A DNA stretch of 64,000 bases from contig OZ024743.1 of the NCBI GenBank assembly GCA_964016885.1, positions 62,434,001 through 62,498,000 on the forward strand. The letters are read 5' to 3'. Below the pieces are notes generated by a model. It ran no database searches. It had not been told where the DNA came from and saw only the letters and a list, made by a program, of their open reading frames with translations. How positions within the stretch are numbered: position 1 is the first letter of the stretch; every line of letters starts with the position of its first letter. This document shows, piece after piece, positions 1 to 64,000 of the stretch. The position numbers and the translations under genes were made by a program. Origin of the DNA: Eledone cirrhosa. Taxonomy: Eukaryota.

Positions 1-43
1 TCATGATAGCGTGATAGCACCAACTATAGAGAGAAATATAGAT

Positions 44-228
44 ATAATTGTTTCTACGTTTGGCACAAGCTCAGCAATTATCCCAGTGTATTACTGGTAC
101 TTTATTTTATCGACCCCCGTAAGGATGAAAGGCAAAGTTAACCTTGGCGGGATTTGAACTCAGATTGGCAAGGGCCGTAACTCTATGCATCAAAGCATGG
201 CGTCCAACTCTCTACCGATACTGCCAAA
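44..228 (-). mobile_element. tRNA-derived SINE copy with Deu/Nin-like core
   Basis: Reverse complement matches the copy at 21383-21575: B-box-like GAGTTCAAATCCC, core GCCTTTCATCCTTACGGGGTCGATAAAATAAAGTACCAG, tail GTAGAAACAATTAT. Confidence 0.8.
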
Positions 229-539
229 TGATTGAGAGATAGATAGATGAGGATGGTTGGAGCCAGATAGGTATAGAGAGTGAGAGAGACAGACCAACAG
301 ACAGATAGATAGATAAAGTGAGATAAAGAGAAAGGTAAACATATAGATAGATAAACAGAGATGGGGAGACAGACAGATAGCTAGGAGATCCCATCAACAT
401 TAACCAAAGCAAATTAGATGGTTTATGTAAAACTGTAGTGATGTGTGTATTGCTGGGGGTAACCTGTTATGTTTTGTTTTGTTTTTGCTGTGAAAACAAA
501 ATCTTTTTCTTCTATATATCCATCACCAATGTCATGACA

Positions 540-1860
540 ACATTCCTCCTCCAGCACATCCTCTCTAGCATTGCTGGCTGAATTTCCCCTGCTTCCAACT
601 AGATGTTATTTTCAAGAACACCCTTTAGTGTGGTGGTTGGTCTCTCAACTCATCTGCACATATCAGATTTCCAGAAAAGAATTCTGCCAGCATGTTCATT
701 GTGATGTTTCACATGTCTGGTTAATGCAAGCCTCTTATGACATATGATGTCAGAAGTGCAAAGAGCGATTTATTTGCTATGTGTTGTCTCCAGTCCAGAA
801 TATGTTCTAGACCTTTCCCAACATCCGGATAAATGTGCCGTTACTCCTCTTTGTGAGTGATTTTGTCAGTGTCCACAACTCACATATGTAGAGGAGAATG
901 GACTCAACTGTTGCTTTGAATAGCCTCATTTTGTGATTTTCTTCATTGGAGACACCCACACCTTTTATAGGGAGTTGAAAGCACACATACACATAGCCCC
1001 CCCCCCCCCCCCCCCCCCCTCCCCATGCCTTGCCTATTCTGGTGTCCACATCGTGCTCAGTGTTCATAAAACTGCCAAGATACAAGAAGTCATCCACCTC
1101 CTCAATTTATGAACCATCCAGTGCATGCATTTTTTTTATTTGTCATTGCATTGAGATGCATGTATTTCAGTTTGTCAGCATTCAAGAAGAGTGGAATGAA
1201 CTGTGTTGCAGCTTCTATTCTGTTTGGGCATGTTCTCAGCTTCTTTGCAGGTGTTTTCCAGGATAGCTATGTCATCTGTGGAAGCCATTTTCAGATAGAT
1301 CTTCCTCCGGATTTTGAGTTCTTTGTTGACTTTTCAGCATTATTCCATCTGACGGTGCAATGGCATTATGCAGTACTTAATCAAGGCATATCACAAAAGG
1401 GAAAAGGGCCAGAGGATCTCCCTGGAGGGCTCTGGTATCAATGAAAAATATGTCTGAATTTCCTGCAGGTGTCATTATAAGTGCTGAAGTATTCTCATAC
1501 ATGACTTTAATTGTATTCATGATCTGATGGGGTATCCCCATATGCAAGAAGAATTTTGAGCATCTTCTTTTCGTCGATTGAATCAAAAGCCTTCTTGAAA
1601 GCTATTAATACAATTGCTGCTTCCTTCTTGTGATTCTGTACCTTCTCAACCATCCTCCTTGGAGCCAAGATGTGTGAGGCTGTCCAAAATGTCCAAAATA
1701 CATTTTGGCTGGAACATAAAATGTTGTTGATACATAGACTGATCCTATTCAGAATCATCCTATTGTAAGTCTTTGCTGCAATTTGTGAAACTCTGATGCC
1801 TCTATAGTTGATGTAGATGGTAAGGTCACCTTTCTTGGGTACTATTCCTGATATTCCCTT
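540..1860 (-). pseudogene. Decayed non-LTR retrotransposon (RTE-like LINE) reverse transcriptase fragment
   Basis: Broken minus-strand ORFs give RT motifs IAFKKAFDSID, QGDPLALFPFVICLD, DDFLYLGS and RLFKATVESILLYICELWTLTK, with multiple frameshifts. Confidence 0.8.
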
Positions 1861-3012
1861 TCAAAGGTTTTGATGCAGAAGTCCTTTAGAAACTATATAT
1901 ATATATATATAATCTTTATCAAGAAATACAGATTAGATGATTAAATTAGTTACACAGAGCTGAGAAGACATTAACAAAAAATTTAATGGACATTGCCATC
2001 ATCATTGTCTCTTTTCCACACAAACACACATGTATGTAACCCATGCCAGCATGAAAAAATGGACTTTAAATGGTGATGTTGATAATATATATGACATTGT
2101 CGTTTTTATGTCTTCTTTTTCATTCTTGTGTGGATTGGCTGGGTCATCTCTAGCACAAAATTTCACCACTTTTTGCAGTCTTTGGTTATATATTATCGGA
2201 AGTTACCTCCACTCATTCTTCCCATGACTTCCTTTCCTACAGTCTGATTCTACTTAGATCACTTGACACATTTTTAACCCACTCATCTATATACTTCACC
2301 TAACGATACCAGGGCAGCCTTTTTTTTTTACACACTACATTTGATTTCCCTAATGTGCAGTTTTTCTTTCAGCCCATTTGTGCTTTGTTGTTTATGCACA
2401 CTAACATTACACTTCCATCCTCCACGGAAACACCTCTATTTTGTCCACTGGGACCATAGGGCATGCAGTGCATGGGCTCCCATTTGCTTATAATAGTGAG
2501 AGATGGAGAGAGAGAGAGAGAGAGAGAGACGGAGGCAGTGAGTGAAAGAGAGAAGGCATCAACATACACATGCAACAAAAGTTGATGAGAGCTTGGCCAA
2601 AGAGGAAAGTGTCTGGCTTCAACCCTTTCAATCTGGTCCACCACACCACCTTCTTTCGCCATGGTCACCAGACAGATATAAATCATAACATTGTGTATTT
2701 AACCTTGGCACAGTTAATATTCCAAATGAGTCATTTCAGTTAATTAGTTATTTAATAAAACATATTCTCATGAGTGAGTGCACTTGCAATCATAAATGAA
2801 ATAAATGAATGTTGAGTGAAGATGATGTGGGTGTTATAACAGCTATTGAGGAGAAATGGTGGTGATGGGAATGTAAACTGGTGTTAATAACAACAGTCAA
2901 AGTAATTACAGTGGATTGTGGTATTGTGGCTGTTGTTTTAACCCAAAATTAACCAAAGTAGATTAATTTGGAGTTAGTGACAGTGAATGTAATGTATTAT
3001 TTAGTCAAAGGA

Positions 3013-5570
3013 TGGTGGATTGACAGTATCGGTATAGGGTCAGACACCATGCTTTACAGCCTGGAGTTACGATCCTTTATGATTTGAGTTAAAATCCCGC
3101 CGAGGTTAATTTTACCTTTCATCCTTACGGGGTCGATAAAATAAAGTACCTGTCATGCACTGGGTTGATTTATCGACTTTCCCCTCCCCAAAATTGCTGG
3201 CATTGTGCCTATATAAGATACCATTATTTTTTAGTCCAATGTAAGCCATGAATTCAACAGACCTATGACCAAAGTCGTTCGAACCATGACTAGCACTACA
3301 TTATACAATGTGTCATTGCTTTTTTTAAGATCGTACAGGTCCTCTGCAGTCAAGGCCTGTGTCTCACTGCCATGCAGCAATGCCACTCACACACAAATAA
3401 CATATAACCTACCCCTCACTCTGAGAGAGAAGTCCACTGTTGTCAGCAGAGGTGGAAGCTCCCTAAGACTCTTCCAGTCTGCTTTCATTCCAGCTAATGG
3501 TGGTGTGGTTGTAAAACACTCCTTCCAGCAGCTCCTGTCAGAAGCAACTGTCTCCAACTGATCCGACTGAATCATCAAGCGAAACCAGCCAAGCTCTTGG
3601 ATGTTATCCAACCATCTTGCTCAGGATCTACCTCTGGCTCTCCTGCTGGTTGGTTTTGCCCATAAAATCTGTCCAGCGATTCTTTCCTGAAACATTCTAA
3701 CCACATGCCCATAGTATCGGAGCTGTGATCTGTCAATTCGGAGTGGTAGCAACTCTACATTGAGTGACTTTCTGATCTCCAAGCTCTATCAAGTAACATT
3801 ACCCCAAAGACCCTTCAGAGGAATCCCCATTTTGGCCACATGTATTTGCAATCATTCATTACCCAAGATTTATGACCATAGGTAAGGTTTGGCACAAATA
3901 CCGAATTGAAGATAGCGAGTTTAGCTATTACACCTACCTCCCTTTGTCTGATTACCAAATGCTGAAGCTAACACATGACTGCACCAGCTCTTCCAATTCT
4001 TACATTTCAGCCTCCTGCCTTCCATCACTCGTGAATATTTTAATTATAATTTAGTTTAGAATGTCAACAAGGATGAGGATTATTATTATTATTTGGCAGG
4101 ATTGTTAGTTTGTAGGACAAAATGCTAGTTAGTATTTGTTCTACTTCTTTACATTCTGAGATCAACTTTGCTTTTTGCCCTTCTGAGATCAATGAAAAGC
4201 AGTATCAGTCAGGTACTGGAGTTAATGTAATTGACATATTCCTCACTCCCCAAAACATTTCTAGACTTGTGTCTAAATTAGAAAACATTATTAAAAGACA
4301 GTGAATTGGTAGAATCTTTAGAACATCAGACAAAATGCTTTGCAGCCTTTAGTGATGGCTCTTTATGTCCTGAATTCAACTTTGCTTTACATCCTTCCAG
4401 GGTTGATGAAATAAAGTATCTTAGGGCAATGTAATCAATTTATCACTCCTTACCAAAATTGCTGGCCTTGTGCCTAAATCAGAAACTATTATTATTGTTA
4501 TTAACCATTGGCAATATTGGTAGAGTGTTGGACAATATGCTTTGCAGCATATAGTTACATGAGTTCAAATCCCACCGAGGTTAGCTTTGCCTTTCATCCT
4601 TACATGGTCGATAGAATAGAGTACCAGTAATGCACTGGAGTCAATTTAATCAACTTTCCCCTCCCCACAAATTGTTGGTCTTGTGCTTAAATGAGAAACC
4701 ATTATTTCAAGACATTACTGGAGAAGAGTTCAGTTCAGTTGACTATACCATCAGTTCCCAAACTTAGTATCTTCAGATCCCATACCTATATTTTACAAAC
4801 AATCCCCACCACCCTAAATTTTATAAGGCACTAAATGAAACGAAATTTGTTTTAGAAAGAGATTTAATCATATAAAAAATATATATAATAAATTTTTATC
4901 AAATTTTATTAAAAGACACATCATCTCCCAGGAACCCAGAATTTTTTTCATAAACCCTGAACTTTCTGTAGAAGCAACTTTGAGAAAAGTTGGTCTATAC
5001 TCACATGAGTATAGACATGACTATCATTAAAAGACTCCAAGAAAGCTCCTATGAGATGCAGCCTTATAAGAGATTAGCTAAACCTATGTTGGTGTGAGCC
5101 TAACAACAACATAACCACAAGCCCCAAAATTTGTGGCTTTGACTCAATAGTGAAAATTATCTTGATTATTCACTTGTGCTATTTTTATTACATATTTTCA
5201 CTGCACGACTGTGCGCAGCTTTGTGTGACTTGGGTATGTGCAGTATTTTGTTTTGTTCTGATGTGATTGTTTCTATTATATTGACAGTAAATATATAGTC
5301 GATCACTATAAATAATAGTTAAGGAAATCATATAGAATACCACTGTAAACAGATAAGTGGACGTTGGTGCTAATGTTCACATATTATGCTTTGCAGCATA
5401 TAATTACGGCCCTTTACATTCTGAGTTCAAATCCTGACAATGTTAGCTTTGCCTTTCATCCTTATGGGGGTTGATAAAATATAGCACCAGTGATGCACTA
5501 GGGTCAATTTAATCGACTTTCCCCCTCCCCAAAAAATTGCTGGCCATGTGCCTGAATCAGAAACCATTGT
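3013..5570 (+). mobile_element. Cluster of diverged SINE copies (about 3013-3230, 4094-4290, 4300-4495, 4505-4706, 5385-5570)
   Basis: Repeated GAGTTCAAATCC / TTTGCCTTTCATCCTT / GATAAAATAAAGTACC / AAATTGCTGGCCTTGTGCC blocks of the same SINE family. Confidence 0.7.
3490..4030 (-). pseudogene. Degenerate 3' end of an RTE-like LINE ORF
   Basis: Minus-strand translation DNIQELGW...LETVASDRSCWKEC resembles the C-terminal end of RTE ORFs; heavily decayed. Confidence 0.45.
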
Positions 5571-6666
5571 TTTTAACTATAGTCATTTTTTTATAGATAG
5601 ATATGATAATATATCATGTCTTTCATCTCATTGTTAGAACCATCCGGTATATATTATGTTCTATTTATTAATCCTTTAGTTACTAAGCCAGCCAAAAACG
5701 GCTCTGGTTCTATGAAATAAAACTACCCGTTTTAAAGGTTTCCAGTTTTAATTTAAATCTTCCAACATAATTTTATATAAAAACCTTAAATTAAATTACT
5801 ATCTTAGTAATGAAATAATTAATTATTTTGGTAAATCCCTCAAAATTCGTTATTAATTAATTAAAAGAGAGTGTATTTCATTAGAAATATAATCATGAAA
5901 GGGCTAAGTCGCCATATACTGTGTAATTACTGATACACTAGCTTCGTTAATGTTTTCTATCCATGTATTTATTTATTTATTCAGTTATTATCTTTCAACT
6001 TTCCCAAGTGTCATCATTTCATCATTTCATTTTACATCCACTTTTTCTCTGCTTGCAAGGGTGGGACGGGAACTGATTCTGGCTTGATTTCTACAGCTGG
6101 ATGCCCTTCCTAACACCAAGTGAGTGCTGGGTGTTTTTTTTTGCCGTGGCACCTACATGACCACTTTGCAGTGGAATGATAGGGACTCCAGTCCCTATCA
6201 TCTCATTTCTACAGCTGAGTAAATGAATCACCTATAGTTCATTTACACATTTTCAGTAACTGAGTCTATCCTCTGTTGGGAATCTCTCTCAATTCCCTTG
6301 CTCTATCCCCCCCTCTCTCTCTCTCTACATCTGGTATTTATGCCATAAATTAAACTTCATATTTAAATGATCATTTAAATATTTTCAGTAACAGTAATCC
6401 AGTAATTTACCACTGTAACATGTATGATATTAATATTTCAGTTCTACTGAACTATATATCTCTCCCCATCTCTCTCTCCCTCACTATCTCTTCCCCTCTT
6501 TCTATCCCACCGCTCGCTCTCTCTCTCCCTCACTCTCTCTCTCTCTTCAAATTCATATGACCAGTACCCTATATCAGTACCAGTAATTTACTACTATAAC
6601 ATGTATAACATTAATACATCAGCTCTGCTAAACTACTTGTAATATTGAGATGGTAATATCAGAATC

Positions 6667-6699
<33 letters not shown>

Positions 6700-6819
6700 G
6701 CCATTGTGCACTTTTACTCGACCTTATTGTAAACCCCCACTGTCCCTGTCTTTGTATTGTCCCCTACATTTCGGCTCTTGTGGCTAATAAATGAAATCAT
6801 TATTATTATTATTATTTAA

Positions 6820-7057
6820 CCCTTTTGATACCAAACTGCTTCTGGTTCTACAATAACAAGTTGTTTATCTTAAAGTGTTTATATCTATCTAAAAAGCTTC
6901 CACCATAGTTTTATGTAAGATCCTTTGTTAAGTTATGCACCAAATACCAACTTAATAATAAGAAAGTTATATTATTAAATCTCTCCAAATTGTTATTTTC
7001 AGAATTATTTGAAATTCATAGGTAGTGTTTTTCATTAGAAATATGGTAATTAAGTGG
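6820..7057. mobile_element. piggyBac-like MITE (TTAA-flanked); related copies near 5670-5905, 23200-24160 (interrupted) and 29834-30170
   Basis: TTAA|CCCTTTTGATACCA ... ATGGTAATTAAGTGG|TTAA; shared internal motifs CTGGTTCT and TTTCATTAGAAATAT among copies. Confidence 0.5.
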
Positions 7058-7234
7058 TTAATGACTGAATATATTTTCATTGCTTTCCAATTCAATTTAT
7101 CAAATAAGGAATTTTGTTATTTGAAAATTAATTATAGGCAGTGTTTTTCATTTGAAATATTGTAATGAAAGAGCTAGAGATGTTTTTGTTTTGGTTTTGT
7201 GTTGTCTAACAAATTCTTCATTACAATTCGTTAG

Positions 7235-7492
7235 GCTGTAAAGAAGGTGAGTTCGGTCCAGGATGCAACCGTGTTTGTGAGTGCGAGAATGGTGGTCACT
7301 GTGATGAAGTAAGCGGAGAGTGTATCTGCCTCTTGGGATGGATCGGAGCAACATGTCAACAGCCTTGTCCTGTTGGTCGTTATGGCCTAAACTGTACAGA
7401 GATTTGTAAGTGTCAACATGGTGGAGTCTGTGATGCCAGATCTGGAAGATGTGCCTGCCCTGCTGGATATATGTCCAAATTTTGTGAAACAC
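7235..7492 (+). CDS. Exon of multiple-EGF-like-domain protein (MEGF6/10/11-like), two EGF modules
   Basis: ttag|GC TGT AAA ... GAA ACA C|gtatgt; 258 bp, phase 1-1; CKEGEFGPGCNRVCECENGGHCDEVSGECICLLGWIGATCQQPCPVGRYGLNCTEICKCQHGGVCDARSGRCACPAGYMSKFCET. Confidence 0.93.
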
Positions 7493-7689
7493 GTATGTCT
7501 TCGCCTTTTTTCAATTTTTACTATCATTGACTCTTGTACCTAGTCGTAAATAACCAGAGTCTTGTACTTAGTTAAGTAACCAGTCTTGTACCTAGTCAAA
7601 ATAACCAGAGAGTCTTGTATTTTGTCTTAATAGTCTTTTATCTAATCTAAATAACTAGAGAATCTTGTACATAATCTCAATATAGTATT

Positions 7690-10600
7690 GTACCTAGTCT
7701 ACACAACCATAGTATATATTGTACCTAGTCTAAACAGCCATAGTATATATTGTACCTAGTCTAAACAACCATAGTATATATTGTACCTAGTCTAAACAGC
7801 CATTGTATATATTGTACCTAGTCTAAACAACCATAGTATATATTGTACTTAGTCTAAACAACCATAGTATATATTGTACTTAGTCTAAACAACCATAGTA
7901 TATATTGTACCTAGTCTAAACAACCATAGTATATATTGTACTTAGTCTAAACAACCATAGTATATATTGTACTTAGTCTAAACAACCATAGTATATATTG
8001 TACCTAGTCTGAATAACCATAGTATATATTGCATCTTGTCTAAACAACCATAGTATATATTGTACTTAGTCTAAACAGCCATAGTATATATTGTACTTAG
8101 TCTAAACAACCATAGTATATATTGCTATCTTGTCTAAACAACCATAGTATATATTGCATCTTGTCTAAATAACCATAGTATATATTGTACCTAGTCTAAA
8201 CAACCATAGTATATATTGCTATCTTGTCTAAACAACCATAGTATATATTGTACTTAGTCTAAACAACCATAGTATATATTGTACCTAGTCTAAACAACCA
8301 TAGTATATATTGTACCTAGTTTAAACAGCCATAGTATATATTGTACTTAGTCTAAACAACCATAGTATATATTGTACCTAGTCTAAACAACCATAGTATA
8401 TATTATACTTAGTCTAAACAACCATAGTATATATTGCATCTAGTCTAAACAACCAGAGTATATATTGTACTTAGTCTATATAACCATAGTATATATTGTA
8501 CCTAGTCTAAACAACCATAGTATATATTGTACCTAGTCTAAACAACCATAGTATATATTGTACTTAGTCTAAACAACCATGGTATATATTATACTTAGTC
8601 TAAACAACCATATTATATATTGCATCTTGTCTAAACAACCATAGTATATATTGTACTTAGTCTAAACAACAATAGTATATATTGCATCTTGTCTAAACAA
8701 CCATAGTATATATTATACTTAGTCTAAACAACCATAGTATATATTGTACCTAGTCTAAACAACCATAGTATATATTGCTATCTTGTCTAAACAACCTTAG
8801 TATATATTGCATCTTGTCTAAACAACCATAGTATATATTATACTTAGTCTAAACAACCATAGTATATATTGTAACTAGTCTAAACAACCATAGTATATAT
8901 TGTACCTAGTCTAAACAACAATAGTATATATTGTACCTAGTCTAAACAACCATAGTATATATTATACTTAGTCTAAACAACCATAGTGTATATTGTACCT
9001 AGTCTAAACAACCATAGTATATATTATACTTAGTCTAAACAACCATAGTATATATTGTACCTAGTCTAAACAACCATAGTATATATGGCTATATTGTCTA
9101 AACAACCATAGTATATATTGCATCTTGTCTAAACAACCATAGTATATATTGTACTTAGTCTAAACAACCATAGTATATATTGTACCTAGTCTAAACAACC
9201 ATAGTATATATTGTACTTAGTCTAAACAACCATAGTATATATTGTATCTTGTCTAAACAACCATAGTATATATTATACTTAGTCTAAACAACCATAGTAT
9301 ATATTGTACCTAGTCAAAACGACCATAGTATATATTGCATCTTGTCTAAACAACCATAGTATATATTGTACTTAGTCTAAACAGCCATAGTATATATTGT
9401 ACCTAGTCTAAACAACCATAGTATATATTGTACCTAGTCTAAACAACCATAGTATATATTGTACCTAGTCTAAACAGCCATAGTACATATTGTACTTAGT
9501 CTAAACAGCCATAGTATATATTGTACCTAGTCTAAACAACCAGAGTATATATTATACTTAGTCTAAACAACCATAGTATATATTGCATCTTGTCTAAACA
9601 ACCATAGTATATATTGTACTTAGTCTAAACAACCATAGTATATATTGTACTTAGTCTATATAACCATAGTATATATTATACTTAGTCTAAACAACCATAG
9701 TATATATTGTACTTAGTCTAAACAACCATAGTATATATTGTACCTAGTCTAAACAACCATAGTATACATTGTACTTAGTCTAAACAACCATAGTATATAT
9801 TGTACCTAATCTAAACAACCATAGTATATATTGTACCTAGTCTAAACAACCATAGTATATATTGTACTTAGTCTAAACAACCATAGTATATATTATACTT
9901 AGTCTAAACCACCATAGTATATATTGTACCTAGTCTAAACAACCATAGTATATATTGTACCTAGTCTAAACAACCATAGTATATATTGTACTTAGTCTAA
10001 ACAACCATAGTATATATTGCATCTTGTCTAAACAACCATAGTATATATTATACTTAGTCTAAACAACCATAGTATATATTGTACCTAGTCTAAACAACCA
10101 TAGTATATATTGTACTTAGTCTAAACAACCATAGTATATATTGTACCTAGTCTGAACAACCATAGTATATATTGCATCTTGTCTAAACAACCATAGTATA
10201 TATTGTATTTAGTCTAAACAGCCATAGTATATATTGTACTTAGTCTAAACAACCATAGTATATATTGTACTTAGTCTAAACAACCATAGTATATATTGCT
10301 ATCTTGTCTAAACAACCATAGTATATATTGCATCTTGTCTAAACAACCATAGTATATATTGTACCTAGTCTAAACAACCATCGTATATATTGTACTTAGT
10401 CTACACAACCATAGTATATATTGCTATCTTGTCTAAACAACCATAGTATATATTGTACTTAGTCTAAACAACCATAGTATATATTGTACCTAGTCTAAAC
10501 AACCATAGTATATATTATACTTAGTCTAAACCACCATAGTATATATTGTACCTAGTCTAAACAACCATAGTATATATTGTACCTAGTCTAAACAACAATA

Positions 10601-13600
10601 GTATATATTGTACCTAGTCTAAACAACCATAGTATATATTGCTATCTTGTCTAAACAACCATAGTATATATTATACTTAGTCTAAACAACCATAGTATAT
10701 ATTGTACCTAGTCTAAACAACCATAGTATATATTGCTATCTTGTCTAAACAACCATAGTATATATTGCATCTTGTCTAAACAACCATGGTATATATTATA
10801 CTTAGTCTAAACAACCATAGTATATATTGTACCTAGTCTAAACAACCATAGTATATATTGTACTTAGTCTAAACAACCATAGTATATATTGCATCTTGTC
10901 TAAACAACCAAAGTATATATTGTATTTAGTCTAAACAGCCATAGTATATATTGTACTTAGTCTAAACAACCATAGTATATATTGTACTTAGTCTAAACAA
11001 CCATAGTATATATTGCTATCTTGTCTAAACAACCATAGTATATATTGCATCTTGTCTAAACAACCATAGTATATATTGTACCTAGTCTAAACAACCATCG
11101 TATATATTGTACTTAGTCTAAACAACCATAGTATATATTGCTATCTTGTCTAAACAACCATAGTATATATTGTACTTAGTCTAAACAACCATAGTATATA
11201 TTGTACCTAGTCTAAACAACCATAGTATATATTATACTTAGTCTAAACAACCATAGTATATATTGCTATCTTGTCTAAACAACCATAGTATATATTGTAC
11301 CTAGTCTAAACAACCATAGTATATATTGTACCTAGTCTAAACAACCATAGTATATATTGCACTTAGTCTATATAACCATAGTATATATTATACTTAGTCT
11401 AAACAACCATAGTATATATTGTACCTAGTCTAAACAACCATAGTATATATTGTACCTAGTCTAAACAACCATAGTATATATTATACTTAGTCTAAACAGC
11501 CATAGTATATATTGTACTTAGTCTAAACAACCATAGTATATATTGTACTTAGTCTAAACAACCATAGTATATATTGTACCTAGTCTAAACAACCATAGTA
11601 TATATTGTACTTAGTCTAAACAACCATAGTATATATTGTACCTAGTCTAAACAACCATAGTATATATTATACTTAGTCTAAACCACCATTGTATATATTG
11701 TACCTAGTCTAAACAACCATAGTATATATTGTACCTAGTCTAAACAACCATAGTATATATTATACTTAGTCTAAACAACCATAGTATATATTGTACTTAG
11801 TCTAAACAACCATAGTATATATTGTACTTAGTCTAAACAGCCATAGTATATATTGTACTTAGTCTAAACAACCATAGTATATATTGTACTTAGTCTAAAC
11901 AGCCATAGTATATATTGTACTTAGTCTAAACAACCATAGTATATATTGCTTTCTTGTCTAAACAACCATAGTATATATTGTACTTAGTCTAAACAACCAT
12001 AGTATATATTGTACCTAGTCTAAACAGCCATAGTATATATTGTACTTAGTCTAAACAACCATAGTATATATTGTACCTAGTCTAAACAACCATAGTATAT
12101 ATTATACTTAGTCTAAACAACCATAGTATATATTGCATCTTGTCTAAACAACCAGAGTATATATTGTACTTAGTCTAAACAACAATAGTATATATTGCAT
12201 CTTGTCTAAACAACCATAGTATATATTGTACTTAGTCTAAACAACCATAGTATATATTGTACCTAGTCTAAACAACCATAGTATATATTGTACCTAGTCT
12301 AAACAACCATAGTATATATTGTACTTAGTCTAAACAACCATAGTATATATTATACTTAGTCTAAACAACCATATTATATATTGCATCTTGTCTAAACAAC
12401 CATAGTATATATTGTACTTAGTCTAAACAACCATAGTATATATTGCATCTTGTCTAAACAACCGTAGTATATATTATACTTAGTCTAAACAACCATAGTA
12501 TATATTGTACCTAGTCTAAACAACCATAGTATATATTGCTATCTTGTCTAAACAACCTTAGTATATATTGCATCTTGTCTAAACAACCATAGTATATATT
12601 ATACTTAGTCTAAACAACCATAGTATATATTGTAACTAGTCTAAACAACCATAGTATATATTGAACCTAGTCTAAACAACAATAGAATATATTGTACCTA
12701 GTCTAAACAACCATAGTATATATTATACTTAGTCTAAAGAACCATAGTATATATTGTACCTAGTCTAAACAACCATAGTATATATTATACTTAGTCTAAA
12801 CAACCATAGTATATATTGTACCTAGTCTAAACAACCATAGTATATATGGCTATCTTGTCTAAACAACCATAGTATATATTGCATCTTGTCTAAACAACCA
12901 TAGTATATATTATACTTAGTCTAAACAACCATAGTATATATTGTACCTAGTCTAAACAACCATAGTATATATTGTACTTAGTCTAAACAACCATAGTATA
13001 TATTGCATCTTGTCTAAACAACCATAGTATATATTATACTTAGTCTAAACAACCATAGTATATATTGTACCTAGTCTAAACAACCATAGTATATATTATA
13101 CTTAGTCTAAACAACCATAGTATATATTGTACCTAGTCTAAACAACCATAGTATATATTGCATCTTGTCTAAGCAACCATAGTATATATTGTACTTAGTC
13201 TAAACAGCCATAGTATATATTGTACCTAGTCTAAACAACCATAGTATATATTGTACCTAGTCTAAACAACCATAGTATATATTGTACCTCGTCTAAACAG
13301 CCATAGTATATATTGTACTTAGTCTAAACAACCATAGTATATATTGTACTTAGTCTATATAACCATAGTATATATTATACTTAGTCTAAACAACCATAGT
13401 ATATATTGTACTTAGTCTAAACAACCATAGTATATATTGTACCTAGTCTAAACAACCATAGTATATATTGTACTTAGTCTAAACAACCATAGTATATATT
13501 GTACCTAGTCTAAACAACCATAGTATATATTATACTTAGTCTAAACCACCATAGTATATATTGTACCTAGTCTAAACAACCATAGTATATATTGTACCTA

Positions 13601-16600
13601 GTCTAAACAACACTAGTATATATTGTACCTAGTCTAAACAACCATAGTATATATTGCTATCTTGTCTAAACAACCATAGTATATGTTGCATCTTGTCTAA
13701 ACAACCATAGTATATATTGTACTTAGTCTAAACAACCATAGTATATATTGCATCTTGTCTAAACAACCATAGTATATATTATACTTAGTCTAAACAACCA
13801 TAGTATATATTGTACCTAGTCTAAACAACCATAGTATATATTGCTATCTTGTCTAAACAACCATAGTATATATTGCATCTTGTCTAAACAACCATGGTAT
13901 ATATTATACTTAGTCTAAACAACCATAGTATATATTGTACCTAGTCTAAACAACCATAGTATATATTGTACTTTGTCTAAACAACCATAGTATATATTGC
14001 ATCTTGTCTAAACAACCATAGTATATATTATACTTAGTCTAAACAACCATAGTATGTATTGTACCTAGTCTAAACAACCATAGTATATATTGTACTTAGT
14101 CTAAACAACCATAGTATATATTGTACCTAGTCTGAACAACCATAGTATATATTGCATCTTGTCTAAACAACCATAGTATATATTGTATTTAGTCTAAACA
14201 GCCATAGTATATATTGTACTTAGTCTAAACAACCATAGTATATATTGTACTTAGTCTAAACAACCATAGTATATATTGCTATCTTGTCTAAACAACCATA
14301 GTATATATTGCATCTTGTCTAAACAACCATAGTATATATTGTACCTAGTCTAAACAACCATCGTATATATTGTACTTAGTCTAAACAACCATAGTATATA
14401 TTGCTATCTTGTCTAAACAACCATAGTATATATTGTACTTAGTCTAAACAACCATAGTATATATTGTACCTAGTCTAAACAACCATAGTATATATTATAC
14501 TTAGTCTAAACAACCATAGTATATATTGCTATCTTGTCTAAACAACCATAGTATATATTGTACCTAGTCTAAACAACCATAGTATATATTGTACCTAGTC
14601 TAAACAACCATAGTATATATTGCACTTAGTCTATATAACCATAGTATATATTATACTTAGTCTAAACAACCATAGTATATATTGTACCTAGTCTAAACAA
14701 CCATAGTATATATTGTACCTAGTCTAAACAACCATAGTATATATTATACTTAGTCTAAACAGCCATAGTATATATTGTACTTAGTCTAAACAACCATAGT
14801 ATATATTGTACTTAGTCTAAACAACCATAGTATATATTGTACCTAGTCTAAACAACCATAGTATATATTGTACTTAGTCTAAACAACCATAGTATATATT
14901 GTACCTAGTCTAAACAACCATAGTATATATTGTACTTAGTCTAAACAACCATAGTATATATTGTACCTAATCTAAACAACCATAGTATATATTGTACCTA
15001 GTCTAAACAACCATAGTATATATTGTACTTAGTCTAAACAACCATAGTATATATTGTACCTAGTCTAAACAACCATAGTATATATTATACTTAGTCTAAA
15101 CCACCATTGTATATATTGTACCTAGTCTAAACAACCATAGTATATATTGTACCTAGTCTAAACAACCATAGTATATATTATACTTAGTCTAAACAACCAT
15201 AGTATATATTGTACTTAGTCTAAACAACCATAGTATATATTGTACTTAGTCTAAACAGCCATAGTATATATTGTACTTAGTCTAAACAACCATAGTATAT
15301 ATTGTACTTAGTCTAAACAGCCATAGTATATATTGTACTTAGTCTAAACAACCATAGTATATATTGCTATCTTGTCTAAACAACCATAGTATATATTGTA
15401 CTTAGTCTAAACAACCATAGTATATATTGTACCTAGTCTAAACAACCATAGTATATATTGTACTTAGTCTAAACAACCATAGTATATATTGTACCTAATC
15501 TAAACAACCATAGTATATATTGTACCTAGTCTAAACAACCATAGTATATATTGTACCTAGTCTAAACAACCATAGTATATATTGTACTTAGTCTAAACAA
15601 CCATAGTATATATTATACTTAGTCTAAACAACCATATTATATATTGCATCTTGTCTAAACAACCATAGTATATATTGTACTTAGTCTAAACAACAATAGT
15701 ATATATTGCATCTTGTCTAAACAACCTTAGTATATATTGCATCTTGTCTAAACAACCATAGTATATATTATACTTAGTCTAAACAACCATAGTATATATT
15801 GTAACTAGTCTAAACAACCATAGTATATATTGAACCTAGTCTAAACAACAATAGTATATATTGTACCTAGTCTAAACAACCATAGTATATATTATACTTA
15901 GTATAAACAACCATAGTATATATTGTACCTAGTCTAAACAACCATAGTATATATTATACTTAGTCTAAACAACCATAGTATATATTGTACCTAGTCTAAA
16001 CAACCATAGTATATATGGCTATCTTGTCTAAACAACCATAGTATATATTGCATCTTGTCTAAACAACCATAGTATATATTATACTTAGTCTAAACAACCA
16101 TAGTATATATTGTACCTAGTCTAAACAACCATAGTATATATTGTACTTAGTCTAAACAACCATAGTATATATTGCATCTTGTCTAAACAACCATAGTATA
16201 TATTATACTTAGTCTAAACAACCATAGTATATATTGTACCTAGTCTAAACAACCATAGTATATATTATACTTAGTCTAAACAACCATAGTATATATTGTA
16301 CCTAGTCTAAACAACCATAGTATATATTGCATCTTGTCTAAACAACCATAGTATATATTGTACTTAGTCTAAACAGCCATAGTATATATTGTACCTAGTC
16401 TAAACAACCATAGTATATATTGTACCTAGTCTAAACAACCATAGTATATATTGTACCTCGTCTAAACAGCCATAGTATATATTGTACTTAGTCTAAACAA
16501 CCATAGTATATATTGTACCTAGTCTAAACAACCAGAGTATATATTATACTTAGTCTAAACAACCATAGTATATATTGCATCTTGTCTAAACAACCATAGT

Positions 16601-19600
16601 ATATATTGTACTTAGTCTAAACAACCATAGTATATATTGTACTTAGTCTATATAACCATAGTATATATTATACTTAGTCTAAACAACCATAATATATATT
16701 GTACTTAGTCTAAACAACCATAGTATATATATTGTACCTAGTCTAAACAACCATAGTATATATTGTACTTAGTCTAAACAACCATAGTATATATTGTACC
16801 TAATCTAAACAACCATAGTATATATTGTACCTAGTCTAAACAACCATAGTATATATTGTACTTAGTCTAAACAACCATAGTATATATTGTACCTCGTCTA
16901 AACAACCATAGTATATATTATACTTAGTCTAAACCACCATAGTATATATTGTACCTAGTCTAAACAACCATAGTATATATTGTACCTAGTCTAAACAACC
17001 ATAGTATATATTATACTTAGTCTAAACAACCATAGTATATATTGCTATCTTGTCTAAACAACCATAGTATATATTGCATCTTGTCTAAACAACCATAGTA
17101 TATATTGTACTTAGTCTAAACAACCATAGTATATATTGCATCTTGTCTAAACAACCATAGTATATATTATACTTAGTCTAAACAACCATAGTATATATTG
17201 TACCTAGTCTAAACAACCATAGTATATATTGCTATCTTGTCTAAACAACCATAGTATATATTGCATCTTGTCTAAACAACCATGGTATATATTATACTTA
17301 GTCTAAACAACCATAGTATATATTGTACCTAGTCTAAGCAACCATAGTATATATTGTACTTAGTCTAAACAACCATAGTATATATTGCATCTTGTCTAAA
17401 CAACCATAGTATATATTATACTTTGTCTAAACAACCATAGTTTATATTGTACCTAGTCTAAACAACCATAGTATATATTGTACTTAGTCTAAACAACCAT
17501 AGTATATATTGTACCTAGTCTAAACAACCATAGTATATATTGCTATCTTGTCTAAACAACCATAGTATATATTGTACTTAGTCTAAACAACCATAGTATA
17601 TATTGTACCTAGTCTAATCAACCATAGTATATATTATACTTAGTCTAAACAACCATAGTATATATTGCTATCTTGTCTAAACAACCATAGTATATATTGT
17701 ACCTAGTCTAAACAACCATAGTATATATTTTACCTAGTCTAAACAACCATAGTATATATTGCACTTAGTCTATATAACCATAGTATATATTATACTTAGT
17801 CTAAACAACCATAGTATATATTGTACCTAGTCTAAACAACCATAGTATATATTGTACCTAGTCTAAACAACCATAGTATATATTATACTTAGTCTAAACA
17901 GCCATAGTATATATTGTACTTAGTCTAAACAACCATAGTATATATTGTACCTAGTCTAAACAACCATAGTATATATTGTACTTAGTCTAAACAACCATAG
18001 TATATATTGTACCTAGTCTAAACAACCATAGTATATATTGTACTTAGTCTAAACAACCATAGTATATATTGTACCTAATCTAAACAACCATAGTATATAT
18101 TCTACCTAGTCTAAACAACCATAGTATATATTGTACTTAGTCTAAACAACCATAGTATATATTGTACCTAGTCTAAACAACCATAGTATATATTATACTT
18201 AGTCTAAACCACCATAGTATATATTGTACCTAGTCTAAACAACCATAGTATATATTGTACCTAGTCTAAACAACAATAGTATATATTGTACCTAGTCTAA
18301 ACAACCATAGTATATATTATACTTAGTCTAAACAACCATAGTATATATTGTACTTAGTCTAAACAACCATAGTATATATTGTACTTAATCTAAACAACCA
18401 TAGTATATATTGTACTTAGTCTAAACAACCATAGTATATATTGCATCTTGTCTAAACAACCATAGTATATATTGTACTTAGTCTAAACAGCCATAGTATA
18501 TATTGTACTTAGTCTAAACAACCATAGTATATATTGTACTTAGTCTAAACATGCATAGTATATATTGTACTTAGTCTAAACAACCATAGTATATATTGCT
18601 ATCTTGTCTAAACAACCGTAGTATATATTGCATCTTGTCTAAACAACCATAGTATATATTGTACCTAGTCTAAACAACCATCGTATATATTGTACTTAGT
18701 CTAAACAACCATAGTATATATTGTACCTAGTCTAAACAACCATAGTATATATTATACTTAGTCTAAACAACCATAGTATATATTGCATCTTGTCTAAACA
18801 ACCATAGTATATATTGTACTTAGTCTAAATAACCATAGTATATATTGTACCTAGTCTAAACAACCATAGTATATATTTACCTAGTCTAAACAACCATAGT
18901 ATATATTGTACCTAGTCTAAACAGCCATAGTATATATTGTACTTAGTCTAAACAACCATAGTATATATTGTACCTAGTCTAAACAACCATAGTATATATT
19001 ATATTTAGTCTAAACAACCATAGTATATATTGCATCTTGTCTAAACAACCATAGTATATATTGTACTTAGTCTAAACAACCATAGTATATATTGTACTTA
19101 GTCTATATAACCATAGTATATATTATACTTAGTCTAAACAACCATAGTATATATTGAATCTTGTCTAAACAACCATAGTATATATTGTACTTAGTCTAAA
19201 CAACCATAGTATATATTGTACCTAGTCTAAACAACCATAGTATATATTGTACTTAGTCTATACAACCATAGTATATATTGTACCTAATCTAAACAACCAT
19301 AGTATATATTGTACCTAGTCTAAACAACCATAGTATATATTGTACCTAGTCTAAACAACAATAGTATATATTGTACCTAGTCTAAACAACCATAGTATAT
19401 ATTATACTTAGTCTAAACAACCATAGTATATATTGCTATCTTGTCTAAACAACCATAGTATATATTGCATCTTGTCTAAACAACCATAGTATATATTGTA
19501 CTTAGTCTAAATAACCATAGTATATATTGTACCTAGTCTAAACAACCATAGTATATATTTACCTAGTCTAAACAACCATAGTATATATTGTACCTAGTCT

Positions 19601-20199
19601 AAACAGCCATAGTATATATTGTACTTAGTCTAAACAACCATAGTATATATTGTACCTAGTCTAAACAACCATAGTATATATTATATTTAGTCTAAACAAC
19701 CATAGTATATATTGCATCTTGTCTAAACAACCATAGTATATATTGTACTTAGTCTAAACAACCATAGTATATATTGTACTTAGTCTATATAACCGTAGTT
19801 TATATTATACTTAGTCTAAACAACCATAGTATATATTGAATCTTGTCTAAACAACCATAGTATATATTGTACTTAGTCTAAACAACCATAGTATATATTG
19901 TACCTAGTCTATACAACCATAGTATATATTGTACTTAGTCTATACAACCATAGTATATATTGTACCTAATCTAAACAACCATAGTATATATTGTACCTAG
20001 TCTAAACAACCATAGTATATATTGTACCTAGTCTAAACAACAATAGTATATATTGTACCTAGTCTAAACAACCATAGTATATATTATACTTAGTCTAAAC
20101 AACCATAGTATATATTGCTATCTTGTCTAAACAACCATAGTATATATTGCATCTTGTCTAAACAACCATAGTATATATTGTATTTAGTCTAAACAACCA
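7690..20199. repeat. Intronic 31-bp satellite array, about 12.5 kb (about 400 units)
   Basis: Unit GTACCTAGTCTAAACAACCATAGTATATATT with recurrent variants GTACTTAG, ATACTTAG, GCATCTTG, GCTATCTTG. Confidence 0.98.
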
Positions 20200-20251
20200 A
20201 TCTTACTCCAATCAATAATTTAATATAATTCTTTTCATTACTAATGTGCAG

Positions 20252-20509
20252 CCTGTCCCCCGAACAAGTATGGCATCAACTGTGAAAAGGATTGTAATTG
20301 TGGAAAATCTGGCCTCTGTAACCCTGTAGATGGAACATGTCAGTGTAAAATGGGATGGAGTGGTCAGACTTGTGAAGAATCATGTCCATCTGGTCGGTAT
20401 GGACCCGGCTGTGTACACACCTGTCAGTGCCAAAACAAAGGAACGTGTGATCCAGTCACGGGATGCTGTACATGTGCTAATGGTTACTATGGACAGCTCT
20501 GTGAACTTC
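20252..20509 (+). CDS. Exon of MEGF-like protein, two EGF modules
   Basis: tgcag|CC TGT CCC ... GAA CTT C|gtaagt; 258 bp, phase 1-1; CPPNKYGINCEKDCNCGKSGLCNPVDGTCQCKMGWSGQTCEESCPSGRYGPGCVHTCQCQNKGTCDPVTGCCTCANGYYGQLCEL. Confidence 0.93.
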
Positions 20510-21382
20510 GTAAGTATCTATCTATATAAATTTTCTTTGGTTGCAGTTTTATGTAAGAATTACTGAAATATGTATTCATGATAAAATACACCAAGTACAC
20601 TCTGGAAAGTGGAAGTGCCAGTACCATGATAAAATGAACCCATTACACTCTGTACAGTAAGTAGTGTTAGGAAGGGCATGGAACATATGAGTAAAACATG
20701 GTTTTCTGACCAGTCTGGTCTTGGACTTGATGATCTATCCAACCCTTGCTAACATGGAAAACAGGCATAAAATGGTAATGATAATGATACACTTGTAGAT
20801 TGATGTTTTATTTTTCAGAATACTTACTTTTAATGCTGTTTACTGGAAATACTCTTATCTTTCTCCCCATGAAGAGAACGTATAGCACATTGCTATTTAT
20901 GCTAAACATAAACTAGAACTTAACTGAAATGGCCAGTCTAATTTGCAAACATACATCCCTTGGCAATGTGTTTAATTAAATAATAAGTATTTACGTACAT
21001 ACAGCATTTATTGGAAAATCTAGGATGAATTTTATGTAGGTATAACTACAATTGTAAATTATAAGTTCCTAAGTCTTTTTCGCGGACAGAATGCAAAGGA
21101 AACGTGTCTTCTGATGAACAGCCAACTAGCTGTGTAACATTTGATGGCAATATCTTATATTTTTATGTATACAAAGAGAACAAAATGCATTTACATTTGT
21201 TCCTTTTCAGAGTGAGGCTTATAGTTTAATATTTAACATGCTGTATTATATACAAAAACATTAGCAATACATTCTTAAAAAGTATAAAAACAGCACTATG
21301 ACTGCAAATTTTCATAACAATCTCTCCACTAATAAAAGCACTATAAAAATTCAATTGACAGACTATTATTATTAAGAGCCAT

Positions 21383-21575
21383 AGGCGGTGGATTGGCAGT
21401 ATCGGTAGAGGGTCGGTCATCACGCTTTGATGCATAGAGTTATGGCCCTTGCCATTCTGAGTTCAAATCCCGCCGAGGTTAACTTTGCCTTTCATCCTTA
21501 TGGGGTCGATAAAATAAAGTACCAGTAATACACTGGGTAATTGTTGGCCTTGTGCCTAAAGTAGAAACAATTATT
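21383..21575 (+). mobile_element. Near full-length tRNA-derived SINE (further copies at about 21625-21935)
   Basis: GGCGGTGGATTGGCAGTATCGGTAGAG (A box region), GAGTTCAAATCCCGCC (B box), Deu/Nin-like core, AATTATT tail. Confidence 0.8.
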
Positions 21576-21992
21576 AAGAGGCATAGTGTCAGCTTTGTGA
21601 TATTTGTTTTGTACATGGTTGGTAAATTAAAGTACCAGTAATGCACTGGGTCAATTTAAACTACTTCCCCCTTCCCCCAAATTACTGGCATTGTGCCTTA
21701 CTAGAAATCATTACTGTTGTTGTTGTTGTCAGGGCGGTAGAGTGTTGGACAATATGATTTGCAGCATATAGTTACAGCCTTTTACATTCTGAGTTCAAAT
21801 CCCACCAAGATTAGCTTTGCCTTTTATTTTTATGGGGTTGATAAAATAAAGAAACAGTAACACACTGAGGTCAATTTAATCGTCATTTCCCTCCCCACAA
21901 ACAGTTGATCTTGTGCCTAAATCAGAAACCATTATTATTGTTGTTGTTAGTAGGGTTCAGTGAAACTATGAATTGTTTCTTAATATTTCCAG

Positions 21993-22121
21993 AATGTCCT
22001 CCAGGCTCTCATGGCTTCTATTGTAAAGAACGTTGTGATTGTGAGAATGGAGCCTTGTGTGACCCAGCCACAGGCCAGTGCAACTGTAAGCCAGGTTTCA
22101 TAGGAAATCGCTGTGAAAAAG
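21993..22121 (+). CDS. Exon of MEGF-like protein, one EGF module
   Basis: ttccag|AA TGT ... GAA AAA G|gttagt; 129 bp, phase 1-1; CPPGSHGFYCKERCDCENGALCDPATGQCNCKPGFIGNRCEK. Confidence 0.93.
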
Positions 22122-23546
22122 GTTAGTATGGCATTTTGTTAAACATTTATTATGCACATTTAAATTAATGGTTCCAACAAGTTGACTTTAGTTGTGCTGG
22201 GCACAGCCATCAATACTGCTGCAACCATCATTCTATGTTTGGTATCTGGTGAATGAATGAGTTTAATACCACTGACTTCATATGTGTTTTTATGCTAAGT
22301 TCAGGTCAAGTCAGGCTTCTGCCTGCTATTAGCACCAAGTAATCGAGTACAACCTGCTTCATAGTGGAGTGGTCAGTGGGGAGAGTAAGTGGAACTCCAG
22401 CAGCACAAAAAGGAGCTGTTAAAAAGACAGATGAACTAAGTGTCAACAGCCATTCGCCTCAACTATGGGTTAAATAGCCTCACCAACCCACAATTAGCCA
22501 AGAGTGGTGAGTACTCCTACATCCCTTATACGACCAAAACCAAACAGAAAGAGGTGATGGTCAACCAAGGAAAAGTTCCTCCAACAGGGGTGAGAAGGCT
22601 CTGGGTTATACAGTAGAGAAGGCTCTGGGTTGTCCATGTATCGTTTGAATGTGTTAACACTACTGTATTAAGAATTCATGCTTTGAAACCACATTAGCAA
22701 GACATTCTTGAAAACATAAAACAGCAGCATTAAATAGTATTATTAAATATTAGTATTAAATAGTATTATTAAATAGTATTATTACAGATTATTAGGAAAT
22801 ACATGAGTGCCACAACTTTTATTTCTCCCATGACTAAATTAATATATTAAATGAAAGTCTTTTTACACTAATATTGTAAATTTTCACAACAATCTATCTA
22901 CTAGTAAATATATAAGTATTTAAATTATGGTGATTTAAATTATTGGCAGCAGGCAAGGCATCCAACTATAAAACATTGCTTCATAAAAGACCCCATGATA
23001 AACATGAAGCTTTTCATGGGGACCACAAGGTTAACCATTGCTTTAGCAGGGAAAATGGCCTTAAAATGCTTCCCACATGTCCTTATTTTGTTATCAACAT
23101 TATTACAGATTATTAGGACATACATGAGTGCCACAACTTTTTATTTCTCCCATGACTAAAATGTAGAAAACTTTTTTGTCTAATTGATTAAAATTAATAT
23201 ATTAAGCCTTTTTGTATCAACCCAGCTATAACTGGATCTGTTTCTATAAAATAAAACTACCCATTTTAAAGTGTTCTTATTTCAATTAATTTCTTCCACC
23301 ATGATTTTATATAAGAACCATATGCTAAGTTACTATTTTAGTAATAAAATAATTGATAATTTTAGGAAATCCTTCAGAATTCTTCATTGACAATAACCAT
23401 CTTGTATCACAGGAAACCACATTAGCAAGAGATTCTTGAACATTTTTAAACAGTTCTGTAACTGCATCAGTTTAAAAATTGAAGTTTTTACTCTCATACT
23501 GCAAATTTTCACAATGGTCAATCTGTCCAGTAGTAAAGATACTATA

Positions 23547-24045
23547 CAGTTGCCCCCCGGTATTCGCTGGTTCTATTCGGCCAGTTCTATTCTTTGGAAA
23601 AAAACAATCAGGTTAATTTGAAAGAGCTTCTTATACGTTTCGATTGACTAATCCCTTAAAAACTAGATTTGAGTACTTTAGAATAAATACTAGCGACGCA
23701 GAAAGTATTGATGTCTGAAATAAAAAGATCTTAAGACCCTAAGAAAATAAATCATTCCTAGAGCATCCGCAAAGAGTGAAAAACCACAAATATTGGACAT
23801 GGTCCATAAAAATGCCTATAAACGTCAAAACATAACCTAAAATATAGGCTGGCAAATACAATATATTAATAATTTAACATTAAAAAGCATGAAAAAATAT
23901 ATATTGCCTCGAAAAAAGCCATAAGAAAATCGCAGAAGATATTTACAATTCTGTGAATATGTGGTGGTTTCCACGAACAATTATTACTTAGGTTATAAGA
24001 AAATATCTGCAAATAACCAGGTCCGCAAATGCTGGGGTTATATTG
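23547..24045. mobile_element. Degenerate Tc1/pogo-like MITE
   Basis: TA|CAGTTGCCCCCGGTATTCGC ... GCAAATGCTGGGGTTATATTG|TA imperfect terminal inverted repeats with TA flanks. Confidence 0.4.
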
Positions 24046-24193
24046 TACATATTTCTATTAATAAACCCATTTTTAGATATTTTCTGCTAAATCATTACAG
24101 GGTGTCAACAGTTAATTGAAATTGAGTGCATTTCATTAGAAATATGGTCACAAAAGGGTTATAGAATTCTTATGTTTGTTTTTCTTTTACCAG

Positions 24194-24319
24194 ATTGTGA
24201 ACCCGGAACATTTGGCTTACATTGTCAAGAGCAATGTGATTGTGCTTCTTATGGTTGTGACACAGTCACTGGAAAATGTAATTGCCCATCAGGGTACACT
24301 GGACCACGCTGTGAGACAG
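24194..24319 (+). CDS. Exon of MEGF-like protein, one EGF module
   Basis: taccag|AT TGT GAA ... GAG ACA G|gtatac; 126 bp, phase 1-1; CEPGTFGLHCQEQCDCASYGCDTVTGKCNCPSGYTGPRCET. Confidence 0.92.
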
Positions 24320-24326
24320 GTATACA

Positions 24327-24735
24327 ATGGTGATGATGATATTGGTGGGGGGGAGCTGCAATTGTAATAATTGTGATGATGATGATGGTAGTGGAGGAGA
24401 TGATGATGATGATTACAGTGGGGGTGAGGATGATGGTGGTGGTTGTGGAAGGGATGATGATGATGACAGTGGTGGTGGGGATGGGAGTGGCGGTGGGGAT
24501 GACGATGATAATGGTGGTGGGGATGACAATGGCAGTGGGGATGATGATGATGACAGTGGTGGTGGAGGGGATGATGATGATGACAGTGGTGGTAGAGGGG
24601 ATGATGATGATGACAGTGGTGGTGGTGGAGGGGATGATGATGATGACAGTGGTGGTGGTGGGAATGATGACAGTGGTGGTGGTGGGGATGATGACAGTGG
24701 TGGTGGTGGAGGGGATGGGGATGATGATGATGCCA
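24327..24735. repeat. Intronic compound (GAT)n/(GGT)n low-complexity repeat
   Basis: Imperfect GATGATGATGACAGTGGTGGTGGAGGG units; they produce the spurious G/D, H and M/V ORFs. Confidence 0.9.
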
Positions 24736-24783
24736 ATCCATGTCTCTCTCTCTCTCACTCATTCTCTCTTTCTTCTCCTACAG

Positions 24784-24918
24784 CATGTTCTGGAAGACGC
24801 TATGGTCCAAATTGCCGCTACATTTGTGAGTGTGACAACTATGGAGTGTGTGACCCAATGTCAGGTCACTGCAATTGTCCAGATGGTTGGATTGGTGCTA
24901 AATGTGAACTCACTACAG
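24784..24918 (+). CDS. Exon of MEGF-like protein, last EGF module
   Basis: ctacag|CA TGT TCT ... ACT ACA G|gtatta; 135 bp, phase 1-1; CSGRRYGPNCRYICECDNYGVCDPMSGHCNCPDGWIGAKCELTT. Confidence 0.92.
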
Positions 24919-24934
24919 GTATTATTCATTGCCT

Positions 24935-25215
24935 TCTCTCACTCTCTCTATCCCCCTCTCCCCATCTCTCTCTCTCTATCCCCCTCTCCCCATCTCTCTC
25001 TCTCTCTCTCCCTCTCCCCATCTCTCTCTCTCTATCCCCCTCTCCCCATCTCTCTCTCTCTCTCTCCCTCTCCCCATCTCTCTCTCTCTCTCTCCTTTGT
25101 CTCTCTCCCTCTCCCCATCTCTCTCTCTCTCTCTCCTTTGTCTCTCTCTCCCTCTATCTCTTTCCCTTTCTCTATCCCCTCACTCTCTCCCCATCTCTCT
25201 TTCTCTCTCTATCCA
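24935..25215. repeat. (CT)n-rich low-complexity repeat
   Basis: Repeated CCCTCTCCCCATCTCTCTCTCTCT. Confidence 0.9.
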
Positions 25216-25243
25216 TAATACATACAGCAACCACTGTCTATGT

Positions 25244-25520
25244 GAAGGCATGTGGCTTAGTGGTTAAGGTGTTTGGCTCACAATCATTAGACAATGAGTT
25301 CAATTCCTAGTAGCATATTGTGTGAACAAAACACTTCATTTCACATTACTCCACTCCAATCAGCCAGACCAAAAAAATTGTGTTGTACCTGTAATTCAAA
25401 GGGTCAACCTTATCATGTGCTGCACCATGCTGAATCACCCTGAGAACTATGTTAACGATACACGTGTCTGTGAAGTACTCACACACTTGCACTTTAATTT
25501 TGCAAGTTGGTTGTTTCATT
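25244..25520 (+). mobile_element. Second tRNA-derived SINE family (CORE-like), diverged
   Basis: TGGCTTAGTGGTTAAGG A box, GAGTTCAATTCC B box, AAAACACTTCATTTCAC core-like segment; a related partial copy lies on the minus strand near 31125-31255. Confidence 0.6.
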
Positions 25521-25540
25521 GTTTGAACAACACATCATTT

Positions 25541-27189
25541 GAATTAAGAGAGGTCTAACATACACATATACAGGGTGAATTGAGAGACGGCTAACATACA
25601 CATACACAGGTGAATTGAGAGAGGTCTAACATACACATACACAGGTGAATTGAGAGAGGTCTAACACACATACACAAGGTGAATTGAGAGAGGTCTAACA
25701 TACACATACACAGGTGAATTGAGAGAGGTCTAACATACACATACACAGGTGAATTGAGAGAGGTCTAACATACACATATACAGGTGAATTGAGAGAGGTC
25801 TAACATACACATATACAGGGTGAATTGAGAGAGGTCTAACATACACATACACAGGTGAATTGAGAGAGGTCTAACATACACATACACAGGTGAATTGAGA
25901 GAGGTCTAACATACACATATACAGGTGAATTGAGAGAGGTCTAACATACACATACACAGGTGAATTGAGAGAGGTCTAACATACACATATACAGGGTGAA
26001 TTGAGAGAGGTCTAACATACACATATACAGGTGAATTGAGAGAGGTCTAACATACACATATACAGGGTGAATTGAGAGAGGTCTAACATACACATATACA
26101 GGTGAATTGAGAGAGGTCTAACATACACATATACAGGGTGAATTGAGAGAGGTCTAACATACACATACACAGGTGAATTGAGAGAGGTCTAACACACATA
26201 CACAAGGTGAATTGAGAGAGGTCTAACATACACATACACAGGTGAATTGAGAGAGGTCTAACATACACATACACAGGTGAATTGAGAGAGGTCTAACATA
26301 CACATATACAGGTGAATTGAGAGAGGTCTAACATACACATATACAGGGTGAATTGAGAGAGGTCTAACATACACATACACAGGTGAATTGAGAGAGGTCT
26401 AACATACACATACACAGGTGAATTGAGAGAGGTCTAACATACACATATACAGGTGAATTGAGAGAGGTCTAACATACACATACACAGGTGAATTGAGAGA
26501 GGTCTAACATACACATACACAGGTGAATTGAGAGAGGTCTAACATACACATATACAGGTGAATTGAGAGAGGTCTAACATACACATATACAGGTGAATTG
26601 AGAGAGGTCTAACATACACATATACAGGGTGAATTGAGAGAGGTCTAACATACACATATACAGGTGAATTGAGAGAGGTCTAACATACACATACACAGGT
26701 GAATTGAGAGAGGTCTAACATACACATATACAGGGTGAATTGAGAGAGGTCTAACATACACATATACAGGTGAATTGAGAGAGGTCTAACATACACATAT
26801 ACAGGTGAATTGAGAGAGGTCTAACATACACATATACAGGTGAATTGAGAGAGGTCTAACATACACAGGTGAATTGAGAGAGGTCTAACATACATACACA
26901 GGGTGAATTGAGAGAGGTCTAACACACATACACAGGGTGAATTAAGAGAGGTCTAACATACACATATACAGGTGAATTAAGAGAGGTCTAACATACACAT
27001 ACACAGGTGAATTAAGAGAGGTCTAACATACACATTACACGGTGAATTGAGAGAGGTCTAACATACACATACACAGGGTGAATTGAGAGAGGTCTAACAT
27101 ACACATATACAGGGTGAATTGAGAGAGGTCTAACATACACATATACAGGGTGAATTGAGAGAGGTCTAACATACACATATACAGGGTGA
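25541..27189. repeat. Intronic 35/36-bp minisatellite (about 46 units)
   Basis: Unit GAATTGAGAGAGGTCTAACATACACATA(C/T)ACAG(G)GT. Confidence 0.97.
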
Positions 27190-27393
27190 CCACAAAACAA
27201 CTCTTTGATTTCAAATACTTATAATATGAAACCTCAAATGAATATTCTTACAATATTGGTGGCTACCATTGCATGAACTAACAAAGTTTCATGTGGTCTT
27301 GGTTGATATCATAGACACTCAATGTGTGCCCCTTTTGTTGCTCAGCAAACATCAATGCGATAATCAAGCCTGGGGTGTTTTGTGGTCACCCTG
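27182..27393. mobile_element. Tc1/mariner-type MITE
   Basis: Perfect 18-bp TIRs CAGGGTGACCACAAAACA (27182-27199) / TGTTTTGTGGTCACCCTG (27376-27393); TA on the left flank. Confidence 0.75.
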
Positions 27394-27671
27394 AAAATAT
27401 GTGTCATTGTCTGTGCCTATATCACCTCATTGCCTGTAAACACTTCATAAAATTCATTAATTTTATGAGTAGGTTTTCGTTGTTTGAACAACTCATTGTT
27501 TGAACTGATAGAGGTCTAACAGACATACACATGTATATGTGTGTCTAGGTATGTGCCGATATCACTAAAATATGTACTATTTACCTAATTACCCATAAAC
27601 ACTTCATAACAGTCATTAATTTTCATAATCATTTTAATATATATCTAAATGAAATTTCCTTGATATTTCAG

Positions 27672-27727
27672 ATAATTCAAGCCGACGACGTGGTGATGTA
27701 CATTGGACTGACCATTACAGCAAGTAA
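27672..27727 (+). CDS. Probable terminal coding exon of MEGF-like gene (DNSSRRRGDVHWTDHYSK*)
   Basis: tttccttgatatttcag| acceptor; phase 1 continues from the previous exon (G|AT = Asp); short non-repetitive ORF ends TAA TAA; no further EGF exons seen downstream. Confidence 0.6.
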
Positions 27728-28230
27728 TAAAACAATACTTGCAGGCTGTGGCAGAAGTGATAGCATAACCTACATATCTTTGTATGAAATGCTTTACCAA
27801 CAGATCAAATATAAAATATGACAGCAGGCAGTGGATTTTATGAAGGATAAAAATATGATGACACAAACACAGATACACTAACACACCAAGCATAAACATA
27901 GACTCATTGACCTACATACACACACATACACATTATATATATATATATATATATATAAATGGTACAGTCCTGATATGGAGAGAGAGCCCTCTATTAGGAC
28001 TTTACCTTGTATCTAAACCTATCTACGACCCAATATGCATCAAGTACTACCCTGATTTGCAGTCTTCCCAACCATCAAGCCGTGAATACTTTATATATAT
28101 ATATATATGTATATAATGTGTGTGTGTGTGTGTGTGTTTGTGTGTGTGCACGCATATTTATATATATACATATGTATGCATATTAGCGTGAAAAAAAATG
28201 GACATTAAACAATGATGATAATATATATAC

Positions 28231-28261
<31 letters not shown>

Positions 28262-28262
28262 C

Positions 28263-28323
<61 letters not shown>

Positions 28324-28627
28324 AACACATACATATACATAAACATACGTATATATGGATATATATGTATATATAGTGAACAAGGGGACAGGTAAACAAA
28401 AACAAAAACATGACGGAATATGTATGGTACAAATTGAGAATATTAGTTCAATGATCTTGAGAAGTGAGGAACAGTTAAATTAAATATAACATTTTGGGCA
28501 ATGCCATATATATATAAACGCACAGATATATGTATATATGTATATATATATATATATATACTGTATACATATACATATATATATATACACACACCCACAT
28601 ATATGTATATGTGTATATATATATATA

Positions 28628-28661
<34 letters not shown>

Positions 28662-28765
28662 CACATATATGTATATATGTGTGTATTTATATATATATTA
28701 TATATATATACATACATATATGCGTGTGTGTGTGTATATATATATATATATACATACATATATGC

Positions 28766-28798
<33 letters not shown>

Positions 28799-28811
28799 CA
28801 TACATATATGC

Positions 28812-28859
<48 letters not shown>

Positions 28860-30509
28860 GGATGCAATAATATGCAGATAGCATGGAAGACATTGGCTAC
28901 TTATGGAACTAGGAAAGACTTTTACACAGCCTACTGCCATTGACTCTTCAAAAAAAAATAAAGAGATACAAAACTGACTTCCATAAGAAACACTTCCTGT
29001 CACACAATAATATTACTGTGCATGTGTGTGTGTATGTGCATATGTATATACATATATGTAAGTAAATATATATATATATACACACACACACATGCGCACA
29101 CATATTTGTATATGTGGGCATATGTATACAAATATATATATATTATACATACACACACATGAATGCGTGTGCATATGTATATAAATATACATACTACATG
29201 AGTCTGTTTGCATATGTATATACATATATTTATGTAAATATATATTTATTATAAACATACATGCATATAAATGTGTCTGCATAAATATATGTATAAATAT
29301 ATTATATATACACACATATACAAAAATGTGTGTGCATATGTATACATACATACACCAAAATATCTGTGTGTGTCTATATATATATATATTTATATTACAT
29401 AAAGTAATAGTTTTTTTTCACAATAATATTATTATATTTTTTTAATTTTTAAACATGAAAAACTAATTTCTTATATAAAGTAATTCAATTCTGTTTCTAC
29501 AAAAGTATAACAACGACAACAAGAACAATAACCTCAACAACAATGACAAACAAGAACATTTTTAAAAAAACAATTATGAAAACAAATAAATAAAAATTAA
29601 TTTAACACTGAAAAATGTTGTGAGGAAAAAAAAAAGGAAATGTATTATATTATCTGAAAATTATATTATCAAAATATTATATTATCGTAAAATTATTTTA
29701 TTGAAAAAAAAAGAAGAAAACTAACATGTAAGAATTTTATATAAAATTTTGGGAGAAAGGTTTTTGAGAAGTTGGATCGATAAATAGCGCAGAGTAAATG
29801 TTAAGGATAAAAACAGACGTGGCTGGGTGGTTTTAACCCTTTTGGTACCAACACAGCCATAACTATCTCTGGTTCTGTGAAACAAAACCACACATTTTAA
29901 AAGATTCCTATTTAAATTAAAATCTTCTGACGTCTTTTTATATATGAACCATAAGTCAAATTAATATCTTAGAAATTAATAAATCCCTCAAAATTCTTCA
30001 TTATTTGAAATAGAGTGCATCTGGTTCTGTGAAACAAACCACCCATTTTAAAAGGTTCCTAATTAAATTATATTTAAATCTTGCAACATTGTTTTATATA
30101 AAAACCATATGTAATGAAATAATTAATAATTTTAGTAGAACCTTCATAATTTTTCTTTAATTAATTGAAATAGACTTTATGTCCAATGCCTTGTAATTAA
30201 AATTTTGAAGACAGAAAATGTCAAAAGCCCATCATATGCTTGTGTGTATGTTTACATTTATACCGTTTAACCAATGCTGTTTGCTTACATGTCAGAATGG
30301 AGTAGTTTGACAAATAAAGATTGATTAGATAAGTATTAGACTTGAAAGAAGTAAACACAGGAGCTGATATAATCAGCTAAACACTTGAAGGTAGGTACAC
30401 CAGCAAGGCTGAAGCTATGGCTGAAACCAGTAAAAGAAAAACACAACAATAGTAATAATGATAACAGCAGCAACAACTATCCCCATCAAATCACACCCTG
30501 TCATCTTAA

Positions 30510-30692
30510 CCCTTTAGCATTTAAACCAGTCGTGCCAGCCTAAATTTTTTCATCTCTTTCTGTTCAAACCAACTGTAACCAGCTACTCATACTGATGTTA
30601 AGGTATTGTTCTCAAAATAAATAATATCAAAATCTCATAGATTCGATATGAAATTATAATAGTAAATATAGAATAATGTAAATGCTAAAGAG
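30510..30692. mobile_element. piggyBac-like MITE
   Basis: TTAA|CCCTTTAGCATTT ... AAATGCTAAAGAG|TTAA. Confidence 0.6.
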
Positions 30693-32155
30693 TTAAAACA
30701 GTGAGTAGTTCAGCAACAGATAGTCTAAGGGCAATATGTCAGCCATCTAGGTGTCCTCAAATATTTATATGTAAGCTACAAAGACAAGTATTTTAAGGCT
30801 ATTCCCCACCTGCAAAAGTAGGTGTTAGCCATGCAGGCCTCAAGAAGGGTTTCATGCTCATCATAAGGTTCCTTTTGAAGCAATGTTTTATAACACAATG
30901 CCTTTCCTGTCATCAACCTTTTTAGTCTTCCTTACACACAAAGATATGGTATAACTATTCTAATTTAAACTAGATATTCAATCCAGAGCCTTTTCACTTC
31001 TACCGGAGGAACCCCTCCCTGATTGACCTCCACTGTTTTCTGTTCTGGTCATGTCAAGGGGTGTAGCCATACTCATCACGCTTAGCTAATTGCAGGTTGG
31101 TGAGGCTATTTAACCCATAGCTGGGAAACTCATTTCTACAGCTGAGTGAATGGGAGCAACGTAAAATAAAGTGTTTTGCTCAAGAATACAAATCAAAGCC
31201 TGGTCTGAGAATAGAACTCACAACCTCAGGATTGTAAGCCCAACACTAAACCATGTAAGATATAAAATATACATGTGGGCTATGACCAAAACTAAAAAAT
31301 AAATCAAAAGTGGGTCATCACAAACAAAACGTTTTTGATCCTTGCATTAGGTAATGCGGCCCTTTTTTTTTTTTTTTTTTGCTGTTGTAGGGGGGAAGAA
31401 TGATATGCAAGGGGACCTGAAATAGCTATAAACCTTTGGGCTAATCAAGAATAACATCACCACCACTAATAACGACTGGTAGAAATAGCTGGAAAATCCT
31501 TTTAAAATCACACTCAACAGGGTGAGGTTGTTTCTTTTTTTAAAAGGACACATTGGATAATATAGTCCTAGATACACTGTGTTCAAATAAACGATGAGAT
31601 GGTTACAGATGGAATGGCTATGACCATAGCTTTGCTTCATCAGAACATGCCTAGGTCTAAACAACAACAATACCACCACCATCATCTCCCTCAAATCACA
31701 CACTACAGTCTTTAAAATAAGAAAGGACACATTTATTCCCTGATAAAGAAAAGCATGTGACAGTCATAGCTGGAATGCTTTTGACCATATATCTGATTTG
31801 AGGGTTGGTATCAGAGTATTCAGCACCATAGGCTGGCCATACAATAATTACCCATACCCTTTCACACAAAAAAAACTTATGCAGCTTAGAGTTTGGAGAG
31901 GGCTGACCAACCTGATACTCAACACCTCTTCACCTGACCACACCAAGAAAGTTACTGAGCCTATATTTTCTTCATTTTCAAATGTCCACACTCATCACCA
32001 TCAAACCATATGATAGGACATATTACCACAGCCCCTTCTTGTCTCTCCCTGTTGTTCATCCACCTCTGGTCCCAGAAATACTAAACCTGCTTTCTTTATT
32101 ACTAAAGTTCCCCATGTTTAGATGGATTAAGGACCTTTTATACCAAACCACTTAC

Positions 32156-32969
32156 AAAGAAAATAAACCGAATACTCTGATGGCTGGATAATCTTTAAGA
32201 TTTTCCTCGATAAAACAGGAAAAATGCAGGTTTTCACCTAATGCGGGACCTAGGGGATCAAGAAAATGATTGTTTTATGTGCATAATATGCCTTTAAATT
32301 TCGGGAAAATCGGCTAGACATAACGCCTCCAAAAAGCCGTAAGAAGCTGAAAAAATGAAGTTTTTCACCTAATGCGGGCCCTAGGCCATAAGAAAGTTGG
32401 ATTTTCTTTGCTTACGGTATGAAGAAGAGACTGACTAATACATAGTTAGAATTTCAAGGAAATCGGTCTGACGTAACGCCTCAAAAAAACCCTAAAAATG
32501 TTAAACAACGCAGTTTTTCACCTAATGCGGGCCCTAGGAGATAAAAAAAAAGTAATTTTTATGTGCATAACACTCCCTGAAACATAAGTAATACACATGT
32601 AAAGTTTGAAAAAGATCGGTTGGGTACTTCTCGAGTTTTAGGGATTCAAACTCACACACAGAGACATCCTCAAGGAAGTGACGTAATGCAGACAGTCAGA
32701 CATACAGACAGATATTATAAGGGCGCGACGTTATAAGTATGTATCTATCTAAAAAGAGAAAGACTAAGAATTATAGAGCGAGATCGCTAAATCGCCTAAT
32801 GTGGTCCCTGGGGCATAGAAAATTTGAAATTTCTTTTGCTCAGAACACTCCCTGAAACATAAGTATTATATGTGTAAAGTTTGAAAACAGTCTGTTGGGT
32901 GGTTCTCGAGTTTTACGGATTTGAACTCACACACACACAGACAGACATCCTCAGTTTTATATATATAGA
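32156..32969 (-). mobile_element. Non-autonomous Helitron, same family as 57714-58398, lacking its 3' end
   Basis: Reverse complement begins TCTATATATATAAAACTGAGGATGTCTG and aligns by eye with about 57714-58300; internal CCTAATGCGGGCCCTAGG repeats. Confidence 0.75.
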
Positions 32970-33512
32970 CTAGCAGAAAACCACCCGGTGGGCGGTTTTC
33001 TGCTAGCAAATCTAGTGTATATACTGATATTGTTGAGATTTGGATGAGAAATGTTTTCGGCACCACATGTTCACCGTCTCTCGGTGTGTCTTTTATGCAT
33101 GTATAAATATATATGTTATCTATACGGTGAAATCTTTGAAATAAATATATGTTAAAACGAAAAAGAGATTAGTGACGGAAATATAAACGTTATGATACAT
33201 AAACGTTATGATATAACGATGGAAATATATCTTCAAATGGTCGTTGGCATGGTGTCAAGTCAGAACCGCCTCGAACTGGTTACTTCTGGCTTGTGCAAGG
33301 TGTCTCTATAGCAACCAGCGATTCCCTCGGCCTCAGTGACCAAATCAGTGGAGAGGGGAAGGTAATGTTTCTATAGCGACAGTGTTTCTCTTGGTAGTAC
33401 CAAAGTGGAGAAAGGAAAGGGAAGGTAATATTTCTGTAGCACCTACATTTGAGTTTGAGGGAAGGACAGACAGACAGACAGACAGACAAACAGAGAAATG
33501 CCCATATATTTC

Positions 33513-33579
<67 letters not shown>

Positions 33580-33842
33580 CACACACAGAAATGTATATAT
33601 ATTTCTGTGTGTGTATATATATTACACACACAGAAATGTATATATATTTCTGTGTGTATATATATATATATAATTCTGTGTGTGTATATATATATTACAC
33701 ACACAGAAATGTATATATATTTCTTAGAACAAAATTATTATTAATGTTTTGCTGTTCATAACAATTGGAATTGAAAAATTACTTTTGAAATTATTAGTTA
33801 TTTTACTAATGCTTAGATATGTAAAAATGAAGCAATGTTTCT

Positions 33843-34035
33843 AATAATTGTTTCTACTTTTGGCACAAGGCCAGCAAATACCCAGTACATTACTGGTACT
33901 TTATTTTATCGACCCCGTGAGGATGAAAGGCAAAGTTAACCTCGGCGGTATTTGAACTCAGACCGTAAAGGGACGTAACTCCATGCTATGAAGCATGGTG
34001 TCCGACTCTCTACAGATTCTGCCAATCCACCGCCC
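33843..34035 (-). mobile_element. tRNA-derived SINE copy
   Basis: Reverse complement of the 21383-21575 family, including the GGCGGTGGATTGGCAG 5' end. Confidence 0.8.
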
Positions 34036-34607
34036 TAATGTCTGTACGTAATGAGGGAGTGAGAGGGGAGAGAAAGAAAGGCAGAGGTGAAGTGACGAAG
34101 TGACTCTCTCCTCCTCCTCCTCCTCCTCCATCTCCCCATTCGTCACAGCGATAGAGGGGAGGAATGTTAGTGTGTTACAAAGAGAAAGAGTGAGAGTGAG
34201 AGAAACATACAGACTAAAAGAGAGGGATAGCTGGAGAGAGAGAGAGAGAGATAGCAACCACACGCGTACGTGTTTCCACTGTCGGACAGACAGACAGAAA
34301 TTGCTGGTTATATATTATAAGGAGATAATGACTTATTGTTAATTATGAAACAAATACAAAGCTGGTACTGTTACAGAAATAAATAAGATATTTCATTGGT
34401 AAGGGCAGACTTAATTTGCACTTTAGCTGCTTGCTGGTGCTACTGACTCTGTTTTGCTGCTCTTTCTGTAGCCGCTGATGGTGTTGCTGTTTGTTTGTCT
34501 TATGCCTCTATCTAAAAATAAGATTTGAAAAATTTTCGCTAACATAAAATTATATATAAATAAGGTGCTAAAATATCTGGAGTGATCATTTGACAATGAA
34601 ATACTGT

Positions 34608-34942
<335 letters not shown>

Positions 34943-34946
<4 letters not shown>

Positions 34947-35670
34947 GGAAAAAATGAAATTTCATAGTATGTATATACATACATACATGCACACATATAT
35001 ATATGTACATATGGGTTTGCCGAACATTTATTATAATGTTCGGTTTATTTGTAAACAAACAGCCCGAATTAAGCCGTACAGTGTTCGGCAACCATCGTTG
35101 CCTTTTTGTTCAACACTGACAAAGGAACGATGTACTAGTTTCTAGCTTATTAGCTGTCATCAGTACCGTATACCTTCCTGTCAGTCGATTGAACGTTTAA
35201 AGTATATACTTTCCTTGTGCGTATTAAGGGCTGAGCAGCCTAATTTGCATATCGAGTGAGTTAGTCGGCCGGGCGTACCGAAAACGATAAATGGAAAAAA
35301 TGAAATTTCATTTCTCACTCTTAGTACGGCTGATACTTAAATATAAGATGTATACGTACATGCATATATGTATACAGATGTACAGTAGTATGTATATACA
35401 TACATGCACACATATATATATATGGACGTATGGGTTTGCCGAAGATTTATTATAATGTTCGGTTTGTTTGTAAACAAACAGCCCGAATTAAGCCGTACAG
35501 TGTTCGGCAACCATTGTTGTCCTTTGGTATATACTTTCAAACGTTCAATCGACTGACAGGAAGGTATACGGTGCTGATGACATCTAATAAGCTAGAAACT
35601 AGTTCATCGTTCCTTTGTCAGTGTTGAACAAAAGGGCAACGATGGTTGCTGAACACTGTACGGCTTAATT
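34943..35670. mobile_element. Hammerhead-containing repeat family A (candidate retrozyme), fold-back copy
   Basis: Minus-oriented part 34943-35526 (period about 419 bp, hammerhead 35126-35170) joined to an inverted plus-oriented part 35527-35670 (hammerhead 35568-35610); homologous to the 60469-64000 array; flanked by (TA)n. Confidence 0.8.
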
Positions 35671-35758
35671 ATATACATATATATATATATATATACATAC
35701 ATATACATATATACTTAATTATATACATATATATATATACATACATATACATATATAC

Positions 35759-35843
<85 letters not shown>

Positions 35844-35906
35844 CTTAATTATATACATATATATATATATATACATACATATACATATATATACTTAATT
35901 ATATAC

Positions 35907-35988
<82 letters not shown>

Positions 35989-36111
35989 ACATACATATAC
36001 ATATATATATATATGCATACATATACATATATATACATATACATACATATACATATATATACATATATCAAAATGAAAATCCGAAGGCAAGGTTAAATTC
36101 CAATCATTTAA

Positions 36112-36185
36112 TCACGACACATGTTTCAATAAGAGATAGATCGATTGTGAAGCCATGATCGATTATCACTGATCTCATCAGGTGA
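36112..36185 (-). ncRNA. Minimal type I hammerhead ribozyme in an orphan pLTR-like fragment (about 36069-36435)
   Basis: Minus strand: TCAC CTGATGA [stem II] GAAA CATGTG TC GTGA; stem I TCAC/GTGA, palindromic ACATGT, GUC cleavage triplet. Confidence 0.75.
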
Positions 36186-36460
36186 AAATGAATTGTCTTC
36201 AAATTCTTGATATGAAGGAGAAAAAATAACGATGTTCTCTCACATAATTCATCCCCTTATATGGAGACACACCAGTCAGTCAAAGACAAGGTGTCTGCTA
36301 TTAGCTTTAGTTGAGGTCATAAAAGTTTCCAGACTTCTATCGCTGCAAAAGACGCTGGAGATCAAACAAATCTGTAGGGATACAGTCAGTCACAGTAGTT
36401 TACACAACCAATATTGCACCTTACTATATAACAACTATATATACATACATATATATATAT

Positions 36461-37531
36461 ATATTGTTATATTTGGGGAGGGTCATATTTGCGTAATATT
36501 GCCAGAATTAATAACAGAACACACTCACTGTTTGGTTGGTTTTCGCTTCTCGCTGTCTTTTATATATATATATCTGCGATCTAACTTACTCGGTCCTCAA
36601 TGTTGCCATTGACTGACCGGCGGTCAAAAATAATACAGATACAATATAGACAAACACATATATATATAGTTTACATAAATCTTTCGTTGCACATCTGCAA
36701 CATCGTCAGTGGTGTTATATTCATTGTTCCTCCTGTTGTGTTGTATGTCTACGCCATTTTTTTTGTTCAGTCTGTCTATATATTTATTTATTTATTTGCT
36801 TGTTTGTTTATCTTATTTTTTTTTTTTTTTTTTTTTTTTGTCTTCTTTGCGCATGCGTTTGCGTGTGTGTATAGTGTTATGTGTGATGTGTGACTAGTGT
36901 GTATAGTGTTGTGTCTGCTGGGTGACTAGTGTGTGTTTATGTGCTTGTGTATGTATTTATTTATCTTATTTTATTTAATTTAATTTACTTATTTATTTAT
37001 ACTTCTCTTAGGTCAGTGTTGTTTGTTTGGGTGTTGTTGTTGTTCCACTCATTCTTTCTGTTTAGCTTTGGTCTTCTAATTTCTATTTCACTGGCCTCTC
37101 TGATTTGCCTATCTGCTGGGTCATTCCTATGTTTAGATATTATTCTAATTTCTATGTTGTCTATGTTACCGTCATGATGTTGTCTAGCATGTTCGTATAG
37201 TACTGACCCGTTTTTTCGTCCTTTTAGTTCCCCCCAGTGTTGGTCTATCCTTTCACCTATGCTACGAGCTGTCTCACCTATGTATGTTGTTGTCGTGTTT
37301 CTGCAAGTACCCTCTGTACATCTTATGCTATAGACTACGTTTCTAGTTTTACAGTTTATCCGGGGGTTCACCTTACATATGATACATTTCCTATTGGTAC
37401 AGTGGGTTTTCTTAAAAGGGTAGGTTTTGCTGATCAGGGATTTTATGGTGGTTCCTGGCTTTTCTAACACCTTTATTTTTAAGTGGGTCTTTCTCAGGGC
37501 CTTTCTACACTGGTTAGCTAATTTCCCTCCA
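36461..37531 (-). repeat. Inverted duplication of the 3' 1071 bp of the PLE (inverted pLTR)
   Basis: Reverse complement of 39806-40876 (paired coordinates sum to 77337); only one substitution noticed (LEKP vs VEKP codon). Confidence 0.95.
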
Positions 37532-37541
37532 TGGCAGGAAA

Positions 37542-40340
37542 GTGAGAAATAGTGATAATAGTAATAATACTAGCGATAGACAGAACAACAACAACCACAA
37601 TAATAATAATAATAGAAACGTTAACCACAGACACAGCAACAGTGACCACAGTAGTAATAACGGTAACAATACGAACAACAACAACAACAATAACCACAGT
37701 GGTAATAATGGAAATAGTACATGTAGCAACATCAACAAAAACAAGAAACATAATAATAGTAACAACCACAATGGTAGAAATAGCAGTAACAACAACAATA
37801 ACGGTGAAGTAAACAACAATACATCTAGCAATCATAACAATAATAATATTAATGCTAAGGATAGAAACAACAACAACCACCATGATAACAATAATAGCAA
37901 CACACACAACTATGACGATAGAAATAACGACAACCCCTTAGAGAAACTATTTTTCAACCCAGCTGACAAAACATATAAGATGGGTAATATCTATCCTACG
38001 AGGTTACCCTTTAATAAAAGAGTTTGCATACCACAACAAATAGATGACGAGACGGAGGCACAGTTCACCATAGCTAGAAATAAGATTAGACAAGTAGTAG
38101 ACAGGTACACTATGAGACAGAGCAGACCAGAGGCCCAACAACTTGGGATAAAACCTGTAGAAGGCTTGGTTAGCCTCAAGCAGCGCACAAGGGATGGTGA
38201 GGTAGTGTGTCTACCCACAGATAAGTCTGGTAGGATGTCAATAGATAGCATGCCGAACTACATCGAGGCAATGCAACCCCACATCACCAACACGAGCGAA
38301 GTTGCACAACTAACACACGATGGGAGAGAAAAAATCCTCAACGCTCACATGATGATGTGGACTGACATCCTAAAGCCAAGCAGACGCACTGCCAACAACT
38401 TCCAGGCGTCTAACAATGGCATACCACCCTTGTATGGGCTCCGCAAAGACCACAAGACAGTCGACGACCCGACAATAGGACCACCAACAAGACCTGTATG
38501 CGGAGCTAATATAGCTAGCAACTACAGGATCTCCTACTTCCTCTCAATGGTTATACGCCCCATAATCAAGATGTCCCCAGATGTATGTGAAAGTACAGAG
38601 GACCTCCTCAGCAGAATCAGTGAGTGCAACAAAAACAGGAGCCTATCCAACTGCATAATAGGCAGCATGGATGTGGTGTCACTGTACCCATCCATTAACA
38701 TTGATTTTGCTGTGAAAAGATGTGTGGAGATGATCATTGAGAGTGAGGTGGAGTTCTGCGACGTCGACACAGACGAACTGGGCCTCCTACTTAGACTTAC
38801 CTACGACACTGACTACCTAGACAGCCATGACCTTAGATGTTTCTGCCCTAGTAGACCTATAAGAGGTAGACCCCCCACCATAACCTCAATGGCTAAAAAG
38901 ACTCCCATAGGAAGGTGGATTGGGTGGACCAAAGCTATACGGACCCCCCAAAACACTGATCAGGTAAGAAAAATGGTCGCACATGCAATAGGGGCTAGTA
39001 TCAAAACTACCCTAAAGGGCCACATATTTAAGTTCAATGAGAAAATCTACACCCAAAATGAGGGAGCAGCCATCGGCGTCAGCATAGCTGGCGATGTTGC
39101 CAACCTTTTCATGGTATGGTGGGAAAGGAGACTTAAAGATCTCCTTAATGAAAGCTCCATAGACCTCATCATGTACTCTCGTTATGTAGACGATATCAAT
39201 ATAGTTATAAGAACACCCCCACTAGAGAGCACTAACAAGTTTGATTTAGAACGTAGCACGATGGAAAGCATCCAGCAGATAGCTAATTCCATACACCAGA
39301 GTATAACTGTAACTATAGACTTCCCTTCCAAACACCCTAACAATAGACTACCTGTATTAGACACAGAACTCTGGATTAACACTATAGACGAGAGAGCCCA
39401 AATTCTCCACTCACACTATGCTAAACCCATGGCCTCCAAATACCTGATACTCAAAAACTCAGCAATGTCCAGTAGTGCTAAGTTTAATATTCTGATCGCA
39501 GATTTGGTACGAGTGATGAAGAATGTGTCCAGCATGTGCGACCCAACAGAAATGGAAGGACACATCCAACACTTCATCAACCGCATGCAGTTCTCTGGCT
39601 ACAACCAAAGAGACAGAGTCAGAGTATACGAAGGAGCCATGGAAAAGTATAAGACCCTCATAGAACTGGACATGAAAGGAATTTGCCCACTATACAGGAG
39701 CAAATCATGGAATAGCTTAGATAGGGCTAGACATAAGATAGGGAAGGCCACATCATGGTACGACAACCAGAGATATCAGAGTGTCATGTTTGTGGACGCC
39801 ACCCCTGGAGGGAAATTAGCTAACCAGTGTAGAAAGGCCCTGAGAAAGACCCACTTAAAAATAAAGGTGGTAGAAAAGCCAGGAACCACCATAAAATCCC
39901 TGATCAGCAAAACCTACCCTTTTAAGAAAACCCACTGTACCAATAGGAAATGTATCATATGTAAGGTGAACCCCCGGATAAACTGTAAAACTAGAAACGT
40001 AGTCTATAGCATAAGATGTACAGAGGGTACTTGCAGAAACACGACAACAACATACATAGGTGAGACAGCTCGTAGCATAGGTGAAAGGATAGACCAACAC
40101 TGGGGGGAACTAAAAGGACGAAAAAACGGGTCAGTACTATACGAACATGCTAGACAACATCATGACGGTAACATAGACAACATAGAAATTAGAATAATAT
40201 CTAAACATAGGAATGACCCAGCAGATAGGCAAATCAGAGAGGCCAGTGAAATAGAAATTAGAAGACCAAAGCTAAACAGAAAGAATGAGTGGAACAACAA
40301 CAACACCCAAACAAACAACACTGACCTAAGAGAAGTATAA
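37542..40340 (+). CDS. Penelope-like retroelement ORF: reverse transcriptase plus C-terminal GIY-YIG endonuclease (5'-truncated)
   Basis: PTDKSG, LYGLRKDHK, TRPV, SMDVVSLYPSI, GAAIG, SRYVDD, LPVLD; Cys-rich linker CTNRKCIIC...C; VVYSIRC...YIGETARSIGERIDQH; EASEI...LNRKNEW; Asn-rich N-terminal segment. Confidence 0.93.
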   Translation: MRNSDNSNNTSDRQNNNNHNNNNNRNVNHRHSNSDHSSNNGNNTNNNNNNNHSGNNGNSTCSNINKNKKHNNSNNHNGRNSSNNNNNGEVNNNTSSNHNNNNINAKDRNNNNHHDNNNSNTHNYDDRNNDNPLEKLFFNPADKTYKMGNIYPTRLPFNKRVCIPQQIDDETEAQFTIARNKIRQVVDRYTMRQSRPEAQQLGIKPVEGLVSLKQRTRDGEVVCLPTDKSGRMSIDSMPNYIEAMQPHITNTSEVAQLTHDGREKILNAHMMMWTDILKPSRRTANNFQASNNGIPPLYGLRKDHKTVDDPTIGPPTRPVCGANIASNYRISYFLSMVIRPIIKMSPDVCESTEDLLSRISECNKNRSLSNCIIGSMDVVSLYPSINIDFAVKRCVEMIIESEVEFCDVDTDELGLLLRLTYDTDYLDSHDLRCFCPSRPIRGRPPTITSMAKKTPIGRWIGWTKAIRTPQNTDQVRKMVAHAIGASIKTTLKGHIFKFNEKIYTQNEGAAIGVSIAGDVANLFMVWWERRLKDLLNESSIDLIMYSRYVDDINIVIRTPPLESTNKFDLERSTMESIQQIANSIHQSITVTIDFPSKHPNNRLPVLDTELWINTIDERAQILHSHYAKPMASKYLILKNSAMSSSAKFNILIADLVRVMKNVSSMCDPTEMEGHIQHFINRMQFSGYNQRDRVRVYEGAMEKYKTLIELDMKGICPLYRSKSWNSLDRARHKIGKATSWYDNQRYQSVMFVDATPGGKLANQCRKALRKTHLKIKVVEKPGTTIKSLISKTYPFKKTHCTNRKCIICKVNPRINCKTRNVVYSIRCTEGTCRNTTTTYIGETARSIGERIDQHWGELKGRKNGSVLYEHARQHHDGNIDNIEIRIISKHRNDPADRQIREASEIEIRRPKLNRKNEWNNNNTQTNNTDLREV

Positions 40341-40891
40341 ATAAATAAGTAAATTAAATTAAATAAAATAAGATAAATAAATACATACACAAGCACATAA
40401 ACACACACTAGTCACCCAGCAGACACAACACTATACACACTAGTCACACATCACACATAACACTATACACACACGCAAACGCATGCGCAAAGAAGACAAA
40501 AAAAAAAAAAAAAAAAAAAAATAAGATAAACAAACAAGCAAATAAATAAATAAATATATAGACAGACTGAACAAAAAAAATGGCGTAGACATACAACACA
40601 ACAGGAGGAACAATGAATATAACACCACTGACGATGTTGCAGATGTGCAACGAAAGATTTATGTAAACTATATATATATGTGTTTGTCTATATTGTATCT
40701 GTATTATTTTTGACCGCCGGTCAGTCAATGGCAACATTGAGGACCGAGTAAGTTAGATCGCAGATATATATATATAAAAGACAGCGAGAAGCGAAAACCA
40801 ACCAAACAGTGAGTGTGTTCTGTTATTAATTCTGGCAATATTACGCAAATATGACCCTCCCCAAATATAACAATATCTGTTTCGACACACG

Positions 40892-40944
<53 letters not shown>

Positions 40945-41711
40945 TTAGTTGTTATACATATACATATATATACATATGCATATATATACATATACATATA
41001 TATATGGTGGCTGCCAACTCGTTTTCGAGTACGGCCACTACTCTATATCCATGCAGGAGAACCCCTATCGATGCGCTGAACGAGTGTGGCTTTTTAGTCC
41101 AGCCAGCGACTTGAAAACTCTGGTACAAACACTACACTTGTGACAATTATTGACACATAGTGCTGGGCCCATGGTACCAAGTGATGACAAGTGCAGAGAG
41201 ATCTCCAGATATAAAGCAATGCCTGTGCCGTGAAGCTTTTATAGTGAGCAAAGGCACTGCACAAAGCCAGTCCCACTCTCTTAACCAAGATGATATTTAC
41301 CAAAAAGAAGAACAAGTCAACATCATTGGATACCATCAGGGTTGCAAGTGTTATATCAGAGTTTTCCTTCTCCTAGAATTCTGCCTTGACAAAGGCTAAG
41401 GGGTCATCTCTCCCGGTGATTTTGGATGGCCATTGACTCTTATGAGCTCCTTTGCCCTTTGACAGGTTTTGTTTTTAGTTCTGCAGGATGTCCAAAGTCA
41501 CCCTCCTCACCAAGAAACCTTGGTGGGGTTCCCAGTTTAGTCGCCAACGACCCGACCATGAGACAGGTTGTACTGGGATACATGTTACCTGTAGCACCAA
41601 CTGGTGACTTGACATATATACATATATATATACATACATATACATATATATACATATACATATATATATACATATATATATACATATATATACATATACA
41701 TATATATATAC

Positions 41712-41754
<43 letters not shown>

Positions 41755-41764
41755 CGTATACATA

Positions 41765-41809
<45 letters not shown>

Positions 41810-41846
41810 ATATATATATATACATATATAAACATATATATATAGT

Positions 41847-41929
<83 letters not shown>

Positions 41930-41931
<2 letters not shown>

Positions 41932-44900
41932 AAATAAAATAAATAAGTCAAATGTTTAAAATTTGGCTTCGTTTATTACTGCTATATATATTTCGGTGAC
42001 AGCCATCTTTGGCTATGACCTCTTCAGGCAGTCCGAATTAGTCTGGTAGAGACGAGTACACACGTTGTTGAGGAGTATAACTTTGTTAATACTCTGATAT
42101 GCCCAGTTCCTGGTTGTGTTGTTGTTTCATTGAGGAACTGGAATCATGAATTTAAACAAACGAATTTCAGCGTCCGAGGACATATCCTCCTCTCATTGGT
42201 CAGTTGTGAGAATATTCCTCAGTCAAAAGTCTATAGAAATTCATTCTGAGGCAAGGCAATCTGTAGTGGTTTTTCCTTGTTATTGCTAAGTACATCTGAC
42301 CTCTACTCTTATGTTGGTGGTGTTGATGTTAGAATCAGCTCAAAAAATGATAAAATGGTAGAAGGAATAAGGTGGTGGAGGAACCAAATAAATAATCAAA
42401 TAAAATGTGTGTGTTATACCCAATCTCAATGTTATAAAAATTTGTAAGTTCACTCCTCCCATTGGTCAGTTTTGAGAGCATTCCTAAGTCAAAAGTCTAT
42501 AGGAATTCTTTCTGAGGTGAGGTTCCCTGTAGTATTTGCTTTTGATATTGTTAAGTACATCTGACCTCTACCCTTAATTTGGTAGTGTTGTTGGTGTTGT
42601 GGTCAGCCCATGTTTTGCTGTTGCTGACATTTATAAGTATCTGTGTGTGTTTCTTCATCCATCCTGCCACCATCTCTCGTGGTGGTGGTGGGAGGTGGGT
42701 CTGCCATGTTTATGAAGAAATAGAAGGCAATAAGATGAAGAAAACAGAAAATAAATAATGAATAGAAAATAAATGAAAAATTAATTAATGAAAAATGACA
42801 AATGACAAATGTAAAATGAAATGGAAATTGAAAAATGTAAAATGAGATATGAAAATGAAAAGTGGAAAATAGAAGTGAAGATTCAAATAAAGTAAAATGT
42901 GTGTGTTCTATAACCAATCTCAAGGTCAGAAAGATGTTGGATAAAGTAGTAGGAGGAACAAGATGGTAAAAGAATAAAACGAAATAAGATAATTAAATAA
43001 AAAGTGTGTGTTATAACCATTCTCAACTTAAATATAAGGCAATAAGGTGAAGAAAACAAAACAAATGAAAAATCAATGAAAACTCAATGAAAAATCAAGT
43101 AAAATAAAATGTGTGTGTGTTAGAAAGATATTGGCCAAATTAGAAAAGCTGTGTCAGAATCAATCTCTAGGCTATCATGGTGTCAGCTCAGCCGGGGTGG
43201 GTCCCTATGGCTTGAGGGGAGTTCCCAACCTATGGTGTTGTTACTGCCCATATAGCTTGAGGGAGGTCTGGCCGAGAGGTGTCTACATGTTCCGGAGAAG
43301 TCCCTATAGCTTGAGAGGTGTTCACATCTCAGTGGGTTGCTACTGTCTATATAGCTTGAGGAAGGTCCCGGCCCTGAGGTGTCTGCATGTCCCGAAGAAA
43401 TCGGTTCTGAGGTTTATCAGGCGGCTTCCACCTCTTAGCATCTCGAGGGTCTCGTTCAGACATAGTTTGCATATTCCGGATCCCCCTTTATCGGGTGGTA
43501 CCTTCCTGATTATGGACCAGGCCAGAGAGTACGGGGTCCTGTCCAGCTTCAGCTTCCAGATCAGGTCGGAGAGAGCCGTACTTTTCCTTTTGGCCACCTT
43601 GTTGAAGGAATGGCGATGGTTATACCAGCGGTCTTTAAAGCTCGTTGATGTGGCTCCTATGTAGAGGTGTTCGGAGTTGGGGGTTTTAACCCTACATCCG
43701 TATATTAGGTTCTTCTTAAGGCATTCATTATAGAGAGTGGTCGACCTCTCCGTGCCTAGTGTGGGGTTCCCGTTACGTGTTGCCTGGTGGTCTTCCCCCG
43801 GGTACGGTGGGGGGTCCCCGGGTCTGTTTGAGTTACTTGGGTGTGCACTGGATCGCCCCCTCCCTCCTTCCACATGGTTCTGATGGGTGCTTATATTGCC
43901 ATTTTCTGGTTGTGTGTGTTTTTTAAGCCTACTCCTGTTGATGCTAGCTATGTGTTGGGCCAGATTTCTTGTGGTGGAATACGAGAGCTTCACAGTGTGT
44001 CTGTTGAAGATCTTGTGGTATCTATGGTCTTTCGGGAAGCATTTATCAAGTGCTCCAAAGAATGATCGGGCCAACCTTTTCTTTAGGGCCGCTGAGTAGG
44101 GTGGGTTGTACCACGTGATTTTTCTGCGTCTACTCCTATATGGGTGGGTTGGGGGCGTCGTGAATTGTTGGAGAGTTGTTGGGTTGCTAGTGGTTGCCGT
44201 ATTGTTGTTTCCCCTTTGGGCGCTATGCGTTTTGCTATCTCCACGGCCTGAATCTGTGGGGTGGTCGTTGCCCGCGCTGGGAGATCCACTGTAGGGTGGT
44301 CCCCCGTTAACCCCCCCCCCCCCCCCTCACGTGTCCTGCGGTTGGGGTCGTCGGGCCCGGGGTGGTTATCATCACCCCTGAGACTGCTACTCATATTGGG
44401 TTTCATCTCATGGCTAAGGGTACTCGTCACCATCGCCCGTGTGGTGGTGTCGGGCTCATGGTGCTTATTTGTTTCTGTTCTGCCTGTATTGTTAGGGTTC
44501 GCCTCTTCCCGGACAACGCGGGTGTGTGTGTCCGTTGGGCCATCCCCATCCGGGCGTTTCGGACTATATGTTATATTTTGGCCATGTACCGCCTTATTTA
44601 GAGCTGTGTTGTAATATTCCGCGTTGTTATCAAATATTTCCTTATTAGCGGACAGGCTGGAGATCCTGTCCGAGACACTCTTCACCACGGCCTTGGTTAT
44701 GGATCTAGGGTGGTTTGACTTGGCGTTAACATACACAAGTTTCTCGTTGGGCTTGTGGTAGGGGTAGTATTGCTTGGTGTTCAGGTTTAGAGTGGTGTCT
44801 AGGAAGTTAACTACCTTTCTATTCGGGTCTAATTCGATACTGAGCCCCTGGTTCTTAAAGAAATGGCGAATACGCCTCTTCATTCCCTCCAACCTAGTGG

Positions 44901-45390
44901 TGTTGTGGTCATATACTGTGAAGAGAGCGTCGTCACGATATAATCCGCCGCCCAGGCAGTAGATTTCATCTTTTATCTGCTTCAGCAGGAAGAGCCCAAC
45001 CAGGTCCGTTACCTGTGCTGAGTCGCTGGAGCCCATGGTGATGTCAAAGTTATTTGGCCAATCACTCCTGGCCCAAAGGTCTCCTTCGAAATGGATTATG
45101 GTCTTTCTTGCGGCGTGGATGATGCTCACCTCCTCTCGGGTTAGGTCCGTTTTGGACATCGCTAAGAATAGGGCCTTATTGAGTACTATGGGTGAGATTG
45201 AGGAGTAGTAGCCTACAATATCCAGTTAGATAAAGCTGGTCTTACTTTTCTCATGTAGTATCTTAAACCATTCTATTACCTCTCCGATGCATGACCATTG
45301 CTGTAATCTAGTTTTTTTTCCCGAAGCTTGGGCAAAATCCTATCTAGTATTCTTTTACTGACGATCCCTAGGTCAGATCTGGAGGGGGCA
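41930..45390 (-). mobile_element. 5'-truncated Penelope-like element, probably Naiad-like, with frameshifts
   Basis: ORFs 44083-45159 (FDITMGSSDSAQVTDLVG, GGLYRDD, VNFLD, SNHP) and 43340-44074 (KIFNRHTVKLSYS, LIYGC...LYIGATS, CKLCLNE, CRH); long 3' pLTR ends at (TA)n. Confidence 0.88.
41978..42032 (-). ncRNA. Minimal type I hammerhead ribozyme in PLE pLTR
   Basis: Minus strand: ACTGC CTGAAGA GGTCATAGCC AAAGAT GGCTGTCACC GAAA TATATA TA GCAGT; stem I ACTGC/GCAGT, palindromic stem III. Confidence 0.85.
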
Positions 45391-46225
45391 CCGAAAACGA
45401 TAAACGGAAAAAATGAAACGAACTGTACCCCGGCCAATTAACTCACTCGATATGCAAATTAGGCTGCTCAGCCGTTAATATGCATAAGGAAAGTATATAC
45501 TTTCAGACGTTCAACCATCTGACAGGAAGGTATACGTTGCTGACGATAGGTAATAAGCTTGAAACTAGTACAGCGTTCCTTTGTCAGTGTTGAACAAATG
45601 AGCAACGATGGTTGCTAGACACTGTACGGCTTAATTCGGGATGTGTGTTTACAAATACACCGAGCATTATAATAAATGTTCGGTGAATCCATACGTACAT
45701 ATATATATATATGTGTGCATGTATTATATATATATATATACATACTACTGTACGTCTGTATACATATATGTATGTACGTATACATACTTATATTTAAGTA
45801 ACAGCCGTACTAATAGTGATAAATGAAATTTCGTTTCATTTTTTCCGTTTATCGTTTTCGGTACCCCGGCCGATTAACTCACTCGCTATGCAAATTAGGG
45901 TGCTCAGCCGTTAATATGCATAAGGAAAGTATATACTTTCAGACGTTCAACCATCTGACAGGAAGGTATACGTCGCTGACGATAGCTAATAAGCTTGAAA
46001 CTAGTACAGCGTTCCTTTGTCAGTGTTGAACAAATGAGCAACGATGGTTGCTAGACACTGTACGGCTTAATTCGGGATGTGTGTTTACAAATACACCGAG
46101 CATTATAATAAATGTTCGGTGAATCCATACGTACATATATATATGTGTGTGCATGTATTATATATATATATATACATACTACTGTACGTCTCTATACATA
46201 TATGTATGTACGTATACATACTTAT
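45390..46225 (+). mobile_element. Repeat family A (candidate retrozyme), about two tandem 436-bp units
   Basis: Hammerheads at 45534-45576 and 45970-46012 (consensus ACGTYG CTGACGA TAGSTAATAAGCTT GAAA CTAG TA CAGCGT); octamer ATGCAAAT at 45452 and 45888. Confidence 0.85.
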
Positions 46226-46242
46226 ATATATATATATATATA

Positions 46243-48727
46243 CTAGCAGAAGTACCCGGCGTTGCCCGGGTGTAAGTCGACCTTTGGTCTGTTAGAATGT
46301 GTGAAAGTTACTTCCCGCGCATCACAGGTTCAAAACTTCGAACTTCAATGAAAAAAAATAGGTTAGTAGACACAGGTGTGTAATTTATTAATTGTAGTTA
46401 CACAGTGTATCGTTGAAATTGTTCTCTGCACGACTGACGGAAGTCAAAATCGCTTGATATTGAATGTTCAGTTAATTTAAAGCAGGGTGAAAATATCGAT
46501 TACTTTCAAGGTTTTTTTTTTTTCTTACAATTTTTGCGCTCACATGTGCAGAAGAAGAATTAAAAGGGCCTTTATCTTAACCGCGGCATAATGGCGAGTC
46601 TTTTGTGACAGTTTTCAAGAATATAGGACGTTCCTGTAAAAGGTTTTCCCATGTGTAACTTTGCTTGTTTTTTTGCGCAAAGTCGAGCCCCGCTTCAGTT
46701 TTATTGATTTTTTACATCAATGCGTGATCTCGGAAGTAGATTTGAGTAGCTAAAAACCTGTCCCGGTAAATTTGCTATAGGTGAAAAAAAGTTGATCAAA
46801 ATTGTATCTAGGGTTATTGCCCTTTGCCACAGCCTCAAGCCTCGTCTGACGGGATGTTGGTGATTCCTCCGTCAGCGCTTGTTGGCGACGAAGGCGAACA
46901 TCAGCAAGCCTTGTCGTACGTGATGTTGGTGACTCAACCAGCCGGGAAAGACGTCTATCAGCGAGTCGAGATTCGCGCTCAGCAGGTGTTTCCTAGAGAA
47001 AATTAATTAATTCTACTGGTTAGCTAAGCCAATGGCAGTGTCAATAGTAAATGAGAAAAGTCTAACATGAACAAAAGGGAATCAAGGTAAGACAATAAAT
47101 TTAATATAACTACGATTAGAATGTTGTAGTTGCTTAAAAGTGGTGACAGTTAGGATAAACGCAGTACTTGCTAACATTAAGGGAGAATATTGCATAAAGG
47201 ATTAATCAATTGTGAATGAACTCATACCTGAGAACGCCTAATTCGTTGTCTCAAAGCAGTAGCTGTACCTTTTTTGGAGGTAAGTCTTGAACGTTTCTGT
47301 GTGGGCATAACGACGTGTAACGAAGCTGTTAGGTTAGAGAGAGGTGATTAAATACAGAGAGAGATGACACCAGATTCGTTAGCATGGTTACTGGTGAATG
47401 GGAATGTTTGGAAATATGATTACAATAACTTACCGAATTTTCCGGTTTATAAATTGCACTTAAAATAATTAAATTTAATTAAAAAAACAGCTCTGCGCTT
47501 TATACTCCGGTGAGTCTTATGTATAAATAATACAATGGTAATCAATCACGGCTCTAACAGAAGTAATAGATCTAGACTAAAAGTAAAGAAGATAGCATTT
47601 TCCTGGTTGGCCTTACACACCGTTGCGCGGACCTGATTTTAAATGATACGCCTTATAGAGCGGAAAATATCTATTGGAAAAGAATACGAATTCATGACCA
47701 AGGTGTGACAAAATAGGCGTCTATACAGCGCCTGAAACAAACTTGTCCAAAACCCTAGGATTTTTCTCGTTAAGTATCCACCCAAAAGGAATCGTTTTTT
47801 AGTTACAAAAAATAACCGAAGTGTATAGTAGCTATATTTCTGACATATCATGCCAAAAAGAACAATATATTCAAAAAATGTTCTAAAGTACATTCAATCT
47901 CTCTTTTTGACCGATATCTTAATAAGCAAGTTATCGATTTTTTATTGGCTGTCAGTGTCTATCTGCATGCAGGTGTGCACGTGTGCGCAATTAATTGCAA
48001 ATACGCTCATAACATTTAGTCGTAAGCAGAAAAAAAAATGCCATTAGAGGTGGGCTAATAATGAAGACACAAACCCTGGTGAACTTACGTTTAAACACCC
48101 GAAAAGTTACTCACTTCCTGTGCAAAAGACTGTATTATAAATTAAGTAATTTTTTAGAATCTTTTGTTTAAAAAAGGAAAACATTGGTACGGAAGTAACA
48201 TTTTTTACAACTTTGTATGTGTACAATACAACTTGGTCAACGTATTTTTTTTTTCAAAAAGCATGATTATTTAAGACTGTTTGAAAATTTACTCACAGCT
48301 TTTAGCATCACAAAAGACACCATTAAATTTGGTTCCCTTTTCAGATAGGGATAATCATGTATTTCCACTTGAGTAAGGTGGAATATAAAAAGATAAACTC
48401 TTTAATGGTCGGTCGTTTACTGAGACAGCTGGGAAGACATGCAGCTGGCCGTCCAATCAATAACGCACGTCCTTATATGGGCATATGAAATTTATTTTTA
48501 TTGCGCCAGATGTTCTTGTGTTCGAATTCACATAAAATTTCATTGGAATCGAAAAGCATTCTGTCATAGGGCCCGATTATAGATTTTTCGAAAATTTCAA
48601 GTAGCCTATTCCACTCTACGCGTTGAGTTTTATATATGTGTGAGGTTTCATGAAAATTGGATGAACGGTGTAGCATGCAAGTTGGGAACACCAAACAATG
48701 TCCATCTTCCCTTTCTCTATATATAGA
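46243..48727 (-). mobile_element. Non-autonomous Helitron, about 2.5 kb
   Basis: Minus strand starts TCTATATATAGAGAAAGG and ends with hairpin CCCGGGCAACGCCGGG then TACTTCTGCTAG|T; inserted in TA repeats; no long ORF. Confidence 0.8.
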
Positions 48728-48734
48728 TAGATAG

Positions 48735-48905
<171 letters not shown>

Positions 48906-48966
48906 CATATATATATACATATATATATATACACATATATATATATACACATATATATATACATAT

Positions 48967-49069
<103 letters not shown>

Positions 49070-49082
49070 CATATATATATAC

Positions 49083-49177
<95 letters not shown>

Positions 49178-49206
49178 CATATATGTATATATATACATAT
49201 ATATAT

Positions 49207-51463
<2,257 letters not shown>

Positions 51464-51492
51464 CCTAACTGTACCAAGGATTACACACATTT

Positions 51493-51650
<158 letters not shown>

Positions 51651-51692
51651 CCGATTCAACCCGGAATAACGTATATATATATATATATATAT

Positions 51693-53332
51693 ATCCGCAT
51701 ATCTCGTTTGTCCGCTAATGAGCAGATATTCGGCGAACACGCGCCTCATTACAACCAGGCCCTCAAGCGGAGTGGCTTCCGGGAGGAAATATCCTTTTAT
51801 CCAGCTGCCCTTAGCGGAACCAGCAGGCGACACCGCCGCTCACACAACGTAACGTGGTTCAATCCTCCCCATAATGCTGAGGTGGCAACACCTATCAGGA
51901 AAATCTTCTTTAGATTCCTCGAAAAACAGTTCCCACTACAACACCGCTACCACAAGATAATCAACAAAAACACCATCAAACTCTCCTACAGCACCACACC
52001 TATCTTCGCACAAAACATCGTCTCCTCAAACAACAAAAAACTCAACCCCTGTGGAAGAAATAACTTAGACATCAGTGGAGAGCCGACCAGGAGGTGTAAC
52101 TGCCCTGATAGATCTACGTGCCCCCTCAACACAAATGCCGAGAACGTAATGTGATCTACCAGTGCAACGTGAGGACGGACACCTCCAACAAAGCTTATAT
52201 AGGATTAACCGCGTGTGACTTCAAGACCCGGCTCTACCAACACCGACATACTTTCCGAAACCCGGTCTGGCGACATGCCACTACACTTTCGAGCCACATA
52301 TGGGACCTCCAAGATAATAATATAACCTACAATCTCACTTGGAGCCTACTGTCCAGAGCGAACTCTTACACGGGAGGACGCCGTCCGTGTAACTTATGCT
52401 CGGATGAAACATTACAAAACCTGTTTTCGAAGGACCAACTGCTAAACAAGAAAGACGAACTGGTAACCGCATGCAAACACAGATTGCGTAGGACTTACCT
52501 CGCCCTCAAACCCCATAACGACCCGGGTGGGTAGACAAGGGCTGATACCCCCCCCCCCCACTTGCCGAATAAGTTAGGGGAAACCCCAGCTTACATAGGT
52601 AGATGTATCTCTTTTCTTTTCCTCTTTGTCTTCTTCTTCCCCCTGTCTCATCCTATCACTTCCTTCCACCCCTTATTTTCTTCCTCGTCTGCTTTTCCCC
52701 TTTCGCCTACCCCGATACAGCCCATCGGGCCTCGGTAGCATCAGTTCCCCCACCCCTGTAATTTTAAGATAGAATTGGCCGAATTTCTTTTACTAACTAC
52801 TTATAGCAGATGTGCTAAACCCCTTTAATGTTGTATCAGTTCTGTTACTACTCAACTTCTTAGTTTTTTCTATTCTCAACTTATTAACCTGTAATTGTAA
52901 GATAGCATTGTAATTTTTTTTATTCATCTCTCACTATCTAATTTTATATATATTTTTTTTAATTTCTATTATCTTTTATTGTCTCCTACTCTCATTCGAT
53001 TTACCTATTCTATAACCTCCCTCCTCCACTTCATGCACTATCCTTAGAATCTGCTGTATACATATCACTCTCAACGCTTGACCGCTCCACTCACTCCCCT
53101 ATTGTTCTACAGGCAAGTTCAGCCACCCCTACCTCCCACCAAATGCCATGATAGACTTATTTGTATTGACAACAAATTTTAACCAATCCTCTTGACAACT
53201 ACAATATTCCCATATAAGGAAGTCCCCCTTGACAAGTTCGGCTATTTATTCACCAGGCTAAAAATTCTAATTTAGTCCAGAAATAGCCGTCGAAACGGCT
53301 TGAGCTCTGCCGTCGGGGTCATACTTTTTCCT
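51693..53332 (+). mobile_element. 5'-truncated Naiad-like PLE fragment (thumb, GIY-YIG, pLTR)
   Basis: [32 protein letters not shown] (frameshift), VIYQC...AYIGLT, CNLCSDE, CKH; between TA tracts. Confidence 0.87.
53225..53318 (+). ncRNA. Type I hammerhead ribozyme with U3-A8 core variant
   Basis: CCCC TTGACAA G..CGGCTATTT[loop]AAATAGCCG.C GAAA CGGC TTGAGCTCT GCCG TC GGGG. Confidence 0.75.
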
Positions 53333-53374
53333 ATATACATATATATATATATATATATTATTCAAAATATATGC

Positions 53375-53434
53375 TTTATTATATATATTTCGGAGGCACT
53401 GTGCTGTTTTTTCAGTATGTCCTCATCAGATAAA
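53375..53434 (-). ncRNA. Minimal type I hammerhead ribozyme (intact copy in the inverted pLTR; sense copy at 57665-58409 is disrupted)
   Basis: Minus strand: TTTAT CTGATGA GGA..TCC GAAA TATATA TA ATAAA. Confidence 0.85.
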
Positions 53435-53975
53435 ATACATAAATTGATGTATGACATACCTCAACTGTGCTGATGGTTCAATTCCAGTCTTGGCTGTGAT
53501 TTATTACAACAAAACTCAATATTTATATACCACAAGTAAAAGTGTGACAAACTAAATATGATGGAGAGGGGTAAGTAGCGAGATATAAGTATTAGGAGTG
53601 GGTGGGTAGGAGAAAGTATAGAAGAAATAAATAAACACATAAGTATATAAATGTTAAATATTTAAATATGTAAATATCCGTGTTAGAGAAAAAGACAAAA
53701 GAGAGAGTGCTAAATAGAAGAGAAAAGGGAAAAAGATACAAAGATGAAGATAAAAAGAAGGGAGAGGGAGATAAAGCATATATTTTGATTATGTGAATGT
53801 ATCCATTTATTAATATTTTGAATAATATTAATAACTCCAGAAAACTTCACTGTTGAGTGCTTTTAATCTATTGTAAAACTATTCAATGAATAATCAATGA
53901 ACCTTGTTAACATTTGGTCATATTTAGTTCCCTGAAGGTAGAGCGCTTATTCTGCAATAGATTATCAATTAATAA

Positions 53976-56463
53976 ATGATGGAATTCTTTAGGTTTCTAA
54001 CATCTCTCAAAGATATACCTTTACCATCTAAAGAGGAATACATGAGAAATGTTATTGGACAAACAAACTCCTTCATAAGGAGACTGGGGTGGCGTGCTTT
54101 TCATTTTGAGAAAAAAGAAACAAATAGGAAAAACAACACAATTTCGAAAATATCTTTAAATCCAGGAAAAATCCTCCGTACAATAAACTCCTGGAAAATT
54201 TTGAAAATGAAATTTTTAATATATTAAGGAGGATAAAATTTAAGAAAAACCCATATAAAGGCCAGGAATACCTTAGAAGTCTGAGAGAAAAAATTATTGA
54301 TATAAAAAAAGTAAATAAAATATTAGTGAAATCAGACAAAACCAACAACTTATATGGGATAGAAAAAACAAAATATAAGGACTTAATTTTAAAGGAATTG
54401 AGAAAGAATTATAGAAAAGCCCCGGCTGAAGATCTAGTGGATATCAATAATGATGCTTTTGAAATAATCACCAATCTCGGAATTGAAAGGAGGACCGAAC
54501 CTTTCATACCAAGGCAACCGCGGATAAATTTTAAAGACCATAAAGGAAATTTCGAAGAGGACTTGCCTGTTAGACTCATCGCACCTTCGAAGTCAGACAT
54601 TGGAATAATTAGTAAAAACAAAATAGATAGGATTTAGCCAACATTAAAATTGAGGTCATGGTTTAACTTAAGGAAGGGCACTGGTGAAGTCATTGATTGG
54701 TTTAAGAACATTGAAAATAAGAAAAATCATAAATTCATTCAAATGGACATAGCGAGTTACTACTCCTCAATAACTCCTAACCTTTTGAAGAAGGTACTTT
54801 CATACGCATATAAACACACTGATCTATCTAGTGAGGAGATTAATATTATTTTAACGGCTAGGCGAACCTTGATTGACTTTAATAATAATTTTTGGATTCG
54901 TTCGGATAGGCAGAAAAATTTCGACATTACTGTGGGATAGTCCGATTCTGCGCAAGTTACCGATCTTCTGGGAATTTTCATCCTTAATATGATAAATAGA
55001 AAACTGCCGGAGATTACCGGTGGTTTATATAGAGATGACATATTATTTACTGTAGTTAAACATAGCAATAGTGAATTAAATAGAGTAAAGAAAGTAATTA
55101 TAGAATTCTTTAAAAATTACGACCTGAAATTAGAAGTAGAAAATAACAGTAAAATAGTTAACTTTTTAGACGTAGCGCTTAATTTAAACTCAGGCCTATA
55201 TTACCCCTTCCATAAACCCAATGAAAACCTTAATTATGTTAGTTTTTATTCTAATCATCCTAAATGTATTAAAAATGCAATAGTCAATAGTGTTCAACAA
55301 CGTATAACTAGATTATCTGCTAACAAATCCATTTTTAATAGTAAAGCAGGATATTATAATGAAGCGTTACATAAAGCAGGATATAAAAATAATATTGAAT
55401 ATGTAGAAAATAATAATAGTAATTATAAACAAAATATTCATAATAATAGGAATAATATAAATAAAACTGTAAAAATAAAAATATAAATATAAATAAAAAT
55501 AAAAATTTGGAGAATAAATCGGTGAAAACAAATTAGAACTAGATCTATTATTTGGTATGCCCCACCAGCATCTTTAGCTATTAAAACGCCTTTAGCACAT
55601 TTATTTTTCAAAGCCTTGGATAAATGTTTCCCTAGATCACATAAGTATTACTCTATCTTCAATAGACACACAGTTAAACTTTCGTACTCTACAACCATGA
55701 ATATGGCTCAAAATATTGCAAAAATTAATAGCAGAATTCTTAATTCAAACCAACATATAATTAGCGACAATAACAATAGTAATAATAATAATACAATAGT
55801 TATTGAGAATAACAATAACAATAATTTAAACACATATAGTAGAACACCTACAAATATTAACAATGATAATATGAACTGTTTAGATTATAGAAATAGCATG
55901 AAATTGAACTGTAACTGTAGAAGGAAATCCGAATGCCCTTTACAAAATAACTGCCTTGATAAGAATTTAGTATATAAATGTACCATTAAAACAAATAATT
56001 GTTTCTACTTTTGGCACAAGGCCAGCAATTATCCAGTGTATTACTAGTACTTTATTTTATCGACCCCGTAAGGATAAAAGGCAAAGTTAACCATTAAAAC
56101 AAATAATAATATTACTTATAACTATATAGGTGCAACTTCATCGAACTTTAAACTTCGATTTTCCAATCATAAACATTCTTTTTCTAATCCAGATAAAATA
56201 TTTTCTACTTCATTATCACAATTAATATGGTCTTTAAAAGAGAAAAATATGAAATACTCAATTTCTTGGGTTAAACTTAGAAACTCAGAATCCTATCGAA
56301 ACCATTCCATTTCACCAAACTGCAATCTTTGCAATTTTGAGACTCTATTAATATTGCTAATTATGGTAATTTAATTAATAAAAAAGTGAGTTATTTTCAA
56401 ATTGCCTCCATAAATCTACAAAAACATTTCAGGCATCATATAAATTTAGGAAAAAACATTGAC
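53976..56463 (+). pseudogene. Disrupted PLE RT + GIY-YIG ORF
   Basis: SLKDIPLPS..FIRRLGWRAFHF, KSDKTNNLY, KDHK, VRLIAPSKSDIG, MDIASYYSSI, FDITVG*SDSAQ, GGLYRDD, CNCRRKSECPL, LVYKC...YIGATS, CNLC; stops and frameshifts. Confidence 0.9.
56000..56089 (-). mobile_element. 5'-truncated SINE inserted in the PLE GIY-YIG region
   Basis: SINE core flanked by an 18-bp direct repeat ACCATTAAAACAAATAAT (55982-55999 and 56090-56107). Confidence 0.88.
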
Positions 56464-57713
56464 TGAGTGAGAAAAGATATTGATTTTTAAATTCTTGTTT
56501 TTATTAGTATTACGTAAAATGTTTTACCTCACCTTTACATGCATATCGGTTCTTTTATATAGTAAGTTAATCTCTTGATTGACTAAATACCTTTAGTTTG
56601 GTTTTTGAATCCTCATTTTATGTCTTGAATTTTCTAAATTTCAGATCTGAAATACCTTCAGGATTTCAAACCTTTTAGTTATTTTAAACGTTTAGATATG
56701 TTGTACGGAGCTTTTGTTTACATTTATCGTGTATAATTTTCGTTTTATCCTAATTGATTAATAATCTGTATTTAACTTGACCTATAGTATTGAATACAAT
56801 AAGATTTGGTTGAATCGAAATAATAATACTTTCAAGAGTAAATATAACTAATAATTAATCCTATATGTAATTGACAACTATTGATTTAAATAGTATTGTT
56901 TATCATATTTATAATTCTAAACGTTATATAAAATGCATATACAGATGCTGATATGCAATTAAGTTATGATAAATACTCTCATACTTATTTACTATATTTA
57001 TAAACATCATTGGTACTTAATAATGTTTATAACTAAATATTGAATATATTTATATATTTATTAATTTAACTATGCTCCTGATTATCTTTGAAAATATTTT
57101 ATATTGTTTAATTTTGATATAATATAATAGTATAATTTGCTCAAATATAACCAAATAATATAGATTAAAATTTCACGGTATTTAATTGATCGCTTCTACC
57201 TGACTTAATATTTGGAGAAAAAAAACGGTCACGCATCATGTCCCTTTCTTCTTTCTTTCTTTCTTTTTTATCTCTTTTCCTTATGCAGTTATATATTCTA
57301 TCATCTCTATCTCCCTCTCCCTTCTTTTTATCTTCATCTTTGTATCTTTTTTCCTTTTCTCTTCTATTTAGCACTCTCTCTCTCTCTCTTGTCTTTTTGT
57401 CTAACACGGATATTTACATATTTAAATATTTAACATTTATATATTTATGTGTTTATTTATTTATTTATTTATTTCTTCTATACTTTCTCCTACCCACCCA
57501 CTCCTAATACTTATATCTCGCTACTTACCCCTCTCCATCATATTTAGTTTGTCACACTTTTACTTGTGGTATATAAATATTGAGTTTTGTTGTAATAAAT
57601 CACTGCCAAGACTGGAATTGAACCATCAGCACAGTTGAGGTATGTCATACATCAATTTATGTATTTTATTTGATGAGGACATACTGAAAAAACAGCACAG
57701 TACCTCCGAAATA

Positions 57714-58398
57714 TCTATATATATAAAACTGAGGATGTCTGTGTGTGTGTGTGAGTATGAATCCCTAAAACTAGAGAACCACCCAACTGACTGTTTTTAA
57801 ACTTTCCACGTGTAATACTTATGTTTCAGGGAGTGTTCTGAGCAAAAGAAAAATTTCAAATTTTCAATGCCCTAGGGACCGCATTAGGCGATTTAGTGAT
57901 CTCTCTCTATAATTCTTAGTCTTTCTCTTTTTAGATAGATACATACATATAACGTCGCGCCCTTATAATATCTGTCTGTATGTCTGACTGTCTGCATTAC
58001 GTCACTTCCTACAATTCCCTCTCCATCCAGAACGCGACCTTATAATATATGTCTGCATGTCTGGCTGTCTGCTGCTCGTATTAAGTAAAAAAAACTTCAT
58101 TTTTTCAGCTTTTTAGGGCTTTTTTGAGGCGTTACGTCTAGCCGATTTTCCTGAAATTTCAAGGCATATTATGCACATAAAAAAAATCATTTTCTTGATC
58201 TCCTAGGGCCTGCATTAGGTGTAGACCTGCATTTTTCCTGCTTCATCGAGGAAAATCTAAAAGATTATCCAGTCATCAGAGTATTCGGTTTATTTTCTTT
58301 ACATATTGTCGGGGCATGCAGTTTTTCCACGATTAGGTCTGTTGGCGGCCCGCGTTCCAAAATACCTTATCCCGTGCAACGCCGAGTACCATTGCTAG
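57714..58398 (+). mobile_element. Non-autonomous Helitron (685 bp)
   Basis: A|TCTATATATATAAAAC ... CCCGTGCAACGCCGAG TACCATTG CTAG|T; no TSD; removing it restores GAAATATATATAATAAAGC as in the inverted pLTR copy. Confidence 0.88.
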
Positions 58399-58989
58399 TA
58401 TATAATAAAGCATATATTTTGATTATGTGAATGTATCCATTTATTAATATTTTGAATAATATTAATAACTCCAGAAAACTTCTTTGTTGAGCGCTTTTAA
58501 TCTATTGGAAAACTATATTCATTGAATAATCAATGAACCGTGTTTAACATTTGGTCATATATATTGTGAGTTGTGATGTTGCTATTCCATTCATGTTTTC
58601 TCACAATTAAGGACAAAATGAAAACACACACACATAGAACAAACAACTAACTAGTAACATATAAATAAACAAATAAATAAACAAATAAAAACACTCACAG
58701 ACACCCATATGTAACACATGCGCAAACTAAGCCCACAGCACACACCAAAACAAGATGACGTAGGACAGACAAAGGAGAGGCACAAAACAAAGAAAAGAAT
58801 CCCCAGTCGCTGAAGAGGTCCAACAAACCAACCGGAAATTTGTAAATTTTTAAATAAAAAATTTAATTGATAATAAATTGAAGTGAAAGCAACTGGTGCG
58901 TGTGTTTCTTATTGGCAACATGACCCTCCCAAAGCATAACAATATAGGTTTCAACACACGTTTTCAGATAAAGAATCTTGCTAAACAAA

Positions 58990-60425
58990 TTCAGAAACGA
59001 AATATATATATGTAGGAGGTGAGTTTTATTGTAGTACAATAAAGCAATGCAGATATCGGATAAGAAGCACTCTACAGTTTGTAGGACTGGAGTATACATA
59101 ATATATAAGATCAAAAGAGTTCCGTGTATTTTATTATGCGCATTTCAAAAACAAATATCATCATGCAATAATATTTGTGTTTTCATCAGATAAAATAGGA
59201 AGACATGATATGAAGGTTAAAAAACACTTGTGAATAGTGCAGTTTTAAATCAACATATGAAAAGTAGTTTTAGATTGATGTGTGATATTGGGGAAAAAAA
59301 AATTTGAGGGGGGGGGGGTGAAAAAGAGGAGGAGATGAGAATAAAAAATTGAGGGGGGGGAGTATAATGAGGAAGGATGAGATAGGAGGAGAGATGGGTG
59401 ATAGAGAGAGAGAGATAGCTTTTATAACTGAGAAAAATATATTGTTTTACATAGAGAGGTTGAAAAACCGTTGGAAGATAATGTATAAATTAAAAGAATT
59501 TGAAAATTAACGAAGAGAAAAATAATGTAAAGTTAAGGTTTGTATATTGAAGGGTTTAATAATATGTGCGATGAAAAGAAAATGTTAATATGTATTAAGA
59601 ATAATATTTACGGGTTTAATAATATGTGCGATGGAAAGAAAATGTTAATATGTATTAAGAATAATATTTAAGGGTTTAATAATATGTGCGATGGAAAGAA
59701 AATGTTGATATGTATTATTAAAAAAACAAAAGTAATGTAAGTAAGGATATATTGTGAGATGAGCATGAATAAGTTAGATGAAAGGGAGAAAAAAATAATG
59801 AATTGAGGATGAATTATCTAACGTCAAAAAAATGTGTTTATGTTTACGAAGGATTTTTTCAAGGTGATATAAGGTAAGAATATATTGTATTGTGTAATAA
59901 TTGTTTCTATGTTAGGCACAGTGAGAAAAGGTACAGATTAGGGGTTAGAAATTAAAAGAAAAAGAAAAGAAAAGGAAAAGGAAGAAAGGGAAGTGATAAA
60001 TAGGAGTGATATAGAATAAGTAACTAGTATTATATAATGTATAATAAATAACTTTGAAATAAGGTAGAAAGATGGGTATATTTTTAAAGAAGTATATATA
60101 TATATATGTGCCTTTGAGAAAAGGATTCTAAATTGATAAAGTATTGGATATTAGCTGTATACTTTATGGAATGTTCTGTGGAATTTATGCAAGCAGAGAG
60201 AAAACAAGTCAGTGCGTCTATTTATTATAGAATCTAAATTAGATATAATGGTAAATTTTTCATTTAGACAGAGATTGCAAGTCTTGGATAGAGAACTGTA
60301 TGAAGAAGCAGAAGAAACCTTTTTCCAAGAGATGTTATATTTAATATTTTTGTCTTTCAAGGACCATATGAGTTCTGAGAGAGCCGTGTTGGTTCTTTTA
60401 AGTTGGTTAAAAGAACCAACACGGC
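58990..60425 (-). mobile_element. Short 3' fragment of a Naiad-like PLE (C-terminal GIY-YIG region plus pLTR)
   Basis: TALSELIWSLKDKNIKYNISW...SKTCNLCLNEKFTII...INRRTDLFSLCLH at 60151-60425. Confidence 0.8.
59127..59197 (-). ncRNA. Minimal type I hammerhead ribozyme in PLE pLTR
   Basis: Minus strand: TATTTTAT CTGATGA AAACACAAATAT..ATATTTGTTTTT GAAA TGCGCA TA ATAAAATA; 8-bp stem I, palindrome ATGCGCAT. Confidence 0.87.
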
Positions 60426-60468
60426 TATATATGTATATATATACATATATATATATGTATATATATAC

Positions 60469-61002
60469 ATGTAAGTATGTATGTATACGTACATACATAT
60501 ATGTATACAGACGTACAGTAGCATGCATATATATATATATATATATATACATACATATACATATATACATACAGGTACACATACATATATGCACACATCA
60601 GTTTAGCGGACGCTTATTATAACGCCGCTTTGTTCGTTTGTAAACAAACTGAACAGCCTGAATTTATGCCATACGGTGTTAAGGCAACCACGTCACCTTT
60701 TTTTTCAACACTGACACAGGAACGATGTACTAGTTTCAAGCTTGTTAGCTATCATCAGCACCGTTTACCCATCTGCCAGATAGTTGAACGTTCGAAAGTA
60801 TATACTTTCCTTATGAAAATTAACGGCTGAGCAGCCTAATTTGCATATTGAGTGAGTTAAATCGGTCAGGCATACCGAAAACGATAAGTTGAAAAAAATG
60901 AAAACGAAATTTCATTTCTCACTCTTAGTATGGCACTTACTTAAATGTAAGTATGTATGTATACGTACATACATATATGTATACAGACGTACAGTAGCAT
61001 GC

Positions 61003-61033
<31 letters not shown>

Positions 61034-63862
61034 CATATACATATATACATACAGGTACACATACATATATGCACACATCAGTTTAGCGGACGCTTATTAT
61101 AACGCCGCTTTGTTCGTTTGTAAACAAACTGAACAGCCTGAATTTATGCCATACGGTGTTAAGGCAACCACGTCACCTTTTTTTTCAACACTGACACAGG
61201 AACGATGTACTAGTTTCAAGCTTGTTAGCTATCATCAGCACCGTTTACCCATCTGCCAGATAGTTGAACGTTCGAAAGTATATACTTTCCTTATGAAAAT
61301 TAACGGCTGAGCAGCCTAATTTGCATATTGAGTGAGTTAAATCGGTCAGGCATACCGAAAACGATAAGTTGAAAAAAATGAAAACGAAATTTCATTTCTC
61401 ACTCTTAGTATGGCACTTACTTAAATGTAAGTATGTATGTATACGTACATACATATATGTATACAGACGTACAGTAGCATGCATATATATATATATATAT
61501 ATATACATACATATACATATATACATACAGGTACACATACATATATGCACACATCAGTTTAGCGGACGCTTATTATAACGCCGCTTTGTTCGTTTGTAAA
61601 CAAACTGAACAGCCTGAATTTATGCCATACGGTGTTAAGGCAACCACGTCACCTTTTTTTTCAACACTGACACAGGAACGATGTACTAGTTTCAAGCTTG
61701 TTAGCTATCATCAGCACCGTTTACCCATCTGCCAGATAGTTGAACGTTCGAAAGTATATACTTTCCTTATGAAAATTAACGGCTGAGCAGCCTAATTTGC
61801 ATATTGAGTGAGTTAAATCGGTCAGGCATACCGAAAACGATAAGTTGAAAAAAATGAAAACGAAATTTCATTTCTCACTCTTAGTATGGCACTTACTTAA
61901 ATGTAAGTATGTATGTATACGTACATACATATATGTATACAGACGTACAGTAGCATGCATATATATATATATATATATATACATACATATACATATATAC
62001 ATACAGGTACACATACATATATGCACACATCAGTTTAGCGGACGCTTATTATAACGCCGCTTTGTTCGTTTGTAAACAAACTGAACAGCCTGAATTTATG
62101 CCATACGGTGTTAAGGCAACCACGTCACCTTTTTTTTCAACACTGACACAGGAACGATGTACTAGTTTCAAGCTTGTTAGCTATCATCAGCACCGTTTAC
62201 CCATCTGCCAGATAGTTGAACGTTCGAAAGTATATACTTTCCTTATGAAAATTAACGGCTGAGCAGCCTAATTTGCATATTGAGTGAGTTTAATCGGTCA
62301 GGCATACCGAAAACGATAAGTTGAAAAAAATGAAAACGAAATTTCATTTCTCACTCTTAGTATGGCACTTACTTAAATGTAAGTATGTATGTATACGTAC
62401 ATACATATATGTATACAGACGTACAGTAGCATGCATATATATATATATATATATATACATACATATACATATATACATACAGGTACACATACATATATGC
62501 ACACATCAGTTTAGCGGACGCTTATTATAACGCCGCTTTGTTCGTTTGTAAACAAACTGAACAGCCTGAATTTATGCCATACGGTGTTAAGGCAACCACG
62601 TCACCTTTTTTTTTCAACACTGACACAGGAACGATGTACTAGTTTCAAGCTTGTTAGCTATCATCAGCACCGTTTACCCATCTGCCAGATAGTTGAACGT
62701 TCGAAAGTATATACTTTCCTTATGAAAATTAACGGCTGAGCAGCCTAATTTGCATATTGAGTGAGTTAAATCGGTCAGGCATACCGAAAACGATAAGTTG
62801 AAAAAAATGAAAACGAAATTTCATTTCTCACTCTTAGTATGGCACTTACTTAAATGTAAGTATGTATGTATACGTACATACATATATGTATACAGACGTA
62901 CAGTAGCATGCATATATATATATATATATATATACATACATATACATATATACATACAGGTACACATACATATATGCACACATCAGTTTAGCGGACGCTT
63001 ATTATAACGCCGCTTTGTTCGTTTGTAAACAAACTGAACAGCCTGAATTTATGCCATACGGTGTTAAGGCAACCACGTCACCTTTTTTTTCAACACTGAC
63101 ACAGGAACGATGTACTAGTTTCAAGCTTGTTAGCTATCATCAGCACCGTTTACCCATCTGCCAGATAGTTGAACGTTCGAAAGTATATACTTTCCTTATG
63201 AAAATTAACGGCTGAGCAGCCTAATTTGCATATTGAGTGAGTTAAATCGGTCAGGCATACCGAAAACGATAAGTTGAAAAAAATGAAAACGAAATTTCAT
63301 TTCTCACTCTTAGTATGGCACTTACTTAAATGTAAGTATGTATGTATACGTACATACATATATGTATACAGACGTACAGTAGCATGCATATATATATATA
63401 TATATATATATACATACATATACATATATACATACAGGTACACATACATATATGCACACATCAGTTTAGCGGACGCTTATTATAACGCCGCTTTGTTCGT
63501 TTGTAAACAAACTGAACAGCCTGAATTTATGCCATACGGTGTTAAGGCAACCACGTCACCTTTTTTTTCAACACTGACACAGGAACGATGTACTAGTTTC
63601 AAGCTTGTTAGCTATCATCAGCACCGTTTACCCATCTGCCAGATAGTTGAACGTTCGAAAGTATATACTTTCCTTATGAAAATTAACGGCTGAGCAGCCT
63701 AATTTGCATATTGAGTGAGTTAAATCGGTCAGGCATACCGAAAACGATAAGTTGAAAAAAATGAAAACGAAATTTCATTTCTCACTCTTAGTATGGCACT
63801 TACTTAAATGTAAGTATGTATGTATACGTACATACATATATGTATACAGACGTACAGTAGCA

Positions 63863-63902
<40 letters not shown>

Positions 63903-64000
63903 CATATACATATATACATACAGGTACACATACATATATGCACACATCAGTTTAGCGGACGCTTATTATAACGCCGCTTTGTTCGTTTGTAAACAAACTG
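60469..64000 (-). mobile_element. Tandem array of repeat family A (476-480-bp units, more than 7 copies, runs off the window), one minimal hammerhead per unit (candidate non-LTR retrozyme)
   Basis: Minus strand AACGGTG CTGATGA T AGCT AACA AGCT T GAAA CTAG TA CATCGTT at 60721, 61201, 61677, 62153, 62630, 63106, 63584; units are nearly identical apart from microsatellite and poly-T length. Confidence 0.92.

Follow-up and report, generated by a model that had tools for sequence, protein, structure and literature searches.

The DNA between positions 34941 and 35670 of a 64,000-nt stretch of the Eledone cirrhosa genome (GCA_964016885.1 OZ024743.1:62434001-62498000; the whole stretch is referred to below as the window) raises the question of how a non-coding repeat bearing a ribozyme-type motif came to be inserted as two opposed copies whose 3' ends point away from each other. 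It is probable, at about 0.8 by our estimate, that the segment represents one insertion of a 434-nt non-coding hammerhead-type tandem repeat (hereafter family A), composed of two head-to-head, 5'-truncated arms with 3' ends directed outward into TA-rich DNA, and that it was likely written by a Penelope-like element (PLE), whose reverse transcriptase/endonuclease would have primed at either end of a break.

Structure of the insertion

Positions within family A are given as q coordinates, for which the unit at 45423-45858 of the window served as the query (q1-436). The insertion and its surroundings comprise the following features.

34615..34940, no strand: (TA)n microsatellite of the left flank, presumed target, read directly in the sequence
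34941..35280, minus strand: unit copy 1, with the tail-bearing 3' end (q430 site) at 34941-34943; about 73 nt shorter than copy 2
35110..35190, minus strand: left-arm hammerhead-type motif, core 35134-35163; cleavage predicted from the motif between 35133 and 35132
35281..35526, minus strand: copy 2, 5'-truncated at about q173, without a hammerhead motif
35526..35527, no strand: head-to-head junction where the 5' ends of the arms meet, gap/overlap of 0 nt
35527..35670, plus strand: right arm, q71-214, 96% identical to the reverse complement of 35067-35209
35547..35627, plus strand: right-arm hammerhead-type motif, core 35574-35603; cleavage predicted between 35604 and 35605
35671..36066, no strand: TA-rich minisatellite with repeated CTTAATT, aligning weakly (76%) to q223-371

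The left arm (34941-35526) holds 1.6 tandem family A units on the minus strand, as seen from a direct repeat of 120 nt with 93% identity (34990-35109 and 35409-35528) and from an exact 25-mer that occurs at 34941 and again at 35287. The sequence-only reading had placed a flip of strand near 35526. An inverted-repeat search confirmed it, pairing 35067-35201 with 35536-35670 (135 nt, 96% complementary), and blastn extended the match to 144 nt at 95.8% (35527-35670 against 35209-35067). The unit positions at the junction are q173 for the left arm and q71 for the right. The plus-strand partial copy was also found to have its own predicted hammerhead-type core (35574-35603), in agreement with that reading.

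As to the further claim, that both 3' ends face outward into (TA)n, each 3' end does face TA-rich DNA. The left 3' end (34941-34943) adjoins about 330 nt of (TA)n. On the right, clear similarity to family A stops at 35670 and the arm runs into the CTTAATT minisatellite, so its true 3' end is unreadable and the tail end is the only readable outer end of this copy. The minisatellite is either a degenerate remainder of the right arm or target (TA)n itself, and it appears to have been amplified following a deletion in the right arm. Its units are 43-50 nt long, and each begins with CTTAATT, the final letters of the right arm. Elsewhere in the window, a 331-aa open frame at 24315-25310 has a weak laminin-EGF match (E = 0.006) and may be an exon of a host gene.

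The family A unit and its hammerhead-type motif

The family A unit is a non-coding tandem repeat of 434 nt with a GC content of 0.348, and the longest stop-free stretch in a trimer of it is 67 aa. It has no ORF and so encodes neither the reverse transcriptase nor the GIY-YIG endonuclease of an autonomous PLE. A tblastn search with PLE ORFs at family A loci gave matches in the flanking DNA alone. Family A can therefore be at most a non-autonomous dependant. Individual arms hold from about 1 to about 10 units, the longest comprising about 9.7 complete units. These properties correspond to a short, tandem, low-GC, non-coding unit (about 150-450 bp) with one type-I hammerhead motif.

The hammerhead core consists of CUGANGA, GAAA and a U-H cleavage triplet. 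In both arms of the insertion the core reads CTGATGA, 14 nt, GAAACTAGT, so that the core nucleotides of a type I hammerhead are present in the right order; helix II of the right arm is weakened by CATCT in place of CAGCT. The window contains 11 instances of the pattern CTGA[C/T]GA-14 nt-GAAACTAGT[A/T], where 100 shuffles gave an expectation of 0.00. Across the family A loci, a single identical 45-mer accounts for 40 of the 88 motif hits, and no part of the family is better kept than the core. As a type-I hammerhead, the motif would have a helix I of 6 + 5 + 5 pairs with internal loops, a helix II of 4 bp with a mismatched pair at its base, and a helix III reduced to a single A-U pair closed by a palindromic CUAG loop.

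In 38 distinct copies, 97.1% of cells are paired by the structure so drawn; sliding it along the sequence gives 34-50%, a comparison in which the structure was derived from the same sequences. Covariation in these 38 copies is confined to one pair (UG/GU/AU). A minimum free energy fold recovers helices I and II, with a z-score of only -0.82. No hit to the Rfam hammerhead models was obtained at the gathering threshold or at E <= 10 for the window, for 34000-41500 or for a 161-nt slice. The hammerhead motifs of PLEs and of the amphibian type are termed 'minimal' or 'atypical' in the literature (PMC7229834, PMC7761336). The family A feature is a hammerhead-type motif and a putative ribozyme. At one locus (L035) the array starts at the predicted cleavage site (q149), and this start was considered as a cleaved 5' end; because a diverged q134-162 piece lies before the array, it is not a clean one.

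Genomic census of family A insertions

The 3.0-Gb genome contains at least 1731 candidate family A places, of which the best-scoring 40 were analysed, a choice biased to full-length young units; in these, full-unit matches are 91-97% identical. One of the 40 is the window itself and two lie in one array (a segmental duplicate), which leaves 38 independent genomic loci and, with three loci of the window, 41 in all. The 39 loci other than the window were taken with 2.5-kb flanks, and their strand patterns were mapped by a script, with the following outcome.

-+ (head-to-head): 21 loci
composite containing -+: 5 loci
one-armed: 14 loci (13 after 60466-64000 was re-scored as two-armed)
+-: 1 locus

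Thus 27 of the 41 independent loci (38 genomic and 3 in the window) are two-armed and head-to-head, and 13 are one-armed. Two family A arms of the window other than those at 34941-35670 enter the comparison.

45423..46230, plus strand: right arm of 1.85 units, with a short-site 3' end (q371) in (TA)n
60466..64000, minus strand: left arm of sub-family B (unit of 477 nt), ending 3' at the short site; continues beyond the window

The second was at first scored as one-armed because the window ends inside it. In the next 9 kb, at the window-equivalent position 65121/65123, it flips into a plus-strand arm. The minus arm measures 4656 nt and the plus arm 4611 nt, about 9.7 units each (L080 1-6733), and the units are 99.3-100% alike; this insertion is very young. 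It has one short and one tailed end, at unit positions 58 nt apart. A poly-A filler at its junction was considered and set aside, the A/T runs of both arms accounting for the sequence there. The two arms are nearly equal in length, but equal arm length is not a general rule, being absent among 20 older insertions. A variant, 6G>A, is present in 4 of 19 full units of sub-family B with no simple period.

The orientation of adjoining arms is strongly one-sided. There are 27 head-to-head junction rows (25 independent) against two tail-to-tail rows, and in both of the latter (TA)n separates the members of the pair, which are therefore neighbouring insertions. Tail-to-tail pairs without a (TA)n spacer number 0 among the 41 loci, against 25 independent head-to-head pairs. 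As a control, an unrelated 674-nt repeat was treated likewise. None of its 40 scored loci (of at least 4382 candidates) has an opposite-strand piece, whereas in a match list of this type at least 9 of 40 family A loci have one.

Outer 3' ends and flanks

The outer 3' ends of family A lie at two fixed unit positions separated by 59 nt: one arm stops at about q430, its partner at about q371. The q430 end reads ...ccgtttat and is followed directly by TA repeats. The short end is placed at about q374 by BLAST, and its true position is q371 (...acttatat). Paired q430/q371 ends were found in 20 of the 27 two-armed insertions. Heterotypic ends characterise 14 of the 21 simple and 5 of the 5 composite insertions, so that 19 heterotypic insertions stand against one homotypic (binomial p = 2e-5). 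The sole homotypic insertion is of the 430/430 kind (L008); its arms are 86% and 96% identical to the unit and are therefore of different age. A 374/374 pairing was not found among the two-armed insertions of the census. In six two-armed insertions (L025, L028, L031, L036 and both window copies) one end or more is non-canonical or unreadable.

The 59-nt tail that distinguishes the two ends holds an 8-bp hairpin, AAATGAAA / TTTCATTT, as read from the sequence. TA-rich DNA flanks 43 of 61 outer 3' ends but only 1 of 21 outer 5' ends, and poly-A was found at none of the 61 outer 3' ends. Family A displays both the one-sided tail and the (TA)n bias of PLE-type insertion. The sequence-only reading had held that its inference would be refuted if most copies had poly-A or simple tails with TSDs typical of LINE mobilisation and the inversion were unique to this copy; the census gave the opposite on both counts, with 27 of 41 loci two-armed and 0 of 61 ends with poly-A.

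Inner junctions

In contrast to the outer ends, which are fixed, the coordinates of the inner junction differ in every locus. The overlap or gap between the arms lies between -4 and +3 nt at 19 of 28 junctions. The arms within one insertion have a median identity of 0.968, compared with 0.951 between loci (Mann-Whitney p = 0.008, n = 10 insertions).

Among the arm 5' ends there is one hot spot, q405-q15, which holds 15 of 56 arms against 5.8 expected (p = 4e-4, the interval having been picked post hoc). By arm type, 9 of 24 tailed and 4 of 24 short arms begin there, and because of this clustering many tailed arms are about 1.0 or 2.0 units long. The q405-q15 region (e.g. 45827-45437 of the tandem in the window) contains a GC-rich palindrome, cggtaccccggcc. 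A fixed RNA 5' end or a structural block fits the hot spot as well as a stall after a full turn on a circular template. Such a self-stall predicts short arms ending near q371, and these were seen, by eye, in 3 of 24 cases, which is about chance. Since q405-q15 is the sole hot spot, a circle is not required.

Penelope-like elements of the window and their joins with family A

Three PLEs lie in the window, one of them fused to a piece of family A.

36461..37534, minus strand: PLE1, inverted 5'-truncated arm, without a tail at its end
37535..40897, plus strand: PLE1, main copy, with a tail of about 20 nt at 40877-40897
41930..45387, minus strand: PLE2, 5'-truncated; ORFs at 43340-45225, GIY-YIG domain, hammerhead-like motif at 41984-42027
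45388..45422, minus strand: 34-nt piece of family A (q408-436 and a few nt) to which the truncated PLE2 is fused at its 5' end, both in one orientation
53360..53776, minus strand: PLE3, inverted 5'-truncated arm of about 415 nt; hammerhead-like motif at 53381-53429
53771..58560, plus strand: PLE3, main copy, split by the unrelated 674-nt repeat at 57728-58401

The likeness of the family A insertion to the PLEs at 36461-40896 and 53357-58560, noticed in the sequence-only reading, is borne out by their inverted arms of 1074 nt and about 415 nt. In PLE1 these arms (36461-37534 and 39803-40876) are perfect over 1074 nt. PLE1 has a 940-aa open frame with a reverse transcriptase domain (weak Pfam hit), a CX4CxxC motif and a GIY-YIG-like C-terminus. 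The N-terminal quarter of this frame is a long asparagine-rich tract, and N-rich inserts are known in rotifer Penelope ORFs (PMC3846280). The best 40 genomic matches to the PLE1 3' end are all 100% identical, and with its perfect arms and open frame PLE1 looks recently active; PLE2 copies are 92-96% alike, which is near the 91-97% of the full-unit family A matches, PLE1 being the younger.

A census of 20 genomic PLE1 copies gave 14 two-armed copies, with ends at r3361 on one arm and about r3342 on the other, three one-armed copies and three complex ones, one of which is tailed on both arms. The PLE1 tail is 19-20 nt long and is present on one arm only in 14 of the 20 copies. One tailed arm is given in advance, because the query contains the tail; the result is that the partner arm is tailless. 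In PLE3, once the 674-nt insertion is set aside, the right end overshoots the left one by about 130 nt.

Several details of these elements may be recorded. PLE2 and PLE3 have minimal hammerhead-like motifs (CTGANGAGG...CCGAAATATATAT) near their 3' ends, at 41984-42027 (minus), 53381-53429 (minus) and in the 57680 region (plus); the PLE3 main copy reads TTGATGAGG, compared with CTGATGAGG in its inverted arm. The 674-nt repeat has fixed ends and at least 4382 candidate copies, and a related form shares just its first 348 and last 47 nt. One copy lies inside TATATA of the PLE3 3' region and another, reversed, runs from 46236, beside the family A arm that ends at 46230.

A blastn-short comparison of family A with PLE1, PLE2 and PLE3 revealed no similarity beyond the abutting 29 nt and low-complexity TA, and a comparison with the PLE2 3' end and 20 PLE2 upstream flanks gave only low-complexity TA. 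A PLE whose terminal repeat or 3' end resembles family A was thus not found among the three elements compared, and none of them emerges as its helper.

Physical joins between the two kinds of sequence do exist. The family A piece at 45388 runs through the q430 site unbroken and then flips into the plus-strand family A arm. It was considered as a terminal repeat of PLE2 and rejected, 20 of 20 other PLE2 copies continuing upstream with PLE2 sequence at the point fused here. At a second locus (L022, 3316-3460), a family A arm adjoins, by its 5' end, the 3' end of PLE3-like sequence; the join falls at a non-canonical point within the tail of the latter, and a head-to-head PLE arm lies beyond it. 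At a third (L012, 3240-3480), 2 nt separate a family A 5' end from a fragment on the opposite strand that codes for PLE endonuclease, with TA tracts bounding both sides. Judged from their sequence, these three joins may be template switches within single events. They are leads, not proof, because there are only three loci, PLE fragments are common nearby (coding fragments lie within 2.5 kb of family A at 16 of 38 loci) and the PLE families differ. Some of the adjacency of PLE and family A could be nested insertion into shared (TA)n.

Origin of the two-armed insertions

In the mechanism proposed here, the GIY-YIG endonuclease of a PLE would cut both strands in (TA)n, and each 3'-OH would prime cDNA synthesis on family A RNA. 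Priming by one of them at the 3'-terminal site would keep the 59-nt hairpin-bearing tail; the second would prime 59 nt upstream, at a UA-rich site. The two cDNAs would halt at variable points and would be joined via 0-4 nt of microhomology. The hammerhead would process family A transcripts. As arms longer than one unit cross intact ribozyme sites, the template would have been an uncleaved multimer or a religated circle. It is noteworthy that PLE1, presumably copied from linear RNA, shows the same unequal ends. The suggestion of the sequence-only reading that a PLE reverse transcriptase acted in trans is thus strengthened by the two-armed loci, the one-sided tail and the parallel with PLE1; it gains from the inversion being recurrent and from the lack of any copy with a LINE-like tail, and it is drawn from insertion structure.

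A more specific proposal is put forward tentatively, its odds being in our judgement somewhat worse than even. Each two-armed insertion could be a single PLE event, with one ribozyme RNA (a linear multimer or a circle) bridging both break ends and copied from two fixed starts 59 nt apart, and, as suggested by the three chimeric loci, the enzyme could change from PLE mRNA to retrozyme RNA, or back, within one run. If this is true, retrozyme insertions would supply, in their thousands, natural records of how PLEs integrate, a mechanism still undefined.

Other origins of the inverted arms were weighed against PLE-mediated insertion. Twin priming by a LINE reverse transcriptase, as in 5'-inverted L1 or Alu copies, would be expected to yield an inverted 5' segment and junction microhomology too. 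It is very unlikely here, as none of 61 3' ends has poly-A, the family A arms overlap in sequence and are not consecutive parts of one template, and the outer ends, like those of PLE1, are both fixed, with a tail on one side. No more plausible is an origin at the level of DNA, whether through a fold-back or template-switch replication error, through recombination in palindrome-prone (TA)n, or as a DNA transposon with inverted ends. It is true that (TA)n is self-complementary and unstable, and that the right flank of the 34941-35670 copy underwent minisatellite expansion; but such processes do not match the 25 independent head-to-head against 0 tail-to-tail spacer-free pairs, nor inner junctions that vary per locus while the outer ends stay fixed, and a DNA transposon would have one constant internal structure.

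The family A arms might instead owe nothing to mobilisation in trans and be solo pseudo-LTRs that 5' truncation in cis left behind from an autonomous PLE with family A as its terminal repeat, given that most PLE insertions are 5'-truncated and leave terminal repeats (preprint 10.64898/2026.07.22.740005) and that PLE coding fragments occur within 2.5 kb of 16 of 38 loci. This too is improbable, if somewhat less so than the foregoing: an arm can hold about 9.7 complete non-coding units in tandem, the longest open stretch being 67 aa, similarity to family A is absent from PLE1, PLE2 and PLE3 and from the DNA upstream of 20 PLE2 copies, and an ORF lies between family A arms in none of the sampled loci. 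The least credible reading makes the flip an artefact of assembling a repeat-rich region. PLE-type tandem and inverted structures are known to trouble assemblies (PMC8557442), and the junction is spanned by none of the short repeat contigs from four sequencing runs, a result that is uninformative. The same architecture and end points recur at 27 loci on many contigs, and the arms of the 34941-35670 copy have diverged by 4%, which is not expected from a chimeric read.

Comparison with known systems

In L1 twin priming, both ends of the break prime cDNA, and the inverted 5' part is joined to the remainder by microhomology; the two parts are consecutive pieces of one poly-A RNA. The family A arms, in contrast, overlap, stop at two fixed sites and are without poly-A.

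The unit itself, non-coding, low in GC (35%), tandem, a few hundred nt long and with one type-I hammerhead motif, resembles the metazoan non-LTR retrozymes (Cervera and de la Pena 2020, PMC7229834). Two traits of the structure drawn for family A, the single-pair helix III with a palindromic tetraloop and the U-U (or C-A) mismatch with which helix II begins at its base, are known from amphibian (axolotl) retrozyme motifs that cleave as dimers (PMC7229834). Expression, circles and self-cleavage have been demonstrated for published retrozymes, whereas the analysis of family A covers DNA sequence.

The insertions resemble those of endonuclease-bearing PLEs, the hallmarks of which are a (TA)n bias, a 5'-truncated copy in inverted position and a tail of 30-40 bp confined to one end (PMC8557442, PMC3846280, PMC8969392). 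With these elements (Craig et al. 2021, PMC8557442; Arkhipova et al. 2013, PMC3846280) family A has in common partial tandems, a 5'-truncated copy that adjoins the 5' end in inverted orientation, the one-sided tail, the (TA)n bias, and small palindromes or microhomology where the inverted copy is joined; such insertion features are displayed directly by PLE1 and PLE3 in the window. It differs from them in encoding no reverse transcriptase or endonuclease and in its tail of 59 nt, compared with 19-20 nt in PLE1 and 30-40 nt in the published elements (PMC8557442, PMC3846280). One genome presents head-to-head arms, a one-sided tail and a (TA)n target that are common to a non-coding ribozyme repeat and to coding PLEs.

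Movement of non-coding or foreign cargo by PLE enzymes, as in our reading of family A, has precedents in an NRPS gene copy of Adineta vaga (PMC3846280) and in non-autonomous Chlamys elements, MRC1 among them (PMC8557442). Those cases give pseudo-LTRs and head-to-tail multicopy insertions, and their cargo shares terminal sequence with a known autonomous family, whereas family A matches none of PLE1-PLE3.

PLEs have been proposed as the likely mobilisers of animal retrozymes (PMC7761336), and PLE mobilisation has been argued from co-occurrence and terminal-repeat phylogeny (Li, Clavereau and Pollet 2026, 10.64898/2026.07.22.740005). Taken together, the retrozyme papers derive the link from co-occurrence, shared ribozyme type and terminal-repeat phylogeny, and leave the mechanism to be elucidated (PMC7229834, PMC7761336, 10.64898/2026.07.22.740005). 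A description of head-to-head arms, paired fixed 3' ends or a one-sided tail was not found in the searched passages of the same three sources, and literature searches brought up no paper on two-armed retrozyme insertions. For the re-entry of retrozymes into DNA, the architecture of the insertions provides independent evidence of a mechanistic type. An in vitro system for PLE two-ended priming is described as lacking (PMC8557442), and short, abundant retrozyme copies offer many junctions from which such priming may be worked out. By its sequence features, family A is an animal non-LTR retrozyme, a known kind of element, with a clear PLE-type insertion footprint. The idea of PLE mobilisation was already in print in 2020 and 2026; what is added to it here is the evidence from insertion structure and the chimeras.

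What the first reader, a model, noticed from the sequence alone, without database searches (positions are those of the whole stretch)
45340..46225. Retrozyme dimer fused without spacer to the truncated 5' end of a PLE
Seen: the minus-strand PLE stops within its RT (APSRSDLG codons, about 45390) and is joined directly to family A. First comes a 33-bp inverted piece (45390-45422, reverse complement of about 45830-45862), then about two plus-strand monomers ending in (TA)n. The composite has both 3' ends outward in TA tracts. Stem I changes G-U to U-G relative to the 60-kb array (ACGTTG/CAGCGT vs ACGGTG/CATCGT), preserving pairing. Inference: a template switch of PLE RT between its own RNA and retrozyme RNA. 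An independent twin-priming-like insertion with deletion is an alternative.
Basis: partly seen in the sequence, partly recalled or inferred. Interest (0 to 1): 0.78.

Follow-up and report, generated by a model that had tools for sequence, protein, structure and literature searches.

The report
Retrozyme landed on older Penelope element
A hammerhead-ribozyme repeat is fused directly to a broken Penelope-type jumping gene, but the same repeat is fused just as directly to many unrelated neighbours, so it likely landed later on an existing copy rather than being copied together with it.

Summary
A 5'-truncated Hydra-like Penelope-like element (PLE, minus strand, 41927-45389) joins, through a 4-5-nt microhomology, a 33-bp inverted piece and 1.86 monomers of a hammerhead retrozyme (family A). 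Both 3' ends lie in (TA)n, and the U-G/G-U stem I switch is real. The template-switch reading is possible but not favoured. Of 119 classified family A insertions, 71 are head-to-head with themselves, 20 keep TA at the 5' end, 24 are fused without spacer to non-PLE DNA (including half a MITE-like palindrome and SINE-like repeats in both orientations) and 4 to a PLE. Excluding the window, that is 3 of 27 against about 5% PLE in flanks (P 0.04-0.18). No other PLE copy had family A at its truncation (0 of 33). The retrozyme looks younger (7 substitutions in 368 bp between monomers, about 1% per copy) than the PLE (72 of 3447, about 2%; P 0.02-0.05). Best reading: a later twin-priming-type insertion that lost target DNA. 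No empty-site allele could be read. By-product: family A inserts with PLE hallmarks, supporting the published idea that PLEs mobilise retrozymes.

The parts
41614..41926 (.). (TA)n tract at the PLE 3' end
41927..45389 (-). 5'-truncated, decayed Hydra-like PLE (RT, linker, C-terminal GIY-YIG, long 3' UTR with pLTR); lacks about 560 bp of ORF start, the upstream pLTR and the ~110-nt terminal tail
   Evidence: motifs compared
41976..42033 (-). type I hammerhead motif in the PLE pLTR (CTGAAGA...GAAA, TATATA helix III); activity untested
43340..44326 (-). linker and GIY-YIG reading frame
   Evidence: Pfam GIY-YIG E 0.003, below the curated cut-off
44083..45225 (-). RT reading frame (LYRDD); stops and frameshifts upstream to 45389
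   Evidence: no Pfam hit for this frame
45385..45389 (+). junction microhomology GGGGC (5 nt if the template had the G variant, seen in 33 of 133 copies; 4 nt with the A variant carried by both window monomers); intact PLE copies continue TATTA here
45390..45422 (-). 33-bp inverted family A piece (monomer positions 34-66)
45423..45796 (+). family A monomer 1, 5'-truncated (positions 63-434)
45534..45576 (+). hammerhead motif 1 (one G.G mismatch in stem II)
45797..46230 (+). family A monomer 2, full length, ending in TA
45970..46012 (+). hammerhead motif 2 (one C.A mismatch in stem I)
46231..46242 (.). remnant of the (TA)n target at the family A 3' end
46243..48720 (.). younger 2.5-kb interspersed repeat inserted in the same TA tract (14-17 substitutions in about 1260 bp to 5 relatives); the Helentron/DINE-like label is recalled, not tested

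Best explanation
The retrozyme dimer likely arrived after the PLE, in a separate insertion likely made by a PLE enzyme acting in trans. Shown: the anatomy, the truncation, the microhomology, the genome-wide junction classes and the divergences. Inferred: a GIY-YIG nick in the (TA)n tract to the right primed a cDNA on multimeric or circular family A RNA that ran 1.86 monomers leftward. The other DNA end, cut or resected back into the resident PLE at GGGGC|TATTA, annealed to G/ACCCC on the same RNA just ahead of the first cDNA and copied 33 nt (twin priming). The two cDNA ends were joined and the DNA between the two breaks (any TA plus PLE 5' sequence) was lost. A third, younger repeat then entered the remaining TA. 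Which PLE family supplied the enzyme is not shown.
For: Family A 5' ends are fused without spacer to non-PLE DNA in 24 of 119 classified insertions (classes assigned by eye). Partners include half of a 115-bp palindromic MITE-like element (L307; 104 of 115 self-complementary), SINE-like repeats cut in both orientations (L005, L114, L241 against L232, L249) and apparently unique DNA, which points to loss of target DNA. PLE partners are 3 of 27 excluding the window, with PLE covering 9745 of 181278 flank bases (5.4%): P 0.18, or 0.036 if only head-to-head orientation counts. The same head-to-head arrangement with TA still between exists (L234, Hydra-like PLE). 0 of 33 single-arm PLE 5' junctions join family A. 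Ages: monomers differ at 7 of 368 sites (terminal target base excluded) and 6 of 616 sites are private; the PLE has 72 private substitutions in 3447 sites, 16 nonsynonymous to 9 synonymous in the coding parts tested; one-sided P 0.023-0.048. The private measure tracks an internal clock in 16 arm pairs (median ratio 1.03). The inverted piece ends at position 66 and the main arm starts at 63-65, the pattern of L1 twin priming. TA follows the junction in intact copies (TA frequency 6%).
Against: All 3 other PLE fusions (L008, L012, L084) are head-to-head, none tandem. In L084 the two parts look the same age (Neptune-like part 96-97% to relatives; dimer 9 of 258). The age calibration is noisy: ratios run 0.35-2.59, 4 of 16 are at least 1.5, pooled 1.98 against 1.65, so a PLE age near 1% is not excluded. 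Tandem monomers may be homogenised. The 5.4% background comes from a small library partly built from the same loci. Twin priming with the A variant needs a terminal C.A mismatch. No empty-site or PLE-only allele was seen. Loci were the best BLAST matches, not a random sample.
Confidence: 0.5

Rival explanations
1. One event with two RNAs. A PLE cDNA primed in the left TA tract ran 3.46 kb, jumped onto family A RNA at GGGGC, copied 33 nt and was joined to a family A cDNA primed from the right side of the same break.
For: Continuous antisense-to-antisense strand with microhomology. Both 3' ends lie outward in TA, as in the 71 of 119 self head-to-head insertions and in inverted PLE pairs. Three more head-to-head PLE fusions; in L012 both parts are cut at their hammerhead cores. 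A Penelope protein was modelled as a dimer and inserts on both strands in vitro (PMC11167929).
Against: Age gap (P 0.02-0.05). Partners come from different PLE clades (2 Hydra-like of this family, 2 Neptune-like) and are outnumbered 24 to 4 by non-PLE partners. 0 of 33 PLE truncations carry family A. Family A has no sequence similarity to this PLE outside TA runs.
Confidence: 0.3
2. Neighbours first, deletion later. An ordinary head-to-head family A pair sat in a TA tract next to the PLE; a later microhomology-mediated deletion removed most of the left arm, the TA and some PLE, leaving 33 bp.
For: Head-to-head pairs are the commonest form (71 of 119). The TA-separated precursor exists (L234). 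The lost part would be the palindromic part of the arm. 25 of 197 arms end away from the usual 3' sites. Compatible with the age gap.
Against: Needs a second event; the deletion end would coincide by chance with a TA-rich site in the PLE.
Confidence: 0.15
3. Assembly chimera or unrelated DNA rearrangement.
For: No contig piece listed from 4 public runs bridges 45389 (output cut, and those runs lack this copy's private bases, so they say little).
Against: The junction has the anatomy of many other junctions in this genome; both sides carry ordinary private mutations.
Confidence: 0.05

Closest known systems
Metazoan non-LTR retrozymes (Cervera and de la Pena 2020, PMC7229834; passages read)
   Same: Short AT-rich non-coding tandem repeats, dimers to multimers, one type I hammerhead per monomer; PLEs named as the likely mobiliser.
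   Different: Monomer 434-476 bp with an internal TA-rich part; stem II opens with U.U in 221 of 224 matches; minimal CTAG helix III. That paper's main text has no occurrence of 'inverted' or 'target site'. Circular RNA and cleavage not tested here.
Li, Clavereau, Pollet 2026 preprint 10.64898/2026.07.22.740005 (parts 1-3 of 5 read; supplements not seen)
   Same: Argues that retrozymes are non-autonomous PLE derivatives that use PLE machinery.
   Different: Rests on co-occurrence and pLTR similarity; the parts read describe no junctions or chimeras. Family A shows no similarity to the adjacent PLE's pLTR.
Hydra clade PLEs (Craig et al. 2021, PMC8557442; section 11 and passages read)
   Same: C-terminal GIY-YIG, DKT, CxCX5C, no CCHH, hammerhead, (TA)n target, 5' truncation, inverted 5' copy, optional tail.
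   Different: About 4 kb rather than under 3 kb; RWK not seen; the inverted partner here is another element.
L1 twin priming and target-site deletion (Kojima 2010, PMC2912911; Zumalave et al. 2024, 10.1101/2024.08.27.596794; passages read)
   Same: 5' inverted piece primed internally by microhomology, ending next to the start of the main arm with a small duplication.
   Different: No poly(A); (TA)n target; non-autonomous ribozyme RNA; the left primer lies inside another retroelement. Search (twin priming + Penelope + retrotransposon) listed 3 papers, none on PLE twin priming by title or abstract.

Membership tests
non-LTR retrozyme (family A) | type I hammerhead core in each monomer | tested here: met
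   CTGANGA...GAAA.CTAG.TA with stem I in 224 matches; pairs counted. No Rfam hit at gathering score and the hammerhead fold is not the minimum-energy fold of the two window motifs.
non-LTR retrozyme (family A) | short non-coding tandem repeats, dimers to multimers, dispersed | tested here: met
non-LTR retrozyme (family A) | self-cleavage | not testable with these tools
   needs in vitro transcription
non-LTR retrozyme (family A) | accumulates as circular RNA | not testable with these tools
   no RNA holder listed; not evidence either way
Hydra clade PLE | RT with DKT motif and C-terminal GIY-YIG without CCHH | tested here: met
   HADKTNNLY in sister copies, LIYGCRVKTPNSEHLYIG in the window
Hydra clade PLE | CxCX5C linker motif | tested here: met
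   CNCRNPESC in sister L037; not intact in the window frame
Hydra clade PLE | hammerhead in pLTR and (TA)n target | tested here: met
Hydra clade PLE | RWK motif; length under 3 kb | tested here: not met
   RWK not seen in the longest frames; near-full copy L251 exceeds 4 kb. Hence 'Hydra-like'.
Hydra clade PLE | phylogenetic placement with reference Hydra RTs | not tested
   no reference sequences fetched
template-switch chimera (one insertion, two RNAs) | both parts same age | tested here: inconclusive
   about 1% against about 2%, P 0.02-0.05, noisy calibration; leans to not met
template-switch chimera (one insertion, two RNAs) | junction class enriched over chance | tested here: inconclusive
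   3 of 27 against 2.7-5.4% background, P 0.036-0.18; 0 of 33 from the PLE side
template-switch chimera (one insertion, two RNAs) | both parts absent together from the empty allele | not testable with these tools
   flanks are repeats; contigs too short
twin-priming 5' inversion | inverted piece abuts start of main arm; microhomology at outer junction | tested here: met
   positions 34-66 against 63-65 onward; GGGGC/GGGG. No microhomology at the inner junction.

The most novel reading that the evidence does not exclude
PLE reverse transcriptase builds one insertion from two different RNAs. The window, L012 and L084 would be single events in which a PLE cDNA and a retrozyme cDNA, primed from opposite sides of one (TA)n break, were joined head-to-head. 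That would be physical proof that PLEs mobilise retrozymes and would show that the long-unexplained inverted PLE structures come from two templates, not from self-priming.
Probability: 0.3. Interest if true: 0.7.

Novelty: new member of a known kind. Interest (0 to 1): 0.35.

Why it matters
The single junction is most likely an ordinary nested insertion in a (TA)n hotspot and does not by itself prove PLE-retrozyme template switching. The survey around it is the more useful result. Family A inserts with PLE hallmarks: 71 of 119 insertions are head-to-head, 3' ends fall at two preferred sites about 60 nt apart like the optional PLE tail (92 and 74 of 197 arms), and the target is (TA)n. This is insertion-level support for PLE mobilisation, which the papers read argue from co-occurrence and pLTR similarity. 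The genome has thousands of PLE candidates and very young retrozyme arrays, so it suits a full test of one-RNA against two-RNA models.

Tried and rejected
Rfam at gathering score found nothing in the window. Energy folding did not single out the hammerhead. A natural chimeric query did not enrich for chimeras; it returned PLE 3' ends only. No closer PLE sister than 95-96% was found in four searches (40 candidates scored each). Sequencing runs: best share 0.37, no RNA holder listed. Contigs of four runs were short repeat pieces, mostly carried the family base at this copy's private sites and did not bridge the junction, so no allele call. Raw reads of other individuals were not seen. A search for a second haplotype failed because the right flank is another young repeat. 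In-place inversion of positions 34-66 was rejected: it leaves 2-4 extra bases. Family A as a pLTR derivative of the adjacent PLE or of the Neptune-like family was rejected: only TA-run matches. Arm-against-arm comparison could not separate one RNA from two (derived variants shared 0.14 for opposite arms, 0.37 for tandem, 0.05 between loci). The first age calibration had duplicate loci and was redone. An automatic walk beyond 3' TA tracts found 2 of 135 PLE neighbours but missed cases visible by eye, so it was not used. The structure string was mis-registered and corrected. Earlier scan notes: nothing found.

Full report
Setting. The window lies in a 3.0-Gb animal assembly at G000:C4:62434001-62498000 and is rich in (TA)n tracts and repeats. 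Positions 'q' below count along monomer 2 of family A from 45797.

Observation. All stated features are in the sequence. The minus-strand element ends in the APSRSDLG codons at 45389, and 27 of 29 other copies continue into further RT sequence. 45390-45422 is the exact reverse complement of 45830-45862 (q34-66). The plus-strand arm starts at q63-65 and runs 1.86 monomers to 46230. The PLE 3' end meets (TA)n at 41927 without the ~110-nt tail of sister copies. The right TA run is short because a younger 2.5-kb repeat sits in it. At the outer junction GGGGC can be read from either side if the template had G at q67 (33 of 133 copies), or GGGG if it had A, as both window monomers do. Stem I pair 4 is U-G in 126 and G-U in 77 of 224 motif matches.

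The two parts. The PLE has DKT, CxCX5C (in a sister copy), a C-terminal GIY-YIG without CCHH, a hammerhead and a (TA)n target, as described for the Hydra clade. It is longer than described and RWK was not seen, and no tree was built, so I call it Hydra-like. Family A is a non-coding 434-476-bp repeat with one type I hammerhead motif per monomer. It fits the metazoan retrozyme description at sequence level; cleavage and circles are untested, Rfam does not detect it and the motif is not the lowest-energy fold of the two window copies. It shares nothing with the adjacent PLE outside TA runs.

Junction survey. From four family A searches and three fetches I held 125 family A loci after removing duplicates; 6 were arrays or broken chains whose 5' end could not be read and were dropped. 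Of 119, classed by eye, 71 are head-to-head with another family A arm, 20 have TA or another microsatellite at the 5' end, 24 are fused to non-PLE DNA and 4 to a PLE, the window included. Non-PLE partners include half of a 115-bp palindrome flanked by TA (L307; MITE-like by shape), repeats with tRNA-like boxes (label recalled) cut in both orientations, and DNA with no match among the loci. A half palindrome or the 5' half of a SINE is most simply a neighbour that lost DNA. The three other PLE fusions are L012 (same family, pLTR only), L084 and L008 (Neptune-like), all head-to-head. PLE covers 5.4% of flank bases (small library, partly from the same loci). Three of 27 gives P 0.18, or 0.036 if orientation is required. 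L234 shows the same arrangement with TA kept. From the PLE side, 33 single-arm 5' junctions were read: 17 microsatellite, 3 self-rearranged, 13 other DNA, 0 family A. In the 116 other PLE loci annotated (overlapping, some the same copy), family A was never at a PLE 5' truncation; where adjacent it lay at the PLE 3' end (L054, L143). The 29 further loci were not annotated this way. All samples are best matches, not random.

Ages. The monomers differ at 7 of 368 sites, about 0.95% per copy; 6 of 616 sites are private against the nearest relatives. The PLE has 72 substitutions in 3447 sites not shared with its ten nearest sisters (2.1%), with 16 nonsynonymous to 9 synonymous where tested. One-sided P is 0.023, 0.042 with one junction base counted, and 0.048 after a 10% deflation. 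Against the clock of inverted arms in 16 pairs, this measure has median ratio 1.03 but range 0.35-2.59, so equal age is disfavoured, not excluded. The element to the right differs from five relatives at 14-17 of about 1260 sites. The order PLE, family A, right-hand repeat fits serial use of one TA tract. Against this, L084's two parts look equal in age, though both families peak at similar divergence.

Mechanism. The inverted piece ends where the main arm starts, with a microhomology at its outer end, which is the pattern of L1 twin priming. The left primer was PLE antisense DNA ending in GGGGC. It was either genomic DNA of a resident copy or a nascent PLE cDNA. The survey, the ages and the TATTA that follows in intact copies (TA frequency 6%) favour resident DNA (0.5) over a nascent cDNA (0.3). 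A later deletion from a normal head-to-head pair (0.15) and an artefact (0.05) remain. Mobilisation of family A by a PLE enzyme is inferred from its head-to-head pairs, its two preferred 3' ends (92 arms run into the TA-rich part, 74 end at q45-63, 6 at q100-137, 25 elsewhere, of 197) and its (TA)n target, which match PLE features. The supplying family is unknown.

Alleles. No allele could be read. The best public runs hold 35-37% of sampled words. Their contigs are short, mostly carry the family base at this copy's private sites and do not bridge the junction in the part shown. Both flanks are repeats.

Literature. Read: the 2026 preprint, parts 1-3 of 5; Craig 2021, section 11 and passages; PMC11167929, part 2 of 4; passages of PMC7229834, PMC3846280, PMC2912911 and 10.1101/2024.08.27.596794. 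No supplements were read; those of the preprint and of PMC7229834 could describe retrozyme junctions. Six searches (retrozyme, Penelope, hammerhead; Penelope-like, template switch, inverted, chimeric, microhomology; Penelope-like, internal initiation, reverse transcription; twin priming, Penelope, retrotransposon; hammerhead ribozyme, a guessed taxon, Penelope; retrozyme, inverted, target site deletion, non-autonomous Penelope, head-to-head) listed no paper whose title or abstract start describes PLE-retrozyme chimeras. The library lacks most subscription journals.

Verdict. A real junction between known kinds of element, most likely a nested insertion in a TA hotspot. Interest 0.35. The two-RNA reading keeps a probability of 0.3 and would merit 0.7.

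Noticed in passing
window 60426-64000 and G000:C4:62498000-62503750 (L313): The 60-kb array is half of a ~9-kb head-to-head insertion: minus-strand then plus-strand runs of about 10 nearly identical 476-bp monomers each, both ending in TA. Fits rolling copying of a circle from both sides; very young. Decayed Hydra-like sequence lies on both flanks.
   Followed up: partly
window 36500-40880: Neptune-like PLE with a 940-aa open frame and an inverted 5'-truncated arm; arms differ at 1 of 1021 sites, so very recent. It has a hammerhead-like core near its 3' end.
   Followed up: partly
window 49207-51239: About 3.6 tandem copies of a ~562-bp unit, 99% identical, TA-flanked, dispersed elsewhere as tandem and inverted arrays. 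Behaves like family A, but a simple pattern found no hammerhead core.
   Followed up: partly
L281:2598-3023, L079:173-594, L300:2670-2897: A very young ~240-bp TA-flanked family forming near-perfect palindromes, with a short and a ~35-nt longer end; shares TTCCGTTTA near its end with family A. Possibly another non-autonomous PLE.
   Followed up: no
window ~42147; L193, L200, L202, L204, L208, L210, L213, L214, L216, L220: Many short copies of the PLE match only its last 218 bp plus tail, often as inverted pairs. May be a derived non-autonomous subfamily or a junction hotspot.
   Followed up: no
family A hammerhead, e.g. window 45547 and 45560: The pair next to the core in stem II is U.U in 221 of 224 matches, where canonical hammerheads have G-C (recalled); helix III is the palindrome CTAG, suggesting cleavage as a dimer.
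   Followed up: partly
window 34890-35670: An older family A subfamily, also head-to-head with both ends in TA.
   Followed up: no
L009:400-640: A family A arm ends at q187 without TA and runs in the same direction into a Hydra-like PLE of another family, the same strand geometry as the window's outer junction.
   Followed up: partly
L123:2323 onward; L153:1128 leftward: PLE 5' ends fused to other repeats, one through a 15-nt fold-back and one to LINE-like coding sequence (label recalled).
   Followed up: no
window 7681-20199 and 25540-27185: Satellite arrays of 31 bp (403 copies) and 35 bp (47 copies); an EGF-like exon lies near 24800-24930.
   Followed up: no
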